Shown: positions 1-64,000 of the stretch, one piece after another
Position numbering within the stretch: the stretch's first letter is position 1
Layout of the letters: each line of letters opens with the position of its first letter
DNA from: Anaerolineae bacterium
GTDB taxonomy: Bacteria > Chloroflexota > Anaerolineae > S140-20
Direction of reading: 5' to 3'
DNA length: 64,000 nt
Assembly (NCBI GenBank): GCA_027021705.1
Contig: JALUTT010000008.1
Location: 1 to 64,000 of the forward strand
Program-made: the position numbers and the translations under genes
The notes under the pieces: model-generated
Told to the model about the DNA's origin: nothing
Database searches by the model: none
The model's input: the letters and a program-made list of their open reading frames with translations, nothing else

Positions 1-2
1 GC

Positions 3-116
3 CCGCTGGAGTTGGCCGGCTACGACATCAGCCAGGTGCCGATGGCTTCCCTTTGCGCCGGCCTGAGCGTTGTCTGGCCTTTGGAGGCAACTCAGAATGA
101 TGTCCCAAACTCGTGA
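3..116 (+). CDS. Possible 3' end of a CDS entering the window (PLELAGYDISQVPM...NS*)
   Basis: Open frame from the window edge to TGA at 114-116 with GC3-rich codons early on; product not identifiable. Confidence 0.3.
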   Translation, partial: PLELAGYDISQVPMASLCAGLSVVWPLEATQNDVPNS

Positions 117-223
117 CGGTCGCTCCCTGCCCCTTTTGCACTGGGCCAATTTGGGGTATAATAGGTTACACATCAACGCACACCGAAACCTAATGGGAGA
201 GACTGAGGAGGAGGCAACATCCT

Positions 224-751
224 ATGAGCGATCTCTACGAACAGGTCAGCCAGGAACGGGGAAAATTGGAATCCCTTCTAGGACAGATTCCTGGGTACAG
301 GGGCTACAAAGAGAAGGAGATGCGGCGGGAGGCGGACAAGCTGCTGCGCGATACCATCGCCCGTCGGCTGGAGGAGCAGCGGCGACGACTGCCCGACCTC
401 CAGAAGCGACTGCTCAGCGGTGGGGGCATCACGTGGCTTGACGACGTGGAAAGCGCGCAGATGAAGCTCCAGACCTTCATTGACCGGGTCAAGACGGCCA
501 CCTATGGCTACGCAGGCTTCTTTGACGCCGTGCGGGTGAAGGAGGATGCCTTGGACGAACTCTACACCTTCGACGAGGCGCTGCTCGCCACCGTGGACGA
601 GATCCGGGCGGCCATTGACGGTCTGGAGGCCGCCATCGGCACTCCCGACAAACTGGGGGAGGCGATCGCCGCGCTGAACCGGGCAGCGGCCAAGGCCAAC
701 GAGACCTTCGAGCGCCGGGCCGACGTGATCACGGGAACAACCGAACTCTGA
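224..751 (+). CDS. Conserved hypothetical alpha-helical protein
   Basis: GGAGG RBS before ATG; helical 175-aa sequence with IPGYRGYKEKEMRREADKLLR; 19 bp upstream of the SPFH gene. Confidence 0.8.
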   Translation: MSDLYEQVSQERGKLESLLGQIPGYRGYKEKEMRREADKLLRDTIARRLEEQRRRLPDLQKRLLSGGGITWLDDVESAQMKLQTFIDRVKTATYGYAGFFDAVRVKEDALDELYTFDEALLATVDEIRAAIDGLEAAIGTPDKLGEAIAALNRAAAKANETFERRADVITGTTEL

Positions 752-770
752 CCGGAGAGGAGGGTGCATT

Positions 771-1805
771 ATGCCACGAGTGATTGACGTTATCGAGTTC
801 ATGGATGAGACAGGAGAGGAGATGGTCCACCGAATCCCGGAGCGAGGGCCGGGGGATTTTCGCATCGGCTCTCAGGTGATCGTCCGGGAGAGCCAAGCAG
901 CCGTTTTCTTCCGGGATGGGAAGGCTTACGATGTCTTCGGACCAGGACGCCATACCATCACCACGGCCAACCTGCCGTTGCTCAGCGGCCTTCTGGGGCT
1001 GGCCACCCGAGGACGTCCCATCTTCCAGGCTGAGGTCTACTTCGTCAGCACCCGCCAGTTTCTCGACCAGAAGTGGGGAACACCGGAGCCTATCACCCTC
1101 CGGGATAGCGATCTGGGGATGGTGCGGCTGCGAGCCTTTGGCACCTATGCGATGCAGATTAAGGACCCTCAGCTCTTTGTCAACCGGATTGTGGGAACCC
1201 AGGGGTTCTACGAGACCCGCCAGATCGAAGGGTTCCTGCGGGGGATCATCATCAGCAAGCTGACCGACCTGTTGGGAGAGATCGGGAAGTCCATCTTGGA
1301 CTTGCCGGCCCTCTTCGAAGAGATCGGCGCGGGCCTCAAGGCCAAAGCTCAGGATGACTTCGCCGCCGTGGGCATTGACTTGCGGGCCATCTACATCAAC
1401 TCCATCAGCCCCACGGAGGAGACGGCCAAGGCCATCGAGGAACGGGCGGCGATGGGGGCCATTGGCGATATGCAGCGCTACATGCAGTTCCAAGCAGCCC
1501 GAGCGATGCGGGATGCGGCCCAGCAGCCCGGCGGTGTTGCCGGTGCCGGGGTCGGACTGGGCGCGGGCGTTGGGATGGGTGCGGCGATGGCCCAGATGAT
1601 GGCCCAGTCCATGCAGCAGCCGGCTCAACAGCAGCCGGCCCAACAGCAACCCCAAACCCAGAGCGGTGGCGTCACCGACATCGCCAAGATCCAGGAGGTG
1701 CTGGACAACCTGGATATGCGGCTGGCTGCCGGCGAGATCAGCGAGGAGACCTACAACCGGCTCTACGCCAAGTGGGAAGCCAAGCTAAAGGAATTGGGAG
1801 GCTGA
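771..1805 (+). CDS. SPFH/Band-7 domain protein (YdjI-like) with C-terminal SHOCT-like domain
   Basis: GSQVIVRESQAAVFFRDG, PGRHTITTANLP, KWGTPEPI..RD, LRAFGTY motifs; Gly/Ala-rich linker; GEISEETY tail. Confidence 0.85.
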   Translation: MPRVIDVIEFMDETGEEMVHRIPERGPGDFRIGSQVIVRESQAAVFFRDGKAYDVFGPGRHTITTANLPLLSGLLGLATRGRPIFQAEVYFVSTRQFLDQKWGTPEPITLRDSDLGMVRLRAFGTYAMQIKDPQLFVNRIVGTQGFYETRQIEGFLRGIIISKLTDLLGEIGKSILDLPALFEEIGAGLKAKAQDDFAAVGIDLRAIYINSISPTEETAKAIEERAAMGAIGDMQRYMQFQAARAMRDAAQQPGGVAGAGVGLGAGVGMGAAMAQMMAQSMQQPAQQQPAQQQPQTQSGGVTDIAKIQEVLDNLDMRLAAGEISEETYNRLYAKWEAKLKELGG

Positions 1806-1827
1806 GTCGAAGGATCGGCTCTTGGAT

Positions 1828-1856
1828 GCAGGGGCGGGCTTGCTACCCGCCCCTGC
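1828..1856 (+). terminator. GC-rich hairpin after the SPFH gene
   Basis: GCAGGGGCGGG / CCCGCCCCTGC perfect 11-bp stem followed by TGGTTTGT. Confidence 0.6.
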
Positions 1857-1860
1857 TGGT

Positions 1861-1889
1861 TTGTCAAAGCAGGGGCGGGTTGCTATAAT
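1861..1889 (+). promoter_or_regulatory. Sigma70-type promoter
   Basis: TTGTCA-N17-TATAAT with extended -10 TG. Confidence 0.75.
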
Positions 1890-1895
1890 CCTTTC

Positions 1896-2070
1896 GTTCG
1901 CCTGGCAAGAGCCCCTCGCTGACGTGTTGCTACCTCTCCGGCTGCTGGCTGGGCGCTGAACCGCTTGATGGAGCGGGGAAAGCTCTCCTTTGCCCGCCGG
2001 CGCAGCCAATGGTGGCCTGCGGGAGAGCGTCGCTGGTGTGGAAAAGCCCTCGAGTGACCCAGGGCCTTCT
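1896..2070 (+). ncRNA. Candidate structured RNA (rod-like hairpin; 6S-like or leader)
   Basis: Follows a strong promoter; nested complementary segments GCCTGG/CCAGGGC, GACG..CTCTCC/GGAGAGCGTC, TGGCTG/CAGCCA, GCGCTG/CGGCGC, GCGGG-AAAG/CTTT-CCCGC. Confidence 0.35.
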
Positions 2071-2072
2071 GA

Positions 2073-3242
2073 ATGGGAAAGGGAGGTCATGGGGCGAAAG
2101 GAGAGGGAAATTTGATTGCAGACCGGTTGGGGCAGGAAGAGGAGGTGGTACTGACCGCTTCCTCGGAACTCAGGCAGAAAGACCTGGATGCTCTGCTGAT
2201 CTACAACCCCACGGCTGGTCCTCGCGATGTGCGGCGGGAGTTGGATCGGGTCATCGGCTACCTGGAGCGTCGAGGATGGCAGGTGGCCCTGCGGGAGACG
2301 ACAAAGACGGGGGATGCAACCCTTTTCGCCCAGGAAGCGGTGACCGCGCGCTGCAAGGCCGTCTTCGTCGCCGGCGGTGACGGCACCATCAACGAAGTCG
2401 TCAACGGACTGGTCGGAAGCTCGGTGGCAATGGGCGTGCTCCCCGTGGGCACGGGGAACGTCTGGGCCAAGGAACTGGGGCTGCCGACCTACACGCTCAC
2501 CCATCCCGGCCGGTTGGTGGAGGCCGCTCAGCGCCTTTCTGACGGCGACGTGCGCTGGGTAGATGTGGGAAAGGCAGGCTCCCGCTACTTCCTGCTCTGG
2601 GGAGGCGTCGGGATAGATGCTGAGGTCACCTTCTTCCTGGAACCCCGCCCCCGCCGCACCAAGCGTCTGGGAGCACTGGCCTACTTGGTCGCCGGCCTGA
2701 TGGTCGCCCGCGATTTCCAAGGGGTGCGCACCACCGTCATCGTGGACGACCGGACCATCCGCACCCGCACCATCCTCATCCTGGTGAGCAACATCCAGCT
2801 CTACGGGGGGCTGGTGCGCATCACGCCGGAGGCACGACTGGACGACGGGTTGCTGGACGTGCGCATCTTCAAGGGGGTGGGACTCCGTTGGGTGCTCCGC
2901 CACGTCGTCGGTGTCTTCACCAGCCGTCACCTGCGCGATCCCAAAGTGGTCCACTTTCGTGGCCGACGGGTGGCCGTCTACACGGCGGAGCCGGCACCCG
3001 TCCAGGTAGATGGCGAGCCCATCGGCACAACGCCCATCCTCTTCGAGGTGGTTCCCCGCGCCTTGCGGGTTCTGGTGCCCCGCGATGTCTCCCCACGCCT
3101 CTTCTGCCACGGCGTGGATGGGCAGTTGGCCTTCGCTACCCAGGCAACACCCCCGCCTCGCTTCCCCTGGCTGGCCGAGCGGCTGACCTGGGTCCGGGAG
3201 CTGACCGGCTGGTTCTCCGACTGGCGTTCTCTCATCCCCTGA
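2073..3242 (+). CDS. Diacylglycerol kinase-family lipid kinase (YegS/BmrU-like); true start may be slightly downstream
   Basis: NPTAG, GGDGTINEV, PVGTGN, GVGIDA, NIQLYGG, QVDGE motifs. Confidence 0.9.
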   Translation: MGKGGHGAKGEGNLIADRLGQEEEVVLTASSELRQKDLDALLIYNPTAGPRDVRRELDRVIGYLERRGWQVALRETTKTGDATLFAQEAVTARCKAVFVAGGDGTINEVVNGLVGSSVAMGVLPVGTGNVWAKELGLPTYTLTHPGRLVEAAQRLSDGDVRWVDVGKAGSRYFLLWGGVGIDAEVTFFLEPRPRRTKRLGALAYLVAGLMVARDFQGVRTTVIVDDRTIRTRTILILVSNIQLYGGLVRITPEARLDDGLLDVRIFKGVGLRWVLRHVVGVFTSRHLRDPKVVHFRGRRVAVYTAEPAPVQVDGEPIGTTPILFEVVPRALRVLVPRDVSPRLFCHGVDGQLAFATQATPPPRFPWLAERLTWVRELTGWFSDWRSLIP

Positions 3243-3267
3243 CTCGACCCTGCTGGGAGGCTGTGCG

Positions 3268-4314
3268 ATGCGCTACGTCAACCTGCTGCTGATCTTCGTC
3301 CCCCTCGCCATCCTGGGAGAAACGCTGGAATGGTCCCCCACGTTGGTCTTCACAGCCTCGGCGCTGGGGGTGATCCCCCTAGCTGGCCTCATCGGGGAAG
3401 CGACCGAGGAGTTGGCCGCCCACACGGGGCCGCGCGTCGGTGGGCTGCTGAACGCGACCTTGGGCAACGCAGCCGAGTTGATCATCAGCCTCTTCGCCAT
3501 CCGGGCCGGGCTGCTCACCCTGGTCAAGGCGTCCATCATCGGCTCGATCCTGGGCAACCTGCTGCTGGTGACCGGGGCGAGCGTATTGCTGGGCGGGCTG
3601 CGTCACGGGGTGCAGCGCTTCGACCGGGCTCAGGCCGGCCTCAACGCCACGATGCTCATCCTGGCCGTCGTCGCCATCAGCGTCCCCTCCCTCTTCAGCC
3701 ACGCCATCGAGCCCAACCATCAGGCGGTGGAGGGGCTCAGCCTGGGCGTCTCCGGCGTCATGATCGCCATCTACGGAATGGGGCTCTTCCACACGCTGCG
3801 GGCCCAACCCTCCGACCCGGCGCTCCGAGAGGCGGCCCACGCGCCTGCCTGGTCGGTGCGCAAAGCTCTCATCGTGTTGGCCGCTGCCACCGCCGCCATC
3901 GCTTGGCTCAGCGAGGTCCTCGTCGGCTCGGTGGAGGCGGTGGTCGCCCACCTGGGTTGGACCGAGTTCTTCCTGGGCATCATCATCATCCCCCTCGTGG
4001 GGAACGTGGCCGAGCATCTGGTGGCGGTGCAGGTCGCCCTCAAGGATCAGATGGAGTTGAGCCTCTCCATCTCGCTGGGCTCCAGCCTCCAGATCGCCCT
4101 CTTCGTCGCCCCGCTGCTCGTCTTCGTCAGCCTGGCGATGGGGAATCCGCTGACGCTGGTCTTCGACCAGTTCGAGCTGATCGCGATGGTGGGGTCTTCC
4201 CTCGTCGCGGCCTTGGTGGCCCTGGATGGGGAGTCCAACTGGCTGGAGGGGGCTCAACTCCTGGCGGTCTACACCATCTTGGCGCTGGCCTTTTTCTACC
4301 TGCCAGCGCCCTGA
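3268..4314 (+). CDS. cax: Ca2+/H+ antiporter (CAX family)
   Basis: GNAAELI and GNVAEH alpha-repeats, GSSLQIAL, DGESNWLEG. Confidence 0.95.
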   Translation: MRYVNLLLIFVPLAILGETLEWSPTLVFTASALGVIPLAGLIGEATEELAAHTGPRVGGLLNATLGNAAELIISLFAIRAGLLTLVKASIIGSILGNLLLVTGASVLLGGLRHGVQRFDRAQAGLNATMLILAVVAISVPSLFSHAIEPNHQAVEGLSLGVSGVMIAIYGMGLFHTLRAQPSDPALREAAHAPAWSVRKALIVLAAATAAIAWLSEVLVGSVEAVVAHLGWTEFFLGIIIIPLVGNVAEHLVAVQVALKDQMELSLSISLGSSLQIALFVAPLLVFVSLAMGNPLTLVFDQFELIAMVGSSLVAALVALDGESNWLEGAQLLAVYTILALAFFYLPAP

Positions 4315-5852
4315 TCCCGGCGGTCCTTCCAGCGCAAGAGCCGCAGCCCCTCCAGGCGCAGCACCTCCGGGAAGAGGGTCTTGTAGACGCGACAGTAGGG
4401 GGAGGGGCGGTCACTGCGGCCTGTGAGCCGATGGGTGAGGAGGGGGCAGCCCCCGGCGCACCAGTAGCGCCACGGGCAGGCGCGGCACCCCTCCCGCTGC
4501 TCCACCGGCAGGTTCTGAAAGCCGCCGTTGACCACCCGCAGGGAGGTGAGGGGGTCTTCGGTCCAGACGTCGGTCACCGGGTGCTCGATCTCCATCTGGC
4601 AGCGGGCGATCTGTCCTCGGGGGTCTACCACCAGGTAGGCGTGGCCGACTCCGCAGGGGTAACGGTGGGGCGCGGCCAGGCTGACCCGGTCCAGGAGGCC
4701 GGCGATGAGGCTGTAGGGGGGCAGGCGCTCTTCGATCACGGCCAGGGCCTGCCGGAGGGCGGCGATCAACCGGTCTTCATCCGGGGTCAGGGGGACAAGA
4801 GGTGTCCCTCGGCCCGTCCCCCGGTAGAAGTTCAGGTTGAAGAGCAGCCCCCGGTCCAGGGCGAAGGCCACCGCCTCGGGCAAGCTCTCGGCGTTGTGGG
4901 CGGTGACGGTGATGGAGAGGTGGGGACGGAGGCCTCGGGCCAGGGCTCGGTCTATAGTGCGGGCGACCCGCGCGGCGCTCCCCCGGCCGCCGACGAAGGG
5001 GCGTTGGGCGTCGTGGGCCGGCCCATCCCAGGAGATGGCGAGGCGGATGGCGGCATCGCGGAGGAAGTCCAGCATCCCGTCGTCGAGGCGGGTTCCGTTG
5101 CTCAGGACCACCTCCTGCAGGCCAAGCCCCGTCTGCCGGGCTAGGGCCAGGGCCTCCCGATGCAGGGTCTGAAGGAGATCGAAGTGAAGGGTCGGCTCGC
5201 CACCGGCGTACTTGAGCTTGACCGCCGAGAAGCTGTGGCGCTGGGCCGTGCGGAAGACAGCCTGCAAGGCAGCGCGGCCTGTCGCCACGTCCATCGTCTC
5301 GCCGGTGAGGCGGAGGTAGCAGTAGGTGCAGGCCAGGTTACAGGCACTGGTCAGATGGAGCCAAGCGGTCAACGTGGTGGGGGGTGAGGCCGGCAGCGCG
5401 GGGGATGGGGTCCTCCCCTCCGTCGGCTGGAGCAGGTTCAGCGCGGACAGGTGGTCAACCGCCCGGTGGAAGGCGTCGGTGGCCAGACCGGGCAGGCGAG
5501 GGAGGACCTGGGCCGGGGTGGCGGGGAGGGCGAAGGCGTCGAGGATATGGGCTGCCGTCCGGTTGAGCACGACGACAGCGGCCGGCCCCAGCGGTTGGAA
5601 GACCACTTCGTGACGGTCGGGCAGGGCTGCCCGGTAGAGGCCAGAGGCCCGCTGCCGGCGCACTCCTCTCCCGACAGGAGAGGCCAGGAGGACCGCCTCC
5701 CTCCCATCAGGACAGGCGCAATCGTCCTCTATGGCCTCGGCCTGGAGCGAAGGGAGGACGACCACTTCACCCGTCCCGTCGGGACAGGCGCAGTCCTGTT
5801 CACCCCTTTCCTCAAATGCCAACCAGTTCCACAGAATCACAGGACCGTTCAT
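4296..5852 (-). CDS. Radical SAM/SPASM protein with PqqD/RRE-like region and N-terminal twin DCACPDG motifs
   Basis: CNLACTYC; YAGGEP; SPASM Cys pattern CGVG...C...CRACPWRYWCAGGC...YC; LNRTAAHILD...L..LNLL RRE-like segment. Confidence 0.9.
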   Translation of the reverse strand: MNGPVILWNWLAFEERGEQDCACPDGTGEVVVLPSLQAEAIEDDCACPDGREAVLLASPVGRGVRRQRASGLYRAALPDRHEVVFQPLGPAAVVVLNRTAAHILDAFALPATPAQVLPRLPGLATDAFHRAVDHLSALNLLQPTEGRTPSPALPASPPTTLTAWLHLTSACNLACTYCYLRLTGETMDVATGRAALQAVFRTAQRHSFSAVKLKYAGGEPTLHFDLLQTLHREALALARQTGLGLQEVVLSNGTRLDDGMLDFLRDAAIRLAISWDGPAHDAQRPFVGGRGSAARVARTIDRALARGLRPHLSITVTAHNAESLPEAVAFALDRGLLFNLNFYRGTGRGTPLVPLTPDEDRLIAALRQALAVIEERLPPYSLIAGLLDRVSLAAPHRYPCGVGHAYLVVDPRGQIARCQMEIEHPVTDVWTEDPLTSLRVVNGGFQNLPVEQREGCRACPWRYWCAGGCPLLTHRLTGRSDRPSPYCRVYKTLFPEVLRLEGLRLLRWKDRRDQGAGR

Positions 5853-6336
5853 CCCACGCCTTCTCCTCTTGTCTGTTCCCCCAGATCATCTCCAACCGTT
5901 CCCCATCCCGTTCACCCTGGACGACGAAGCCGCAGCGGGCGAAGAGGCGCTGGGCCCGAAGGTTCTCCCGATGGGTGGTGAGTCGGATGCGCCGCACCCC
6001 ACGCTCGCGGGCCCAGCGGAGGGCCTGTTGGAGCATCTTTTTCCCGATCCCCCGACCCCGGTAGGGGGCGAGCAACCCGATGCCCAGCTCGACCTCCGGG
6101 GACCACCGTCCGACGCGAGGGGGGAAGAGACGGCACCAGCCGATCACCCGGCCTTCCACCTCGCCCACCAGGAGGAGGTGGTAGGGGCAGTGAGGGAAGT
6201 GCAAGGCGTGGAGCCAAGCCGGTGTCGGCTCGAAGCGCCGCGTGCGCATCCAGGGGCTCTCCTGACAGACCGCCCCGATCAGGGTGACCAGGGCCACGTG
6301 GTCGTCGGTGGCGAAGGGACGGATGCGGAAGCTCAC
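5812..6336 (-). CDS. GNAT family N-acetyltransferase
   Basis: ELGIGLLAPYRGRGIG acetyl-CoA motif, N.RAQRLF..CGF; GTGA overlap with the upstream TPR gene. Confidence 0.9.
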   Translation of the reverse strand: MSFRIRPFATDDHVALVTLIGAVCQESPWMRTRRFEPTPAWLHALHFPHCPYHLLLVGEVEGRVIGWCRLFPPRVGRWSPEVELGIGLLAPYRGRGIGKKMLQQALRWARERGVRRIRLTTHRENLRAQRLFARCGFVVQGERDGERLEMIWGNRQEEKAWDERSCDSVELVGI

Positions 6337-9300
6337 CCCACGGCCTCCTCGTAGGCTTCGGGCAGGCCGAAGTACTCCTCCAAGAGCTGCCGGGCCGGGT
6401 TCTCATCGAGCCGGCACTCCCGCTCGACCTGGCGGGCGGTTTCGTAGGCCAGGCGGAGCTCGGCCGGGTTCATCCCCTTCAGGTTCTGGTAGAAGAGGTC
6501 CTTCCCCCGGCGCAGGTCCCGGAAGTCGGGGGCGTACAGCACGTCGTGAGCCAGGGCCAGGGTGAAGTGCTCCACGCCTTTTCTCAGAAGGTCCTGGGTT
6601 GCGTCCAGAGCCTCCTCGCGGCTCTTCCCTTCCGCCCGCAGGCGCTCGTAGGCGCTGCGAAAGCGGTCCATCGCCATCAGGGCCAGCAGCATGTGGGCCT
6701 TGCCGATCTGGACCCAGAAGAAGGCCGGGGAGAGGTCGCGGCGGGGCACGCCGCGCTCCGGGGTGATGAAAAAGTCTGCCGGAAGGGACTGGAAGACCGC
6801 TTCAACGGTCTCTTCTGCCCTCTCCGGTCGGCCGGCGTAGAAGTAGAGCCAGGCCAAGTTCACCAGGGCATCCACCCGGAGGTGGGGAAAGGTCTTCCCC
6901 GCCTCTTCGGCGGCCCGCTGCAGCGTACGCTCGGCCCGCAGGGCTATCTCCTCCTGTTCCGTTGCCTCCAGCGTGGACGCCAGAGGATGGATGCGAACCC
7001 AATCCCGGTAGATGCAGCCCAGTTCGATCCGAGCTTCGATCAGACGGGAGCGCTCTTTTACCTGATCGGTAAAGATGGTGATGGCCTCGTCGGCCAGGCG
7101 CCGGGCCTCGTTGAGCAGTTCTGCCTGGGTCTTAGACGTATACCGGTAGGGGATCCACGCCTTGCGACGCAAAGCCTCGGCTAGGGCGCGGGAGGCCAGA
7201 CCAGCACCGCGCCAATTCCCTAGCTCAGAGAAAATGGCCAGGGCCTGTCGGGCCAGCTCCTCGGCCTGATCGGGCTGGTCGTTGCGGAGTTGGATCATCG
7301 CCAGGGTGTTCAGGCTGAGGGCAATGGGGTAGCGCAGTCCCAACCGCTGCCGGATCTCCAGGGCATCCTGGCAGAGCCGGATGGCCTGACCGAACTTGCC
7401 CGTCTCGGCCAGGGCCCAGGCCAGGTTGTTCAGCGTGTTGGCCGCCTCGCTCTCGAATCCGGGTCCGAGGGCCCGCCACAGGGGAAGGGCGCGACGGTAC
7501 TGCTCGACCGCCTCTTGGAAACGGCCCCGCACCCGCAAGAGATAACCCAAGTTGTTGTAGGCGTTGGCCAGCAGTGCTCGCCGTTGGTCCCTCTCAAAAG
7601 GGGTGCGGGGCTGCAGCCGGGCCAGGGCCTCAATGGCTCCCCGCAGCCGCTCCTCGGCCAGGTCCAGGTCCTGACCAGCGTAAGCGCGGGCCCACCCCTC
7701 CCAGACGGAGAGCTCGGCCTCCGCTACCGGTCCTAACCGCTCCATCAGATCGGCGGCTTCGGCGCGGAGGCGGGCGGCGATCTGCACCGCCTCGTCGTAC
7801 CGGGCGAAGACGATGGAGCGCTTGATCCATCGGACGCCCAGGTCCCAAGCTGCCCGATCGGCAATGACCTTCCTCGCTTCCTCGGGAGCTTGCTCCAGGA
7901 ATTCCAGCAATTCGACCCGAAGCTGCATATCCAAAGCCCTGTGGTAGGCGCGAAAGGCCTCGTCGGCAGCCCGGTAGTAGGTCTCAAAGCCCTGCTCGGG
8001 GTCCCGGCGCAGGGCGTAGTGCACCCGCTCGGCGATGGCGTTCTGAAGCCGGACGCGGGTTCGCTCCAGTCGGTCGAGGGGGGCTTCCGGGTCCGCCTGA
8101 AGCCGCCGCAACTCTCGACGCGCCTCCTTGATCTCTTCGTCGTAGAACCGAAGGATGGTGTCGTAGACCCACCGAGCTCGCGCCTCGGGCAGCCGGCTCA
8201 AAACGTGGCGCTCCAGCAGGGCGTACATCTCGTCCTGGAGGAAGACCCGGTTGTCGGCAGGGCGGACCTTGACGAAAGAGAGGGGGCGCAAGCTCTCCAG
8301 CAGTCGTTCCGCTTCCTCCTTGGTGGTCTCCAGGAGCCGGGCCAGCAGCCGGGCGTTCATCCCCCGCCGGGTCCAGGCCAGGGCCCGGACCGCTTCGTCG
8401 GCCGGCCGACCCGTCTCCTGGATGGCCCGGACGATCTCCCTCTCGAGTCGCTCCCGAACCTGCCGGAGCTGGTCGGGACTCATCGCCCGAGCCTCCTCCA
8501 GGGGGGTCTGGACCTTGGGGAGCAGCCGATCGGCGACGGCCAGGTAGTCAATGGTCAGGGCCAGCAGGATGGGCCGCCCCTCCGTGTAGAGGTGGATCAC
8601 CCGCCGGGTTTCTTCAGGGATCGCCTCCAGGCGGGCTGCCACCACCTCGCTCCCCTGTTCCCGGGCCACCTGGGCCACGGTCTGGAAGTAGTCCAGACTG
8701 TCGGGCTCCTCTAGCGGTCCCAGGGTGCGCTCGATGAGCCGCTCCCCTAGGGCGGCCCGCAGGTCTTCCCGCAGACGAGGGGGGCCGGGGCGGCCAGCGA
8801 TCAGGACGATGGTGTTCTCAAGAGAAGGGAGAAAGCGCTCGATCAGCCACCCCCGGGCCTCGATCCCCTGAGGGGCCAGCGCCAGCGACTGCTGCACCGG
8901 GTCGGGCTCGTAGAGAAGGACCTCGGCGGTGTCGAAGGCCAGCACCACCCGGTAGTCATCCTCCAGGCTGCGGAAGTCCTCCTGGAAAGCGCGGAGCATC
9001 CGATCCTCCTGCCAGCCGATGTCCCGGAGGTCCAGGTCTCGCCGGATCCGGGCCAGCCGTTCCCGTTCCTGCTGAAAGTCGGCGAAGTAACCCAGGCCGG
9101 GCCGGAGCACCGCCCGGATGGCCCGACATAGCCCTTCCACTGCATGGACAGGGGGGCGGTAAAGGTCCACCACATCTTGGGCGGCCAGGACCTCCGGTTC
9201 GCTCCAGGAGCCCTCCCGAAGGCGGCGCAGCACCTCCCGCAGCAGGAAGGTCTTGCCCATCCCGCCCTGGCCGGTGATGTAGAAGACGTAAGGGGCCCCC

Positions 9301-9401
9301 CGGTCCCTTACCGCCTTTCGGATCTCGTTGAGGATGGGTTCCCGGTTGATCAGCTTCGGCGTTGCCCAGACACCGGTATAGTCCAACACTCCCCTTATCA
9401 T
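6333..9401 (-). CDS. STAND-like P-loop NTPase with C-terminal TPR array
   Basis: Walker A GQGGMGKT, Walker B VVLAFDTAE, GRPILLAL (GxP), TPRs ANAYNNLG / ANTLNNLA / ALSLNTLA. Confidence 0.85.
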   Translation of the reverse strand: MIRGVLDYTGVWATPKLINREPILNEIRKAVRDRGAPYVFYITGQGGMGKTFLLREVLRRLREGSWSEPEVLAAQDVVDLYRPPVHAVEGLCRAIRAVLRPGLGYFADFQQERERLARIRRDLDLRDIGWQEDRMLRAFQEDFRSLEDDYRVVLAFDTAEVLLYEPDPVQQSLALAPQGIEARGWLIERFLPSLENTIVLIAGRPGPPRLREDLRAALGERLIERTLGPLEEPDSLDYFQTVAQVAREQGSEVVAARLEAIPEETRRVIHLYTEGRPILLALTIDYLAVADRLLPKVQTPLEEARAMSPDQLRQVRERLEREIVRAIQETGRPADEAVRALAWTRRGMNARLLARLLETTKEEAERLLESLRPLSFVKVRPADNRVFLQDEMYALLERHVLSRLPEARARWVYDTILRFYDEEIKEARRELRRLQADPEAPLDRLERTRVRLQNAIAERVHYALRRDPEQGFETYYRAADEAFRAYHRALDMQLRVELLEFLEQAPEEARKVIADRAAWDLGVRWIKRSIVFARYDEAVQIAARLRAEAADLMERLGPVAEAELSVWEGWARAYAGQDLDLAEERLRGAIEALARLQPRTPFERDQRRALLANAYNNLGYLLRVRGRFQEAVEQYRRALPLWRALGPGFESEAANTLNNLAWALAETGKFGQAIRLCQDALEIRQRLGLRYPIALSLNTLAMIQLRNDQPDQAEELARQALAIFSELGNWRGAGLASRALAEALRRKAWIPYRYTSKTQAELLNEARRLADEAITIFTDQVKERSRLIEARIELGCIYRDWVRIHPLASTLEATEQEEIALRAERTLQRAAEEAGKTFPHLRVDALVNLAWLYFYAGRPERAEETVEAVFQSLPADFFITPERGVPRRDLSPAFFWVQIGKAHMLLALMAMDRFRSAYERLRAEGKSREEALDATQDLLRKGVEHFTLALAHDVLYAPDFRDLRRGKDLFYQNLKGMNPAELRLAYETARQVERECRLDENPARQLLEEYFGLPEAYEEAVG

Positions 9402-9403
9402 TT

Positions 9404-9941
9404 GAGCGTGACCAAAAGCTGTTGAATCACTGAGCAACTGAAAGAAATGAGCTCACTGAGGAGTTATGCACCCCCTCCCCGGCGTCGGGTCACGGCCTTG
9501 CCGACGACCTGGGCCGCACTGCCCAAGGCTCAGTGTCTTCATCTCCTTCAGTACTTCAGTGATTCTGGGGGTTTGGTTGGCGGACGGACAAGCTGTCAAC
9601 GGATTGGGGAACGGATAGCTGTCAACGGATTGGGAACGGATTGAACGGATTTGGAACGGATGGGGTGGTGCTCCCAAGAGGGCTTGTCCAGATCTTCGCA
9701 CCGCTTCGTGCTCTTTGAGCTCTTGGTGTCCTTCGTGTCTCTCGCCGTGGCCGGAGCGGACGAGCTGTCAACGGATTGGGGAACGGATTGAACGGATGGG
9801 GGACGACGGCTCAGTGTCTTCACTTCCCTCAGTGCGTCAGTGATTCTGAGGGCTTTTGGACCGAGCGTGATCGGAGGCTGTTGGGGGAAAGATGCAGGGG
9901 CGTTGCGCTTCTACCGCCTCCAACCCATTTTGGTCACACTC
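9404..9941. mobile_element. Non-autonomous IS256-like element (MITE) filled with short repeats
   Basis: TIRs GAGCGTGACCAAAA (9404-9417) / TTTTGGTCACACTC (9928-9941); perfect 9-bp direct repeat TTATCATTT at 9395-9403 and 9942-9950; no transposase inside. Confidence 0.8.
9424..9846. repeat. Nested short repeat families inside the MITE
   Basis: 37-bp GAATCACTGA..CACTGAG unit at 9424-9460 with inverted copies at 9529-9565 and 9810-9846; AGCTGTCAACGGATT units at 9591, 9617, 9763; CTTCGTG..TCCTTCGTG unit ~9703-9737. Confidence 0.8.
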
Positions 9942-9983
9942 TTATCATTTCGTATCTGGTGGGTTGGCGGGTGGGAATAGGGA

Positions 9984-11156
9984 TCAACAGCCCTCGGGCG
10001 CGTATCCGGCCTGGCGGAGGGCCTGGGCGTGGTAGTCGGCTTCGGCGGCCCAGCGAGCCCCGGTCTGGGGGTAGGCCTCGGCCCAGGAGCGGTAAAGCTG
10101 ATAAGCGGCGCAGTGGAGGCGCTGCCAGCAGCGGGGGTCCCGCTCCCGGAGGTGCCGCTCCAAGAGGGGGCGGACCGCTTCGTCCACCACGTACCCTCCG
10201 CGCTCCGAGTCCCAGTGGGTCAACGCCGTGTCGAGGAGGTGATCCCGGACTTCCCGGGCTTCCTTGTACCCCCACCGCCGATACCTATCGTCTTCGTAGT
10301 AAGCTGCCAGCATCACCCGGATCTGGTCCTCGGTGAAGAAGCGGAGGGGGCAGAGAGCCTCCAAGTAGGTCCGTGCTTCGGGTTCGACGTGGTCCAGGAT
10401 CACCTCGATGACGGCGGCCAGATCGTCTCCGGTGGCCAACAGGTAGTTGGCCAGGGGGTAGCCCCGCGACCGCTGCTGAATCTGAGGGGCCTGACCGGCC
10501 TTACCGGGCACCTGGCGCTCCAACTGGGCTTTCGTCGTCTCCACGTCGAAGGGGGCCAACGTCCGCTCTTCGACGTAGAGGCGCAGCTCCGGCGCGACCC
10601 AGGGGTAGGGCTTGCCCCGACCGGCCAGCACCAACAGCACCCGGGGCAGGGTGGCCAGGGGGGCCAGCAGCCGGCGCTCCAGTTCGGCCAGGAGAGCCTC
10701 GTCGGCCTCGTAGACATGGTCCACCAGCAGCACCAGCGGGGTCCGGTGAACCAACCGCTCCACATCCTGCCGCAGAAACCGGCTCAGATCGTCCAGGGGG
10801 ACGTCCCCCCCTTGGGGGACCAGAGGGTCGGCCCCCTGCCACCGGGCAACCTGCTTCCCCAGGGCGCGGATCAGGTCGGCGACCTGGTGCCAATCGAGGA
10901 GGCTGAGGTAGACGGCGTGAGCTCCCGTACCCTCCAGTCGGTTCCCTGTCGGATGGTCGGATGGGGGAAGGGTCACTTCGGCCAGATGGCGCAACAGCCA
11001 GGTCTTGCCGCTCCCTCGCTCGCCGGCGAAGATGATGGTGCGCCGTCGCACTACCTGGTTCCCACCGATCTCCCGCGCCCTCCTCACCACCAGGTTGATC
11101 TCCTGCTCCCGGTTGACGAAGCGCTCGGGATGGTAATCAGGTATCCCATCGTTCAT
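9984..11156 (-). CDS. STAND-like P-loop NTPase (AAA_16-like), no obvious effector domain
   Basis: RFVNREQEI, Walker A GERGSGKT, Walker B LVLLVDHVYE, RGYPLA (GxP); GGAGGT RBS. Confidence 0.85.
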   Translation of the reverse strand: MNDGIPDYHPERFVNREQEINLVVRRAREIGGNQVVRRRTIIFAGERGSGKTWLLRHLAEVTLPPSDHPTGNRLEGTGAHAVYLSLLDWHQVADLIRALGKQVARWQGADPLVPQGGDVPLDDLSRFLRQDVERLVHRTPLVLLVDHVYEADEALLAELERRLLAPLATLPRVLLVLAGRGKPYPWVAPELRLYVEERTLAPFDVETTKAQLERQVPGKAGQAPQIQQRSRGYPLANYLLATGDDLAAVIEVILDHVEPEARTYLEALCPLRFFTEDQIRVMLAAYYEDDRYRRWGYKEAREVRDHLLDTALTHWDSERGGYVVDEAVRPLLERHLRERDPRCWQRLHCAAYQLYRSWAEAYPQTGARWAAEADYHAQALRQAGYAPEGC

Positions 11157-11230
11157 GCTCACCTCCCGCCGTCGCCTCTCCAATCCCTGCCCAGGATCAA
11201 CCTGGGGGAGGGAGAAGGGGACTCCATCGG

Positions 11231-12580
11231 CTACGATGACGTCCCCTTGCTCACATTCTGCTTCCCTCCGGCCCCTGCCGGGTCACTGCCCTCGGCGGAC
11301 TGCCGGGCGTACCAGGCCAGGGCTGCCTCCAGGTCCTCCGACGAAAGGCGGCCCTCCGGCCCTGCCCGGAGGATGTGCTCCAGGAAGAGCCGCTCCGCGA
11401 CCAGGAGCAGCTCCCGAGGGTAGGGCCGGACCTCGTCCACCAGCCTCTCATCGGCATCGTACAATCCCGGATCACCCAAGGCCCCCAACCGGTCGAACCG
11501 ACCTTGACTGGCCGCCAACAGCCGCTGGCGCAAGAGGGCCAAGAGGGACGAACGATTCCACGCTATCATAGCAACTCTTGGCTCCGGTGTCAAGAGCTCC
11601 TCGACCCTTTCTTGCCAGGGCCTCGCTTCCTGAGGCAGGAACGCCTTCAGAAAGGCCCCTGGAGCCCGATCGTTCCATTGGCGGAGGAGGTGTAGGAGGG
11701 GGGCCAGGACCTCCGCGATCCGGTCCGGGCGGTTCAGCGTCTCCGGGTAGGCGTCCACCCCGTCCAGGAGCAAGTAGACCGCCTGATAGCCCAGGAGGTC
11801 GGTGAGCAACTCATGTAAGCTCTGCCAGCGGCTGTCGGCATCCTGTTGAGAGGAGGGGGCGGTGGAGAGACTTTCGGCCAGCGCAGCTTTCAGCCGTTGA
11901 AGGCGCCGAGCTGTGGGCGGATTCGCCATCGTGAAGGTGGGATCATACCCTTCCCCCAGCACGGAGAGGTCTTGGGCTGTCTGCACGGAGGCCAGGAGGT
12001 GGGTCGGCGGTGTGGGGAGGTTGTGGGCAAGCCAGGAAGCCAGGCGGCGGCGTTGAGAAGGCGGGAGGTCCAGGTAACGTTCAGGGCGGTAAGCAAGGGT
12101 CAAAAGCAACTCCAGCGCTGCCGCCTCTAGGATCGTCTCCCGATAGCTCCGCCGCCGATCCGGGGGAGCCGCCTGCACGACACGCTCGGGGAGCGTGTAG
12201 ACAATGGGGAAGATACGCCGCCCGTCCCGACCGGCCCGGCAGGCGTGGGCCAGCCAGACGCGGAAGGCGCTCTTCCCTCCCCTGGCGGGGGCGAAGACCA
12301 GCGACGGCCAGTCTCCCCAAAGGATCTCCAGCACCTGGTGTCCGACCAAGTACTGGCTCAGCCGAGGATCGGCAGCAGCATCCAGAACGCGAAAGGGATC
12401 GAAAGCCAGGCCAAAGGAAGCCAGCCAGCGGTCAATCTGCGCTTCTGGTGAGTCAGGCGCTTGTTCAGAGAGGTCTGCCGGCGTCGGACGGGAGGTTGAG
12501 TTAGAGGATGGATCATCTTGGAATAAGGCTCTCATCACCCGCTCACATACACTACCATCTTCTGCGTGTAAAGACCACAA
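11231..12580 (-). CDS. Divergent STAND-like NTPase (paralog of 12730-14121 and 14284-16179); N-terminus uncertain or decayed
   Basis: FGL..DPF...A..D..L motif, deviant Walker A APARGGKS, VYLLLDGVD, W....L..LL..RL, YPRELL. Confidence 0.75.
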   Translation of the reverse strand: MWSLHAEDGSVCERVMRALFQDDPSSNSTSRPTPADLSEQAPDSPEAQIDRWLASFGLAFDPFRVLDAAADPRLSQYLVGHQVLEILWGDWPSLVFAPARGGKSAFRVWLAHACRAGRDGRRIFPIVYTLPERVVQAAPPDRRRSYRETILEAAALELLLTLAYRPERYLDLPPSQRRRLASWLAHNLPTPPTHLLASVQTAQDLSVLGEGYDPTFTMANPPTARRLQRLKAALAESLSTAPSSQQDADSRWQSLHELLTDLLGYQAVYLLLDGVDAYPETLNRPDRIAEVLAPLLHLLRQWNDRAPGAFLKAFLPQEARPWQERVEELLTPEPRVAMIAWNRSSLLALLRQRLLAASQGRFDRLGALGDPGLYDADERLVDEVRPYPRELLLVAERLFLEHILRAGPEGRLSSEDLEAALAWYARQSAEGSDPAGAGGKQNVSKGTSS

Positions 12581-12729
12581 AGTGAATACTCAAGACCTAG
12601 GATGAGTTGATAGGCGGCGCTGGCTCATCCCGGGGACCCTATCGTAGCCTGAAGATCCAGACGGTATTGTGTAGTTGCTTTGCAAGAAGCTCATCCTTGG
12701 CTCGCGGCAACCTCACCCCAACCTCACCC

Positions 12730-14121
12730 TCACCAAGCATTCTCCAAGCGCACACCTTTACCCTTGACCGTCACCACCAGGACCGGGTTCTTGGGGTCCG
12801 GCTCCAGGACCTGGCGGAGACGCCAGAGGGCGGTATCCAGCGTGCCGGCGTACTCGGCGGGGCGGGCATCGGGGTCCCCGTGGCTGCCGGGGTACGCGCT
12901 CACGTACTGCAGGTAGAGGGGCCGACGGTGGCAGACCGTCCCCCGGTGGCGGTAGAGGAAGCGGAGCATCGCCTCTAGGCCGGGGGCCAGGTCCTCCACC
13001 CGCCGCCAACCGACGGTCACTCGGCCTGTCTCCTCGTCGAAGAAGAGACGCGGGGGGTGGCGTCGCTTGATCTCCTGGGATGTGTCGGGGGAGAGGGGCC
13101 GAGGCCGACCCTCCTGCTCCGTCTGGGCCAAGTAGGCGGCCAGGAAGGGGCGGGTGAACTCCAGCCACCCTTTGGGTACCTCGCCGCCGCAGCGGGCCAG
13201 CCACGTCGTCAGCTTCCTATCCCGACTCAGGTCCCGGAGGGTGAAGCCGGGGAGGCCCAAGGCCAGGGAGAGACGGGCCTCGACGATGGCGATCAGGTCC
13301 TCTCGCCGCCATTGGATCCGGTAGACCTCCACCCGCCGCCGGGCGACGGCCCCGGCCGACCAGAGGGAGGACTCCAACTCGGCGGGGAGGAAGAACTTGT
13401 AGGCAAAGCGCGGGTGCTCGAAGAGGGCCAGGGTGGAGAGGAAGGCCTGAAGGCTCTCTACCAGCCGGTCCGGGTTCATCTCCAACCAGGGGGTGACGTC
13501 GTCCATCAGCACGCGGACCCCCTCGATCCCGAGGGTGCGGAGCGCCTTCGTCAATTCGGCCACCACCAGCATCGGGGGGGCTTGGGAATGGAGCAGATCC
13601 CGAGACGGGGCCTGGAGGATCTCGCGGAGCAGGGCTCGGCCTTCCACGGGGGCTTCGGTCCCGGCCGTGGCAACGGCGTGCTCCAGATCCCCCTGGAAGT
13701 ACCGGTGTAGGAACCAGACCAGCGTTTCGTGGGCCCAGGGGGGGGCTGCCCCCCACCTCGCCAGATGGCGGGCCAGGTACTCCAGCAGGCTGCGGGCCAC
13801 GGCGTCCATCACCTGGTTCCGCAGGACGATCACCAGGTCGGTGCCGGCAAGGTCAGGCTGGAAGAGCAGGCTCACGGGCCAGGGGACGAGGAGCCAGCGG
13901 GGGGGAGTTCCTGGGGGGTTCCATCGGCGCATCAGGGCCAGGCGCAGCGCCGTCTTGCCGCTGCCCACGTCGCCGAAGATGAGGGCGGATCGGGCGCCGG
14001 CGATGAGGGGAAAGTCTCGAGGCGGCACGTAGCAGTCGCTCAGCCAGGGTTCATCCTCGGCCCGCAGGCTATCAAAGGCGGCCAAGCCCAGGGGTTCCTG
14101 CATCGCTGCTTCTGAAGCCAT
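12730..14121 (-). CDS. STAND-like NTPase with C-terminal OmpR/PhoB-type winged-helix domain
   Basis: AFDSLRAEDE, Walker A GDVGSGKT; C-terminal LDTALWRLRQVLEPDPKNPVLVVTVKGKGVRL; AAGGAG RBS before ATG 14121. Confidence 0.85.
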   Translation of the reverse strand: MASEAAMQEPLGLAAFDSLRAEDEPWLSDCYVPPRDFPLIAGARSALIFGDVGSGKTALRLALMRRWNPPGTPPRWLLVPWPVSLLFQPDLAGTDLVIVLRNQVMDAVARSLLEYLARHLARWGAAPPWAHETLVWFLHRYFQGDLEHAVATAGTEAPVEGRALLREILQAPSRDLLHSQAPPMLVVAELTKALRTLGIEGVRVLMDDVTPWLEMNPDRLVESLQAFLSTLALFEHPRFAYKFFLPAELESSLWSAGAVARRRVEVYRIQWRREDLIAIVEARLSLALGLPGFTLRDLSRDRKLTTWLARCGGEVPKGWLEFTRPFLAAYLAQTEQEGRPRPLSPDTSQEIKRRHPPRLFFDEETGRVTVGWRRVEDLAPGLEAMLRFLYRHRGTVCHRRPLYLQYVSAYPGSHGDPDARPAEYAGTLDTALWRLRQVLEPDPKNPVLVVTVKGKGVRLENAW

Positions 14122-14135
14122 CTTCACGCTCCTTG

Positions 14136-14274
14136 CCACGGACCGCCGACCGCCGACTGCGGACCACGGCCTCGCCCACTCGTTGCCTCATCGCCTCGAT
14201 GTCGACCGCTGACCACGGACCGCCGACCGCCGACTGCGGACCACGGCCTCGCCCATTCATTGCCTCATCACCTC
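14136..14274. repeat. 62-bp direct repeat pair built from 7/8-mer units
   Basis: CCACGGACCGCCGACCGCCGACTGCGGACCACGGCCTCGCCCA... at 14136-14197 and 14213-14274 (3 mismatches). Confidence 0.85.
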
Positions 14275-14283
14275 ATTGCCTCA

Positions 14284-16179
14284 TCACTTTATCGCCCCGC
14301 CCTCCTCCTTAATTACCACTTTCATCTCCCCTACGCTCAGCCGGCCCTTCTCCCCGAACCGCTCCAGCAGCCAGTTGCCCAGGCGGACCAGCCGGCGGGG
14401 GGAGCCCTGAGCCGCTTCAACGATCCAGCCATCGGGATCGTCGGGGCGGTCCGGTCCGAAGAGTTGAGCCAGGGACTCCCCTCCCACCTGCCGGAGACGC
14501 TGGTCAAGCAGTTGGCGGAGGTGATCGGGGCTCCACTCTAGGTGGACCGTTTCGACCGTTATCGGCACGAGCGCTTGGGGCGTTGGCACCGCTATCTTCA
14601 AGTAGCAGTTGGCTTTTTCCAACAGCGGGATCATCCTCAGCAAGGGACGGAGCCTCTCTCGGAGCAGAACGGGGGTCAGAGAATCACACCACTGTTTGGG
14701 GATGTCCAGCAGCAGCTCGTATCCCCAAAAGCCCGCCAAGTGTGCCTGGCTGAGGATGACCCACAGCGCAATCTCGGTATCTTCTCGCGAGACTCCCGCG
14801 CCGGAGGCACTGTCACGAAGGGCAGTTGCCAAATCCCGCTCCACCCCTTTTTCAATCAGGTGGGCTTCCAGATCATCCGGGCCTATGTGGTGCAACACGA
14901 GGTTTGCGACCGCCCGTTGGTGGGTCGGCGACATACTTGGGAAGGCGTTGGAGTTGCGGATCAGGAAGTCCAGAATCGCTTCGGTGATCGTCTCGGTCAA
15001 GACCTCCAGAAGCTGACGGCGTGAGTTCGCTGTGAGAGTTGGGCGTGGAGATAACCAGACCGGGAAAAGTCCTCCCTGCTCTCGACGCTTAGAAGTCCAG
15101 AGAAGCAGCGCAGCGGTCTTGCCCATCCCTACGGCTCCCGTAAGAGCCAAGGAAAGGGAAGCGGAGATTTCCGACCAGCGTGGAGGCTCCACAAAGAAGC
15201 TCGGCAGGTCGGCCTCCTCCTCGGCCCTCTCAGGACCGAAGGGATTCTTTGACCACCCCAGAAGTTCCAACGCTTGGGCGATCAGATCAGGATCATCAGG
15301 GCGAGGGGAAGGCCAAAGGGGAGGCCATATCATCTCCTGGTCAGCGAGGATAAGCAGTCGCCTTGCCGACAGGCTGCCCTCCTCTTCACTTCGTGCCTTG
15401 TCCTCTAAGTAATTTCTGATGCGCTCTTGACGGAGCAACCACCTTCCCCGGGGATGTTTCAAGACCGCCTGCTCGCATTCGACGATCCCCCCGGGCTGCT
15501 CGAGCAGAGTGCGTAGCCGCTCACCCAGCAGGTTCCCCAGCCGCTTTCCATAGGAACGGCCGGCCAGGAGGGCACAAGCGTGAATCCCTTCCCTAATGCT
15601 GTCAGTCCCCTCCGGCGAATCCAGCAAGTAGCGCCAAGCCCGCACTTCGGAATCCGCTCGCCCGTCAAGCTCCTCGACCATTTGAATCCAATCACGGGCC
15701 CCTGGGCGGTCGCCCTTGCCCAGCGCCTCAGCAGCTCTCGTCAGGGCATCCTGCCGCAACGAAACCCGCCAGCGTTTCTGTAAGACTGTCAAAATATCCC
15801 TATCCCTCTCCTGCACGGCCTCCCTCCAGAGTTGCTGGAAGCGGCGGAGGCGTTCGTCTTTCTCCAGACCTGGCAAGGTGGCAATTTGCCGTCCTTGTAC
15901 TGCCTGATCCAAAGGGCGCTGAGCCTCAGAAGTCTCTTCTTCCCTAGTCCTTGCTGCAAGCAATTGTTCGACTTCGGGATCCATCGGCAAAGCCAATCGT
16001 CCACACAACCGCCGGTACTCGTCCAACCACTCGTCTAGGAGATTCTCGCGTGCCCTGATCTTCCGGGAGAGTTCTCGCCTCTTCGCCTTGTCATCCGTCA
16101 TGAGAAGGTCCTCCTCCCACTCCCGAATGAGTTCAGCAACCTCGTGAATGAGGTGCTCTAGGTCCTCTTTGCGACCCAT
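14284..16179 (-). CDS. STAND-like NTPase with N-terminal helical adaptor-like region
   Basis: LGWSKNPFGPERAEEE, Walker A GAVGMGKT, YELLLD, AQGSPRRL; charged N-terminal helical hairpin. Confidence 0.8.
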   Translation of the reverse strand: MGRKEDLEHLIHEVAELIREWEEDLLMTDDKAKRRELSRKIRARENLLDEWLDEYRRLCGRLALPMDPEVEQLLAARTREEETSEAQRPLDQAVQGRQIATLPGLEKDERLRRFQQLWREAVQERDRDILTVLQKRWRVSLRQDALTRAAEALGKGDRPGARDWIQMVEELDGRADSEVRAWRYLLDSPEGTDSIREGIHACALLAGRSYGKRLGNLLGERLRTLLEQPGGIVECEQAVLKHPRGRWLLRQERIRNYLEDKARSEEEGSLSARRLLILADQEMIWPPLWPSPRPDDPDLIAQALELLGWSKNPFGPERAEEEADLPSFFVEPPRWSEISASLSLALTGAVGMGKTAALLLWTSKRREQGGLFPVWLSPRPTLTANSRRQLLEVLTETITEAILDFLIRNSNAFPSMSPTHQRAVANLVLHHIGPDDLEAHLIEKGVERDLATALRDSASGAGVSREDTEIALWVILSQAHLAGFWGYELLLDIPKQWCDSLTPVLLRERLRPLLRMIPLLEKANCYLKIAVPTPQALVPITVETVHLEWSPDHLRQLLDQRLRQVGGESLAQLFGPDRPDDPDGWIVEAAQGSPRRLVRLGNWLLERFGEKGRLSVGEMKVVIKEEGGAIK

Positions 16180-16302
16180 CGGTGCCCCCTTCCGCCTTTC
16201 AGCACATAAAGGCTATGACGAGCACGCAGATTAAGCGGACGCGCCCCTCAGGGGACGGTGTGGTTTAGCGTGGTGGTGAGAATCCTGTGAGGTTCCCACC
16301 AT

Positions 16303-16331
16303 AGCTTAGCATATCCGGCCCCGCTTGTCAA
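16303..16331 (-). promoter_or_regulatory. Putative promoter of the NTPase cluster
   Basis: Minus strand TTGACA-N17-TAAGCT with extended -10 TG. Confidence 0.6.
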
Positions 16332-16342
16332 CGCGCATCTCT

Positions 16343-16494
16343 GGTGATTACCCATATCTTTGGAGATAGGGAGACTAGCCGTCCACGAATGGGGCACGAA
16401 TACACGAATTAGAGTCCGACCCATTCGTGTATTCGTGAGGATTCGCGGACGGCCCGCTACGGCCCATTCCCTCGCCCATTTGTGGGTAATCACC
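16343..16494. mobile_element. ~150-bp MITE-like element, copy 1
   Basis: 12-bp TIR GGTGATTACCCA/TGGGTAATCACC; internal CACGAAT palindromes; homologous to 35760-35909 and 60280-60432. Confidence 0.85.
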
Positions 16495-16647
16495 AACTCC
16501 GCGAGGTTCCCGTGAGAGAGACGGGATTTCCTGGCAAAGTGATGATGAGCTTCCTACGCAGAATATACCAGAATTGGACCCTGGTTGTAGAGTAGAATGA
16601 AGATGCCAAAGGTGAAGGCAACCTGTTGGTCCAGAGGAGGGGGTACG

Positions 16648-16839
16648 ATGATCCAAAGTGTCATGCAGATCGGGTGTGGGGTTTTTCTCGGGATCGGGCT
16701 GCTCTTCCTGGCGATGACCAAGATCAGCCAGCGGCATGGGGATGAAGAAGGGGCCGGCTTCGCGTCTCAGATCGCTGCTTTCTCCTTCCTCCTGGCTGCG
16801 GCGGCGCTGTGGCTGGCCTATAGCATCCAGATGGGATGA
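16648..16839 (+). CDS. Small membrane protein (2 predicted TM helices)
   Basis: GGAGGGGG RBS; MIQSVMQIGCGVFLGIGLLFLAM...AAFSFLLAAAALWLAY. Confidence 0.6.
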   Translation: MIQSVMQIGCGVFLGIGLLFLAMTKISQRHGDEEGAGFASQIAAFSFLLAAAALWLAYSIQMG

Positions 16840-17124
16840 CCACGAAAGGAGCCACCGATGATCCGACCATATCCCCGCAGGCTGCGCTGTGCCGTGGCCG
16901 TGCTTCCACCCCAGCCCTGGTGGATCCACCGGCTTCTCCGGCTGCTGCGCATCCTGCACAACTAGCCGTCAACCCTCCGGCGAGGCCGCCAGAACAGGTG
17001 CGAAAGGGGCCGATCCTCCCCGAAGGGGAAACCGCCCAAGAGCCAGGCGAACCACCGCCTTCCCTGTCCATCCCGGCCCACCGGAGACGCGAACAACCGC
17101 ATACGAGCAGAACCGGGTGCCGCC

Positions 17125-17523
17125 TCATCCTGACGGTACCCGGTTTTCTTCCCCCGGCCCCGGGGCGATCCCCCGCTCCTGCAGGAAGGCCACCACACGC
17201 TCCAGGATCTCCTCCAGCGCGAGCCCGTCGGTGTGCAGGTAGAGGTCGGCGTGCCGATGGGCGTGCGCGAGCCGCTCCCGCTGCCGGCGGACGATGGCCT
17301 CCGTCCAGTCCGTCCGCCCCAGCCGGCGGTTCACCTCGGCTGCGCCGACGTCCAGGTAGACGAGGAGGGCCGGCCGGGCCATCCGCCGCCACATCTGGGG
17401 CACGTAGGAGTGCTCCTGGGCCAGCGCCCGGGCCCGGTAGCCCCGCCGCCGCAACGCCGCCGCCAACGTGCTCTTGCCGGAGCCGCACGGCCCTACGATG
17501 GCGATGAGTGGTCGCTTGGTCAC
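17125..17523 (-). CDS. Small P-loop kinase-like protein
   Basis: IAIVGPCGSGKST, AQEHSYVPQMW, LVYLDV. Confidence 0.8.
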   Translation of the reverse strand: MTKRPLIAIVGPCGSGKSTLAAALRRRGYRARALAQEHSYVPQMWRRMARPALLVYLDVGAAEVNRRLGRTDWTEAIVRRQRERLAHAHRHADLYLHTDGLALEEILERVVAFLQERGIAPGPGEENRVPSG

Positions 17524-17752
17524 TTGGTCAGGTGGTCCTCGGTCCTCGGTCCTCAGTCCGCACTTGGTCGCTTGGTCGCTTGGTCGCTTGGTCGGGTAGT
17601 CGAGTAGTTCTCGGTCCTCAGTCCTCAGTCCTCGGTTCGCAGTCCTCAGTCCGCTGCCAAGTCGCTAGTTCGCTATGCCGCTAGGCCGCTTGATCGGCGG
17701 TCGGATGGTTGCCCGGCTTCTCCAGTCCTTCGACTACTTGACCACCCGACCA
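17524..17752. repeat. Intergenic 7/8-mer tandem repeats
   Basis: GGTCCTC/AGTCCTC and CTTGGTCG runs. Confidence 0.8.
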
Positions 17753-17753
17753 A

Positions 17754-18461
17754 TCACAACGGCAGCCGGACCGTCAGCCGGCGTGCTTCGTCCTCGCTTT
17801 GGCGGGGCACGATCTGGAGCACCAGGACGCTGATGTCATCGGCCGGCCTCCCTCGGTCCAGGGCCACCGCCTGGGCCAGCAGCTCGTCGGCGATGGTCTG
17901 AGCGTCCGCGCCCCGGTCCAGCAGCGCCTGCAGGGCTCCCACCACGTCCATCGGCGCTCCGTACCGCTGCCCGGCCGTCTCCAGGCCGTCGGTGTAGACC
18001 ACCACCGTCGTCCCTGCCTCCAGAGGCAACTCCGTGATCACCGGCTTGGTCCCCCGGTAGATCCCCACCGGACGGGAGGGCGCGTCCAGGACCTGGAGCG
18101 GTTCGCCCGGTTGGACCACCAACATCGGACAGGGGCTGTTCCGGGAGAGGACCAGCGTGCGGGTGAGCAGGTCCACCGAGACGATGTTGAGGGTGGCCGA
18201 CACCTTGCCACCCCGGTAGGTGTAGAGGTAGTCGTGGGCGGCCCGGGCGACGGCCCCATCCCGCACCCCCTCGGCCAGCAGTGAGATCGCCTTGCGGGCG
18301 ACGACGTTGCTGATCCGCTTGGCCGCCCGCCCGGAGTGCTGCCCGTCGGCCAGGACGAAGGAGAGGCCCCCGTGAGGGCGTTCGACCATCTCCAAGGTGT
18401 CGCCGCTCTCCCGGGTGGCCCATTTGCCCACCTTGGCTGCCGCAACCTGAACTTCCAGCAT
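17754..18461 (-). CDS. PP2C/SpoIIE-family phosphatase
   Basis: ESGD, VLADG, YTDG, DDISV motifs. Confidence 0.9.
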   Translation of the reverse strand: MLEVQVAAAKVGKWATRESGDTLEMVERPHGGLSFVLADGQHSGRAAKRISNVVARKAISLLAEGVRDGAVARAAHDYLYTYRGGKVSATLNIVSVDLLTRTLVLSRNSPCPMLVVQPGEPLQVLDAPSRPVGIYRGTKPVITELPLEAGTTVVVYTDGLETAGQRYGAPMDVVGALQALLDRGADAQTIADELLAQAVALDRGRPADDISVLVLQIVPRQSEDEARRLTVRLPL

Positions 18462-18529
18462 CGTTCTACTCGCTAATGGGGAAAACCAGTGTGGAAAGCG
18501 ATGGGCCGGGATGGAAGCCGGCCTGCCCC

Positions 18530-19804
18530 TCACTCGTACCGCAGGGCGTCAATGGGGTTCAGCAGCGAGGCCCGCCGGGCCGGGTAGATGCCGAAAAAGA
18601 GACCCACGGCGGCGGAGAAGAGGGTGGCCAGCAGCACCGCCTGAAGGGAGACGACGGCCCGGAACTGGGCATCGCTGAAGCGGTGGATGGCCGTCGTGAC
18701 CCCGGCCGAGCCCAGCACCCCCAGCAGGATGCCCACCAACCCGCCGATGAGGGCCAGCACCACCGCTTCCACCAGGAACTGGGCCAGGATGTCCCGACGC
18801 CGCGCCCCCACCGCCTTGCGGATCCCGATCTCCCGCGTCCGCTCGGTCACCGAGACCAGCATGATGTTCATAATGCCGATCCCGCCCACCACCAGGGAGA
18901 TGCCGGCGATGGCCCCCAGGAAGATGGTGAGCACCCCGGTGATCTGGCCGAAGACGCTGATCAGGTCCTTCTGGGTGATGATGGTGAAATCGTCCTCGTC
19001 CCGGAAGAGGATGCCGTGGCGCTCCCGCAGCACCTCGGCCACCTCCTCGGCAGCCGCTTCCATCCGATCCTCGCTCACCGCCTGGACGTAGATGAGGCTG
19101 ACCCGGTACTCTCCGCTCTGACTGCGGTGGGGGAGGAGCCGCTGGACCGTCGTCATCGGCACGAAGATGACGTCGTCCTGATCGGTGGGGCCGGACGCGC
19201 CCTTCTCCTCCATCACCCCGACGATGCGGAAGCGCACGCCGTTGATCCGCACCTCCCGACCGATGGGGTAGGGCTCGTCGGGGAAGAGGTTCTCGACCAC
19301 CGTCTGCCCCAGGACGGCGATGCGGGCCGCCCGCTGCATATCCAACTCGGAGATGAAGGTGCCGGCCGCCGGGTAGAAGTTGCGTACCTGGGGGTAGGCC
19401 GGTGTCACCCCGGAGAGCTGGGTGGAGACGGCGCGGTCGCCGGCCACCACCGTCACCGACCGGCGCATCATCGGCACCACGGTCAGCACATCGGGCAGGC
19501 GGGCCCGATCCTGCAGCGCCTCGGCATCGGCCACCGTCAGGACCCCCTCCTCACCCCGGCGGGTCCGCCGCTCGTTCAGGTCCTGCACCGTCTCCTGCCC
19601 GCCGGGGAAGACGAAGAGCAAGTTGGTGCCGATCCCCTCGAACTGCTCGGTGATGAAGAGGTGAAAGCCCTCCCCCACCGACATCAGGGTGATGACGGCG
19701 GCCACGCCGATGATGATCCCCAGCATGGTCAGGGCGGAGCGGAGTTTGTTGGCCGCCAGGGCTCGCAAGGCGATGCGCACGCTCTCCCACAGCATCATCA
19801 CCAA
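18530..19804 (-). CDS. MacB/FtsX-type ABC exporter permease
   Basis: [50 protein letters not shown]. Confidence 0.95.
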
Positions 19805-20508
19805 CGCTCCTGGATGGGGTTTTCCACCCGCTCTTCCCCCACGATGCGCCCATCCTTGAGGTGGACGATGCGCCGGGTGTGGCGGGCGACCAGGGGATCG
19901 TGGGTGACGAAGACGACGGTGATCCCCCGCTCCTGGTTCAGCCGCTGGAAGATGGCCATCACCTCGGCCCCGGACCGGCTGTCCAGGTTGCCCGTCGGTT
20001 CGTCGGCCAGGATGATGGCCGGGTCGTTGACCAGCGCCCGGGCGATGGCGACCCGCTGCTGCTGGCCGCCGGAGAGTTCGTTGGGCCAGTGGTGCAGACG
20101 GTCACCCAGCCCCACCGCCTCCAGCGCCGCCCGGGCCTTCTCCCGCCGTCGCCGGGCCCCGGCGTAGATGAGGGGGAGTTCGACGTTCTGGAGCGCCGTG
20201 GTGCGGGGCAGCAGGTTGAAGGTCTGGAAGACGAAGCCGATCTTCCGGTTGCGGATGGCGGCCAGTTGGTCGTCCTTCAACTGGCTCACGTCCACCCCTT
20301 CCAGGAAGTAGCGCCCCGAGGTGGGCTGGTCCAGGCAGCCGATGATGTTCATCATCGTGGACTTGCCCGACCCCGAAGGCCCCATAATGGCCACCATCTC
20401 GCCGGGGGCGACGGTCAGGGAGACGCCCCGCAGGGCGTGGACCTCGATCTCGCCCATCCGATAGACCTTGGTGATCTCCTCCAGGACGATGACCGGCGAC
20501 CCTGTCAC
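19798..20508 (-). CDS. ABC exporter ATP-binding protein (LolD/MacB-like)
   Basis: [26 protein letters not shown]. Confidence 0.95.
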
Positions 20509-21911
20509 CGACCTCGCCTCCCGCCGAAGAAGCCCTGGAGACGCTCCACCGTGCTCCCCACAGCGACGATGTCCCCCTCGGCTAGGCCGGCGAGGACCTG
20601 GCTCACCTCCTCGCCCCGCTCTCCCAGCTCCACGGGAACCTCTTCCAGCGTCTCCCCCACCTGGCGGCTGACGTAGGCCTGGCCGGTCTCCCGGTCGAAG
20701 CGGATGGCCCAGTTGGGCACCAGGAGCACGTCTCGCAGCTCCCGGACCACGATGGTGGCCGTGGCGCTCATCCCCACTCGGATGGGGGCTTCGGTGGGGT
20801 CCAGCCGGATGGTCACCTGGTAGGCGACGATGCCGGAGGTGCTCTGCCCCACCGGCGCGATCTGCTCGATGACGCCGGTGAAGGGCTGATCGGGCAGCGC
20901 GTCCACGGTCACCGTGACCGATTGCCCTTCCCGGAGGCTGCTCACGTCCAGCTCGTCCACGTTGACCTTCAGGTAGAGCCGGGAGAGGTCCATCAGCGTG
21001 AGGATCGGCTTCTGGGCGGGCACCGGCTCCCCTTCGGTGGCGTTGACGGCGGTGACCACACCGTCGAAGGGGGCGGTGAGGGTGGCGGCCTCCAGGTCGG
21101 CCTTCGCCTTCTCCAAGGAGAGTTCGGCAGCCTGCACCTCCAGTTGGGCCGCTTCCACGTCCCGCTCGTCGGGGCCGGCCTTGAGCCGCTCCAGCTTGTT
21201 CTTGGCCGAGACGTAGGCGTCCCAGGTGCGGGTGACCTCGTTCTGGGCCTTCTGGAGTTCCAGGTCGGCCTTCTGCTTGGCCCGCTCCAGTTCGCCCAGG
21301 GCGTTCAGGTAGGCGTCATGGGCCTCGTTCAACCGATCCTCGTCGTGGAAAGTCCCCTCGTCGTAGCGGGCCTGGAGGTTCTGGTAGACCCGGAAGGTGG
21401 CATCCACCTTGGTGCGGGCGGCCCGGACGGCGTCGCCCACCTCCGGGCTATTCTGCACCAGGTTCAGGTTGGCCTTGGCCGTCTGGTAGGCGGCCCAGGC
21501 TTCGTGGACGGCGGCCTCGGCCTCTTGGACCTCGGTCTCATCGGGGGGCGCGGTCAGCTTCTCCAGCTTCAGGCGGGCGGAGCGCAGGTTGATCTCGGCC
21601 TGGGCGACGGCCCGCTCCAGTTCGTCGGTCTTCAGCCGGGCCAAGAGGTCGCCGGCCTTCACCGCGTCGCCGACCTCGACGGGGAGGTCCGCCACGGTGC
21701 CCGGCAGGGCGAAGCTGAGGTCCCGCCGTTCCGCCGGGGCGATGTTGCCGGAGGCGTTGATGGTGATGATCAGGTCCCCTCGGACGACCCGGGCCTGGCG
21801 CAGGGGTTCCGGTGGGGATGAAGCGGACCGGGCCTGCCGGCGCAGGAGGAAGAATCCCCCCGCCGCGAGGGCTAGGAGTACGATGAGCGCTACGATCCCT
21901 TTGCGCACCAT
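20505..21911 (-). CDS. Membrane fusion/adaptor subunit (MacA/HlyD family)
   Basis: N-terminal [15 protein letters not shown]; long coiled coil; APFDGVV. Confidence 0.9.
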
Positions 21912-22088
21912 TTTGCTGGGTCCTTGTTATCGTTCAAAGGAAGCAAGCAAGCCAAGCTCCCACGCCACCGGGTCGTGAAGCGTGGGAGCCCCCTATCAGA
22001 ACCCAAAGGCTTGCCGAGAATTACAGCAAGTTTCACGATTGCCCTCATCAAACGGATTGATAAACCGTTTGATGGAGTAATGTCTCCC

Positions 22089-22182
22089 ATCCGCTCAATC
22101 CGTTCTCAAATCCGCTGACAGCCTTCCGTTCCCAAACGAACTGCTGTCAACGGATTAAGGGAGCGGATTGAACGGAGCTGTC
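22089..22182. repeat. Inverted pair of the GCTGTCAACGGATT repeat family
   Basis: ATCCGCTCAATCCGTTCTCAAATCCGCTGACAGC (22089-22122) versus GCTGTCAACGGATTAAGGGAGCGGATTGAACGGA (22143-22176); same family as 9591-9797. Confidence 0.8.
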
Positions 22183-22326
22183 GGGTCGAGCCTGCCCGCG
22201 TGCCCGACTGCCAAAGAGCATGATCCGCTCCACCCGGATCAGATGCTCTTGCAGCACGCGATGGATCGTCTGGGTCGCTTTCTCCAGGGTACGTCGTTGT
22301 TCTTCAAGCACAGGTTTTTCCCCCAT
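22147..22326 (-). pseudogene. Truncated minimal nucleotidyltransferase (MNT) fragment
   Basis: MGEKPV...VERIMLFGSRARGQARPDS then runs into repeat sequence and stops (59 aa); TTGACC-N16-TATAAT upstream. Confidence 0.75.
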
Positions 22327-22360
22327 CTCGCCCTCAATTATAGTAATCTTCGCTGCCAGG

Positions 22361-23713
22361 TCAAGGAGGTGCTTCCTTCTGGTCTCGCATCTCGGTCAAC
22401 CGTTTCCGAATCTCCCGTTCATAACCCTGATCGGTGGGCCGGAACCAGCCCCCCTCGACGCCCTCGGGCAGGTAGCGCTGGGCCACCCAGTGGCCAGGGT
22501 AGTCGTGGGGATACTTGTACCCCTTGCCGTGCCCCAGGGCCTGGGCGTCCCGGCTGCTATCCCGCAGGTGGAGGGGCACCGGACCGGCCCCGTGCGCTTC
22601 GATCTCGGCCAGGGCCTTCCAGTAGGCTCCCACGCTGTTGGACTTGGGAGCGGTGGCAAGGTAGAGGGTGGCCTGGGCCAGGTGGTACTGGGCCTCGGGC
22701 AGCCCCACCCACTCCAGGGCCTGGGCGCAGGCCGCCGTGACGACGATGGCCTGGGGGTCGGCCAACCCGATGTCCTCGGCGGCGAGGATGAGGAGCCGGC
22801 GCATGATGAAGCGGGGGTCCTCCCCCGCGTGGACCATCTTGGCCAGCCAGTAGAGGGCGGCGTCGGGGTCCGAGCCCCGCACGCTCTTGATGAAGGCGCT
22901 GATGGTGTCATAGTGCTCGTCGCCGGCCCGGTCGTAGCGGACCGCCCGGCGCTGGATCGAGTCCTGAGCCACGGCCAGGTCAATGCGGATGACGCCATCC
23001 TCGTCGGGCGGGGTGGACTCGACGGCCAACTCCAGCGCGTTGAGGGCGGTGCGGGCATCCCCGCCGGCCACGCGGGCCAGATGGGCCAGGGCCTCGTCGG
23101 TGACCTCGACGGACCGCTGCCCGTACCCGCGCTCGGGGTCGGTCAGCGCCCGGCGCAGCAGGGTCAGCACCTCCTCCTCGCTCAGGGGGTGGAACTGGAA
23201 GACGCGGGCCCGGCTGAGGAGGGGGCTGATCACCTCGAAGTAGGGGTTCTCCGTCGTCGCGCCAATGAGGACGATGGTGCCGTCCTCGACGTGGGGGAGC
23301 AGCGCGTCCTGTTGGGCCTTGTTCCAGCGGTGGATCTCGTCCACCAGCAGGATGGTCCGCCGGCCATACATCCCTCGCCGTTCCCGCGCCTCGCCGATGA
23401 TGCGGCGCAGGTCGGCGACGCCGGCCAGGACGGCGCTCAGCGTCTCGAAGTGGCTCTCGGTCCGCCGGGCGATGATCATCGCCAGCGTCGTCTTGCCCGT
23501 CCCCGGCGGTCCCCAGAAGATGAGGGAGGAGAAGAGGCGGTCGGCCTCAATGGCCCGGCGGAGGAGCTTGCCCGGTCCCACGATGTGGCGCTGGCCGACG
23601 AACTCTTCCAGCGTGCGGGGGCGCATCCGGGCGGCCAGAGGGGCCTCCCGCTTCAAGCGCTCCTCGCGGGCGTGGTCAAAGAGGGTAGCTGACTTCGTCA
23701 CATCTACACCCAT
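22361..23713 (-). CDS. rarA: Replication-associated recombination protein A (MgsA/RarA)
   Basis: PLAARMRP, GPPGTGKTT, DEIHR.NKAQQD, HYDTISAFIKSVRGSDPDAA, YKYPHD. Confidence 0.97.
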   Translation of the reverse strand: MGVDVTKSATLFDHAREERLKREAPLAARMRPRTLEEFVGQRHIVGPGKLLRRAIEADRLFSSLIFWGPPGTGKTTLAMIIARRTESHFETLSAVLAGVADLRRIIGEARERRGMYGRRTILLVDEIHRWNKAQQDALLPHVEDGTIVLIGATTENPYFEVISPLLSRARVFQFHPLSEEEVLTLLRRALTDPERGYGQRSVEVTDEALAHLARVAGGDARTALNALELAVESTPPDEDGVIRIDLAVAQDSIQRRAVRYDRAGDEHYDTISAFIKSVRGSDPDAALYWLAKMVHAGEDPRFIMRRLLILAAEDIGLADPQAIVVTAACAQALEWVGLPEAQYHLAQATLYLATAPKSNSVGAYWKALAEIEAHGAGPVPLHLRDSSRDAQALGHGKGYKYPHDYPGHWVAQRYLPEGVEGGWFRPTDQGYEREIRKRLTEMRDQKEAPP

Positions 23714-23790
23714 CTACATCGCCTTCACCTTACCCATCGTGCTCTTCCAGCCGGTAGTCTCCCCGTAGAGGGTTGTTCTGCCCAACCCCA

Positions 23791-23890
23791 CCCGGACGTG
23801 AACGCCCGGGCTCAGGAGCAAAGCCCTGCGGGCTAAGATCAGCCCCCGAAGGGGGCTTGGTTGGCTGAGCCGGGCGGTTTAGCGCCCGGC
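23791..23890. repeat. REP-like palindrome cluster
   Basis: CCCGGACGTGAACGCCCGGG; AGCCCTGCGGGCT; AGCCCCCGAAGGGGGCT; GCCGGGCGGTTTAGCGCCCGGC. Confidence 0.65.
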
Positions 23891-24052
23891 GGGAGGGGCC
23901 AGGATCATCTCCTCGCCGATCAAGGCTCCACCCTCGACGGAAGGGCCATATTGCTCCTGATGGACGGCTTCCCGGTCCTCTCGCAGCGCCTGCGTCATCT
24001 GCGCTTCGATCCCCCCTGCCCTCTCCGCACCTCCCCCGACGGGCGAGGCAAC

Positions 24053-26602
24053 TCAGGAGAAGGCCGCTTCTACCGCCTCGACGATCTCCTCAACCCCCGG
24101 CACGGCCTCGTTCTCCAGCGTCCGGTTGTAGGGGATGGGAACCTCCCGCCCGGCGACCCGCCGGACGGGGGCCTTGAGGGCGTGGGGCAGGATACCGGCG
24201 ACCCGGGCCGCCACCTCGGCCCCAAAGCCGCCCGTCAGCACCCCGGCCTCGACGGTGACCAGCCGGCCCGTCTTGGCCACCGAGCGCAGGATCGTGGCCC
24301 AGTCGCAGGGAACCAGCGTGCGCGGGTCTATCACCTCGGCCTCGATGCCCCGACCGGCCAGCGTCTCGGCCGCCGCCAACGCCGCCCCCACCATCGCGCC
24401 CACGGCGACGATGGTCACGTCCTCCCCCCGCCGCTTCACATCGGCCACGCCCAGGGGCACCAGGTACTCCCCCTCTGGCAGCGGCCCCGTCTCCAGGTAG
24501 AGCAGCTTGTTCTCGAAGAAGAGGACAGGGTTGTTGGAGCGGATGGCGGCCTTGAGCAGCCCCTTGGCGTCGTAGGGGGTCGAAGGAGCGACGATGATGA
24601 GGCCGGGGATGCCCATCAGCAGCGCCTCCCAGCTCTGGGAGTGCTGGGCCGCCATACCGATGCCTGCCCCGCCGGGCGTGCGCACCACCAGGGGGAGCCG
24701 GTACTGTCCTCCCGACATCAGCCGCAGCTTGGCCGCCTGGTTCACCAGGGGGTCCATGCAGGTCGTCAGGAAGTCGCTGAACATAATCTCGGCCACCGGG
24801 CGCATCCCCGTCATCGCGGCACCGACGGCGGACCCGACGATGGCGTACTCGCTGATGGGCGTGTCCATCACCCGCTGGGGGCCGAACCGCTCCTGAAGCC
24901 CGGCGGTGACGGCGAAGTAGCCGCCGCTGGAGACGTCCTCGCCCAACAGGTAGACCCGCTCGTCCCGTTCCATCTCCTCGGCCAGCGCCTCCCAGAGGGC
25001 GCGGGAGACGGTGGCCTGGCGGGTGGGGCCGGCGGGCGGCTTGGCCGGGCGGTAGAGGTGGACCGGCTCCGGCGCGTAGATGACGGCCTCAACGTCGTCA
25101 AAGGTGGGCTCCGGGCTCTCCTGGGCGAAACGCCACGCCTCCTCCACCTGCCGGCGGGCCTCCTCGGCCAGCGCCCGGTAGCCCTCCTCGTCCAGGAGGT
25201 CCGCCTCCAGGAGGGCAGCTTTCCAGCGGGCGATGGGATCGCGCTCCCGCCAGCGGGCGATCTCCTCTTCGCTTCGGTAGCGGGCCGACTCCCCCTCGGT
25301 GTGGCCGCTGATCCGGTAGGTGAGGGCCTCGATCAGGGTCGGCCCCCCGCCCCGTCGGGCCTGGGCTACCGCCTCCCGCACGGCCTCGTAGACCTGCCAG
25401 ACGTCGTTGCCGTCCACCTGGCGTCCGGGGATGCCGTAAGCGGCGGCTTTGTCGGCCAGCCGAGCCACCCGCGTCGTCCGCTGAGTGGGGGTGAACTCGG
25501 CGTACTGGTTGTTCTCGATGAAGAAGACGACCGGGAGGTCGAAGACGGCGGCGAAGTTGACCGCCTCGTGGAACATCCCCTGGGCGACGGCCCCATCCCC
25601 CAGGAAGGTGAGGGCGACCTGGCGGCTGCCCCGCCGTTGGGCGGAGAGGGCGGCTCCGATGGCGATCAGGCCGGCCGCGCCGACGATGCCGTTGGCCCCC
25701 AGTGCACCGACGGCGGCCTCGGTGACGTGCATCGGTCCGCCCAGCCCCCGGCAGAGGCCGGTGCGCTTGCCCAGGATCTCGGCCATCATCGCCTTCAGGT
25801 CGGCCCCCTTGGCCAGCATGTGGCCGTGGCCCCGATGGGTGGTGGTGATGTAGTCGTCGGCCCGCAGGGCGAAGCAGGCCCCCACGGCGCAGGCCTCCTG
25901 GCCGATGGAGAGGTGCAGCGCCTCCGAGGGAACCTGCCCGGCGGCGAAAGCCTGGGCCAGCCGCTCCTCGAAGGCCCGGATGAGGAGCATGCGCCGCAGT
26001 ATCTCCCGCTTGAGGGCCGCCTCGTCCTTCGGCAACCCCTGGTCCCGGTAGCGGATCGCCTCCTCGGCCACCGCCTCCTGGAGGGGGATCAGGTGGCGGG
26101 AGAGGGCCTCGAAGTCCACCGGGACAGGCCGGCGCCGACGGGGCCACAGCCGGGACAGCAGCCCACGCCGGCGGGCTCCTGTTGGCTGCTCCCGAATGAT
26201 CATCTCCTCGTAGCCCAACTCCCGCAGGACCTGGGGGTAGAGCCGAAAGGCGGGTTTGACGGCGGGTAGGAGGGCCAGGGCCTTGGGAACGGAGCCCCGG
26301 GCGATGACTTGACGGGTGGCGATGGCCCGAGGAACGTTGAGCCGACCGTGCCAGAAGCGATGGGCGGTGTCGGCCGACTGGATCATCTCGACGTGGGCGG
26401 GCAGGTCCGACTCCCCGAAGGTCCAGCGGATGGGGGCGCTCCGCATGTCTACGGTCACCACCCCGTCGGGGTTGGTGAAGCGGAAGCGGACGACCAGCCG
26501 GCCCTCGAGGAGCCGCTCGGCGATGGCCGGATCGGCGCTGATCCGGCGGAAGAGAGCGTCCAGAACCTCGTAGAGGTGGTCGGTATCGCGGAAGACGGCC
26601 AT
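24053..26602 (-). CDS. SCP2-like domain fused to 2-oxoacid/acetoin dehydrogenase E1 alpha+beta
   Basis: N-terminal SADTAHRFWHGRLN...GSV.KAL; HRGHGH, GDG-...-ENN ThDP motif; DTPISE, HSQ, IDPRTL. Confidence 0.9.
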   Translation of the reverse strand: MAVFRDTDHLYEVLDALFRRISADPAIAERLLEGRLVVRFRFTNPDGVVTVDMRSAPIRWTFGESDLPAHVEMIQSADTAHRFWHGRLNVPRAIATRQVIARGSVPKALALLPAVKPAFRLYPQVLRELGYEEMIIREQPTGARRRGLLSRLWPRRRRPVPVDFEALSRHLIPLQEAVAEEAIRYRDQGLPKDEAALKREILRRMLLIRAFEERLAQAFAAGQVPSEALHLSIGQEACAVGACFALRADDYITTTHRGHGHMLAKGADLKAMMAEILGKRTGLCRGLGGPMHVTEAAVGALGANGIVGAAGLIAIGAALSAQRRGSRQVALTFLGDGAVAQGMFHEAVNFAAVFDLPVVFFIENNQYAEFTPTQRTTRVARLADKAAAYGIPGRQVDGNDVWQVYEAVREAVAQARRGGGPTLIEALTYRISGHTEGESARYRSEEEIARWRERDPIARWKAALLEADLLDEEGYRALAEEARRQVEEAWRFAQESPEPTFDDVEAVIYAPEPVHLYRPAKPPAGPTRQATVSRALWEALAEEMERDERVYLLGEDVSSGGYFAVTAGLQERFGPQRVMDTPISEYAIVGSAVGAAMTGMRPVAEIMFSDFLTTCMDPLVNQAAKLRLMSGGQYRLPLVVRTPGGAGIGMAAQHSQSWEALLMGIPGLIIVAPSTPYDAKGLLKAAIRSNNPVLFFENKLLYLETGPLPEGEYLVPLGVADVKRRGEDVTIVAVGAMVGAALAAAETLAGRGIEAEVIDPRTLVPCDWATILRSVAKTGRLVTVEAGVLTGGFGAEVAARVAGILPHALKAPVRRVAGREVPIPYNRTLENEAVPGVEEIVEAVEAAFS

Positions 26603-26697
26603 CCTACGAGCCTTTCCTCTGGGTTAAAGTCACCGGAGCGGTCAGACTTTGGATCACCGCAAGGGAAGCTTACCACAAGCGTCAACAGGTGTCAATG

Positions 26698-26742
26698 GAC
26701 AACGAAAGGGGCCGGCCTTTCCGGCCGACCCCTTCGTCTGTC
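26698..26742 (-). terminator. Intrinsic terminator of the large secreted-protein gene
   Basis: Minus strand GAAGGGGTCGGCCGG-AAAG-GCCGGCCCCTTTCGTT hairpin. Confidence 0.7.
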
Positions 26743-26768
26743 GCGCTCCCCGAGCGGTCTTGGACCGA

Positions 26769-29672
26769 CTAGGGGTAGTTTCGCGTCACGATGGGCAGAT
26801 AGATCTCGTACTTCGCGGCCTGAGGCTGAACCACGCCGGTGAGGGCGAAGTCGGTGAAGTGGTTGATCTGCATGGTGACGACGCGGTTCGTCTTGTCCAC
26901 GGTGTAGCCCGCCGGCGCGATCCAGGCACCGGAGACGCTGGAGTAGTAGGCGGGGCGGATGTCGTCCTCGGTCAGGCCGGGCGGGAGCTGATTCGGGTCG
27001 TAGCGGAACTTGATGATCACGTTGCTCCGGAAGGGCCCGTTGAGCCCCCGATTGGTGCCGGCCACGGTGGCGTTGAGGGCGTACTTGAAGTCCGTGGTGA
27101 CGGCATCCCCTGACCGGTTCAGGTCCCGGGCCCTGGGCGTGATGTAGAGGGTGACCTTGCCCGTGTCGGTCACCGCCTTGGCCGGGATGTCTATCTCCGT
27201 GCCGTCATCCAGGACGACCTTGAAGGGCTTGTCCGCGTCAAAGGTCACGGCCATCTGCTGGGGCACCGCCACGTTGGCCGACTTCAGCGTCAGGTTGACG
27301 CCGGTCACATCGGTGTTGCCCACCGTGACCGTCACCTCGTCGGACTCCCAGAGGTTGCCCTGGTCGTCGGTCCACATCGCCCCAACGTGCCAGGTGCTGT
27401 TGGGCGCGACGGTCAGGGTGAAGCTGCCGCTCTCGTCTACGTAGGCGTCGCTACCGCCCCCGTTCTCCTCCCAGCTCCAGACGTAGGTGAAGGTATCGGT
27501 GAAGGGCATCGTGCCGGAGAGCACCTGTCCCTGGATCTTCACGCTGGCCTGGCGGAACTGGAGGGTCAGCGGGTCGGGGGTCTGCCCGCTCACCGTGACC
27601 GTCACCGTCTGCATCGGGGGTTCGATCCAGGCCCCCGCCTGATCCGGCGGCACGCCGGCGCCCACCTGGTAGACGTTCGCCGGCAGGGTCATCGTGAACC
27701 GCCCGCTCCCGTCGGTATCCTCGTAGAACCAGAGCCCCTCAGCCGCGTTGAAGGCGTAGGCCGTGGTGTGGGAGATCGGAGCACCGCTGGGCGACAGGAC
27801 CTGGCCGGTGAGGGTGGCGTTGGTGGGCATGAGGTCGAAGTCGCGCTGCACGTCTTGGTTACCCACGGTGACGGGCGTGTCGGCGTAGTCTCCCACGTTG
27901 GCGTAAGGCCCCTCCCAGATGATGTAGTTCAGGAACCAGTCGCCAGAGGAGACGGTGAGGGTGTAGACGTTTTGCCCGTTCTTGAACTCGATGGGAGCAC
28001 TGCGGAAGGCGCCGGTGTCGGGGTTGAAGCCGTACACCTCGCCCTCCAGCGGGGAGGCGATAGGCGCACCGTTGGCGGTGAAGGTACCGTAGATGGACCG
28101 GGTATCGCGGGTGAGGGTGAAGATCACCGTCTGAGTCATCCCCGCCCCCGCGCTGAAGGTAACCGTCTGGGTGTAGGGGGTGACGGAGAACTCGGCCTCC
28201 GGGGGCAGGTAGAGCCCCACGTAGACGCTATCGCCGGGGTTGGCAGCCACCGCTATGTTGAACCGGCCCCGGTCCACCGGCCCGTCGCTCAGCGGCGCCA
28301 TCCACTCGTCCATCCCCGGCTCCTGGGCGTAGGCCCAGCCGTAGAAGTCGGTGGCCAGATTACCGTTCTGATCCACCACCCGTCCGAGGAGGCGGGCATC
28401 GGCACCCATCGCCTGGAAGTCCACATCGGTCACGTGGGAGCTGTTGTCGGGCACCCAAACGGTCTGGTGGGAGGGCGTGAGCTGATAGGGCGCATCGGAG
28501 GGCAGCCACGGCTCCACCTCCCAGAGGCCGGCCGAGACGGTGAGGGTGTAGTAACCACCGGCATCGGTGGAGGCGAAAGCGAAGCCCATCCCTTCCTCCT
28601 CCCAGGCGGCCACGCTCACGTTCGGGACACCCACCCCATTGTGAGTGATCCGACCGCTAATGAGTGCTCCCCGGGTCTCCAGGCAGATGTCGCCCAGGTC
28701 CAGGTCGCCGTCAACCGAGTAAGGCCCCCAGGTGCCAGCCGGCAGGATGAGGGGCATGTCCGTCCACAGGTACAGGTAGTAGGTACCCGCCGGGACGGTG
28801 ATGGTGAAGTAACCACTTCCATCCGGTTCTGCCACGTTACCCTCGCCCGTCTCGCTGTAGGCTTCCATCAAAACCTGGTAGGCCAGGGTACCGAGCGTAC
28901 CCGGTGCGCAACCCGGCGGGAGCAGCCGACCGATGATCCGGCTCTCGGCAGCTCCGACGGTGAAGGTGATGGACTTGGTCTCGGCCATCCCATTGTCTTC
29001 GAACGAGACGGTCTTGGGAAAGCCGGTGTATTCCCAGTCAGTACTCCAATCCATAGGTTCGACCCAGACGTCCCAGGTGCCAGGAGCCACCTCCAGGTCC
29101 ACCTCACCCGAGGCATTCACCATCCCGGAAGCGACGGAGGGGTCGTCTATACCGGTGGCGTAGACCTCGGCGTCGGTCACCGGAGAGCCGTCGCTCTTCT
29201 GGACCTTCACGTGGATAGTCTTCTTGCCCGACGTCTGGGCCGTAGAGCTAAACTGGAAGGTCATCGAGAGGTACTGCCCAGACTGAATGGTCACAGTTAT
29301 CGGGGCCGGGGCCATCCAGTCGGGGTGGTTGGCAGGGGGGTCGAGCATTACCCAGTAGGTGCCCGTGAAAGGCACGTTGATGGAGAACCAACCGTTGGCA
29401 TTGGTCCAAGTCTCGAAGTCACTATACCGATCGGGGAACTCTTCAGGGCCCTCGAGGCCTATCCAGGCCCCATTGGCCGGCGTGGTGCCGTCGGGAGCGT
29501 AGACATATCCTTGCAATCCCTGGGCGCTGGTGGGGCCGATGGTCGGGGCAGAATTGGGAGAAGTTGTCTTGCCGAAGGCTAGCGCGGGGAACAGACCAAC
29601 GAGGAGAATGAGCGCGATCACCAAGCTCCCAGCCAAAGCCGCCTGCCGCCAAAATGCCTGCTTGCTATCCAT
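26769..29672 (-). CDS. Large secreted beta-sandwich repeat protein (carboxypeptidase regulatory-like repeats) with C-terminal IYLPIV motif
   Basis: Signal peptide; repeated G.V....G.P / TD..G.F.LTV units; HFTDFAL; YEIYLPIVTR tail. Confidence 0.85.
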   Translation of the reverse strand: MDSKQAFWRQAALAGSLVIALILLVGLFPALAFGKTTSPNSAPTIGPTSAQGLQGYVYAPDGTTPANGAWIGLEGPEEFPDRYSDFETWTNANGWFSINVPFTGTYWVMLDPPANHPDWMAPAPITVTIQSGQYLSMTFQFSSTAQTSGKKTIHVKVQKSDGSPVTDAEVYATGIDDPSVASGMVNASGEVDLEVAPGTWDVWVEPMDWSTDWEYTGFPKTVSFEDNGMAETKSITFTVGAAESRIIGRLLPPGCAPGTLGTLAYQVLMEAYSETGEGNVAEPDGSGYFTITVPAGTYYLYLWTDMPLILPAGTWGPYSVDGDLDLGDICLETRGALISGRITHNGVGVPNVSVAAWEEEGMGFAFASTDAGGYYTLTVSAGLWEVEPWLPSDAPYQLTPSHQTVWVPDNSSHVTDVDFQAMGADARLLGRVVDQNGNLATDFYGWAYAQEPGMDEWMAPLSDGPVDRGRFNIAVAANPGDSVYVGLYLPPEAEFSVTPYTQTVTFSAGAGMTQTVIFTLTRDTRSIYGTFTANGAPIASPLEGEVYGFNPDTGAFRSAPIEFKNGQNVYTLTVSSGDWFLNYIIWEGPYANVGDYADTPVTVGNQDVQRDFDLMPTNATLTGQVLSPSGAPISHTTAYAFNAAEGLWFYEDTDGSGRFTMTLPANVYQVGAGVPPDQAGAWIEPPMQTVTVTVSGQTPDPLTLQFRQASVKIQGQVLSGTMPFTDTFTYVWSWEENGGGSDAYVDESGSFTLTVAPNSTWHVGAMWTDDQGNLWESDEVTVTVGNTDVTGVNLTLKSANVAVPQQMAVTFDADKPFKVVLDDGTEIDIPAKAVTDTGKVTLYITPRARDLNRSGDAVTTDFKYALNATVAGTNRGLNGPFRSNVIIKFRYDPNQLPPGLTEDDIRPAYYSSVSGAWIAPAGYTVDKTNRVVTMQINHFTDFALTGVVQPQAAKYEIYLPIVTRNYP

Positions 29673-29965
29673 ACAACCCTCCTCGGTTCAAGCTTCAACA
29701 GTACACGAATTGAAGGCTCTGCGTAGGACAAGACTCACACCAGAGGACACCGATGGGGAGAGGTCCGAGGAACGATCACAGGGACAAGGCATCACCTCCC
29801 TTCACAAACATAATGACTGTGGATGCGCCCAAGGGGGATAGCACCCCCTTTATACCCGGCAAGCGTGAATTTTTCGTGAAGGCGTCGCTCCGGCAAAGAG
29901 GGAGAGGTGCTCACCTCCGACACCTTCCTTCCGGTAGCCCTGGGCTTTTGTGAGAACGCGGCTCC

Positions 29966-32900
29966 CTACCCTCCTAGGAGTTCTTGGACTTGCCGGGCCT
30001 CTTCTTCCTTTCCAGCGAGGGTGAACAGTTCGGCAGCCCTCTCCAGGCAGGCCCGGCCTCGGGCGATGGTCTCCCCCTCGTCCTGGGCCTGACCTTGCTC
30101 CACCAACCAGCGACCATATCCGGCCCAGGCGCGGGCCAGTTCTCCCGGATCACCGGCCTCTTCCAAGAGGGCAATGCTTTTCCGGTAGGCCTCCTCGGCT
30201 TGGGGGGCGTTCAGTTGGGCGTAGGCAGCGGCCAGCGCCCGCCAGGCCAAGGCCAGGGCCGGTTGGTTGTCCAGGGCGTCCGCCAGTTGACGGGCGGCCT
30301 CTGCGTGTTCCAGGGCTTCCTCCGGCCTTCCCTGAATCAGCAGCACCTCGCTGAGGTTGCGATGGGGGTCTATCAGGTGGGGCTTGCTGCCCAGCGCGGC
30401 GAAGCCCTCAATGGCCTTCCGCAGGTAGCTCTCGGCTTGCTCGTAATCCCCTAGGCCCAAAGCGGCTTCCCCTAGATTGCTGTAGCACTGGGCCACCCCC
30501 CACCGGTCGCCCATCTCCTGCCGCAGGGCCAGGCTACGCCGGTAGTAGTCCACAGCTTGCTGGTAGCGGCCCTGCTTGTAGCTCACGGTTCCCAGGTTGT
30601 TGTACGATGCTGCGATGCCGTAGGACTCGCCGATGCGCTGACGGATCTCTAGGCTGCGGTGCAAGTAAGCGGAAGTCTGGTCGTACTGCCCTTGCTGCCA
30701 GTAGACGAAGGCCAAGTTGTTGTAAGAGTTGGCCAGGCCGGGCAGATCCTGCAGGGCTTCTCGCAGCCGGATGCTCGCTTTGTGGAATTCAACGGCCTCG
30801 GTGTAGTTCCCTCGCGAGGAGGCGATGCTCCCCAGGGTGTGGTAGAGCTCGGCCCGGGCCCGCTGCACCCCTTCGTCCTCCGGCCAGTCCTTCAGGTACT
30901 CCAGCCCCCGCCCGCAGTACTCCAGAGCCTGATCGTACTCCCCCCGCCGCATCAGTACCCATCCCATAGCCCCGTAGATGCGAGAGACCTCCAGAGAGGC
31001 AGGCTCTTCTCGCAATAGATCCATCGCCCGATGCAGATGCTCCAGGGCCCGATCGTACCGCCCCTGCCGCTCGTAAGCTCGGGCGATTCGGCGCAACAGG
31101 GACGCCCGCTGCTCCGAGGAACCGGCGACCTCCAGGGCCTGCCGGTAGCAACGCAGCGCCTCCTCGTAGCGACCGATGTGCTGATAGACATCGCCCAGGG
31201 ACCGGTGGGCCTCTGCTGCGCGGGGATCGTGGGGAGCGATCTCCAGCGCCCGCCGGTAGTAGGCGATGGCCGACTCATTGGCGTACTTGCTCCGGGCTTC
31301 GTCCCCGGCCAGGAGCAGGTAATGGACCGCTTTGTCCCACCGCTGTCCCTGGTCGTAGTGATGGGCCAGCAGGTCGTAGACCTGGGCCGGGTTATCGGCG
31401 TAGTGCTCCTCGATGTAGGCCCCGATCTTGCGGTGTAGTTCCCGGCGGATGGCGAAGAGCAGGGTCTCGTAGGTCACCTCCCGAACGAGGACGTGCCGAA
31501 AGAGGTACTCCAACACCGGCGACACCCTCTCCAAGAGGGTCATCCCTTCCTCTTCCAGGGCTTCCAGGCGGGTGCGGAGTTCCTCCTCGCTCACCCGGTG
31601 AGGGTAGACGCCGTGCAGGAGATCGAAGCCGAAGCGAACGCCAATGACCGAGGCGACTTGGAGGGTGTTCCGTTCGGGTGCCGGCAGGCGGTCCAGACGG
31701 CTGATGATCAACCCACTGATAGTTTCAGGAAGCTCCAGTTGGGCAAGGTCAGGCTTTACCCGCCACTCCCCATCCGCCTCCGGCATGAGGATGCCGGAGT
31801 CCACGAGCACGCGGGTGATCTCTTCGATGAAGAAGGGATTGCCTTTGCACTTCTCCTCGACGATGGTCTCCAGGAGGGGCGGGAGGGTCTGAGCGTGCAG
31901 GAGTACGCGGGCCAGTTCCTTGCCCTCCTGAGGGGGAAGCTCCCGCAAGAGAATGGTGGTGCAGTGCTCTCCCCGCATCCAGGCCTCTGTCGGCAGATCA
32001 GGGCGGTAGATGAGGAGCAGGAGGATGGGGTCGGCGGTGATGTTGCGGGCCACGTAGGCCAGCAACTCCCGAGAGGCCCTGTCCATCCACTGCATGTCCT
32101 CGAGGATCAGCACCAGAGGACGGTGGGAGGCTTCGATCCGCAGGATCTCGAGGACCATGGCGAAGAGGCGGCGCTGCCGGAGCTGAGGGTCCAGAGAGCG
32201 GGTGAGCACATTGTCTGGGACTTCCAGGCCCAACACCTGCCCTAGGATGGGGGCCCAGTCCACCAGGCGGGGAGCCACCTCATCCAGATGGGCGAGCAGC
32301 CGGGAGGCGGTGACCGACAGGGATTCATCGCCATACAGGTCCAGGCATGCCTTCAGCAGTTCCACCCAGGGGTGATAGGGGGAGTGGGTCGCGTAGGAGA
32401 GGCTGGTACCCTGTAGCACCCGCATGCCCTGCTTCTGGCAGTAGTCCCGTAGCGCCTCGGCCAGGCGTGTCTTGCCGACGCCGGCCTCCCCCACGATGGA
32501 CAGGACCTGTCCCTGCCCCTGCCGGGCCCGGTCGGCGACGGCCTGGGCCTGGGCCAGTTCCCGGGTCCGGCCAACGAGGGGTGTCTGCACCCGACGATGG
32601 ACCCGCTCCTGCACGGCGATCACCTGGCTGATGGAAACGGGCATGCGCTTCCCCTTCACCCGCACCGGTTCCATCTCCCGGCAGACGACGAGATCGGCCA
32701 CCCAGTGACGGGTCGCCCGGCTGACGATGATCTGACCGGACCGGGCGATGGCCATCAGGCGAGCTGCCAAGTTCACCTCGTCCCCCATCACCGTGTACTC
32801 ACGGCGGATGGGACTGCCTACGTTGCCCGCGACGACGTAGCCGGTGTTGATGCCAATGCGCTGCCGGAGGGGGAAGGTGCCCTGGGGTGTCTCGATGGCC

Positions 32901-34099
32901 TGGAACGCCTCCATGGCGGCCTGCATCTCCAGGGCTGCCCGCACCGCCCGCTCGGGATCGTCCTCGTGGGCCTCGGGCGCACCAAAGAGGGCCATGATGC
33001 GGTGGCCAACGGCGTAGGTATCCAGTTTGTTCACCACCCCTCCGTAGCGGGCTAAGATGCCCTGCATCGTGGTGAAGTGGCGGTCAAGGGTTTCGATGAT
33101 CAGAGCGCTGCCCTCCTCGCCCAAGGTCTCGATCATCTCGTCTACGCCGTAGAAGTTGGCGAAAAGGATGGTGACCGGTCGGAACTCCCCCTCCAGCTCA
33201 GCCCCCTCCACCAACCTTTCCAGCAGACCCTCAGGCAGGTAGGGGGTCAGGCGATCCAGTTGGGCAACGGCCAGGGCCAAGCTCGTTGGCGGGGGAAAAG
33301 GGGAAGGGGGTGCTGTAGGCGATGGAGACGAGAGGATGCGCCGAACAGGGTGATAGCCCTCACGGGACGGGCCTACGACAATCCGATCCCCCACGGCGGC
33401 ACGCGCTTCCTCGTTGATGACCACTTCTCCGGCCCCGGCTCGGTCCTCGGCGTGGGCCATCTCCCGCACGGCATGGCCCATCACCGCGTACTCCCGTCGC
33501 TCTCGGGTGCCCACGCTGGCTGCGAAGAGGGGGCCCGTCCCCAGCCCTACCGTCATCCGCAGGGAGAAGGTCTGGCCGAAGACCTCCACCTGCCGGAAGC
33601 GGTGCATCCTCTCCTGCATCGTCAGCGCTGCCTGGATGGCTCGCAGGGCGTGCTCCTCCCCCAGGAAGAGGGCCATAATCGCGTCACCGCCGAACTTGAG
33701 CAGCAGGCCATCGTAGGTGAGGAGGGGGGTTAGCATCTCCGTGAAATAGTCATCCACGATGCCTGTGATCTTCTCCGCCCCCTCCCGCCGCCGATCTTGG
33801 CCCCGCTCCTGGTGGGAGAGGGCCTCGGTCATCGCGGTGAAGCCGCTGATGTCGGCGAAGAGGGCCGTCCCGTACAGAAAGGCACCCCGCACGTGCTCTG
33901 GGGGAGGAACAGCGATCTCCTGGGCCACCAGGTGACGGGGCAGGTAGGTGACCACCACGTCCCGGAGGGCGGTCAGATGGGCCAGGAGGTGACGCTCCAT
34001 CTCCGGTGGGAGCTCCGTCAGATCCACCGGAAGCCGACGGCGCAATGCGGAGGGGAGATAGGGGTGTAGGGATTCTGAAGGTAACGGGGGAGAGGGCAT
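29966..34099 (-). CDS. Tandem class III adenylyl cyclase + STAND NTPase + TPR (soluble-AC-like architecture)
   Basis: FADISGFT, KFGGDA, EYTVMGDEVNLAARL, GEAGVGKTRL, LEDMQWMD, GNPFF, multiple TPRs. Confidence 0.92.
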   Translation of the reverse strand: MPSPPLPSESLHPYLPSALRRRLPVDLTELPPEMERHLLAHLTALRDVVVTYLPRHLVAQEIAVPPPEHVRGAFLYGTALFADISGFTAMTEALSHQERGQDRRREGAEKITGIVDDYFTEMLTPLLTYDGLLLKFGGDAIMALFLGEEHALRAIQAALTMQERMHRFRQVEVFGQTFSLRMTVGLGTGPLFAASVGTRERREYAVMGHAVREMAHAEDRAGAGEVVINEEARAAVGDRIVVGPSREGYHPVRRILSSPSPTAPPSPFPPPTSLALAVAQLDRLTPYLPEGLLERLVEGAELEGEFRPVTILFANFYGVDEMIETLGEEGSALIIETLDRHFTTMQGILARYGGVVNKLDTYAVGHRIMALFGAPEAHEDDPERAVRAALEMQAAMEAFQAIETPQGTFPLRQRIGINTGYVVAGNVGSPIRREYTVMGDEVNLAARLMAIARSGQIIVSRATRHWVADLVVCREMEPVRVKGKRMPVSISQVIAVQERVHRRVQTPLVGRTRELAQAQAVADRARQGQGQVLSIVGEAGVGKTRLAEALRDYCQKQGMRVLQGTSLSYATHSPYHPWVELLKACLDLYGDESLSVTASRLLAHLDEVAPRLVDWAPILGQVLGLEVPDNVLTRSLDPQLRQRRLFAMVLEILRIEASHRPLVLILEDMQWMDRASRELLAYVARNITADPILLLLIYRPDLPTEAWMRGEHCTTILLRELPPQEGKELARVLLHAQTLPPLLETIVEEKCKGNPFFIEEITRVLVDSGILMPEADGEWRVKPDLAQLELPETISGLIISRLDRLPAPERNTLQVASVIGVRFGFDLLHGVYPHRVSEEELRTRLEALEEEGMTLLERVSPVLEYLFRHVLVREVTYETLLFAIRRELHRKIGAYIEEHYADNPAQVYDLLAHHYDQGQRWDKAVHYLLLAGDEARSKYANESAIAYYRRALEIAPHDPRAAEAHRSLGDVYQHIGRYEEALRCYRQALEVAGSSEQRASLLRRIARAYERQGRYDRALEHLHRAMDLLREEPASLEVSRIYGAMGWVLMRRGEYDQALEYCGRGLEYLKDWPEDEGVQRARAELYHTLGSIASSRGNYTEAVEFHKASIRLREALQDLPGLANSYNNLAFVYWQQGQYDQTSAYLHRSLEIRQRIGESYGIAASYNNLGTVSYKQGRYQQAVDYYRRSLALRQEMGDRWGVAQCYSNLGEAALGLGDYEQAESYLRKAIEGFAALGSKPHLIDPHRNLSEVLLIQGRPEEALEHAEAARQLADALDNQPALALAWRALAAAYAQLNAPQAEEAYRKSIALLEEAGDPGELARAWAGYGRWLVEQGQAQDEGETIARGRACLERAAELFTLAGKEEEARQVQELLGG

Positions 34100-34117
34100 C
34101 GTTGAAGCGGCGTTGGG

Positions 34118-34552
34118 TTAACGGGAGAGGCGGCGCAGCGCCGGCTCGTACTCGGTGATGGTCGCACGCCAGCTTTCCGGGATGGGGCGGGTGGCCCCGA
34201 CGCGGTAGTCGTAGCAGACCGAGACCGTCCGGGCCTGGGCAGCCAGGGCCCCGGCCGCCTCGATGCGGTAGGCCATGTGGAGGCTCTTGTTCCCCAACCG
34301 GCTGACCCGCAGCCAGACGACGACGGGATCGCCGTAGTAGATGGGGCGCTCGTAGGTGCAACAGGCCTCAACGATGATGAAGCCCAGGTCGTCCCAGCGA
34401 CCCGAGGTCCACAGCCCCAACTGGCGGACGTACTCGACGCGGGCCTGTTCCATAAAGCTGAAGTAGGCGGCGTGGTTCACGTGGCCCTGAGCGTCAATGT
34501 CACGGTAGCGGACGGTGATGGGGATGGAGAAGCGGAAGAGATCGTCGCTCAT
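34118..34552 (-). CDS. Acyl-CoA thioesterase (4HBT/YbgC-like)
   Basis: VRYRDIDAQGHVNHAAYFSFMEQAR; GGAGG RBS. Confidence 0.9.
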   Translation of the reverse strand: MSDDLFRFSIPITVRYRDIDAQGHVNHAAYFSFMEQARVEYVRQLGLWTSGRWDDLGFIIVEACCTYERPIYYGDPVVVWLRVSRLGNKSLHMAYRIEAAGALAAQARTVSVCYDYRVGATRPIPESWRATITEYEPALRRLSR

Positions 34553-34962
34553 AGGACCTCCTGTTGGCGATCTTCGGTTCCCTGGAGGGCGCGGGCGATG
34601 CTGGCCCGCAGTTCCTTGACGGTAAAGGGTTTCACCAGGTAATCGGCGACCTCGGCGACCTGGGGCCATATCCCCTCGGTCAGCCCTTCCGTGCGCACCG
34701 TGATAACGATGACGGGGGTATCACGGAGGGCCGGGTCCTGGCGCATCCGATTAAAGACCTCCCAGCCATCAATGTCCGGCAACATCAAGTCCAGCAGGAC
34801 CAGGTCCGGCTGGAGTTCCTTGATGAGCTCCCAACCCTGCTCGCCGGTGAGAGCCCAGGCGAAACGGATATCTTCCTTGCGCAGGATAAGCGCCAACAGG
34901 TCTATCAGCTCACGCTCATCCTCGATGTAAACGATGGTCTTCTGATCCTTCTCTGCGTCCAC
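34549..34962 (-). CDS. Single-domain response regulator (CheY-like)
   Basis: IEDE, LLDLMLPDIDG, DYLVKPF; GTG start inferred from AGGAG RBS. Confidence 0.85.
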   Translation of the reverse strand: MDAEKDQKTIVYIEDERELIDLLALILRKEDIRFAWALTGEQGWELIKELQPDLVLLDLMLPDIDGWEVFNRMRQDPALRDTPVIVITVRTEGLTEGIWPQVAEVADYLVKPFTVKELRASIARALQGTEDRQQEVL

Positions 34963-34966
34963 CTTA

Positions 34967-35677
34967 TCACTCCTGAAACGATGATACGCCTGGCCATTCG
35001 TCATCCTGATCCTCGGCCCAGGCGTGCCGTCCGACCATCGGCACGAAGATGACCGGGACGAGCTGCTCCTGCACCCACTGCTTGCCCTTTCGGGTGAGCC
35101 GGATCAGCATCTGGTCGTAGCGATTGCCCACGGGGCCGACAAGGCGTCCCCCGTCGGCCAGTTGTTGGCGAAGGGGGAGGGGGATCGTGGGAGGGGCAGC
35201 GGTCATCAGGATGGCATCGAAGGGGGCTTCCTCCGGCCAGCCGGCGCTCCCATCGCCCACCCGGATGGACACATTTCGGTATCCCAGCTCGGCCAGGCGG
35301 CGGCGGGCTCTCTCGGCTAGAGAGGCATAACGCTCGATGCTGTAGACCCAGCGGGCCAGCAGACTCAAGATGGCGGTCTGGTACCCTGAACCGGTACCTA
35401 TCTCCAGGACCTTCTCATCTCCCTTGAGCTGTAGGGCGGCTGTCATATAGGCCACGATGTAGGGCTGGGAGATGGTCTGGCCTTCACCGATGGGCAGGGG
35501 GCGATCCTCGTAGGCGAGGTGACGGCGATCCTCGGGGACGAAGAGGTGGCGAGGCACCCGTCGCATCGCCTCAATCACCCGTTCGTCCCGGATCCCCCGG
35601 GCGACGATCTGCTGCTGGACCATCCGCTCGCGGCGGGCCGCGTAGTCATGGGCACGCATCCCTCGATTGGGCCCCAT
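34967..35677 (-). CDS. pcm: Protein-L-isoaspartate O-methyltransferase
   Basis: VPRHLFV, GQTISQPYIVA, LEIGTGSGYQ, APFDAI. Confidence 0.97.
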   Translation of the reverse strand: MGPNRGMRAHDYAARRERMVQQQIVARGIRDERVIEAMRRVPRHLFVPEDRRHLAYEDRPLPIGEGQTISQPYIVAYMTAALQLKGDEKVLEIGTGSGYQTAILSLLARWVYSIERYASLAERARRRLAELGYRNVSIRVGDGSAGWPEEAPFDAILMTAAPPTIPLPLRQQLADGGRLVGPVGNRYDQMLIRLTRKGKQWVQEQLVPVIFVPMVGRHAWAEDQDDEWPGVSSFQE

Positions 35678-35759
35678 CCTGTTCCGCCTTTCAGCCCCCT
35701 TGCGCTCCTATTCGCCTATTATAACACACCTGCCAGGGAAGGGGTAGCCCGTGGGGTCT

Positions 35760-35909
35760 GGTGATTACCTACACCTGAGCGAGCGAATGGGCCATAGCGG
35801 GCCGTCTATGAGTTTTCTCGAATGCACGAATGGGGTGGTTCCTAACTCGTGTATTCGTACCCTATTCGTGGACGGCTAATCTCTCACCCCCAAGATATGG
35901 GTAATCATC
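35760..35909. mobile_element. ~150-bp MITE-like element, copy 2 (opposite orientation, more diverged)
   Basis: GGTGATTACC...TGGGTAATCATC ends; reverse complement aligns with 16343-16494. Confidence 0.8.
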
Positions 35910-35954
35910 AGTGGGAGGTCTTGTCAGAGAACTGATGGACCCTGCCGGAACCGG

Positions 35955-36818
35955 TCACGAGGCCAGGCGCAGATAGGGGTCCCGCTGACCCAGCAACCCC
36001 CTCACCAGGTAGTAGAGGGCGTAGAGCTCTAGGGCGAAAGGCAGGTATCCCCCGTAGCCCAGCAGGGGCATCTCGAAGATGCGCAGGAAATCCACAAAGG
36101 GGATGGTGTAAACCCACTTGGGAAAGGCCCAGTAGTTCCAGAACTCCCAGAAGAAGGCACAAAGCAGCACCCCGGCCCAGAGGGAGGCGACGGAACGCCA
36201 GTCGCCCCGGGCCGTCTCCTCCAGGAGCGTTCGGTGTCCCAGCCAGGCGTTGACCGGCTCCAGAATGAAGAAGAGGGAGAGCCAGATAAAGGGGAAGCCG
36301 TAGCGGGGCCAGGTCCAGAGCACCGCCAGCATCAGCCAGCCGGCCAGGAAGAAGCCCAGGAGCAGCCGGCGCGTCGGGCGCAGCCGGGGGCCGTGGCGGA
36401 AGCGCTGGATGAAGGAGCAGGTAGACGCCAGTTCGGCAGCTTCGAAGACGGCCGGCAGGACCGTGGAGAAGGCCAGGCTGGCCAACAAGGCATACTCTAG
36501 ATCGCTGAAGAGCTCCCGGCCCACGTAGTGCCAGTTCTGAGTGCGCCAGTTCAGCAACTCGAAGAGCCACCAGATGGGGGCAGAGAGGACAAAGAGCCCC
36601 ACGAAAGCCTGCCAACGGCGGGTGAGGAGGGAGTGCCCTCGCCGTCGCCAGACCAGGGCATCGAGGGTGAGGACCAGGCCGGTCCACAGAGGGAAAAAGG
36701 TGAAGTGGGTCCGGGGGCCTGGTAGGAACCACGTGAGGGGCCAGAAGAGGGTGATCAGGAAAAGCCCCAACCAGCCGTGGCGGGGCCAGGGACGGGGACG
36801 GACGAGGATACGAGTCAT
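35955..36818 (-). CDS. Conserved integral membrane protein
   Basis: Multiple TM segments; internal repeat WWLFELLN..QNWHY / FFWEFWN...KWVY; EMPLLGY. Confidence 0.85.
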   Translation of the reverse strand: MTRILVRPRPWPRHGWLGLFLITLFWPLTWFLPGPRTHFTFFPLWTGLVLTLDALVWRRRGHSLLTRRWQAFVGLFVLSAPIWWLFELLNWRTQNWHYVGRELFSDLEYALLASLAFSTVLPAVFEAAELASTCSFIQRFRHGPRLRPTRRLLLGFFLAGWLMLAVLWTWPRYGFPFIWLSLFFILEPVNAWLGHRTLLEETARGDWRSVASLWAGVLLCAFFWEFWNYWAFPKWVYTIPFVDFLRIFEMPLLGYGGYLPFALELYALYYLVRGLLGQRDPYLRLAS

Positions 36819-36853
36819 GCCGCGCCTCCTCTCTTCACTCGCTCTCCAGTCGC

Positions 36854-37004
36854 TCAGTCAGGCACCGTGCTGAAGGGATCAGGCGTTGCTGGATCCAGCC
36901 CCAGCGTGACCGCCATCTGCTCGGTGCTTTGGTCTACCACAAACTCCGCCCAGAGGGGGAAGTGGTCCGAGATTCGGTACGACATCTGCCGCGTAGCTTA
37001 CCAT
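36854..37004 (-). pseudogene. Internally deleted endonuclease/exonuclease/phosphatase-family remnant
   Basis: Promoter + RBS + ATG(MVSY) joined out of frame to MSYRISDHFPLWAEF...PD* (36854-36985); SDHxP is the EEP C-terminal catalytic motif. Confidence 0.6.
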
Positions 37005-37119
37005 CTCCACCTTCTGTACACCCTATTGTATAACCTACCGGGGCAGGAGGCAAGGGGAATGTTGCAGAGTTGATGTTTTCCGTGTTTCGAGGTAAACTCT
37101 GGGGGAAGACCGAGCCGGT

Positions 37120-37956
37120 ATGCCCCCGCCCCTCGGCCCCTTCACCAGAGCGTTTGGGGGAAGGGAGACGGTGAAAAGGCTTCAGGATCGCTTTGAGGGA
37201 TTGCCTTCTCCCCATTGGTCCCAGTACACTGCCGGCAAGGGCCGGATTGTCCTGACTGGGACCAGCGTGCGCTTTCTTCTGGAGGGCGCTCGGGCCGGGG
37301 AACTCTCCGATGCTCAAATTGACGATTACCAGGGTCTTCCACGCCGGCGGTTCTACTGGCGTCCTCCTCTACGGATGCAGGTTCGGGCCAGGGCTTCCCA
37401 TCCGGCGGGGAGGCTGCAGGGGACGGCAGGATTCGGCTTCTGGAATGCCCCCTTCGGTGTGAGAACCCGGTGGCCGGCGTTGCCCCAGGCGATCTGGTTC
37501 TTCTACGCCTCGCCACCCTCGGAGATGCGGCTGGCCTTGGGCCTGCCTGGCTGGGGGTGGAAGGCGGCCTGTCTGGATGCGGGGCGACCAGCAGCGCTCC
37601 TGTGGGCTCCTTTCGCCCTGCCCCTGGTCCTCTTGATGCGGCTCCAGCCCGTCTACCAACGGCTCTGGCCGACCATTCAGCAGGCTCTGGCCATCCACGA
37701 ACGGCTGTTGGAGGTGGACTTGACCGCTTGGCACACCTACGAACTGGTGTGGCGGCCTGACGGTGCGACCTGGTCGGTGGACGGTGAGCAGATCCTCACC
37801 GCCCCGGCGGCCCCTCGGGGTCCCCTGGCCTTCGTCGCCTGGCTGGACAACCAGACCGCCGTCGTCACACCCCAAGGCCGATTGCGCCTTGGCCTGTTAG
37901 AGGTTCCCCACCGCCAGTGGTTGGAACTGGACTGGGTCGAGATCTGTTCCTGGTGA
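37120..37956 (+). CDS. Hypothetical protein, concanavalin-A/GH16-like fold possible
   Basis: GTAGFGFWN, WHTYELVW...VDG, WLDNQ. Confidence 0.65.
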   Translation: MPPPLGPFTRAFGGRETVKRLQDRFEGLPSPHWSQYTAGKGRIVLTGTSVRFLLEGARAGELSDAQIDDYQGLPRRRFYWRPPLRMQVRARASHPAGRLQGTAGFGFWNAPFGVRTRWPALPQAIWFFYASPPSEMRLALGLPGWGWKAACLDAGRPAALLWAPFALPLVLLMRLQPVYQRLWPTIQQALAIHERLLEVDLTAWHTYELVWRPDGATWSVDGEQILTAPAAPRGPLAFVAWLDNQTAVVTPQGRLRLGLLEVPHRQWLELDWVEICSW

Positions 37957-38102
37957 GCGTATGATCTGAGCGAGAAGATCGGTCAACGAAGGCTGAGCGA
38001 ATAAGCGAATGGCCGCTCGCCACGGCCCAAACGAACCAAGAAAGTTGTCGGAGAACGTCGAGAGATGGCGCGTAGAGGCTATGTTGGGAAGAGGAGTAGG
38101 AT

Positions 38103-38477
38103 ATGGCTGGTCGCGTTATGGCGATTATGGCAGATCTGTTCTTTGCCATCCGCTTGGAGGATGTAGCTCAGACGACGGGCTGTGAGATCATCTGGCCCTC
38201 CATTGCTGACGATGTGGTAGCGGTGGCGGAGGAGGAAGGGGTCGCCCTCATCCTCGTGGATACCCACACTATCCTGCCGTGGGAGCGGTGGGTGCAGGAA
38301 CTCAAGGGCGATCCGAGAACAGCCCCCATTCCGATCATCGCCTTCGGAGCGCCTGCGGATTCCAAGCTCCGCCAGCAGGCACTGGAGGTAGGGTGTGACG
38401 AAGTGCTGGCCCGCTCAGAGTTCGTCTCCCGTCTGCCCTCGTTGATTCAACGGTACGTGCTCCTCCAGGAGGGGTAA
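38103..38477 (+). CDS. Atypical receiver-domain protein
   Basis: ADLFF start, LILVD, PIIAFG, GCDEVL; conserved Lys absent. Confidence 0.75.
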   Translation: MAGRVMAIMADLFFAIRLEDVAQTTGCEIIWPSIADDVVAVAEEEGVALILVDTHTILPWERWVQELKGDPRTAPIPIIAFGAPADSKLRQQALEVGCDEVLARSEFVSRLPSLIQRYVLLQEG

Positions 38478-38478
38478 T

Positions 38479-39249
38479 GTGACTTTGGACTTCTCCGGCA
38501 AAGTGGCCCTCGTTACCGGCAGCGGGCGGGGGATTGGGCGAGCGATCGCCCTCCACTTGGCCCGCCACGGGGCCGATCTGGTGGTCAACTTTTTTCGCAA
38601 CCGGACGCCCGCCGAGGAGACGGCAGCCCAGATCGAGGCCCTGGGCCGACGGGCCATCGTCGTCAAGGCCAACGTGGGCGATCCCCAGGCTCTCGAACAT
38701 CTTCTGACCGAGACGGAGCGGGCCTTCGGCGGGCTGGACATCCTGGTCAACAACGCGGCTTCGGGCTACAACCGCCCCGTGATGGAACAGCGGGTGAAGG
38801 GGTGGGACTGGACGATGGGGATCAACGCCCGGGCCGCGCTCTTTCTCTCCCAGGGAGCCGTGCCCCTGATGCAGCGGCGGGGTGGCGGCCACATCGTCAA
38901 CATCTCCAGCGTTGGCTCCTTCCGCGTGTTGCCCGACTACGTCGTCGTAGGAGCTTCCAAGGCCGCGCTGGAGGCGGTCACCCGCTACCTGGCCGTGGAA
39001 CTGGCTCCCTACAACATCGTCGTCAATGCCGTCGCCGGCGGGCTGGTGGAGACCGAGGCGCTGAAGCACTTCCGCCCCCTGCGGGAGAACCGTCGGCTGC
39101 TGGAGGAGGCGGCTCGGCGGACGCCGGCCGGCCGCAACCTCCAGCCCGAGGACATCGCTCAGGTCGTCGCCTTCCTCTGCACCCCGGCCGCCCAGATGAT
39201 TCGGGGACAGGTGATCGTCGTGGACGGCGGGTACACGCTGACGGTGTGA
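38479..39249 (+). CDS. fabL: Enoyl-ACP reductase, FabL-type SDR
   Basis: TGSGRGIG, NNAASG, YVVVGASK (Y-x6-K), T.ALKHF, TPAGR. Confidence 0.85.
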   Translation: MTLDFSGKVALVTGSGRGIGRAIALHLARHGADLVVNFFRNRTPAEETAAQIEALGRRAIVVKANVGDPQALEHLLTETERAFGGLDILVNNAASGYNRPVMEQRVKGWDWTMGINARAALFLSQGAVPLMQRRGGGHIVNISSVGSFRVLPDYVVVGASKAALEAVTRYLAVELAPYNIVVNAVAGGLVETEALKHFRPLRENRRLLEEAARRTPAGRNLQPEDIAQVVAFLCTPAAQMIRGQVIVVDGGYTLTV

Positions 39250-39263
39250 GGAGAAGCTGAGAT

Positions 39264-39355
39264 CCTCCCGCAGGTTCCTCCCACGGCCTGAAGTGCGTCA
39301 CGGGCTGCCTCCGATAGGTCATTGCTGTGCCGGGCACCGCACGACCTGCGGGAGG
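39264..39355. repeat. 92-bp element bounded by CCTCCCGCAGGT/ACCTGCGGGAGG
   Basis: Perfect 12-bp inverted repeat; same ends at 50451-50543. Confidence 0.6.
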
Positions 39356-39433
39356 GTTTGGGGGGAGCTAGAGAGGCTGATGGTCCGGGAGCGACGAGAG
39401 GCTGCCCGGCTCTGATCCCGATGGAGGGAGCCA

Positions 39434-41083
39434 ATGGAGGCCGAGAACCTGCGCTGGTGGGGATGGGGACGGCGGGATGTCTCCTACTCGCTGGAGGGAC
39501 GGGAGCGCTTTTGGCCCTTCCTGCAGGAACGGCTGGGTATCTCCGGACAGGTCGTCTCCCGCCCGCCTCCCTTGGAGGCGATCCTCTTGCCCCCGTCGCG
39601 TCTGACGCCGAGGGACCGGACCCACTTGGAGCGCTTGGTCGGCCCGGACGGCTGCCGGACCGACAGACGGACCCGCATCGAGCACGCCTACGGCAAGGGG
39701 TACCGGGACCTGATCCGGGCGCGGCGAGGGGAGTTCTCCCACCCCCCCGATGCCGTCCTCTACCCCTCCGACGAGCAGCAGGTGGCCGCCCTCCTGGCCT
39801 GGGCGGCGGAGCGGGAGGTGGCCATCATCCCCTTCGGCGGAGGTTCCAGCGTCACCGGTGGCGTGGAGCCCCCGGAGGACCGCCCCGCCATTACGCTGGA
39901 CCTGGCCCGGCTGAACCGGGTGCTGGCCTTGGACCTTCGTTCCCAGACGGCGACGGTGGAGGCCGGTATCTTGGGGCCGGACCTGGAGGCAGCGCTGAAC
40001 GACCAGGGCTTCACCTTGGGCCACTTCCCTCAGTCTTTCCAGTTCAGCACCCTGGGCGGCTGGATCGCCACCCGGGGGGCGGGGGCTACCTCCATCCGCT
40101 ACGGCAAGATCGAGGCGATGGTCGAGGCGCTGCGGGTGGTCACGCCGGTGGGGGTGATCGAGACCAGCCCGCTTCCGGCCGAGGCCGCTGGTCCCGACCT
40201 GAAGGCGCTCCTCGTCGGCTCCGAGGGGACCCTGGGCGTCATCACCCAGGCCACGCTGCGGATCCACCCCCTCCCCTCCGTGCGCCAGGGGGAGGGGCTC
40301 CTCTTCCCCTCCTTCGAGGCCGGCGTCGAGGCGGTTCGGACGATGCTCCAGAGCGGCACCCCACCGGCGATGGTCCGCCTCTCCGACGCCGAGGAGACGA
40401 CCGCCTACTGGGCCTTCAGCCCCACCCACCGGGGCTGGAAGGGGGTGCGGGACCGGCTGGTGGCGGCCTATTTGGCCCGGCGGGGCTACGGCCTGGACCA
40501 GGGAAGCTGCCTGATGGTGGTCCAGTACGAGGGGAGTTCCGACGAGGCCACCTTCCAGCGGCGCACCGCCCGCCGGGCCAGACGGGCCTACGGCGGCCTC
40601 TCCCTCGGCTCCGGCCCCTTCCGCGCCTTCTACCGGGACCGCTACGCCACCCCCTATCTGCGGGACCTGCTGCTGGACTACGGGCTGATGGTGGACACGC
40701 TGGAGACGGCGACGACCTGGGAGAGGCTGTTCCCCCTCTACCAGGCCCTGACCCAGGCCATCCGTCGGGCCATCCTGGTCCAGGCGCCGGGAGCCCTGGT
40801 GATGACCCACCTCTCCCACGCCTACCGGGATGGCGGCTCCCTCTACGTCACTTTTATGGGCCGACAGGCGAAGGACCCCATCGCCCAGTGGTGGATGGTC
40901 AAGCGGACGGCGATGGACATCCTCATCACCCACGGCGGGGCGATCAGCCACCACCACGGCGTGGGCCGAGATCACGTCCCTTGGCTGGCCCGTCAGCGGG
41001 GGTCGCAGGGGATGGACGCGCTACGGGCGCTGAAACGGACACTGGACCCTCAGGGGATTATGAACCCGGGGGTGCTCCTGTAG
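39434..41083 (+). CDS. FAD-binding oxidoreductase, alkylglycerone-phosphate synthase-like
   Basis: PFGGGSSV, GHFPQSFQFSTLGGWIATRG, GSEGTLG, SHHHGVG. Confidence 0.9.
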   Translation: MEAENLRWWGWGRRDVSYSLEGRERFWPFLQERLGISGQVVSRPPPLEAILLPPSRLTPRDRTHLERLVGPDGCRTDRRTRIEHAYGKGYRDLIRARRGEFSHPPDAVLYPSDEQQVAALLAWAAEREVAIIPFGGGSSVTGGVEPPEDRPAITLDLARLNRVLALDLRSQTATVEAGILGPDLEAALNDQGFTLGHFPQSFQFSTLGGWIATRGAGATSIRYGKIEAMVEALRVVTPVGVIETSPLPAEAAGPDLKALLVGSEGTLGVITQATLRIHPLPSVRQGEGLLFPSFEAGVEAVRTMLQSGTPPAMVRLSDAEETTAYWAFSPTHRGWKGVRDRLVAAYLARRGYGLDQGSCLMVVQYEGSSDEATFQRRTARRARRAYGGLSLGSGPFRAFYRDRYATPYLRDLLLDYGLMVDTLETATTWERLFPLYQALTQAIRRAILVQAPGALVMTHLSHAYRDGGSLYVTFMGRQAKDPIAQWWMVKRTAMDILITHGGAISHHHGVGRDHVPWLARQRGSQGMDALRALKRTLDPQGIMNPGVLL

Positions 41084-41103
41084 AACTGAGGGAAGGAGGG
41101 AAG

Positions 41104-41742
41104 ATGGACGAGATCGCACTGCTGGAGCGGTTGCACTGGCTGGGCCACAGCAGCTTCCGGCTGGACGGCCCGCCGACCCTCTACTTCGATCCCTGGAAGG
41201 TGCCGGCCGACGCTCCCCCGGCGGAGATCATCCTGGTCAGCCACGACCACTTCGACCACTGCTCGCCGGAGGACGTGAAACGGATCAGCGGCCCCCAGAC
41301 GGTGATCGTGGCCAATCCCTCGGCGGCGGGCAAGCTGAAGGGGTTCACCGTGCAGGTCCTGCGTCCGGGGGAGCGGACGACCGTCGGAGAGGTGGAGATC
41401 GAGGCGGTGCCTGCCTACAACGTGGGCAAGCCCTTCCACCCCCGCAGGGCCGACCATGTGGGCTTCGTCGTCACGGTGGGCGGGGAGCGCCTCTACTTCG
41501 CCGGGGACACCGACCTGATCCCGGAGATGGCCCAGGTGCGCTGCGACGTCGCCTTGCTGCCGGTGAGCGGCACCTACGTGATGACGGCTGAGGAGGCTGC
41601 CCAGGCGGCCCGGCGGATCAACCCCTGCATCGCCATCCCGATGCACTACGGCGGGGGTGTGGTCGGGACGCGGGCCGACGCCGAGCGCTTCCGAGACCTC
41701 TACGAGGGGGAGGTGGTCATCCTGGAGGCGGAGGGGGCGTGA
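41104..41742 (+). CDS. Metallo-beta-lactamase-fold hydrolase
   Basis: WLGHSSF, SHDHFDH, YFAGDTD, PMHYG; GGAGG RBS before ATG 41104. Confidence 0.9.
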   Translation: MDEIALLERLHWLGHSSFRLDGPPTLYFDPWKVPADAPPAEIILVSHDHFDHCSPEDVKRISGPQTVIVANPSAAGKLKGFTVQVLRPGERTTVGEVEIEAVPAYNVGKPFHPRRADHVGFVVTVGGERLYFAGDTDLIPEMAQVRCDVALLPVSGTYVMTAEEAAQAARRINPCIAIPMHYGGGVVGTRADAERFRDLYEGEVVILEAEGA

Positions 41743-42464
41743 TGGCCGTCGCCCACCCCTCCGACCCTGAAGCAACGGCCTGGCAGGCGCTGGAGGCAGA
41801 GATCGTCGCCTGCCGGGCCTGCCCCCGGCTGGTGGCCTGGCGCGAGCAGGTAGCCCGGGAGAAGCGACGGGCCTACCGGGATGAGGTCTACTGGGGCCGG
41901 CCGGTGCCCGGCTTTGGGGACCCGGCGGCCCGCCTGGCCATCGTCGGGCTGGCCCCGGCAGCCCACGGGGCCAACCGCACAGGCCGCCTCTTCACCGGCG
42001 ACAGTTCGGGCCGGACCTTGATCCCGGCCCTCTATCGGGCGGGCTTTGCCAACCAGCCCACCTCCGCCCATCGAGAGGATGGCCTGGAGCTCTGCGACGC
42101 CTTCCTCACCGCCGTCGTCCGCTGCGCACCGCCCAAGAACCGCCCCACCCGGGAGGAACTCCGCACCTGCCTGCCCTTCCTGCGGCGGGAGCTGGCCCTG
42201 TTGCCCAACCTGACGGTCGTGCTAGCCCTGGGGCAGATCGCCATGGAGGGGCTGCGGATCATGTGGCGGGAGGAGGGCCACCCCATCCCCCGGCTGGCTT
42301 TTCGCCACGGAGCCGTCTACACCCTGCCGCCCCCGCTGCCCACGCTGCTCGTCTCCTACCACCCCAGCCGGCAGAACACCCAGACGGGACGTCTCACCGA
42401 TGCGATGCTGGACGCCATCTTTCGACAGGCCCGGCACCTCATCGAATCCCCCGCCCCTCCCTAA
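41739..42464 (+). CDS. udgB: Uracil-DNA glycosylase family 5 (Fe-S)
   Basis: CRACPRL, GLAPAAHGANRTGR.FTGD, CAPP.N.P, YHPSRQNT. Confidence 0.85.
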   Translation: MMAVAHPSDPEATAWQALEAEIVACRACPRLVAWREQVAREKRRAYRDEVYWGRPVPGFGDPAARLAIVGLAPAAHGANRTGRLFTGDSSGRTLIPALYRAGFANQPTSAHREDGLELCDAFLTAVVRCAPPKNRPTREELRTCLPFLRRELALLPNLTVVLALGQIAMEGLRIMWREEGHPIPRLAFRHGAVYTLPPPLPTLLVSYHPSRQNTQTGRLTDAMLDAIFRQARHLIESPAPP

Positions 42465-42636
42465 CCCGATCGGGGAGAGCAGCCCAAGGCCCGCGATCAG
42501 AACGACTCACGGTCGGCATACGATGAAACCCCGGCTCCACATCGGCAAGACCGGGGTTCTGCTGAGATCGGACGGGGGTGGGCGGGAGAGCCCATCGAGG
42601 GACGACCAGCGCCGGTGCCCTTCCTACGCTACCGCG

Positions 42637-42882
42637 CTAGAAGGTCTCATCGTCCCACAAGGGCTCTTCATCTTCGTCCCACAGCTCCTCCTCTTCCTCC
42701 TCGTCCCACACCTCTTCCCATTCCTCTTCCAGGTCGTAGTCTAGCGCGTAATCCAGCTCGGGAGGGTCCAGCCCTACCACCTCCAGCTCGATGCCGCAGG
42801 AAGGACAGTCGAGCATATCGCCGATCTCGGCGTCCTCCGGGAGCCGAATGATCACTTCGCAGTCGGGACATCGGGCGATCAC
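42637..42882 (-). CDS. LysW-like zinc-ribbon protein with long acidic tail
   Basis: CPDC...CPSCG.ELEV...P.EL; AAGGAGG RBS before GTG; ends WDDETF, not EDWGE. Confidence 0.75.
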   Translation of the reverse strand: MIARCPDCEVIIRLPEDAEIGDMLDCPSCGIELEVVGLDPPELDYALDYDLEEEWEEVWDEEEEEELWDEDEEPLWDDETF

Positions 42883-42934
42883 GGCGATCCCCTCCTTTGC
42901 AGCCTGGGATTTCGGATTCCAAGGGTTCCGATTC

Positions 42935-42985
42935 AAAATACCACGACTTTCAGGGGTTGTCAAGAGGGAAAAGTCCGCTTATAAT
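42935..42985. promoter_or_regulatory. Overlapping divergent sigma70 promoters sharing a -35 region
   Basis: + TTGTCA(42957)-N17-TATAAT(42980); - TTGACA(42963)-N17-TATTTT. Confidence 0.6.
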
Positions 42986-42993
42986 TGCTTGCT

Positions 42994-43980
42994 ATGCAGG
43001 TCTCCGTGATCGTCACCGTGTTGAACGAAGCCGAGAGCCTGCCGGCGCTGCTGGACTCCCTGGCGGCCCAGACCCGTCCGCCGGACGAGGTGGTCGTCGT
43101 GGACGGGGGGTCCCGCGACGGCACGCTGGCCCTCCTGCGGGCGGAGCGACGGCTCCCCCTGCGGATCCTCGAAGCGCCGGGGACGAACATCTCCCAGGGG
43201 CGCAACCTGGCTATCGCCCAGGCGCGAGGGGAGATCATCGCCAGCACCGACGCCGGCGTCCGGCTGGATCCGGGCTGGCTGGCGGCGCTGGTCGCCCCCT
43301 TCGAGGGGGCGGACCCGCCGATGGTCGTGGCCGGCTTCTTCCGTCCGGCCCCCCAGACCCTCTTCGAGGTGGCGATGGGGGCCACCGTCCTGCCGGAGCT
43401 GCGGGACGTCAACCCCGCCACCTTCCTCCCCTCCAGCCGCTCCGTTGCCTTCCGCAAGGCGGCCTGGGAGGCGGTGGGGGGCTACCCGGAGTGGCTGGAC
43501 TACTGCGAGGACCTGATCTTCGACCTGCGGCTGCGGGAGCAGTTCGGCCCCTTCACCTTCGTGCCGGAGGCGGTGGTCTACTTCCGGCCCCGCTCCAGCC
43601 TGCGGGCCTTCTTCCGTCAGTACTACCTCTACGCCCGGGGCGACGGCAAGGCGGGCCTCTGGCCCCGCCGCCACTTGATCCGCTACCTGACCTACCTGGT
43701 GGCCGTCCCCCTCATCGGGCTGGCCGGGCTTCTGCAAGGGCCGGCCTGGTGGGGGCTCTACCTGCTCTCGGTGCCCTTTATGTTCGCCACACCCTGGCGG
43801 CGGCTGACCCGGCTCTGGGTCGGCTACGGCCCTCTGGACCGGCTGCGGGCCTTCTTCTGGGTACCCATCATCCGCGTCACCGGCGACCTGGCCAAGATGA
43901 TCGGCTATCCGGTGGGCTGCTGGTGGCGACTTCGGTCGAGTAGTCCTCAGTCGGATAGTCCACAGTCCTGGGTCGAGTAG
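42994..43980 (+). CDS. Glycosyltransferase family 2
   Basis: VSVIVTVLNE, VVDGGSRDGT, STDAG, CED. Confidence 0.9.
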   Translation: MQVSVIVTVLNEAESLPALLDSLAAQTRPPDEVVVVDGGSRDGTLALLRAERRLPLRILEAPGTNISQGRNLAIAQARGEIIASTDAGVRLDPGWLAALVAPFEGADPPMVVAGFFRPAPQTLFEVAMGATVLPELRDVNPATFLPSSRSVAFRKAAWEAVGGYPEWLDYCEDLIFDLRLREQFGPFTFVPEAVVYFRPRSSLRAFFRQYYLYARGDGKAGLWPRRHLIRYLTYLVAVPLIGLAGLLQGPAWWGLYLLSVPFMFATPWRRLTRLWVGYGPLDRLRAFFWVPIIRVTGDLAKMIGYPVGCWWRLRSSSPQSDSPQSWVE

Positions 43981-43985
43981 TCCTT

Positions 43986-44163
43986 GGTCGGGTGGTCGGT
44001 TGGTCGGGTGGTCGGGTGGTCGGGTGGTCGGGTGGTCGGGTGGTCGGGTGGTCAAGTGGTCTGTTGGTCGCCTGGTCGGTTAGTCGGTTGGTCGGTTGGC
44101 TTGGTCTGTGGTCGTTGATCGGCGGTCGGCCGTCGGTGGTCGGCGGTCGGCCGTCGGCGGTCG
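43986..44163. repeat. 8-mer (GGTCGGGT)n and 7-mer (GGTCGGC)n tandem repeats
   Basis: About 14 8-bp units at 43986-44097, then 7-mer units. Confidence 0.9.
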
Positions 44164-44184
44164 TGCACGCAACAGGAGTTCCCC

Positions 44185-44805
44185 ATGTCCTGGATTCGCT
44201 CGTGGTTCCGTCGTGAACGGATCGGCCTGACGCTGGTGATCCTGGCCCTCATCGTGCTGCTCTTGGCCTGGATAGCTCCCCAGGACCGAACGCTCCGGGC
44301 CGACAGCCGGATCGTCTACCTGCACGGGGCGCTGGTCTGGGCCGCCATCCTGAGCTTCCTGGCCGCCGGCCTGGTGGGGCTGGCGGCGCTGGTCTGGGAC
44401 CGAGGAGCGCTCCACGCCTGGACCCAGGCCCTGGGCCGGACGGCCCTGCTCTTCTGGGCCGGTTACCTCCCGCTGAGCATGGTCGCCTCCCGCCAGACCT
44501 GGGGCGGCATCTTCTGGCAGGAGCCTCGCTACCGCACCGCCTTCCAGGTCCTGGCTCTCAGCCTGGCGGTCCAGGCTGCCGGCACCCTCTGGGGGCGACG
44601 CCGGATCAGCAGCTTCCTCAACGTCCTGATGGCCGTCGCCCTGGTCTGGCTCCTCACCCACACCGAAGCGGTGCTGCACCCGGTGAACCCCATCGCCCGT
44701 TCGACGCCGATGATCCAGATCTTCTTCGGTCTGCTGGTGGGGGGAACCGGCCTGGCAGCCCTCCAGGTCGCCCGCTGGCACCGGGCCCGGATTCCCGGCG
44801 AGTAG
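44185..44805 (+). CDS. CcmC/CcsA-like heme-handling membrane protein
   Basis: IVYLHG, Trp-rich WGGIFWQEPR, LHP. Confidence 0.65.
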   Translation: MSWIRSWFRRERIGLTLVILALIVLLLAWIAPQDRTLRADSRIVYLHGALVWAAILSFLAAGLVGLAALVWDRGALHAWTQALGRTALLFWAGYLPLSMVASRQTWGGIFWQEPRYRTAFQVLALSLAVQAAGTLWGRRRISSFLNVLMAVALVWLLTHTEAVLHPVNPIARSTPMIQIFFGLLVGGTGLAALQVARWHRARIPGE

Positions 44806-44826
44806 GCCGAGCGTAAGGAGACCCCA

Positions 44827-46122
44827 ATGCAGGTAGACCTGATCGTCCAACACGCGGCCCAACTGTGCACCGTGCCCCGCCACGAGAACGGCCCCCAGCG
44901 GGGGGAGCGCCTGGGAGACCTGGGCCTCATCGAGGACGGCGCCGTCGCCATCGCCGACGGGCGGATCATCGCCGTCGGCCCCACGCCGGAGGTGCTGGCC
45001 GACTACCAGGCGCGGGAAGTGCTGGACGCTCAGGGCAGGGTGGTGACCCCCGGCTTCGTGGACCCCCACACCCACCTGGTCTGGGCCGGCGACCGGGCCC
45101 ATGAGTTCGAGTTGCGCATCGGCGGCGCGACCTATATGGACATTATGGCCGCCGGCGGTGGGATCATGGCCACCGTCCGGGCCACCCGCGCCGCCTCTCT
45201 GGACCAACTCGTCGCCGAGACCCGGCCCCGTCTGGACCGGATGCTGGCCCACGGGACGACGACGGTGGAGGTGAAGACAGGCTACGGCCTGACGACGGCC
45301 GACGAACTAAAGCTGCTGGAGGCGATCCGTTGGCTGGATGCCGACCACCCGGCCACACTGGTCCCCACCTTCCTGGGCGCCCACGCCGTGCCGGCCGAGT
45401 ACCGGGGCCGGACCGAGGAATACGTGGACCTGGTTGTCGAGGAGATGCTGCCGGCCGTGGTCGAACGGCGGGCCGCCTTCCCTGGCCCCTTCTTCTGCGA
45501 CGTCTTCTGCGAGGAGGGGGTCTTCGACCTGGCCCAGACGCGCCGGATCCTGGAACGAGCCCAGGCGCTAGGCTTTGGCCTGAAGCTCCACGCCGACGAG
45601 TTCAAACCGCTAGGAGGGACGGCCCTGGCCGTGGCAATGGGGGCCGTCTCGGCAGACCACCTGGTCCACACCCCACCGGCGGAGATCGAGGTGCTGGGGA
45701 GGTCGGCAACGGTGGCCGTCGCTCTCCCCTGCACCCCTTTCGGGCTGGCGGAGCGGGAGTACGCGCCGGCCCGCGCTCTCCTGAAGGCCGGCGCCGCCTT
45801 GGCCCTGGCTACCGACTGCAATCCCGGCACCGCTTGGTGCGAGTCTATGCCCTTCGCTATGGCCCTGGCCTGCCGCTACATGGGGCTGACGCCGGCCCAG
45901 GCCCTGGTGGCCACCACCCTCAACGCCGCCTTCGCCGTCGGACTGGGTGATCGGGTGGGCAGCCTGGAGGTTGACAAAAACGCCGATCTGCTTATCATAG
46001 GAGCGCCGGACTACCGCCACCTGGCCTACCGCTTCGGCACCAACCTGGTCGAGGTAGTGATCAAAGCGGGGAAAGTCGTAGCAAGGCAGGGGCTTCCTGC
46101 CCATCCGACGCCCCCCCACTGA
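44827..46122 (+). CDS. hutI: Imidazolonepropionase
   Basis: PGFVDPHTH, GGGIMATVRATR, EVKTGYGL, LHADE, ATDCNPG. Confidence 0.95.
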   Translation: MQVDLIVQHAAQLCTVPRHENGPQRGERLGDLGLIEDGAVAIADGRIIAVGPTPEVLADYQAREVLDAQGRVVTPGFVDPHTHLVWAGDRAHEFELRIGGATYMDIMAAGGGIMATVRATRAASLDQLVAETRPRLDRMLAHGTTTVEVKTGYGLTTADELKLLEAIRWLDADHPATLVPTFLGAHAVPAEYRGRTEEYVDLVVEEMLPAVVERRAAFPGPFFCDVFCEEGVFDLAQTRRILERAQALGFGLKLHADEFKPLGGTALAVAMGAVSADHLVHTPPAEIEVLGRSATVAVALPCTPFGLAEREYAPARALLKAGAALALATDCNPGTAWCESMPFAMALACRYMGLTPAQALVATTLNAAFAVGLGDRVGSLEVDKNADLLIIGAPDYRHLAYRFGTNLVEVVIKAGKVVARQGLPAHPTPPH

Positions 46123-46159
46123 CCGCTACCCAACCGTTGATCGCTTCGCAGGAGACCCT

Positions 46160-47164
46160 ATGCTGGACATCGCCCTCTCACCCCTGGCTCTGACGGTCAT
46201 CGTCACCGCGCTGATCTTCAATTTCCTCAACGGCTTTCACGACAGCTCCAACCTGGTGGCCACCGCCATCTCCTCCCACGCCCTCTCACCCCGACGGGCC
46301 CTGCTCATCGCGGCGGTGGCCGAGTTCGCCGGCCCCTTCCTCTTCGGCGTTGCCGTCGCCACCACCATCGGCCACGAGGTCGTGGTCGAGCAGGCCATCA
46401 CCCTCCCGATCATCTGGGCCGCCCTGTTGGCCGCCATCCTCTGGAACCTGATCACCTGGTTCTTCGGCATCCCCTCCAGTTCCTCCCATGCCCTCATCGG
46501 GGGGATCATTGGGGCCGTCCTGCTCCGTTCTGGGCAGGCAGCGCTGCGCCAGCAGGGCCTGGTGAAGGTCATCACCGCCCTGGTCATCTCCCCTCCCATA
46601 GGGCTGCTGGTGGGCTACTTCCTGATGCGCCTCACCCTCTTCCTGGCCCGGGGCTTCTCCCCTCGCATCAACTGGTTCTTCAAGCGGGGGCAGGTGCTCA
46701 CCGTCCTCTCCCTGGCCCTGAGCCACGGCACCAACGACGCCCAGAAGACGATGGGGGTGATCGCCATGGTCCTCCTGGCCGATGGGGTCATTTCCTATTT
46801 CTACATCCCTACCTGGGTCATCGTCACCAGTGCCGGGGCCATCGCCTTGGGCGTCTCCCTGGGGGGATGGCGCATCATCAAGACGCTGGGGGGGAAGTTC
46901 TACCGTATCCGTCCCATCCACGGCTTCACCGCTCAGCTCGCCTCTGCCGCCGTCATCATCGGTGCCGCGCTGCTAGGCGGTCCCGTCAGCACCACCCAGG
47001 TGGTCAGCTCGGCCATCATGGGCGTGGGCTCGGCCGAGCGCCTTTCCAAAGTCCGCTGGGGTGTGGCCCAGGAGATCGTTGTCACCTGGATTCTGACCAT
47101 CCCGGCGACGGCTGCTATGGCCGCTTTGATCTACCAGGTACTCGCTGCGCTACTCGTCCGCTGA
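46160..47164 (+). CDS. Inorganic phosphate transporter (PiT)
   Basis: NGFHDSSN, PSSSSH, HGTNDAQK, PVSTT. Confidence 0.95.
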   Translation: MLDIALSPLALTVIVTALIFNFLNGFHDSSNLVATAISSHALSPRRALLIAAVAEFAGPFLFGVAVATTIGHEVVVEQAITLPIIWAALLAAILWNLITWFFGIPSSSSHALIGGIIGAVLLRSGQAALRQQGLVKVITALVISPPIGLLVGYFLMRLTLFLARGFSPRINWFFKRGQVLTVLSLALSHGTNDAQKTMGVIAMVLLADGVISYFYIPTWVIVTSAGAIALGVSLGGWRIIKTLGGKFYRIRPIHGFTAQLASAAVIIGAALLGGPVSTTQVVSSAIMGVGSAERLSKVRWGVAQEIVVTWILTIPATAAMAALIYQVLAALLVR

Positions 47165-47205
47165 TCCGCCGACCCCCAATCCAACCTTTGCCGAGGTGAC
47201 ATCCT

Positions 47206-47838
47206 ATGAGCTGGCTACGCAACCTCTTCAAAAAACAACCCGATAAGTTCATCGCTCTCCTGATCCAACAGGCCGAGTGGACCCTCAAGGGTCTGGAGGA
47301 CTTGGGCGCGTATATGAAGAACCCCACCGAGGAGATCGCCGAGCGCATCACCCTAGCGGAAAAGGAAGCCGATGAGGTCCGGCGTATCCTCATCGAGGAA
47401 CTCAACCGCACCTTCGTCACCCCCATAGACCGGGAGGACATCTACGCCCTCTCCCGGGCCATTGACGACGTGTTGGACTACGCTTACACGACCGTGGGGG
47501 AGATGGACATCCTGGAGGTAGAGCCCAACGACTACCTGCGCCGGATGACCTCGTTGCTCACCGACGCCGCCCGTGAGATCCTGCTGGGTGTCCAGCGGCT
47601 CTCCGACCATCCCGGCGTCACCCAGGACCACGCTGTGCGGGCCAAAGCGCTGGAGAACCGAGTGGAGTGGGTCTATCGGGAGGCGTTGGCCGACCTCTTC
47701 CACCAGCCCCAGGATATGGACCATATCATGGAAATCCTGAAGCTGCGGGAGATCTACCGCCACCTGAGCAACGCCGCCGACCGAGGCGACGAGGCTGCCA
47801 ACATCCTCTCGGACATCGTGGTCAAGACCACCTGGTGA
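47206..47838 (+). CDS. DUF47/PhoU-like Pit accessory protein
   Basis: E.EAD, TFVTPIDRED, DDVLD; adjacent to Pit. Confidence 0.9.
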   Translation: MSWLRNLFKKQPDKFIALLIQQAEWTLKGLEDLGAYMKNPTEEIAERITLAEKEADEVRRILIEELNRTFVTPIDREDIYALSRAIDDVLDYAYTTVGEMDILEVEPNDYLRRMTSLLTDAAREILLGVQRLSDHPGVTQDHAVRAKALENRVEWVYREALADLFHQPQDMDHIMEILKLREIYRHLSNAADRGDEAANILSDIVVKTTW

Positions 47839-47844
47839 GGGGGT

Positions 47845-47873
47845 TTGACAGAACCCTCCCGGTGGACTATAAT
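47845..47873 (+). promoter_or_regulatory. secDF promoter
   Basis: Consensus TTGACA-N17-TATAAT. Confidence 0.8.
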
Positions 47874-47937
47874 TCGCCCGTTTGAGCGACGCCTCACGAG
47901 ACCACACCGTCCACCATCTGTTCCGAGGAAATCCAAG

Positions 47938-49440
47938 ATGCGCGATCGGACTCCCTATTGGTTTCTCTTCATCATTGTGCTCACCGCTCTGGCCCTCTGG
48001 ATAGACCTGCCCGTCCAGCACCCTCAGTGGCTGAACGATCTCCTCCTGTGGCAGCCCCAGGAGGCCCGGGATAACAATCGTAGGCTGGGGCTCGACCCGG
48101 TGCGCACCCACCTGGGGCTGGACCTGCAGGGAGGGCTTCAGGTGCTTCTGGAGGCGGACCTACCGCCGGACCAGACGCTCTCCGAGGGCGCGATGGAGAC
48201 GGCCCGCCAGATCATCGAGCGGCGGGTCAACGGCCTGGGGCTGGCCGAGCCGCTGGTCCAGTTGCAGGGGGAGCGACGGATCATCGTCGAGTTGCCGGGC
48301 GTCGCCAACCCCGACGAGGCCCTCGCCCTGATCCGGGAGACGGGCCTGCTGGAGTTCGTGAATGCGGGCCCCTCCTATATCCCGCCCGGCACCCGGGTGC
48401 GTACCACTTACGGGACCGGAGAGGCCGACACCGGCCCCGCCGAGGGCGCTGGGACGACCACCGAGGTCCAAGCCACTCCTACCCTCACCGCTACGACGCC
48501 CATCACCGGGAGCGAGGGCCTGACCGCCACCGAGACGATTACACCGACGGAGCCTGCTCTGCCCCTCCTGGAGACGGTGATGACCGGGGCGGCCCTGCAG
48601 GATGCTCAGGTGGTCCGCAACCCCAGGACCGGTGAGATCGAGGTCGCCTTCCAGATCCGCCCCGAGAAGGCTGCCTTCTTCGAGGAGTTCACCGGCAGCC
48701 ACATCAACCAGTACCTCTGCATCGTCCTGGACAAGGTGGTGATCTCCTGCCCCGTCATCCGCAACGCCATCCGCGAGAACGGTGTCATCCAGGGCCAGTT
48801 CACCTTGGCCGAGGCCCGCAACCTGGCCCTGCAGCTCCGCTACGGTGCCCTACCCGTCCCGCTGCGCATCGAGACGGTCCGCTCCATCGGTGCGACGTTG
48901 GGCGAGGACTCTATCCGCAAGAGCATCCGGGCCGGCATCATCGGCGTCCTGGTCGTCTTGTCCTTCATGCTCATCTACTACCGCTTCCCCGGCTTTCTGG
49001 CCGACCTGGCGCTGATCATCTATGCCCTCCTCAACCTGGCCGTCTTCAAGCTGCTGCCGGTGACGATGACGTTGCCCGGCATTACCGGCTTCCTCCTCTC
49101 CACGGGGATGGCGGTAGACGCCAACATCCTCATCTTCGAGCGGATGAAGGAGGAGCTACGATGGGGGCGGAGCCTGCGGATGGCCATCGAGGCCGGCTTC
49201 GACCGAGCCTGGACCTCCATTCGCGACTCCAATCTCTCCACCATCATCATCTCGGTCATCCTCTACTGGTTTGGCACCAACTTCGGGGCCAGCGCCGTCA
49301 AGGGCTTCGCCATCACCCTCATCCTGGGGGTGTTGATCAGCATGTTCACCGCCGTCATCGTTACGCGGACCTTCCTGCGGCTGGCCTTCCACTGGGTGCA
49401 ATCCTGGCTGGAAGAACATCCCTGGCTGCTGGGCGTCTGA
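47938..49440 (+). CDS. secD: Protein translocase subunit SecD
   Basis: LGLDLQGG, RVNGLG..EP, GALP, GMAVDANILIFER, DSN. Confidence 0.97.
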   Translation: MRDRTPYWFLFIIVLTALALWIDLPVQHPQWLNDLLLWQPQEARDNNRRLGLDPVRTHLGLDLQGGLQVLLEADLPPDQTLSEGAMETARQIIERRVNGLGLAEPLVQLQGERRIIVELPGVANPDEALALIRETGLLEFVNAGPSYIPPGTRVRTTYGTGEADTGPAEGAGTTTEVQATPTLTATTPITGSEGLTATETITPTEPALPLLETVMTGAALQDAQVVRNPRTGEIEVAFQIRPEKAAFFEEFTGSHINQYLCIVLDKVVISCPVIRNAIRENGVIQGQFTLAEARNLALQLRYGALPVPLRIETVRSIGATLGEDSIRKSIRAGIIGVLVVLSFMLIYYRFPGFLADLALIIYALLNLAVFKLLPVTMTLPGITGFLLSTGMAVDANILIFERMKEELRWGRSLRMAIEAGFDRAWTSIRDSNLSTIIISVILYWFGTNFGASAVKGFAITLILGVLISMFTAVIVTRTFLRLAFHWVQSWLEEHPWLLGV

Positions 49441-49455
49441 GCATCAGGAGGCACG

Positions 49456-50379
49456 ATGTTCAACATTGTCGAGAAGCGAGGCTGGTACTTTCTATTCTCC
49501 GCCCTGGTGATCATCCCGGGGCTCATCGCGATGGCCTACTCAACAGCCCAATTCGGCTCGCCGGTCCGGCTGGACGTGGACTTCACCGGAGGAAGCCTCT
49601 TCGTCCTCAAATTCCAGGAGATCACCTCGGAGGACGCTATCCGGGCCGTCTTCGAGAGCCAAGGGCTTCTGGACCCCTCCATCACCCGGCTGGGCGCCCC
49701 GGAGGAGAGGACCTGGCAGGTGCGGACCGATTTCGTCACCCAGGAGCAGTCAGAGGCCCTCTTCGACGCCCTGGAGCAACAGATCGGTCCCGTGGACCGC
49801 GATGCCTCCAGCGTGGACAGCGTGAGCCCGGCCATCGGCAGCGAGGTGACCCAGGCGGCGACCATTGCCGTCGTCGCCGGGGCCGTCGTCATCCTGGCCT
49901 TCATCGTCTTCGCCTTCCGGCGGGTACCCCATGCCTTCCGCTACGGCACCTGCGCCATCGCCGCGATGGTCCACGACATCCTGGTGGCGATGGGCTTCAT
50001 GTCCATTATGGGGCTGCTGCGGGCCTGGGAGGTGGACGCCCTCTTCCTGACGGCGATGCTGACGGTGATCGGCTTCTCCGTCCAGGACACCATCGTCGTC
50101 TTCGACCGCATCCGGGAGAACATCCCCAAGCGCCGGGGGGAGCCCTTCGAGACCATCGTGAACCGAAGCCTGCTGGAGACCCTGCACCGATCGCTGGCCA
50201 CCCAGCTCAACGCCATCTTCGTGATGGTCGCCATCCTGCTCTTCGGCGGGGCGAGCATCAAGCAGTTCATCGCCGTCCTGCTGGTCGGGCTGATCAGTGG
50301 CACCTACTCCTCCATCTTCAACGCCGTGCCCCTGCTGGTCGTCTGGGAGAAGTGGAGCCAGCGATACGCCCTCGCCTGA
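49456..50379 (+). CDS. secF: Protein translocase subunit SecF
   Basis: DFTGG, HDI, IGFSVQDTIVVFDRIREN, GTYSS. Confidence 0.97.
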   Translation: MFNIVEKRGWYFLFSALVIIPGLIAMAYSTAQFGSPVRLDVDFTGGSLFVLKFQEITSEDAIRAVFESQGLLDPSITRLGAPEERTWQVRTDFVTQEQSEALFDALEQQIGPVDRDASSVDSVSPAIGSEVTQAATIAVVAGAVVILAFIVFAFRRVPHAFRYGTCAIAAMVHDILVAMGFMSIMGLLRAWEVDALFLTAMLTVIGFSVQDTIVVFDRIRENIPKRRGEPFETIVNRSLLETLHRSLATQLNAIFVMVAILLFGGASIKQFIAVLLVGLISGTYSSIFNAVPLLVVWEKWSQRYALA

Positions 50380-50408
50380 TCCTCCCTTCCTTGAGACCTC
50401 CATCCGCA

Positions 50409-50435
50409 AGAGGCCCAGTCCAACGCTGGGCCTCT
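50409..50435 (+). terminator. Hairpin after secF
   Basis: AGAGGCCCAG/CTGGGCCTCT 10-bp stem; weak U-tract. Confidence 0.45.
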
Positions 50436-50450
50436 GACGCAATTCTATAC

Positions 50451-50543
50451 CCCCCCGCAGGTCACCGGTCGGGGGCGCTTTCAGCCCCGATGGGCTACTT
50501 GCAGCACGGTTCCGCGTCGGAAACGCGCCTAACCTGCGGGAGG
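50451..50543. repeat. 93-bp element bounded by CCCCCCGCAGGT/ACCTGCGGGAGG
   Basis: Same terminal motif and near-identical length to 39264-39355. Confidence 0.55.
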
Positions 50544-50569
50544 GTGAGCAGTTACTTTGGAGGAGCAGG

Positions 50570-50598
50570 TTGACACTTCCCTCGGTCTGTAGTAAAGT
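50570..50598 (+). promoter_or_regulatory. Promoter of acetoacetate-CoA ligase
   Basis: TTGACA-N17-TAAAGT. Confidence 0.55.
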
Positions 50599-50715
50599 AA
50601 CGCCGAGCCTCTGGTGACCGGCACCTTCAGAAGGCGGCGGTGGAAGAGCCCGTTATAGGCCCCGGCCTGCCGGATGGTGCATCCGGCAAGAGCGGAGAAA
50701 AAGGAGGCGCGCCCG

Positions 50716-52680
<1,965 letters not shown>

Positions 52681-52720
52681 GCGCGTCCGGCCCGGAATGA
52701 GAGGAGCCGGATGAAACAAG

Positions 52721-52758
52721 CCGAGGGCCTATCCGCCGAGGGGTGGGTAGGCCCTCGG
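52721..52758. terminator. Hairpin between convergent genes
   Basis: CCGAGGGCCTATCC / GGGTAGGCCCTCGG. Confidence 0.65.
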
Positions 52759-53151
52759 TTATTGCACGTGCTCCAGCACCTCGTGCAGCAACTGTCCCGT
52801 GTGGTCGTCGTCCAGCGAATAGTAGGCCAGCCGGCCCTCCTTGCGGTACTTCACCAGCCGGAGGTTGCGTAGCAGGCGCAATTGATGGGAGACGGCGGAG
52901 ATACTGAGCCCCAGCAGGGCTGCCAGATCGCACACGCACAGCTCAGCCCGCGAGAGGGCGAAGATGATCCTGACCCGTGTGGGGTCGCTGAGCACTTTGA
53001 AGATGTTGGCTACTTGCTGAATCGTCTCGTCGGCCGGCATCTGAGCGGCGACGGCCTTGACACGCGGTTCATCCACGTACAGGATTTCGCAGACGTCGTC
53101 TTGAGCCTTGGCGATGGGTTCGGAAACGACCTTCAGGTTTGCTTCGGCCAT
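52759..53151 (-). CDS. ArsR/SmtB/CadC-family metalloregulator
   Basis: DVCEI, FKVLSDPTR, ELCVCDL, SAVSHQLR, DDDH...L.HEVLEH. Confidence 0.93.
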   Translation of the reverse strand: MAEANLKVVSEPIAKAQDDVCEILYVDEPRVKAVAAQMPADETIQQVANIFKVLSDPTRVRIIFALSRAELCVCDLAALLGLSISAVSHQLRLLRNLRLVKYRKEGRLAYYSLDDDHTGQLLHEVLEHVQ

Positions 53152-53158
53152 CTCTTCC

Positions 53159-54502
53159 TCATCCGTTGGTTATCCGTTGATCCACGATTTTCAGGGCTTT
53201 GATCTGGTCTCCCAAGTCCACACCTGTCTCAACTTCCAGGAACAGGTTGCCGTTCTGGACGTTGGTTGGTAGTTCCGGATAAGCATCGTACAGAGCCTGA
53301 CGTACCACGTTCGCGTTAACGTCTCCCCCCTCAACGCGCACCCGCAGGCGATCCGTCAGACCAACCTTGTCCAGTACCAGCTCGACCCGTCCTGTGGCTC
53401 CCGGTACCTGGGCTATCCGCTCGGCGATGACCTGGCCATAGAGGTTCATATCGCCGGCCACGAGCATATCATCAATACGTCCCAAGAGTCGAATGCTCCG
53501 GAATGGCAGCCAGCAGGGACAATCTGCCCAGCGGGCGCGATCACCGGAACGGTATCGTACCAGCGGCATAGCCTCGCGGGTCAGCGTGGTGAAGACCAAC
53601 TCACCCTCGTCGGCCGGCACACCGCTACTCGGATCCACGATCTCGGTCACCAGATGCAGATCGTTCAGGTTGAAAGCAATACATTCCGGCAAAGCGATGG
53701 TCTGGGCACCCCCTATCTCCGTGCTGCCGTAAGCGTCAAAGACTTGCGCCCCCCAGTACTCCTGGAAGTAACGTTTATGCGCCGCGGTGAGCATCTCTCC
53801 GCCTAGCAGAATGGCCTCTAGCCGGGCTTGATACCCTTGACGCTCGGCCTCGCGGGTCAGAGCCGTCATATAGGAGGGTGACGACATAACCACATTGGGC
53901 TCGAAGCGCTGCATCCACCGTAACGTCTCCGCCGGACTCCCGGCTCCTACAGGGATGGGCAGGCCACCAGCCCGCTCCACGGCACGCGCGGCCATAGCCG
54001 CCCCCATCCACAACCCGTGACCGATGGGCAGGGCGATGAGTGCCCATAGCCGGCCCGGATGTCCCACGCGCAGACTTGCGGCTGCCAGATTGGTGAGCAT
54101 CTGCATCTCGCGCCAGGTGTAGAAAACGCGCTTGGGCTCGCCGGTACTGCCTGAGGTCGTGAACACCGCACTCACTTCATCCTCCGGCACGCAGAGAAAC
54201 TGGCGCCAATCCCGGATGTCGTTGGAGGTGGTGAAAGGGAACCACTGCAAATCGGCCAGATCCCGGACGTCACGGGGGCGCACCCCATAGACGTCGAACT
54301 GCTGCCGATAAAAGGGCGAGCGCCTGTAGACGTAGGCCATCACCCGCTGCAGGCGGAGACGCTGGATCTCACGGACCAGATCGGCGTCCATACCTCGACC
54401 GACCAGCTTTTTCAGCATTCTCGCAGCCTGCTTGACCGTCCTCGGGTTGGCCACGCGCTCCTCAAAAGCCCGCAATCCCCGGTCAACAGCCTCAGCGATC
54501 AT
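53159..54502 (-). CDS. Phenylacetate-CoA ligase (PaaK)-like adenylate-forming enzyme
   Basis: SPFYR, TTSGSTGEPK, YGSTE, MPLVRYRSGD, GRIDD. Confidence 0.85.
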   Translation of the reverse strand: MIAEAVDRGLRAFEERVANPRTVKQAARMLKKLVGRGMDADLVREIQRLRLQRVMAYVYRRSPFYRQQFDVYGVRPRDVRDLADLQWFPFTTSNDIRDWRQFLCVPEDEVSAVFTTSGSTGEPKRVFYTWREMQMLTNLAAASLRVGHPGRLWALIALPIGHGLWMGAAMAARAVERAGGLPIPVGAGSPAETLRWMQRFEPNVVMSSPSYMTALTREAERQGYQARLEAILLGGEMLTAAHKRYFQEYWGAQVFDAYGSTEIGGAQTIALPECIAFNLNDLHLVTEIVDPSSGVPADEGELVFTTLTREAMPLVRYRSGDRARWADCPCWLPFRSIRLLGRIDDMLVAGDMNLYGQVIAERIAQVPGATGRVELVLDKVGLTDRLRVRVEGGDVNANVVRQALYDAYPELPTNVQNGNLFLEVETGVDLGDQIKALKIVDQRITNG

Positions 54503-54551
54503 AGCTTTTCTCCTTGCAAACAAGGAGCATCCGAACCCCCCAGCATAGTGC

Positions 54552-56714
54552 CTACCCTCGCAACATCCGCAGCCCGCTCCCGATGACCACGAACTCGCTG
54601 ATCTCGTGGCCCAGCACGGCGATGGGAAGGGTGAACCAGCCGGCCACGGCACCCACGACCAAGCCGCCGATGACCAGCGCCGAAAGAGCCAGGTTCTGGC
54701 GTACCACAGCCTGGTTACGCCGTGCCAGTTGGATGGCGTAAGCCACTTTCTCCAGGTCGTCGGCCATCAGGGCCACATCCGCCGTCTCTAGCGCCACGTC
54801 TGTTCCGGCAGCGCCCATAGCGATGCCCACGGTGGCCTCGGCCAGGGCCGGTGCGTCGTTCACCCCGTCCCCCACCATAGCCACGTGGCCATAGCGCTGG
54901 GCCAGCTCCCGCACCTTGGCCACTTTGTCCTCCGGCTTCAGGTCGGCGTAGGCCTCGTCAATGCCCAGTTCTCGGGCGATGGCCTGGGCCGTGCGCGGAT
55001 TGTCGCCGGTGAGCATAACCACCTTTTCCACTCCGGCGGCGTGGAGTGCCGCGATGGCCTCCTTGGCGTTGGGTCGGATGGTATCCCGGATGGCGATGAG
55101 GCCCAGCACGACCGCCGGCTGCTGATCGCCAACCGCCATCTCGGTTCCCACCAGGACAACGGTCTTGCCTTCGTGTTGGAGGCGCTCGATCTGCCGGTGC
55201 AGGTCGCCGTTGGCGGCCACGGCCTCGGCGAACAGACCGGGGCTGCCCACCAGGAGGGACTGCCCGTTTACCCGACCGCTGGCTCCGGCCCCCGGTAGTG
55301 CCCGGAAGTCGCTCACCGGAGGCACGGATACCCCCTGCTTCTCAGCCGCGCGCACAATGGCCTGCGCCAACGGGTGCTCGCTCCGACTTTCCACTGCAGC
55401 GGCAAGCCGGAGAACTTCGGACCGTGGGTCGTGGCTTGTGGGTTGGAAGGACGAGCCTGAGATCACCACGTCTGTCACTTCTGGCTCCCCCCGTGTCAGC
55501 GTGCCCGTCTTGTCCATAGCCACGACCTTCACCTTCGCCAGTTCCTCGACGTACACCCCCCCCTTGATGAGCACGCCATAGCGGGCGGCGGTGCCCAAGG
55601 TGGCCACCAGGGTGATGGGAATGGAGATAACCAGAGCACAGGGGGCAGCGGCGACGATGAACACGGTGGCGCGTGTGACCCACGTGACCCAGGGCGCGCC
55701 GAAGAGCAGCGGTGGCACCACGGCGATAAGGAGGCCGGCGAGCAGCACCGTTGGGCTGTAGCGGGCACCGAAGCGCTCAATGAAGCGCTGACTGCGGCTC
55801 TTGCGCTCCTGGGCTTCCTCCACCATCTGGATGATGCGGCTGATGGTGTTGTCGGCAAAGGTCTTCGTCGCCCGCACCTCCAGCGCCCCCTCTTGGTTGA
55901 TGCTGCCCGCGAAGACGGTATCCCCTTCCACCTTCTCCACGGGGATGGACTCCCCCGTCACCGGCGATTGGTCCACGCTGGAGCGACCCAGGATCACCAC
56001 ACCGTCGGTGGGCACCGACTGACCCGGCTTGACGATGAAGACGTCGCCGACTCGGAGCTCTTCGACGGGGATCTCCACCTCGCGGCCGTCGCGGCGCACC
56101 AGCGCCACTTTAGGGGCCAGGTCCATCAGCGCCCGGATGGCGGCGCGCGTCTTTTCCTCAGTGTAACCCTCGGCAGCTTCGCTGATGGAGTAGAGGAAAA
56201 CCAGCATCGCCCCCTCGGCGGCCTGCCCCATCAGGGCGGCGACGACGGCGGCGATGCTCATCAGCAGCTCAATACCGATCTCCCGCTCGAAGATGAGTTC
56301 CTCGATGGCCTCACGACCGAAGAAGTAGCCTCCGGTGACAATGGCCAGCCCGTAGACGACGGTTGGCACGACCTCCGGCACGCCGGCCCGTCCCAGAAGC
56401 CAGCCGATAAGCAGCAACAGCCCTGAGGCCGCTGAGGAGAGCACTTTGGGATTGCGCCAGGGTTTGGGCGGCCCGGCCATCTCCAGGCCCCTTTGGGCCG
56501 GGAAGCCAAGGGCCTCCAGCCGACGCCGGAGGGTTTCTGCGTCGGTGGCAGCGGGGTCGAAGGTCAGGCGTACTTTGGAAGCCTTGGGGTAGACCTTCAG
56601 GTCCACCAAGCCCGGGGATCCACGCAGACCGCGCTCGATAGCTGCCGCGTCGTGCTCGCAGTCCAGATTGGCAACTCGCAACTCCAGTTGTTGGATTGGG
56701 GTTTCGGGGTTCAT
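54552..56714 (-). CDS. Heavy-metal P1B-type ATPase (P1B-4-like)
   Basis: HMA-like DCEHD, TGES, APC in TM6, DKTGT, HP, GDGVNDAP, HEISE in last TM. Confidence 0.93.
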   Translation of the reverse strand: MNPETPIQQLELRVANLDCEHDAAAIERGLRGSPGLVDLKVYPKASKVRLTFDPAATDAETLRRRLEALGFPAQRGLEMAGPPKPWRNPKVLSSAASGLLLLIGWLLGRAGVPEVVPTVVYGLAIVTGGYFFGREAIEELIFEREIGIELLMSIAAVVAALMGQAAEGAMLVFLYSISEAAEGYTEEKTRAAIRALMDLAPKVALVRRDGREVEIPVEELRVGDVFIVKPGQSVPTDGVVILGRSSVDQSPVTGESIPVEKVEGDTVFAGSINQEGALEVRATKTFADNTISRIIQMVEEAQERKSRSQRFIERFGARYSPTVLLAGLLIAVVPPLLFGAPWVTWVTRATVFIVAAAPCALVISIPITLVATLGTAARYGVLIKGGVYVEELAKVKVVAMDKTGTLTRGEPEVTDVVISGSSFQPTSHDPRSEVLRLAAAVESRSEHPLAQAIVRAAEKQGVSVPPVSDFRALPGAGASGRVNGQSLLVGSPGLFAEAVAANGDLHRQIERLQHEGKTVVLVGTEMAVGDQQPAVVLGLIAIRDTIRPNAKEAIAALHAAGVEKVVMLTGDNPRTAQAIARELGIDEAYADLKPEDKVAKVRELAQRYGHVAMVGDGVNDAPALAEATVGIAMGAAGTDVALETADVALMADDLEKVAYAIQLARRNQAVVRQNLALSALVIGGLVVGAVAGWFTLPIAVLGHEISEFVVIGSGLRMLRG

Positions 56715-56737
56715 CGCTTCTGCTCCTTCGGTTATTT

Positions 56738-56787
56738 GCATTATTGCTCAAGTATTCAATTATACCCTGGAAGGGGAGGGCTGTCAA
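56738..56787 (-). promoter_or_regulatory. ATPase operon promoter with putative ArsR/SmtB operator
   Basis: Minus strand TTGACA-N17-TATAAT; imperfect palindrome ATAATTGAATA-CT-TGAGCAATAAT overlapping the -10. Confidence 0.6.
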
Positions 56788-56792
56788 GCGAC

Positions 56793-56847
56793 TTGACCAA
56801 AGTGCCAAGGTTGAGTAAAATAAGCAACAATTTAGTCTATCCTAAAT
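56793..56847 (+). promoter_or_regulatory. mntH promoter with putative DtxR/MntR-family operator
   Basis: TTGACC-N17-TAAAAT followed by ATTTAG-TCTATC-CTAAAT (56830-56847). Confidence 0.6.
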
Positions 56848-56889
56848 CTGTTTACGCGCACACTATCCCCCTATCACGGAGTAGAAGCG

Positions 56890-58827
56890 ATGAGTAAGTC
56901 TCACCTCGCTGCCCCAAAATATCGTTCTCTCGCCGAGGTCCACGAGACAGTACCTGTGCCCGTACGGGGAGCCTGGTGGCGGCGCTGGCTGGCCGTCACC
57001 GGGCCGGCGCTGATGGTCGCGGTGGGCTATATGGACCCCGGCAACTGGGCCACCGACCTGGCTGGTGGCAGCCGGTACAACTACACCCTAATCTGGGTGC
57101 TGCTGATGTCCAACATCATGGCGATCCTCTTACAGAGCCTGGCAGCCCGGCTGGGGATCGCCAATCGTCGGGACCTGGCCCAAGCCTGCCACGAGGAGTA
57201 CCCGGTGTGGATCACCATCCCCCTCTATATCCTGGCAGAGATCGCTATCACCGCCACCGATCTGGCCGAGGTGCTGGGTTCGGCCATCGCGCTGCAACTG
57301 CTATTCGGAATGCCGCTCATCTACGGGGTCTTGTTAACCGCTTTGGACACACTACTGTTGTTGTTTCTGTCCCACTTTGGTATCCGCAAGCTAGAGGCCG
57401 TGGTGATGTCGCTGGTGGGAACCATCGGAGCATCCTTGCTTATAGAGATCGTGCTGGGCCAGCCGGACTGGGGCGGCATCATCCAAGGCTTTGCTCCTAC
57501 GCTCCCCGATACCACCGCGCTGTACATCGCCGTCGGCATCCTGGGGGCCACCGTGATGCCCCACAACCTCTATCTGCACTCTGCGCTGGTGCAGTCGCGC
57601 AAGATTGGCCGCAATCGGGAGGAGATCAAACAGGCGATCCGTTGGAACACCATAGACTCGGCCCTGGCGCTGAACCTGGCCTTTTTCGTCAACGCCGCCA
57701 TCCTGGTGATGTCGGCAGCAGTTTTCTACCGTCACGGCTACTACGAGGTAGCAGAGATCCAAGATGCATACCGGCTCTTGGAACCGCTGCTGGGCACCAC
57801 CATCGCCCCTCTGGCCTTTGCCATCGCGCTCCTGGCGTCGGGACAAAGCTCCACCATCACCGGGACGCTGGCAGGGCAGATCGTGATGGAAGGCTACCTG
57901 AACCTGCGCATTCGACCCTGGCTGCGACGGTTGATCACCCGGTTGCTGGCAGTTACACCAGCGGTCCTGGCCATCATCTATTTCGGAGAGGGCTCTACGA
58001 CCAGCCTGTTGGTGCTCAGTCAGGTGATTCTCTCCTTGCAACTCCCTTTCGCGGTGATCCCGCTCATCCACTTCGTTTCTGATCGACGCCGTATGGGCGA
58101 GTTTGCCATCCGGCCCTGGCTGCGGGCCCTGGCCTGGGTGGTGGCGAGCATCATCCTGGGGTTGAATGTGAAGCTGCTGATTGACGAGGTCAGCGCCTGG
58201 TTGGCCGAAGCAGGAAGCCGGGCATGGATCGTCCAAGTGACGGTAGTGCCGCTGGTTCTGGCTCTGGGCTTCCTCCTCCTCTACGTGACCTTCTACCCCT
58301 GGTTGCACGGGCGTTTGGAGAAGGTCGGCCGGCCGCGAAGGGCCGATGTCCACGCCGCCCCAGCGGTCGCCGAAACGGGGATTGTCACTCCGGAGCCCTA
58401 CCGTCGCGTCGCCGTCGCCCTCGACTTCTCTGGGCGTGAGGAGCGGTTATTGACCGAGGCGCTGCGGGTGGCGAAGAGGGGGGAGACAAAACTATTCCTG
58501 TTGCACGTGGTAGAGAGCCCCGTGGCTCGGGTATTGGGACCTGAGGCGGCAGATCGTGAGATCCAGGCCGATCGGGAGCGCCTGGAACAACTGGCTCGGG
58601 TGTTGCTTCAAAGGGGTATCGAGACAGAGTGGCGCTTGGGGGCCGGAGAACCCGCCCTGGAACTGGCACGGATGGTGGACGAGCTAGGAGCAGATCTGGT
58701 CATCCTCGGTGGTCACGGCCATTCCGGCGTTTCAGACCTGGTGCACGGGACGACGATCAGCCGACTGCGCCATCGGGTCCAGGCCAGCGTGTTGGTGGTG
58801 CCCCTGGATGACACCCCTCAGGCTTAA
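56890..58827 (+). CDS. mntH: Nramp divalent metal transporter with C-terminal USP domain
   Basis: GYMDPGNW, MPHNLYLHS, QSSTITGTLAGQIVMEG; C-terminal VALDFS...LHVVE...GHGH. Confidence 0.93.
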   Translation: MSKSHLAAPKYRSLAEVHETVPVPVRGAWWRRWLAVTGPALMVAVGYMDPGNWATDLAGGSRYNYTLIWVLLMSNIMAILLQSLAARLGIANRRDLAQACHEEYPVWITIPLYILAEIAITATDLAEVLGSAIALQLLFGMPLIYGVLLTALDTLLLLFLSHFGIRKLEAVVMSLVGTIGASLLIEIVLGQPDWGGIIQGFAPTLPDTTALYIAVGILGATVMPHNLYLHSALVQSRKIGRNREEIKQAIRWNTIDSALALNLAFFVNAAILVMSAAVFYRHGYYEVAEIQDAYRLLEPLLGTTIAPLAFAIALLASGQSSTITGTLAGQIVMEGYLNLRIRPWLRRLITRLLAVTPAVLAIIYFGEGSTTSLLVLSQVILSLQLPFAVIPLIHFVSDRRRMGEFAIRPWLRALAWVVASIILGLNVKLLIDEVSAWLAEAGSRAWIVQVTVVPLVLALGFLLLYVTFYPWLHGRLEKVGRPRRADVHAAPAVAETGIVTPEPYRRVAVALDFSGREERLLTEALRVAKRGETKLFLLHVVESPVARVLGPEAADREIQADRERLEQLARVLLQRGIETEWRLGAGEPALELARMVDELGADLVILGGHGHSGVSDLVHGTTISRLRHRVQASVLVVPLDDTPQA

Positions 58828-58908
58828 GGTGCAACCCGTTGCCTGGCCGGCCTCCTTCAGCACGCCAGCAGCACTTTCAGGGCCCCACCGATGCCGGAAG
58901 ACCATCCG

Positions 58909-59040
58909 GGCGTCATAGGCCAAAGCCGGTTCGTCATTCAGGTCGGCTCGATCGCCTATCAGCAGGATCCCTTCGAAGGGGGAACTGTAGCGAGCCAGCA
59001 ACCGGCCTAACCGCTCCAGGTTGGTCTGCGCCGAAACCGG
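58909..59040 (-). pseudogene. Possible DDE transposase (IS1634-like) fragment
   Basis: QTNLERLGRLL...GILLIGDRADLNDE.ALAYD resembles a hhhhGDR transposase core; no valid start. Confidence 0.3.
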
Positions 59041-59226
59041 CCAACGCGCTCTGCAGGGGGCAGCCACTAGTGCTGCCCTCTTTCATTGCGCCACGAATCC
59101 AGAGAGCTGATAAGCCCTACTGAGATGGAGAGGAGCTTGACTTTCTGCGAGGTTTGTGGCATGCTCAACGCTGCACCATCAGTGGAGGCCTCGGAGGTCT
59201 TCCGATCTCGCTACGGAGGAGGGGGA

Positions 59227-60252
59227 ATGCGAAGAGACGCCGTTGTCGTCCTCAGCACGATGCGCTTTACGGAGGCGCTGCTGGAGCGCCTGCGGCGCGT
59301 TGCGCCCGACCGGCTGGAGGTCCATCAGGTGACCACGGGCAATGTGGAGGAGATCCCCGCCGACCTGAAGGAGGCGGTGGAGGTGCTCTACACCTTCAAC
59401 ACGCTGCCCCGCCACCGGGAGGAGATGCCCAACCTGCGCTGGATCCAGTTGCACAGCGCGGGGGTGGAGCACGTTCCCCGCTGGCTGCGGGAGGAATCGG
59501 GGATCCTGATCACCACGACCAGCGGCATCCACGCCGTCCCCATCGCCGAGTACGTCTTTATGAGCATCTTGGCCTACTTCCGCCGCCTGCCCCGGATGCT
59601 CTACTACCAGCAGCGGGGGGAGTGGCCCCGGGGACGCTGGGCCCTCTTCGCCGACGGGGAGCTCCGGGGGGCCACGATGGGGGTGGTCGGCTACGGGAGC
59701 ATCGGGCGGGAGGTGGGCCGGCTGGCCAAGGCCTTCGGCATGCGGCTCCTGGCGATGCGCCGCCACGGAGGACGGCGGGAGGACAGAGGCTACGTGGTGC
59801 CGGGGACCGGCGATCCCGAGGGGGGGCTGCCCGACGACTGGTACACCCCCGACCAGGTGCTGGAGATGCTCCCCCAGTGCGACGTGGTGGTGGTGGCCCT
59901 GCCCCTCACCGAAGAGACCCGGGGCTTCATCGGGGCGCGGGAGCTGGCGGCGATGAAGCCCACGGCCTACCTGGTCAACGTGGGGCGGGGGCCTACCGTG
60001 GACGAAGCGGCGCTGGTCCAGGCCCTACAGAAGGGGCAGATCGGCGGAGCGGGCCTCGACGTCTTCGAGGAGGAGCCGCTGCCCCCCGACTCCCCCCTCT
60101 GGAGGCTGGAGAACGTGATCCTCTCCCCCCACGTCTCCGCCTTCAGCACCCGGTACGACGACCGGGCAACGGCCCTCTTCGCCGCCAACCTGGAGCGCTA
60201 CCTGGCCGGCCGCCCGCCCTACAACCTGTACCAGCGGGAGCTGGGGTATTAG
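59227..60252 (+). CDS. D-2-hydroxyacid dehydrogenase family
   Basis: SAGVEH, GYGSIG, LPLTEET, NVGRG, LDVFEEEP, SPH. Confidence 0.93.
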   Translation: MRRDAVVVLSTMRFTEALLERLRRVAPDRLEVHQVTTGNVEEIPADLKEAVEVLYTFNTLPRHREEMPNLRWIQLHSAGVEHVPRWLREESGILITTTSGIHAVPIAEYVFMSILAYFRRLPRMLYYQQRGEWPRGRWALFADGELRGATMGVVGYGSIGREVGRLAKAFGMRLLAMRRHGGRREDRGYVVPGTGDPEGGLPDDWYTPDQVLEMLPQCDVVVVALPLTEETRGFIGARELAAMKPTAYLVNVGRGPTVDEAALVQALQKGQIGGAGLDVFEEEPLPPDSPLWRLENVILSPHVSAFSTRYDDRATALFAANLERYLAGRPPYNLYQRELGY

Positions 60253-60279
60253 TCCGATGGTCCATCGTCCATGCAGCCC

Positions 60280-60432
60280 GGTGATTACCCATACCTTTGG
60301 AGATAGGGAGACCAGCCGTCCACGAATGGGGCACGAATGCACGAATTAAGGACCGCCACATTCGTGCATTTGTGAGAAATTCGTGGACGGCCTGCTACGG
60401 ACCACTCTCTCGCTCCCTTGTGGGTAATCACC
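60280..60432. mobile_element. ~150-bp MITE-like element, copy 3
   Basis: 12-bp TIR GGTGATTACCCA/TGGGTAATCACC; highly similar to 16343-16494. Confidence 0.85.
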
Positions 60433-60445
60433 GCCATACAGCCCC

Positions 60446-60474
60446 TTGCCCCTTCCGGCGAGGCGTGCTATAAT
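60446..60474 (+). promoter_or_regulatory. tRNA promoter
   Basis: TTGCCC-N17-TATAAT with extended -10 TG. Confidence 0.7.
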
Positions 60475-60484
60475 TCTAGGCGCT

Positions 60485-60571
60485 GGAGGGGTGCCGGAGT
60501 GGACGATCGGGGCGGTCTCGAAAACCGTTGTGGCCGCAAGGCCACCGTGGGTTCGAATCCCACCCCCTCCG
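60485..60571 (+). tRNA. tRNA-Ser (anticodon CGA)
   Basis: Acceptor GGAGGGG/CCCCTCC, anticodon loop CT-CGA-AA, long variable arm GTGGCC-GCAA-GGCCAC, GTTCGAATCC; CCA not encoded. Confidence 0.97.
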
Positions 60572-60648
60572 CCTGAGAGCATCGCTTAGAAGCGATCCAA
60601 ACGTCCAGGGGCGTTTCCACACGCCCCTGCTTTGTTGGTGTCGGTTCA

Positions 60649-61362
60649 ATGCCCTTTCCCTCCCCCGCCGAGAAGACAACCTACGTCCGCCAGATGTTCG
60701 CCCGCATCGCCCGCCGCTATGACCTGATGAACCGGCTGATGAGCGGAGGGCGGGATGTGGCCTGGCGACGGCGGGCGGTGGAGACGGCCGCCCTCCCCCC
60801 CGGCGGGCTGGCGCTGGACGTGGGGACGGGCACAGGGGACCTCCTGTTGATGCTCCTGGAGGCCGCCCCGGCGGTCCGGGCGCTGGGCGTGGACATCACG
60901 CCGGAGATGATGGCACTGGGGAAATCCCGGCTGAGCGCCGCCGATGAGCGGGCCGCCTTCATCCAAGGAGATGCCCTCCGCCTCCCCTTCCCCACCGCCA
61001 CCTTCGACGCCCTGGTCAACGGCTTTCTCCTGCGCAATCTGCCGGACCTGCCAACCGCCCTGGCGGAGATGCACCGGGTGGTGCGGCCCGGCGGGCGGGT
61101 CGTCTGCCTGGACATTACCCGTCCGCCGCGCGGTCCCTTCGGCTGGCTCTTCCACCTCTACTTCTTCCACTGGGTTCCCTTCCTGGGCGGGCTCATCAGC
61201 GGCGACTGGGAGGCTTACCGCTATCTCCCCCGCTCCGCCCAGCGCTTCGTGGACGCCGAGGAGCTGGCGGCGATGATGCGGGCGGCGGGGCTGCGGGAGG
61301 TCCGCTACCAGAAGCTGATGATGGGCACGGTGGCCCTGCACGTGGGGGTGCGGGGGGTGTGA
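60649..61362 (+). CDS. menG: Demethylmenaquinone/UbiE-family methyltransferase
   Basis: MF.RIA.RYDLMN.LMS.G.D..WR, LDVGTGTGD, AYRYLP.S. Confidence 0.88.
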   Translation: MPFPSPAEKTTYVRQMFARIARRYDLMNRLMSGGRDVAWRRRAVETAALPPGGLALDVGTGTGDLLLMLLEAAPAVRALGVDITPEMMALGKSRLSAADERAAFIQGDALRLPFPTATFDALVNGFLLRNLPDLPTALAEMHRVVRPGGRVVCLDITRPPRGPFGWLFHLYFFHWVPFLGGLISGDWEAYRYLPRSAQRFVDAEELAAMMRAAGLREVRYQKLMMGTVALHVGVRGV

Positions 61363-61377
61363 AGAGGGGGAGAGGCG

Positions 61378-62124
61378 ATGTCACCGTCGGAGCAGGCGGC
61401 CTCGCGGGGGGAGCCCAGCTACGTCTGGCGGGCGGGCCAGGAGCGCCGCTTCCAGATGGTCCGCCGGCACGTACCCCTGGAGGGCCGCCGGGTGCTGGAC
61501 GTGGGCTGTGGCCTGGGGCTCTACATGGCCGCCTTCCGCCGCCACACCCCCTACGTCTACGGCGTTGAGATCGAGTTCGAGCGGGCGCGGGAGGCGCGGG
61601 GACGGGCTGCCGGCGTCGTCGTCGCCCGGGCGGAAGCCCTCCCCTTCGCGGCCGGCAGCTTCGATGTCGTCTTCAGCCACGAGGTGGTGGAGCACGTGGA
61701 GGACGACCGGCAGATGGTCATCGAGGCCTGTCGGGTGCTGGCCCCCGGCGGCCACCTGGTCCTCTTCGCCCCCAACCGGTTCTACTTCTTCGAGACCCAC
61801 GGCTTCTACTGGCGGGGCCGCTACCACTTCGGCAACATCCCCCTGATCAACTACCTGCCCAACCCTCTGCGCAACCGGCTGGCCCCCCACGTGCGGGCCT
61901 ACACCGTCGGGGGCCTGCGCCAGTTGCTGAGGGGGCTTCCCCTTCGTCTACTGCACCACACCCAGGTCTACCCCGGCTACGATCGGATCGTGGCCCGCCG
62001 TCCCCGCCTGGGCCGCCTCCTCCGGGCGGTGACCTACGCGCTGGAGCGCACCCCCCTGCGCCGGCTGGGGCTGTCGCATTTCCTTGTGGCGCGGAAAGAG
62101 GTTCAGCTCAGGCCGGGGCTTTAG
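61378..62124 (+). CDS. Class I SAM-dependent methyltransferase
   Basis: LDVGCGLG, LPFAAGSFD, EVVEHV, L.PGG. Confidence 0.9.
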   Translation: MSPSEQAASRGEPSYVWRAGQERRFQMVRRHVPLEGRRVLDVGCGLGLYMAAFRRHTPYVYGVEIEFERAREARGRAAGVVVARAEALPFAAGSFDVVFSHEVVEHVEDDRQMVIEACRVLAPGGHLVLFAPNRFYFFETHGFYWRGRYHFGNIPLINYLPNPLRNRLAPHVRAYTVGGLRQLLRGLPLRLLHHTQVYPGYDRIVARRPRLGRLLRAVTYALERTPLRRLGLSHFLVARKEVQLRPGL

Positions 62125-62182
62125 GATCCGGTCACCAAGCCCACAACGAGCACGAAGGACTCCAAGGGCCGTTTTCTCTTTG

Positions 62183-63454
62183 TCACGCTTGGTGCCCTTT
62201 GCGATCGTTGTACACCTTCTCCTCCACGGCGTCGGCGTCGGCGGCGTCGGCCTCCACGTCCCGACCCCGCCGAGGCCGGGCCAGGAACTCCCGGTAGAAC
62301 TCGTGCTGGATCACCAGGTTCATGATCTCGTTGGTGCCCGTCCAGATGGTGATGAGCCGCACGTCCCGCAGGAGGCGCTCTACCGGGAAGACGTTGGTGT
62401 AGCCGATGCCCCCAAGGACCTGCATAGCGTGGTTGACGACCTCCCAGGCCGCCTCGGTGGCGAACTTCTTCGCTTCGGAGACCAGCCGGCGCACCTTGCC
62501 CGGCGGCTCCGTGCCGCTCTCGATCGCCCGCCCCACGGCGTAGTTCAGCGCCCTGGCCGCGTCCAGGAGGGTGAGGCTCTCCGCGATCTTGAAGCTGACG
62601 GCCTGGAAGCGGCGGATCTTCTGGCCGAAGGCGCGACGCCGGTCGGCGTACCGGGCCGCGATCTCCAGCGCCGCCCGCCCCATCCCCACAGCACCGCCGG
62701 CCGAGGTCATCCGCTCCGGGATCATCATCTGGTGGAAGACGGCTGTGCCGTTGCAGACCCCCGCCTCGCCCCCCAGGACGTTGGAGATGGGCACCGGCAC
62801 GTCCTTGAAGACGACCCGGCCCGTACCGCCGCCCCGGGTGCCCATCAGGCCGTAGATGTGGTGCACCTCGACGCCGGGGCCCCGCTCGATCAGGAAGGCG
62901 GTCATCGCCCGCTTCGGATCCTCAACCCCCTCCACCTTGCCGTAGATCAGAAAGAGGTCCGCCCCCTCCGCGCCGACGATGAACCGCTTCTGCCCGCTGA
63001 CGTAGAAGACGTCTCCCTCGCGGCGGGCGCGGGTGGTGGCCCCGAAGAAGTCGGAGCCGCCCCGGGGCTCCGTCAGCCCCTCGGCCACGGTGAGCCGGCC
63101 GGCGATCATCGGCTTCAGGTACTTCTCCTTCTGCTCCTCGGTGCCGAAGACGTGGATCGCCTCGCCCACGATGGAGACGAGGGAGTAGAGGCAGGCCAGC
63201 GCCGTCCCCAGCACCCCTACCTCCTCCAACGCGACCAACTCCGACGTCCAGGGCAACCCGGCCCCGCCCCACCGGGGGTCGAAGCGGAGGCCGAGGAGCC
63301 CCCGCCGTCCGGCCTCCTCCAGGAACTCCCGGGGGTAGGTCACCCTATCGGCGTCCATATCGAGCAGGAGTTGCCTGGGCACCGAGGCGACGAAGTCCCG
63401 CACCCGCTCTCGGAGGGCCTTTTCCGCCCCCGTCAGCATAGCTTCTGTGGACAT
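62183..63454 (-). CDS. Acyl-CoA dehydrogenase
   Basis: [37 protein letters not shown]. Confidence 0.95.
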
Positions 63455-63505
63455 AACCCGCTCCTTGCTTGTTCCCCTGGCAATACTGACCCGGGTCTGA
63501 AGCCA

Positions 63506-64000
63506 TCACAGGATGGTGACGTCGGCGGCCAGAAGATGGTGGCGCTTTCCGGCCTCGTCCCGCAGCCAGAGGGCACCTGTCTCATCTACCGCCTCGGCCA
63601 GGCCGGCGAGCGGTCCCTGGGGGGTGTCGGCCACCACCCGCTGCCCCAGGGTGATCAGCCGGTGTTGCCACTCGGCGTAGGGGCTCCGACCGGCCAGGAG
63701 CCGGGCGTAGCGCTCGCCGACGGCGTGCAGGAGCGCCCGGAGCAGGGGGAGCCGCGCTACCGGACGCCCCAGGGCCTCCCGCAGGCTGGTGGCCGGGGCG
63801 ATGAAGGTCGGCGCAGTGCGAAAGTCCACGTTGACGTTGAGGCCGATGCCCACGACGACGTAGTCGAGCCGGGGTGGCTCCGAGGGTTGGTCCGCCCCCC
63901 CGATGCTCGTCTCGGTGAGGAGGCCGGCCACTTTGCGGAGTTCGCCGGCCACCGGCACCAGGACGTCGTTGGGCCACTTGAGGGGCGCGTCCAGGCCGGT
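63506..64000 (-). CDS. birA: Biotin--protein ligase (5' part outside window)
   Basis: LKWPND, KVAGLL.E, VGIGLNV, G.A..VD..GAL. Confidence 0.93.
   Translation of the reverse strand, partial: TGLDAPLKWPNDVLVPVAGELRKVAGLLTETSIGGADQPSEPPRLDYVVVGIGLNVNVDFRTAPTFIAPATSLREALGRPVARLPLLRALLHAVGERYARLLAGRSPYAEWQHRLITLGQRVVADTPQGPLAGLAEAVDETGALWLRDEAGKRHHLLAADVTIL

Follow-up and report, generated by a model that had tools for sequence, protein, structure and literature searches.

Radical-SAM (rSAM)/SPASM enzymes coupled to STAND ATPases with C-terminal TPRs are known from loci of the FxSxx-COOH type (Haft's NCBIfam system), and rSAM-SPASM plus AP-ATPase-TPR 'peptide-processing systems' have been described inside vWA-MoxR 'ternary' conflict systems (Kaur, Burroughs, Iyer and Aravind, 2020, PMC7159879). 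Besides this pairing, such loci draw on EAD adaptors and on TIR, caspase and trypsin modules; they are enriched in bacteria with a filamentous or multicellular habit, Chloroflexota and cyanobacteria among them, and their modified peptide is proposed to be a signal or toxin. Among peptide maturases, CteB (SCIFF), PapB (ranthipeptides) and QhpD have an N-terminal RRE, a CxxxCxxC core and a seven-Cys SPASM domain, and PapB acts on Cys-X3-Asp/Glu motifs such as that of PapA (PMC9413430). Among ATPases, DS-41 is a validated single-gene defence of E. coli (DefensePredictor; PMC13092281), and the NLR-like STAND sensors of Avs/AVAST systems bear effectors.

Here we describe a seven-gene locus (Table 1) in a window of 64,000 nt, the whole stretch of Anaerolineae (Chloroflexota) DNA that was analysed. 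It resembles the FxSxx-COOH type in each of the respects listed above, and an earlier note on this DNA had rightly pointed to the rSAM-TPR-NTPase pairing in FxSxx-COOH loci; because the pairing of rSAM-SPASM with TPR-STAND proteins is already in print (PMC7159879), the locus is not a new kind. It is best read as a variant, so far without a name, of the conflict systems in which Kaur et al. (2020) described NTPases joined to peptide processing. The differences are nonetheless several. Searches of the seven proteins and of the flanks found no vWA, no MoxR and no zincin peptidase, and six-frame translation shows no FxSxx-COOH precursor; scores against the type's own profiles are low (FxsB 53.7 versus a cut-off of 370, FxSxx_TPR 43.6 versus 300); the candidate peptide is enzyme-fused and Cys/Asp-rich; and two paralogous STAND proteins are accompanied by three predicted ORC/Cdc6-like ATPases. 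The ATPases and the rSAM enzyme score far below curated NCBIfam cut-offs for named families and PADLOC gave no real match for the locus, in keeping with the earlier statement that no named system was recognizable; PADLOC, NCBIfam and Pfam name none.

Table 1. Features of the locus (positions in the window).
Feature	Position	Strand	Description
Promoter-like site	16303..16331	-	TTGACA-N17-TAAGCT, ~125 nt upstream of P1 start
P1	14284..16179	-	631 aa; all-alpha N-terminal module (~aa 1-300) plus predicted Sll1717/DS-41-type AAA+ ATPase; Walker A GAVGMGKT
P2	12730..14139	-	469 aa; predicted Sll1717/DS-41-type AAA+ ATPase; Walker A GDVGSGKT; C-terminal OmpR/PhoB-type winged helix
P2 winged helix	aa 390-464, nt 12748-12972	-	OmpR/PhoB-type
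P3	11231..12580	-	449 aa; predicted Sll1717/DS-41-type AAA+ ATPase; Walker A APARGGKS; no extra domain
Internal promoter-like site	11565..11593	-	TTGACA-17-TATGAT, inside P3, ~380 nt upstream of P4
P4	9984..11183	-	399 aa; short STAND-type NTPase; GERGSGKT; Walker B D155; GxP 241-243; helical C-terminal region
P4/P5 spacer	9438..9983	.	546 bp repeat DNA
P5	6333..9437	-	1034 aa; STAND-type NTPase; GQGGMGKT; Walker B D169; GxP 287-289
P5 beyond NTPase			helical region, then TPR array (~aa 547-886), then C-terminal helical domain
GNAT acetyltransferase	5812..6336	-	174 aa; between P5 and rSAM
rSAM	4296..5852	-	518 aa; predicted radical-SAM/SPASM peptide maturase with fused N-terminal tail
rSAM tail	aa 1-59, nt 5676..5852	-	two E-x-D-C-A-C-P-D units, nt 5778-5801 and 5706-5729
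RRE-like (PqqD-type) domain	aa 60-143, nt 5424..5675	-	predicted peptide recognition
Radical-SAM CxxxCxxC and SPASM Cys	4392..5342	-	C171, C175, C178; C400, C418, C456, C459, C465, C469, C487

Gene order and its conservation

All seven co-oriented minus-strand genes reported earlier are present as open reading frames, with every quoted Walker A string in the translations and the overlaps as described (GTGA at the P5/GNAT junction, 41 bp between GNAT and rSAM). The same note had placed all of them behind one promoter. The TTGACA-N17-TAAGCT string does lie upstream of P1, but its control of all seven genes is unproven: the -35 element is perfect, the -10 matches 3/6 consensus positions, and the site is missing from the output of a consensus promoter scan, whereas the site inside P3 matches 11/12 positions with a TG ahead of the -10, itself a consensus match only. 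In addition, a spacer of lower-GC DNA (0.577), holding three copies of AATCCGTTGACAGC, a 48-nt direct repeat and 37-nt inverted repeats, divides P1–P4 from P5-GNAT-rSAM. A single operon with one promoter is thus doubtful.

The repeat-filled spacer and the promoter-like elements within the locus would fit two or three independent modules lying side by side (P1–P4; P5-GNAT-rSAM) with no single functional unit, as would the many loci in which P4 or the related 'c3' NTPase, P5 and rSAM occur without P1–P3. Such an arrangement is, however, very improbable given what is seen elsewhere. P2-P3-P4-P5-rSAM are colinear in four other Chloroflexota genomes (L001, L002, L016, L018) and partly so in L011; the proteins of the four are 26–52% identical, and their P4/P5 junctions measure 17–51 bp as against 546 bp here. 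P4 and P5 occur fused, as one open reading frame of 1586 aa in L011 and as full-length fusions in 7 of 14 long P4-type proteins examined from the 150 listed, a further one of the 14 being a fusion of a P1/3-type ATPase to P4.

Our neighbourhood survey covered 80 related and control loci sampled from the matches listed, 53 of them control rSAM/SPASM loci. Among the matches listed, 26 orthologue-like loci could be evaluated, and in 21 of these the gene immediately upstream of rSAM is P5-like. HMMs (E ≤ 1e-5) for the P5 N-terminal domain, for P4 or c3, and for the P1-3 type matched 19, 16 and 7 of 27 listed loci, respectively, and each matched 0/53 of the controls. The match lists for P5 and rSAM share at least 12 exact longest-contig sizes and those for P2 and rSAM at least 19, at 13 kb or more. 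The NTPases and the rSAM/SPASM gene are therefore syntenic well beyond this genome, and six of the seven genes, GNAT excepted, form a conserved unit, a real cluster in Chloroflexota rather than the chance array that the neighbourhood check might have revealed. Because five related rSAM loci have no P5 neighbour (L003, L004, L005, L024, L026), the enzyme can also stand alone; it has no match at E ≤ 1e-30 in a plasmid collection.

The GNAT gene (Pfam Acetyltransf_1, E 3e-21) has a GC3 of 0.82, like that of adjoining genes. Its counting as part of the module does not hold up: since tblastn found it in 0/80 loci, it is a local, lineage-specific add-on, an accessory that is possibly a tailoring enzyme.

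Two classes of NTPase

All five NTPases had been termed STAND-like, which is apt for P4 and P5 but not for P1–P3. The AF2 model of P2 (pLDDT 94.3) has Cdc6 (1fnn) and BrxC (9zll) as its best Foldseek matches, and on this model P1–P3 are predicted to be ORC/Cdc6-like AAA+ proteins rather than STAND NTPases. All three match the same two NCBIfam profiles (E 1e-8 to 1e-16, 48–60 bits versus a cut-off of 370); P1, for example, matches NF053860 at E 1e-12 and NF047389 at E 6e-11, both below cut-off, and P3 matches NF053860 at E 1.9e-14 over profile positions 1–374. Their matches to the DS41_1 anti-phage profile lie between E 1e-12 and 1e-16, and a relative of this type in L011 scores above them, at 160 bits. 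On these matches P1–P3 are distant homologues of Sll1717 and the anti-phage DS-41 ATPases. In BLASTP, P1 and P2 (E 1e-6) and P2 and P3 (E 0.025) resemble one another and P1/P3 similarity is not significant, while the shared N-terminal motif first noted in these three proteins is borne out by an alignment of 14 family members in which F22, G61, W277, L282, R289 and P322 are invariant; judged by sequence, P1–P3 are old paralogues. DS-41 is a single-gene system, in contrast to the three diverged tandem paralogues here.

One of the three carries a winged helix and one a variable N-terminal module. In P2 the C-terminal domain matches Pfam Trans_reg_C (E 1.5e-5) and resembles YycF/PhoB DNA-binding domains (Foldseek, TMt 0.67–0.76), and homologues of P2 form at least 116 clusters of uniform length. 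The N-terminus of P1 has only weak HEAT/TPR-like structural neighbours; its gene has a GC of 0.60 and a GC3 of 0.68, below those of adjoining genes. P3 has orthologues at the equivalent position in all four colinear genomes.

P4 and P5 make up the second type that had been recognized, with FVNRxxE/LINRE, hhhhDxxE and GxP motifs common to both and conserved in their families. P4 matches Pfam AAA_16 at 34.1 bits (cut-off 32.6), has at least 659 homologous representatives, and proves homologous to the c3 NTPases, which bear the effectors (hhalign probability 98.7%, E 4e-16, 338 columns). P5, whose homologues form at least 75 clusters of ~1010–1100 aa, matches AAA_16 plus TPR_12, TPR_1 and TPR_10, and is thus the member of the pair on which a TPR array had been seen. 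The two resemble Avs and NLR-like sensors in their STAND-type NTPase and in the sensor-like TPRs of P5, and homologues of P4 bear N-terminal TIR or trypsin effectors much as Avs proteins bear theirs. Unlike in Avs, there is no PADLOC Avs match, sensor and effector-bearing NTPases are separate paralogous proteins, an rSAM enzyme is an obligate partner, and P4 and P5 of the window are without an effector domain.

The rSAM enzyme and its N-terminal tail

The rSAM and SPASM cysteines are all invariant among 19 aligned sequences. The best NCBIfam matches, all below cut-off, are a nif11-type rSAM (E 1e-34), PapB (E 7e-31; 107.7 versus 340) and QhpD (E 5e-28; 98 versus 453). CteB is the closest match by both sequence (profile against 5wgg, E 2e-34) and fold (AF2 model with pTM 0.81; Foldseek E 4e-18 over 465 columns). 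Residues 60–143, modelled with high confidence as four short strands followed by three helices, align with the N-terminal part of CteB. Together, profiles and model predict a CteB/PapB-like peptide maturase, with the same RRE, core and SPASM arrangement. It differs from CteB, PapB and QhpD in that its chemistry is predicted, its candidate substrate is fused to its own N-terminus, and its genomic partners are NTPases rather than exporters or proteases.

That candidate is the Cys/Asp-rich tail, which the first sequence-only reading had overlooked. The motif E-x-D-C-A-C-x-D/E occurs in one to three copies in 113 of the 120 homologues listed, some motifs lacking the following x-D/E; C45, A46 and C47 are invariant in the alignment of 19. 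The C-A-C-P-D of the tail fits the Cys-X3-Asp/Glu pattern that PapA also has, and the closest characterized enzymes (CteB, and PapB and QhpD by profile) form Cys thioethers. Six-frame translation of the window yields no other instance of the motif, save for one unrelated NCAC. We presume that the tail is a fused RiPP precursor or substrate peptide.

The motif could instead be a metal/Fe-S or regulatory element, the enzyme then modifying an ATPase, another protein, or a small-molecule signal or toxin. CxC pairs with acidic flanks are able to bind metals, and the motif is enzyme-fused in nearly all members, being kept even in three enzymes without an RRE (L006, L021, L023), a retention that can also be read in favour of a substrate. 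Protein-sized SPASM thioether substrates also have a precedent (CrpC/CrpA; PMC13692751), and the enzyme gives weak, generic PADLOC matches to viperins. Against this, copy number and distance to the RRE both vary, the tail is predicted to be disordered (pLDDT < 50 for residues 10–59, beside the confident RRE), most members have an RRE, implying a peptide substrate, and the viperin-type matches are far weaker than those to peptide maturases. The motif is moreover found on separate small open reading frames in the typical precursor position just upstream of rSAM in two relatives (38 aa in L024, 50 aa in L026), evidence confined to two loci whose enzymes are 34% identical and of which L024 has C-D-A-C instead of C-A-C. 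A substrate role for the tail is accordingly preferred, and a non-substrate one seems unlikely.

Effector modules in related loci and a possible mechanism

As noted before, the window itself yields no TIR, protease or nuclease in Pfam, NCBIfam or PADLOC, and the cluster is flanked by housekeeping genes and not by a defence island. Related loci, on the other hand, carry effector modules at or beside the P4 or P1 positions: a caspase fused to the P1-type ATPase in L001, NERD and UvrD in L011, a TIR-NTPase in L014, a trypsin-NTPase in L006, CHAT in L022, and Trypco1, trypsin-EAD9 and EAD9-NTPase in four Nostoc loci. These modules and the DS-41 kinship of P1–P3 favour the sensing or conflict role first proposed, though with GNAT left out of the unit. 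We see about an even chance that the locus is the Chloroflexota version of a conserved, unnamed, NTP-dependent putative conflict system of the immunity/programmed-death type.

AfsR and MalT-like proteins are STAND/SARP-type regulators of biosynthetic clusters, and in the locus, likewise, one ATPase (P2) bears an OmpR-type winged helix and another (P5) bears TPRs, with a peptide-modifying enzyme adjoining them. It might therefore be an ordinary RiPP gene cluster without a conflict role, its ATPases being STAND/SARP/LAL-kind pathway regulators, P2 a DNA-binding activator and the GNAT, of a kind common in tailoring, a tailoring enzyme. The RRE, SPASM domain and precursor-like peptide of the rSAM enzyme fit such a cluster, as do the housekeeping flanks, weak matches of the P5 TPR region to the RiPP-associated HaaT and FxSxx_TPR, and a co-oriented ABC/MacB/HlyD exporter that lies 2.4 kb upstream of P1. 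We consider it a minority prospect. Five ATPases far exceed the needs of a regulator set; the winged helix of P2 lies, in reversed order, C-terminal to an ORC/Cdc6-like ATPase and on a different protein from the TPRs; the peptide is fused to its enzyme, with no protease or dedicated exporter within the unit; neither the exporter's position and orientation nor the GNAT is conserved in related loci. TIR, caspase, CHAT, trypsin-Trypco1-EAD9 and NERD-UvrD modules are attached to the same NTPases in homologous loci, and these death or immune effectors are hallmarks of conflict rather than biosynthetic systems in PMC7159879.

If a conflict system, the locus would have as its invariant core P4 (short STAND), P5 (STAND-TPR) and rSAM with its Cys/Asp tail, preceded in Chloroflexota by P1 (variable N-terminal module), P2 (OmpR-type DNA-binding) and P3. 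The RRE-guided enzyme may form thioether (ranthionine-like) cross-links within its own tail, between Cys and Asp/Glu, and the modified tail could then serve the TPR array of P5 as a ligand, as bait or as a signal that can be released, with NTP-dependent assembly of P4 and P5 setting a threshold. Output would pass through a lineage-specific attached module, elsewhere TIR, trypsin, CHAT or caspase and here probably the P1–P3 ATPases, with the winged helix of P2 bringing their action to DNA. The slowest-evolving component of the cluster is rSAM (39–52% identity; ATPases, 26–39%), as would be expected equally of a housekeeping-like enzyme and of a conflict-system component that stays constant.

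Two classes of ATPase in one gene array

The array consists of seven head-to-tail minus-strand ORFs (4296-16179), as the earlier note had described: five ATPase genes (P1 to P5), a GNAT acetyltransferase and a radical-SAM/SPASM enzyme (rSAM). All five Walker A strings quoted in that note occur in the translations of P1-P5, P5 and GNAT meet at GTGA, and 41 bp are shared by GNAT and rSAM. Computational analysis shows a core made up of a conserved, sometimes fused P4/P5 pair and an rSAM maturase with a substrate-like tail; Chloroflexota add to it three ORC/Cdc6-like ATPases, one with a DNA-binding domain, and in sister loci TIR, protease and nuclease-helicase modules are attached. The array is a real, conserved and as yet uncharacterised feature.

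Positions and sizes of features in the window and in three related loci
Feature	Position	Strand	Length	Remarks
P1	14284-16179	-	631 aa	
P2	12730-14139	-	469 aa	
P3	11231-12580	-	449 aa	
P4	9984-11183	-	399 aa	
P5	6333-9437	-	1034 aa	
GNAT	5812-6336	-	174 aa	
rSAM/SPASM	4296-5852	-	518 aa	
P4/P5 spacer	9438-9983			three AATCCGTTGACAGC units, 48-nt direct repeat, 37-nt inverted repeats
Promoter-like site of P1	16331-16303			TTGACA-N17-TAAGCT
Promoter-like site within P3	11593-11565			
Inverted repeat	16395-16437			CACGAATACACGAAT / ATTCGTGTATTCGTG; perfect, 15 nt, 13-nt loop
Inverted pair of AATCCGTTGACAGC	22109-22156			
Small ORF upstream of P1	16597-16839	+	80 aa	
Kinase-like and phosphatase ORFs	17125-18533	-	132 aa; 259 aa	
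Cyclase-NTPase-TPR protein	29966-34099	-	1377 aa	
tRNA	60485-60571			
P2 orthologue, locus L001	2493-3863			
Small ORF, locus L024	2486-2602		38 aa	carries tail motif; ends ...KILYGQCDACGNDNNLE
Small ORF, locus L026	5728-5880		50 aa	carries tail motif; ends ...KLYCQDDCACENNN

All five ATPases had been labelled STAND-like. By the sequence criteria of Walker A, an hhhhD(D/E) Walker B, an Arg conserved beyond strand 4 and GxP within the helical domain, the label holds for P4 and P5; for P1-P3 it fails on structural kinship, as set out below. Because the P4 family (alignment A2: G54/G57/G59/K60, D155, E159, G188-R189-G190, G241/P243) and the P5 family (A4: G59/G61/K62/T63, D169/T170/E172, G215/R216, G287/P289) conserve Walker A, hhhhDxxE, GR(G) and GxP, both fit STAND-type NTPases, and Pfam AAA_16 scores above cut-off for each. 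The TPR array reported for one of these two proteins lies on P5 (Pfam TPR_12, E 3e-21). The ATPases of the array are tied together by natural fusions: a related locus, L011, encodes a 1586-aa P4-P5 protein, and among 14 long P4 relatives, picked by length from 150 listed, P4 and P5 are fused at full length in seven (1370-1504 aa) and in shorter form in three, one joins a P1/3-type ATPase to P4 and one is a P4-P4 tandem. P4 and P5 are not close paralogues (BLASTP not significant), their kinship being at family level only. A complex prediction for P5 residues 560-1034 (A4) with the whole rSAM (alignment A1) scored 0.00 and is neutral on binding. Another signalling protein of NTPase-TPR type is encoded about 14 kb from the locus. 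It joins an adenylate/guanylate cyclase domain (aa 306-485) to a STAND-type NTPase (AAA_16, 507-694) and an extended TPR array, and its TPR part is 35% identical to that of P5 over 134 aa.

P1-P3 share an (N/D)PF...AE.E..L N-terminal motif (alignment A5), already read as a sign of paralogy and confirmed here, as well as Walker A, an hhhhDG Walker B, K.FLP and PR. By sequence they are old paralogues. Recent tandem duplication is rejected on weak pairwise BLASTP (E 1e-6, E 0.025, third pair not significant). All three match two NCBIfam models far under the curated cut-offs: DS41_1_antiphage (NF053860, an equivalog for the DS-41 anti-phage protein; E 1e-12 to 1.6e-16) with 47.8, 60.3 and 53.5 bits for P1, P2 and P3 against 370, and ATPase_Sll1717 (NF047389, a subfamily of Sll1717-family P-loop ATPases; E 1e-8 to 6e-11) with 42.1, 37.9 and 34.7 bits against 75. 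Positional orthologues in L011 (73.5) and L016 (69.7) come near the latter cut-off. These scores point to P1-P3 as only distant homologues of DS-41, and no closer.

An AlphaFold model of P2 from a deep alignment (A6, 45 sequences; pLDDT 94.3, pTM 0.90) has as best structural neighbours Cdc6/Orc1 proteins (1fnn, 1w5s = ORC2, 2qby) and the BREX ATPase BrxC (9zll, 9zdx), with 1fnn, 9zll and 1w5s within ranks 1-8 and CED-4 first at rank 28 (E 1.4e-3), a placement that is approximate because TM scores are low (0.3-0.4). The closest relatives of the model are Cdc6/BrxC rather than Apaf-1/CED-4, MalT or NLRs, and on this model the P1-P3 family would be ORC/Cdc6-like AAA+ and not classic STAND. The winged helix previously seen in the array is the C-terminus of P2, the last 100 residues of which superpose on the DNA-binding domains of YycF, PhoB and RstA (TMt 0.67-0.76, 25-30% identity by Foldseek of the model), an OmpR/PhoB-type fold in agreement with Pfam Trans_reg_C. 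The first 300 residues of P1 gave no family match and no usable ESM Atlas match by features; their structural neighbours there are only weak HEAT/TPR-like helical repeats (TM <=0.41). In L001 the Walker A Lys of the P2 orthologue is replaced by Arg (GSGRT) while the winged helix is kept, and this protein may be a non-hydrolysing member of a hetero-set.

The radical-SAM enzyme and its N-terminal tail

The rSAM shows every feature by which we defined a radical-SAM/SPASM RiPP maturase, namely CxxxCxxC, a seven-Cys SPASM domain (C-x2-C-x5-C-x3-C plus flanking Cys) and an N-terminal RRE (aa 60-143). C171/C175/C178 of the CxxxCxxC motif and C400, C418, C456, C459, C465, C469 and C487 of the SPASM domain are invariant in A1. 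The family profile finds CteB (5wgg; E 2e-34), RRE region included, and Foldseek of the rSAM model (pTM 0.81) also places CteB first (E 4e-18, TMt 0.67, 465 columns), followed by anSME, SkfB, TigE, ChlB, SuiB and PqqE. The best NCBIfam matches, a nif11-type maturase, PapB and QhpD, are all under cut-off; the PapB family (NF047865) gives 107.7 bits (E 7e-31) against 340, so that by sequence the rSAM is a homologue of that family and not a member. Profile and model together argue that it is a peptide maturase. A tblastn search of a plasmid collection with the rSAM (E<=1e-30) gave no match.

Ahead of the RRE, residues 1-59 form a tail with two units, E18-Q-D-C-A-C-P-D25 and E42-D-D-C-A-C-P-D49. 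The motif [DNEQ]C[AD]C occurs upstream of the rSAM core in 113 of 120 homologues, once in 43, twice in 66 and three times in four; the seven others are shorter, probably because their N-termini are cut off in the gene calls. The units share the consensus E-x-D-C-A-C-[P/A]-[D/E], and in A1 a hydrophobic stretch, e.g. (I/V)LW, precedes each unit. In the AlphaFold model residues 10-59 have pLDDT <50, while the strands and helices of an RRE-type domain are confidently modelled over residues 60-143. Motif variants (DCDCAC, CDCDGGDCAC, QCDCAF) precede the enzyme in frame in 24 of 27 listed loci of the orthologue-like group, including three (L006, L021, L023) that have the tail motif without an RRE. 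In the other three the locus is cut at its 5' end (L028) or the motif sits on a separate small ORF that stops just before or at the rSAM start (L024 and L026, the two most distant members), a layout that reads as the usual one of RiPP precursor and maturase.

The simplest reading of the tail is a precursor peptide fused to its own enzyme, to which four observations point: its motif varies in copy number, it is predicted to be disordered, an RRE adjoins it, and split forms exist. The paired cysteines of the tail could also be a metal site, with the rSAM acting on another target, which we consider unlikely beside the free-standing motif ORFs. PapB cross-links Cys-X3-Asp/Glu motifs and tolerates other spacings (PMC9413430), and a protein-sized substrate is reported to be given such links by a SPASM enzyme (PMC13692751). 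C-A-C-P-D, which fits Cys-X3-Asp/Glu, occurs twice in the tail, and an x-D/E follows CxC in most of the 120 homologues. Formation of Cys thioethers is the chemistry of the nearest characterised enzymes, and by analogy we infer that it may operate on a fused precursor here as well.

Broken copies occur as well. In L023 the P5-like gene and the rSAM are each divided into several ORFs, and in L025 (Nostoc) the rSAM is split in two, which points to decaying copies or assembly errors.

Conservation, variable effectors and relation to known systems

Full-length homologues of the rSAM make up over 120 clusters (48-59% identity), and those few that carry a name come from Chloroflexota or Anaerolineae MAGs; P5 has 75, of uniform length, P2 has 116, and P4 has 659 representatives at E<=1e-3. 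Identical 'longest contig' values recur across these lists, 12 times for P5/rSAM and 19 times for P2/rSAM at >=13 kb, one further P2/rSAM value (2130 nt) being left out because that contig is too short for both genes. A scan with A1, one genome per species, gave at least 80 loci, of which 27 of those listed are orthologue-like (L001-L026 and L028; 34-52% identity) and 53 serve as controls (L027 and L029-L080; generic rSAM/SPASM, 23-37% identity, shorter stretches).

The NTPases and the rSAM are syntenic elsewhere, as the earlier note had required of a genuine system: by tblastn among the 80 loci listed, P2-P3-P4-P5-rSAM is colinear in L001 (Caldilineaceae) and in L002, L016 and L018 (Anaerolineae), and in L011 the order P3-P4-P5-rSAM is kept. 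Identity to the window proteins is 39-52% for rSAM versus 26-39% for the ATPases. A true P1 orthologue is found in L018 only; the P1 match in L002 overlaps the P2 gene and was rejected as a paralogue cross-hit. In ORF maps the rSAM is immediately preceded by a P5-like gene on its own strand in 21 of the 26 listed loci that can be evaluated (all but L003, L004, L005, L024 and L026; L028, which begins inside rSAM, was left out). Profile searches at E<=1e-5 gave the P5 NTPase domain in 19 of 27 orthologue-like loci listed, P4 or its relative c3 in 16 and the P1-3 type in seven, against none of the 53 control loci listed for any of the three. Two genomes each hold two copies of the P5-rSAM unit (L008/L012 and L006/L021). 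Set beside these counts, a chance adjacency of functionally unrelated modules is very improbable. GNAT, an intact acetyltransferase (Pfam E 3e-21), had been counted as a member and falls outside the unit, with no tblastn match in any of the 80 loci listed; the 800-bp gap between P5 and rSAM in L018 holds no ORF. The one remaining hint of GNAT synteny is the spacing of MAG locus tags Kow0063_18600 (rSAM) and _18650 (P2), which leaves space for four intervening genes, as in the window. As a lineage-specific enzyme GNAT might serve in tailoring or protection.

Loci that are not of the Chloroflexota type have, immediately upstream of P5, a member of c3, an NTPase family homologous to P4 over its whole length (hhalign 98.7%, E 4e-16, 338 columns) and bearing N-terminal modules: TIR_2 (L014), Trypsin_2 (L006) or EAD9 (L015, the Nostoc locus tested). 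Conserved genes precede c3 in four Nostoc loci, in L015 a trypsin-EAD9 protein and a Trypco1 protein; in L022 a CHAT protease does so. The P1 position also varies, with a caspase (Peptidase_C14 E 5e-13; caspase_w_EACC1 E 3e-22) fused to a P1-3-type ATPase in L001, NERD and UvrD in L011, and other N-terminal regions without a family on a P1-3-type ATPase in L002, L016 and L009. L013 is rearranged and adds DUF4062 and NACHT proteins. The locus in the window has no classical effector, as had been seen from its sequence.

According to Kaur et al. 2020 (PMC7159879), NTP-dependent conflict systems are marked by variable effector or adaptor modules on a constant core, paralogous copies per genome, fast-evolving NTPases and a bias to filamentous bacteria, a signature that the features of the related loci match. 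The effector modules of the sister loci lend support to the proposal of a conflict module, while the earlier interpretation as a whole is right in part and can be sharpened, the observations behind it being largely correct. A plain RiPP cluster with ATPase regulators would suit the maturase and the precursor-like split ORFs; we rate it as unlikely alongside the TIR, protease and nuclease-helicase modules.

As we picture the conflict system, the rSAM would cross-link its own tail, the TPR array of P5 would read the tail or the released tail, and NTP-driven P4/P5 assembly would gate the output. With no classical effector in the window, P1-P3 might deliver the output there, the P2 winged helix binding DNA or acting on transcription and the helical module at the N-terminus of P1 serving as sensor or adaptor. 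We give this explanation as a whole, from conflict system and tail cross-linking to P4/P5 gating and P1-P3 output, an even chance of being right. It is decidedly unlikely that the rSAM is a self-priming maturase that makes, in its own cross-linked tail, a dedicated ligand or a releasable alarm peptide for P4/P5 as an NLR-like pair, with the proteases of sister loci (trypsin, CHAT, caspase) freeing the tail and the three ORC/Cdc6-like ATPases and winged helix forming a hetero-oligomeric DNA-bound output or sensor. On that reading the tail would be a messenger of peptide nature, produced on demand in an immune or cell-death system of filamentous bacteria.

The closest published scheme is the peptide-processing module of Kaur et al. 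2020 (PMC7159879), which combines a precursor, a zincin peptidase, an rSAM-SPASM of FxSxx type and an obligatory AP-ATPase with TPRs; unlike it, the window locus has no peptidase. Against the FxSxx-COOH cut-offs of 370 bits (FxsB-type rSAM, TIGR04269) and 300 bits (FxSxx_TPR, NF040586) the window proteins score 53.7 and 43.6, and a six-frame regex for the precursor over the whole window gave two matches only, in open frames of 11 and 15 codons. The ternary systems of Kaur et al. (VMAP/iSTAND/FtsH) need adjacent vWA and MoxR AAA+ genes, whereas neither domain turned up in the seven proteins or in 12 ORFs tested from the flanks. No named system had been recognised in the array, and PADLOC-DB v2.0.0 agrees, giving generic matches only (rSAM to pVip, 1.6e-17; the P5 TPR region to a TPR model) and nothing for P2 and P3. 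By curated cut-offs the locus falls outside the PapB, QhpD, DS-41 and Sll1717 families. Searches of literature full text, with many subscription papers outside, found no description of this composition, of Sll1717, of a RiPP precursor peptide fused to a radical SAM enzyme or of SPASM with a TIR domain in an anti-phage context. The term 'radical SAM' is absent from Kaur et al. 2021 (PMC8195603) and a 2026 STAND survey (PMC13581612), and two supplements of PMC7159879, the figure source data of which may lie elsewhere, are without SPASM, Radical_SAM, rSAM and EAD9. The grammar of NTPase switches, peptide-modifying rSAM and swappable effectors is known already; the parts list, the putative fused precursor and the triple ORC/Cdc6-like ATPase module are new.

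If the explanation is true, the Chloroflexota would have a widespread immune-type system, and Nostoc and further filamentous bacteria its sister forms; defence is almost unstudied in these groups, and such systems are missed by current catalogues. Its fixed three-gene core would join RiPP-type radical chemistry to NLR-like NTPase switches, offering a tractable case for the role of modified peptides in conflict systems, a question that FxSxx systems left. Among RiPP architectures a maturase with its own substrate would stand out as unusual; with enzyme and substrate in a single protein, it would also be convenient for biochemistry. Even on a modest reading the annotation is corrected: there are two ATPase classes rather than five STAND proteins, GNAT lies outside the unit, and there are probably at least two transcription units.

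Transcription, repeats and flanking genes

A single promoter had been proposed for all seven genes. The promoter-like site ahead of P1 is indeed present; one operon is not established. Its -10 element has three of six consensus positions and the site is absent from the consensus-scan list, in which a stronger promoter-like site lies within P3. The gap between P4 and P5 is 546 bp long and of lower GC (0.577). Four related genomes have merely 17-51 bp at this junction, and the spacer therefore resembles a local insertion. The locus probably comprises at least two transcription units.

The AATCCGTTGACAGC repeat, three times present in this spacer, contains a perfect -35 hexamer and recurs as an inverted pair in another intergenic region. 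Chance alone would give 0.27 matches where five are seen, and the unit may be a scattered element of this genome, either regulatory or of the miniature mobile kind. A perfect inverted repeat stands some 65 nt ahead of the -35 in the promoter-like site of P1 and is a candidate operator, perhaps one for the winged helix of P2. In the lower-GC gap ahead of P1 lies a small ORF, a putative gene divergent from the locus, with two hydrophobic stretches and no Pfam match.

The flanks are of housekeeping type, with a MacB/ABC/HlyD exporter, a SpoIIE phosphatase, MgsA and an E1 dehydrogenase on one side and a Ca2+ exchanger, a DAG-kinase-like protein and an SPFH protein on the other; neither mobile-element nor defence-island genes appeared there. 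Next to the locus on its upstream side, a small P-loop kinase-like protein (AAA_18) and a SpoIIE/PP2C-type phosphatase share no cluster with ORFs of the related loci. Rfam at gathering thresholds found one tRNA in the whole window and nothing in the locus. GC and GC3 are 0.60/0.68 in P1 and 0.65/0.74 in P3, with GC3 markedly lower than in their neighbours (0.82-0.87 in P2, P4, P5, GNAT and rSAM; 0.87-0.94 in flanking genes), a sign that P1 and P3 may differ from the rest in history or be under relaxed codon selection.

Follow-up and report, generated by a model that had tools for sequence, protein, structure and literature searches.

The stretch of DNA analyzed here (the window) comprises the first 64,000 nucleotides of contig JALUTT010000008.1, from an Anaerolineae bacterium. 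Near one end lies the gene of a radical SAM (rSAM) protein in which a short N-terminal tail with two cysteine-containing modules precedes an RRE-type domain, the catalytic core and a SPASM region. A GNAT ORF, the gene of a STAND ATPase with TPRs and those of three further P-loop ATPases are located upstream (Table 1). The Rfam search of positions 1-17000 returned no match.

Table 1. Features of the rSAM gene and of its neighborhood, in window coordinates.
Feature	Position	Strand	Basis
Gene of the 518-aa protein (tail, RRE, radical SAM, SPASM)	4296..5852	-	ORF call; PF04055
Shine-Dalgarno-like stretch, AGGAGAAGG / GAGGAGAAGG	5859..5868	-	About 7-16 nt 5' of the ATG; read from the sequence
N-terminal tail, residues 1-55, two tandem precursor-like modules	5688..5852	-	Repeat logo, conservation, dN/dS
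Module 1 recognition strand, P4-V-I-L-W8	5829..5843	-	Model strand at 6-8; predicted contacts to the body
Core 1, E18-Q-D-C-A-C23	5784..5801	-	Sequence and repeat logo
Module 2 degenerate recognition strand, V30-V-V-L-P34	5751..5765	-	Logo register against P-x-[IV]-L-W; not confidently placed in the models
Core 2, E42-D-D-C-A-C47	5712..5729	-	Aligns with the sole copy of one-repeat homologs
RRE-type domain, residues 73-137, with three strands followed by three helices	5442..5636	-	DSSP of the model
Radical SAM cluster motif, C171-x3-C175-x2-C178	5319..5342	-	Invariant columns
SPASM region, C400, C418, C456, C459, C465, C469, C487	4392..4655	-	Seven invariant Cys
STAND P-loop ATPase and TPR protein, 1034 aa	6333..9437	-	AAA_16 29-172, TPR_12/TPR_1 623-697
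AAA_16 / ORC-Cdc6-like ATPase, cluster c4	9984..11183	-	Domain scan; 8/21 loci
Sll1717-like / NACHT-like P-loop ATPase, cluster c5	11231..12580	-	Domain scan; 7/21 loci
P-loop ATPase with C-terminal winged helix of Trans_reg_C type, cluster c3	12730..14139	-	Domain scan; 10/21 loci

The ATG of the rSAM gene lies inside the GNAT ORF (5812..6336), with an overlap of 41 nt, and in-frame GTG and TTG codons are present downstream of it, such as the GTG at V64. Both features would fit a real start 3' of the motifs, the upstream frame being open fortuitously. Against this, 113 of the 120 best homologs retain the motif within the frame, the dN/dS of the tail is well under 1, a Shine-Dalgarno-like stretch is found 5' of the ATG, and in most other loci the rSAM ORF begins tens of bases past the stop codon of the STAND-TPR gene, without any GNAT. 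The proposal of an untranslated tail is close to refuted and is given hardly any credence. The ATG at 5852, with the motifs inside the reading frame, was retained on this evidence, and the sequence comparisons support a tail that is translated, conserved and selected at the protein level.

The initial annotation had described the N-terminal region as bearing twin CX3D motifs. The second one, DDCACPDG, corresponds to residues 43-50 at 5703-5726 as reported; the first one, QDCACPDG, is present at residues 19-26 and spans 5775-5798, the interval of 5775-5795 given there covering DCACPDG only. Three synonymous sites within the shared DCACPDG (GAC/GAT, CCC/CCT, GAC/GAT) confirm that identical amino acids are encoded by differing codons. 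The selection at the protein level that had been deduced from them is indeed found, and it is purifying: the six pairs among L053, L054, L062 and L063 that are not saturated give a dN/dS of 0.11-0.29 in the tail, compared with 0.09-0.12 in the body. Each DCAC motif is paired with its own hydrophobic recognition strand, a feature missed in the initial annotation. A module consists of about 24 residues, with a P-x-[IV]-L-[W/Y/F] strand and, some 11 residues on, an E-x-D-C-A-C core.

The CACPD region and its copy number were followed through the best 120 of about 1900 homologs. A module precedes CxxxCxxC in 113 of them, as one to three copies (none in 7 sequences, one in 43, two in 65, three in 5), and the most frequent spacing is 24 residues (46 of 75 intervals). 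In a logo of 183 repeats, the core is nearly fixed, with C0 in 183, A in 182 and C2 in 183, preceded by E(-3) in 169 and D(-1) in 173; the strand is less so, with P(-15) in 142, L(-12) in 113 and W(-11) in 95. In the 113 sequences, C45 and C47 are invariant, while D44 and A46 are at least 90% conserved. Among genome loci, acidic-Cys motifs are found upstream of the RRE in all of the top 30 (L001-L030). In 28 of these loci the motifs are in frame within the ORF, in one (L005/L032) they directly follow a stop codon, and in one (L022) a frameshift separates them. The motif takes the form DCAC, DCDCAC, three DCR, DCGC or [DE]C...[DE]EC, a variation from locus to locus that suggests a precursor-like region. 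When 25 single repeats from genome loci were aligned, only ExDCAC survived and the resulting profile was too weak to search a library with. Several homolog records carry the names Anaerolineae or Ardenticatenaceae. Taken at the level of sequence, the composition of the tail supports its likeness to a precursor peptide, with a recognition strand and a cysteine core in one to three tandem copies.

The CX3D reading itself is borne out in part. An Asp or Glu occupies position +4 from the first cysteine in 121 of 188 repeats, or some position from +3 to +7 in 147 of them, and both copies in the window read C-A-C-P-D. However, the near-invariant acids are the two that lie N-terminal to the cysteines, and more distant relatives retain only acidic-Cys dipeptides, [DE]-C.

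Downstream of the tail, the RRE-like segment, the CxxxCxxC core and the SPASM domain that had been announced are all present. The radical SAM domain PF04055 matches residues 167-317 (E 1.2e-14), and C171, C175 and C178 do not vary among 113 sequences, nor do the seven cysteines of the SPASM pattern (C...C, CX2CX5CX3C, C). The Pfam scan for PqqD at E <= 0.01 gave no match. In the model, the RRE is built of strands 73-77, 81-85 and 93-96 and helices 98-105, 113-119 and 125-137, in a region with pLDDT >90; V95, L96, N97, A100 and L104 are nearly invariant. The closest fold in the PDB is that of CteB (5why/5wgg, E 4.5e-21), which is also matched by sequence profile (1.9e-37). Membership in the nif11-maturase, PapB, QhpD and SCIFF (CteB) equivalog families was rejected, as the NCBIfam scores of 120.2, 107.7, 98 and 70.5 are far under the respective cutoffs of 518.7, 340, 453 and 425. 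The spacing of the SPASM cysteines nearly equals that of CteB (C344/C362/C400/C403/C409/C413/C432, as given in passages of PMC10177961). The same passages describe for CteB, PapB and Tte1186 an auxiliary cluster 1 held by three cysteines, to which the Cys or Sec of the substrate binds. The catalytic body is most similar to CteB, in which this set of seven SPASM cysteines implies that auxiliary cluster 1 has only three of them.

Residues 1-10 of the window protein were modeled by AlphaFold2 with a pLDDT of 82 and form a strand at 6-8. This N-terminal strand recurs in the one-repeat homolog P0030 and is confident in both members folded, while the cysteine cores have low confidence, with block means of 29-64 in the window protein and 52-55 in P0030. 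The complex between the tail (residues 1-60) and the body (61-518) was predicted in the presence of SAM and three 4Fe-4S clusters. Scores of 0.77, 0.76 and 0.77 were obtained, versus 0.01 for the best of three controls. In a calibration, 116 of 157 solved complexes attained the score mark, as did 2 of 215 mismatched pairs; these counts apply only approximately here since the complex run, unlike the calibration, used a custom alignment and small molecules. The runs share at least 27% of their contacts, with a partner pLDDT of at least 37. The predicted interface brings residues 1-10 of the tail against residues 81, 91, 93-100, 103, 122-138, 381 and 501-509 of the body, the closest pairs being 4-7 with 94-100; the cysteine cores lie outside the confident interface. 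Leader recognition sequences usually form a β-strand on β3 of the RRE, as stated in the portion of PMC12710340 concerned. In the models, the P-x-I-L strand is predicted to dock in a leader-like manner on β3/α3 of the enzyme's own RRE. The complex score measures likeness and not binding, and may reflect the memory that the model has of solved RRE-leader complexes.

When the complete 5.19-Mb genome was translated in six frames (10.38 million residues), E-x-[DN]-C-A-C had two matches, both in the rSAM ORF, and [DN]CAC had 13. The view that there is no separate precursor gene, which had been based on the vicinity of the enzyme, is thus upheld at the scale of the genome for this motif. In place of a separate small precursor of the PapA type, the window and the loci examined have the motif within the ORF of the enzyme itself. 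A word-index search with residues 1-75 among proteins of 30-283 aa returned 24 word-sharing candidates, none with E <= 10. The phmmer search of residues 1-55 against 1.84 billion representatives produced five matches at E <= 0.001. Four of them (P0121, P0123, P0124 and P0125) were discarded as standalone precursors, being low-complexity repeat proteins without the DCAC motif. The fifth, P0122, is a standalone protein of 116 aa with four DCACPDGAKVIL-type repeats, whose period equals that of the fused tail; it is a singleton on one 2650-nt contig. Related-locus searches of genome and metagenome contigs for its context retrieved fused rSAM genes and chance matches only. Standalone forms of the peptide are nearly absent, this singleton being the one candidate.

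The conserved partner of the rSAM gene, overlooked in the initial annotation, is that of the STAND ATPase-TPR protein. Of 21 loci, 20 have this gene, encoding about 1000 residues, adjacent to that of the rSAM enzyme, and so do all eight further rSAM-bearing loci that cover the upstream region (L051, L052, L054, L058, L060, L061, L062 and L063). A SIR2-like protein is encoded near the rSAM gene in one clade. The adjacent GNAT had been put forward as a possible tailoring enzyme. This role was dismissed because the gene is not conserved, tblastn finding no match to it in any of 77 other loci. No conserved peptidase or transporter was found among the gene clusters of the 21 loci, which argues against a classical RiPP pathway; a modified tail would for the same reason probably stay on the protein. 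Assignment to a known anti-phage system was also rejected. With the PADLOC models, the matches were generic only, one to TPRs and one to pVip that spans the radical SAM core (E 1.6e-17), and the scores with NCBIfam DS41_1 are 47.8-60.3 for a cutoff of 370.

CteB, PapB and Tte1186, of the ranthipeptide and SCIFF type, share with the present protein an N-terminal RRE, a radical SAM core and a seven-Cys SPASM region with near-identical spacing, together with a substrate-like part rich in Cys and Asp/Glu. In those systems, however, this part is encoded by a small gene of its own, as a precursor whose leader is N-terminal, whereas here it is fused to the N-terminus of the enzyme, its conserved acids come before the cysteines, and family scores are far too low. 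The genetic context recalls the FxSxx systems, in which peptide processing by an rSAM-SPASM enzyme is coupled to an AP-ATPase(STAND)-TPR protein (Kaur, Burroughs, Iyer, Aravind 2020, PMC7159879). According to parts of that article, they occur in multicellular or filamentous phyla including Chloroflexi, and the peptide is proposed to be a signal or a toxin within a conflict system. The adjacency of an rSAM-SPASM gene to a STAND NTPase with C-terminal TPRs is common to both, while the separate precursor ending in FxSxx and the zincin-like peptidase described there have no counterpart in the conserved clusters, the Pfam-scanned window neighbors or six other neighbor ORFs. The TPR protein scores 43.6 with the FxSxx_TPR model (cutoff 300), and vWA-MoxR genes are absent from the window neighbors scanned.

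Borosin N-methyltransferases and plant BURP-domain cyclases carry a core peptide and its modifying enzyme in one polypeptide, and BURP proteins have repeated cores N-terminal to the catalytic domain. The present protein likewise joins a core-like peptide to an enzyme, a fusion shown by its sequence. The borosin and BURP enzymes belong to unrelated families with unrelated chemistry (SAM methyltransferase, copper cyclase), and none of them is known to be a radical SAM enzyme or to use an RRE. In methanogenic archaea, CrpC introduces ranthionine cross-links into the Cys-rich protein CrpA (PMC13692751). CrpC likewise combines an RRE with a radical SAM core and a SPASM domain, and its thioethers go into a protein-sized substrate instead of a short secreted peptide; however, its substrate CrpA is not part of the enzyme but a protein of its own, the system is archaeal, and the abstract mentions no STAND partner.

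The best explanation appears to be a natural enzyme-precursor fusion that is modified at its cysteines and works with the STAND system, a reading held with slightly better than even confidence. The enzyme would be a peptide-modifying radical SAM/SPASM protein of the CteB/PapB kind, with its own N-terminal 55 or so residues as a built-in precursor. The recognition strand would pair with β3 of the RRE, as a leader does, allowing the flexible core to reach the active site, in cis or in a neighboring subunit. There, a core cysteine thiolate may bind the iron left open in auxiliary cluster 1, which would have three Cys ligands, and the 5'-deoxyadenosyl radical may abstract a hydrogen from a side chain close by, most probably that of an Asp or Glu, forming a thioether with a loss of 2 Da per link. 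It is presumed that the modified tail is retained and acts with the STAND ATPase-TPR protein and the further P-loop NTPases, and we infer a role inside the cell, in signaling or conflict, and not that of a secreted natural product. The order of residues counts against self-modification, as the near-invariant acids precede the cysteines and only 121 of 188 repeats have an acid at +4. The Glu, the Asp and the two cysteines would serve equally well as ligands of a metal site. A transposed Asp...Cys peptide was left unprocessed by PapB, as reported in passages of PMC9413430. The near absence of standalone precursors, with one singleton, counts against a substrate role.

The tail could instead be an unmodified leader or pseudo-substrate that acts in cis on the RRE, either keeping the enzyme on for a leaderless substrate in trans, or auto-inhibiting it until the STAND ATPase-TPR protein displaces the tail. 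Lanthipeptide synthetases are activated by cis-fused leader peptides, and the modeling, in which only the recognition strand is confidently docked and the cysteine cores are not, would agree with this, as would the lack of a conserved protease or exporter and the constant pairing with a large regulatory NTPase (20 of 21 loci and 8 further). It is nevertheless judged fairly unlikely. The E-x-D-C-A-C core with its invariant cysteines outranks the strand in conservation, and since it is the most conserved part of the tail, it represents more than a plug for the RRE would need. Whole modules, strand and core together, are duplicated, and the genome contains no motif-bearing candidate for a trans substrate. 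A flexible extension for binding or delivering metal or iron-sulfur clusters, in which each module would hold Zn, Fe or a cluster through its Glu, its Asp and its two cysteines, none of them modified, had been raised in the initial annotation. The invariance of the cysteines suits this idea, and pairs of an acid and a cysteine are the sole feature common to all clades. It is considered rather improbable, as copies vary from one to three and cysteine count and spacing differ by clade (CAC, CDCAC, three single DC, [DE]C...[DE]EC), an uncommon trait in a structural metal site; the models also show the motif region as disordered, and a metal tag would have no use for the strand of each motif, predicted to bind a peptide-recognition domain.

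The tail might also be mainly a short linear docking motif, a hydrophobic-Trp segment followed by an acidic one, that tethers the enzyme as an effector to the TPRs of the STAND protein. Kinesin light chain TPRs bind Trp-acidic peptide motifs, they are the nearest in sequence to those of the STAND protein (E 1.7e-14), and the gene pairing is strict. Yet the kinesin likeness says little, since bacterial STAND proteins generally have repeats of the TPR_12 type, and the strand is predicted on the enzyme's own RRE; docking as the main function is regarded as improbable. Such docking would be compatible with an enzyme-precursor fusion, the two not being exclusive.

No account of the present gene family, or of a radical SAM enzyme to which a precursor tail is fused, was found in the literature searched, although supplements may list such proteins. 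In the part of PMC10288494 concerned, "fused" and "fusion" refer to an instrument name or to fusions of RRE or MBP; "Chloroflex" has no match. Genome mining that relies on a small precursor ORF beside the enzyme is expected to miss or mislabel a family with fused tails. To our knowledge, all radical SAM RiPP systems described so far encode their precursor in a small gene of its own. If the enzyme-precursor fusion is real, it would provide a one-gene test bed in which a single expressed protein reveals the modification, the pairing of strand and RRE being already predicted residue by residue. It would also show that an enzyme can direct RiPP-type chemistry at itself, probably to some end inside the cell. 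In addition, NLR-like STAND NTPases would be linked to radical SAM enzymes that modify peptides in an architecture independent of the FxSxx systems, the second of its kind. More tentatively, as a possibility that we hold doubtful, the self-cross-linked tail may be a ligand or switch for the TPR sensor of the STAND protein, coupling SAM, redox or Fe-S status to a conflict or signaling system in Chloroflexota, with a SIR2-like effector in one clade, and would be the first natural radical SAM-precursor fusion.

The N-terminal tail of the radical SAM protein is a family-wide, repeated and selected module, combining a leader-like strand with an invariant Cys core. The twin DCACPDG motifs reported in the initial annotation, which placed the second correctly and the first with a three-base slip, are confirmed with stronger support than its author could see. 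A search at E ≤ 1e-10 gave 1947 homologs. Of the 120 best, 113 carry the motif N-terminal of CxxxCxxC (one copy in 43, two in 65, three in 5). Most of the other 7 are shorter calls starting with V or L. Successive copies are 24 residues apart in 46 of 75 intervals. In a logo of 183 repeats anchored on the first Cys, Pro occupies position −15 (142 repeats), Ile/Val −13 (123), Leu −12 (113) and Trp −11 (95), followed by Glu at −3 (169) and Asp at −1 (173, with Asn in the remaining 10). The core is Cys (183), Ala (182), Cys (183), then Pro, Ala or Ser, often followed by Asp or Glu. The unit is thus a hydrophobic strand with an acidic Cys core, and the proposed CX3D description holds only in part: an acidic residue is found at +4 in 121 of 188 repeats, but the strand and the upstream acids also belong to the unit. 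The two copies have seven common codons with three synonymous differences, and the suggested selection at the protein level is borne out by dN/dS values of 0.11–0.29 for the tail versus 0.09–0.12 for the body (six unsaturated pairs from four related loci). Judged by these ratios, the tail is translated and constrained, yet faster-evolving than the body.

Location of the tail motifs, the enzyme gene and surrounding features
Feature	Window positions	Strand	Residues	Remark
Radical SAM ORF	4296..5852	−	518 in total	
Motif 1, QDCACPDG	5775-5798	−	19-26	sequence reading
Motif 2, DDCACPDG	5703-5726	−	43-50	sequence reading
GNAT acetyltransferase	5812-6336	−		between STAND-TPR and radical SAM genes; overlaps radical SAM start by 41 nt
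STAND-TPR gene	6333..9437	−		
Intergenic gap	9437-9984			550 nt, AAA_16 gene to STAND-TPR gene; short tandem repeats at 9577-9665
Fifth P-loop ATPase	14284-16179	−	631 in total	Sll1717/ORC-Cdc6-like; upstream of cluster
PP2C/SpoIIE phosphatase, MacB-type ABC transporter genes and HlyD partner	17754-21911	−		MacB/HlyD genes at 18530-21911

A homolog at E ≤ 1e-60 occurs in 40 of 401 genomes sampled from the phylum. Acidic-Cys motifs precede the RRE in all of the 30 best loci, their detail differing by clade (DCAC; DCDCAC; DCDC...DCAC; three DCR; DCGC; [DE]C...[DE]EC). In L005/L032 the tail motif directly follows a stop codon. Tail and catalytic body are in different frames in L022 (genome G207) and L046 (G233), by frameshift or assembly error, and L022 has an additional in-gene stop. 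As far as seen, the motif peptide almost never exists as a separate protein. When all 5.19 Mb of the genome are translated in six frames, E-x-[DN]-C-A-C matches twice, each time inside the radical SAM ORF, and a word-index search found no short standalone protein with the tail peptide. An exhaustive phmmer search with tail residues 1–55 returned one relevant protein, P0122, a standalone lysine-rich protein of 116 residues with four DCACPDGAKVIL-type repeats at the ~24-residue period of the tail; this protein is represented once, on a contig of 2650 nt.

The RRE-like segment, the CxxxCxxC core and the SPASM domain recognized initially all stand. The AlphaFold2 model (mean pLDDT 88, pTM 0.89) has three strands then three helices over residues 73–137, so that this predicted fold matches the order that defines an RRE (PMC12710340). 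The radical SAM domain spans residues 167–317 (Pfam). C171, C175 and C178 are invariant in an alignment of 113 family members, as are seven C-terminal cysteines (C400, C418, C456, C459, C465, C469 and C487). NCBIfam models of peptide maturases, including nif11-type, PapB, QhpD, DynA and SCIFF, match below threshold. The nearest solved structures (Foldseek) are those of CteB (5why/5wgg, E 4.5e-21), followed by TigE and anSME; CteB is also the top sequence-profile match (1.9e-37), and the spacing of its seven SPASM cysteines is almost identical. According to PMC10177961, this pattern in CteB, PapB and Tte1186 leaves auxiliary cluster 1 with three Cys ligands only, and the substrate Cys/Sec binds that cluster.

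In the window protein model, residues 1–10 have a pLDDT of 82 with a strand at 6–8, residues 12–39 fall below 50, and the blocks that cover residues 41–60 and include the second core have means of 55 and 64. The one-repeat homolog P0030 is modelled likewise (residues 1–10 at 82, strand at 6–8, core region 52–55). Complex prediction of tail 1–60 with body 61–518, SAM and three 4Fe-4S clusters scored 0.77, 0.76 and 0.77, compared with 0.01 for the highest-scoring of three controls. Of 157 solved complexes, 116 attain the calibration mark, as do 2 of the 215 mismatched pairs; these counts are approximate here because the run used its own alignment and small molecules. Contact agreement between the runs was at least 27% and partner pLDDT at least 37. 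The confident interface joins tail residues 1–10 to body residues 93–100 (RRE β3 and start of α1), 122–138 (α3) and 501–509, with the tightest pairs between 4–7 and 94–100; V95, L96, N97 and A100 are nearly invariant. The predicted seating is canonical for a leader recognition sequence on an RRE, as described in PMC12710340. The score may reflect likeness to solved RRE–leader complexes, so it indicates that the tail resembles a leader to the model rather than proving binding. The Cys cores were placed without confidence.

Gene neighbourhoods of ±8 kb were compared around 20 of 43 genome matches, chosen for long contigs and spread, together with the window; several of the 20 loci come from the same genera and are not independent. 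A P-loop STAND ATPase of ~1000 residues with TPRs adjoins the radical SAM gene in 20 of these 21 loci. Seventeen have it directly upstream, on the strand of the radical SAM gene, and three have it downstream in convergent orientation; the stretch around L035 contains no such gene. The adjacency recurs in L051, L052, L054, L058, L060, L061, L062 and L063, every further locus with upstream sequence (L053 and L059 begin at a contig end, and some of the eight are records of the same contigs). Before the STAND gene lie P-loop NTPases with a C-terminal winged helix (10 loci), AAA_16 (8 loci) or Sll1717/NACHT-like P-loop NTPases (7 loci) and, in another clade, NACHT/AAA_16 and SIR2_2 genes. In that clade the SIR2_2 gene (L040:2407-3519 (+), E 2e-6; equivalents in L039, L043 and L046) lies two genes upstream of STAND-TPR and is followed by the NACHT/AAA_16 ATPase gene; analogy with known defence systems suggests that it may encode an NAD-consuming effector. 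PADLOC gave no defence match at family level. L036 and L037, whose enzymes carry three tail motifs (three DCR and three DCAC), are alone among the 21 loci in having two tandem STAND-TPR paralogs, a small number from related genomes.

Tailoring by the adjacent GNAT, as first proposed, is not upheld: no other locus compared has a counterpart, and the gene, specific among these loci to the window genome, was probably inserted into the operon. The idea was rejected, and the conserved partner is the STAND ATPase-TPR. No conserved peptidase or transporter was found among the gene clusters of the 21 loci, and the window's fifth P-loop ATPase, phosphatase and MacB/HlyD genes are absent from the conserved clusters. 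The gap before the STAND-TPR gene contains two kinds of repeat, one with a 26-nt unit (2.5 copies) and the other with an 11-nt AACGGATTGGG-like unit (~6 copies), with no match in Rfam.

It is somewhat more probable than its negation that the tail is a built-in substrate, cross-linked by the enzyme itself. Enzyme–precursor fusions occur in borosins and BURP cyclases. The reactive dipeptide is kept as its surroundings and copy number vary, which is the usual pattern of evolution in precursor cores. Such variability is a poorer fit to a fixed metal site, and metal binding by the tail, raised initially as the alternative, is unlikely. A mistaken start site, with the motifs upstream of the true one, is very improbable: a Shine-Dalgarno-like GAGGAGAAGG lies 7–16 nt 5′ of the ATG.

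The leader-like seating of residues 1–10 and the unconfident placement of the cores also bear on a regulatory cis-leader or pseudo-substrate, which is considered rather unlikely. The TPRs of the STAND protein (residues 623–770) are closest by sequence to those of kinesin light chain (E 1.7e-14), which bind Trp-acidic peptide motifs; the tail modules, a Trp-containing strand then an acidic stretch, recall these ligands. A TPR-docking role of the tail has a slim chance and is compatible with a built-in substrate. For the chemistry, PapB forms Cys to Asp/Glu links in CXnD (n = 0–6) and leaves a transposed Asp...Cys peptide unprocessed (PMC9413430); this failure matters because the best-conserved acids of the tail precede the Cys. 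CrpC demonstrates that a protein, too, can receive ranthionine links (PMC13692751).

The literature searched described neither this enzyme's family nor any radical SAM enzyme fused to its precursor. The nearest described logic is that of FxSxx-type systems (PMC7159879), in which a radical SAM-SPASM enzyme, together with a zincin peptidase and a small precursor, is invariably coupled to a TPR-bearing AP-ATPase, the peptide being a proposed signal or toxin in a conflict system of multicellular bacteria. Here, in contrast, the putative precursor is part of the enzyme, there is no such peptidase, and the TPR protein falls below the FxSxx_TPR cutoff (NCBIfam). The conserved STAND ATPase-TPR partner points to a role in intracellular signalling or conflict, and away from a secreted natural product.
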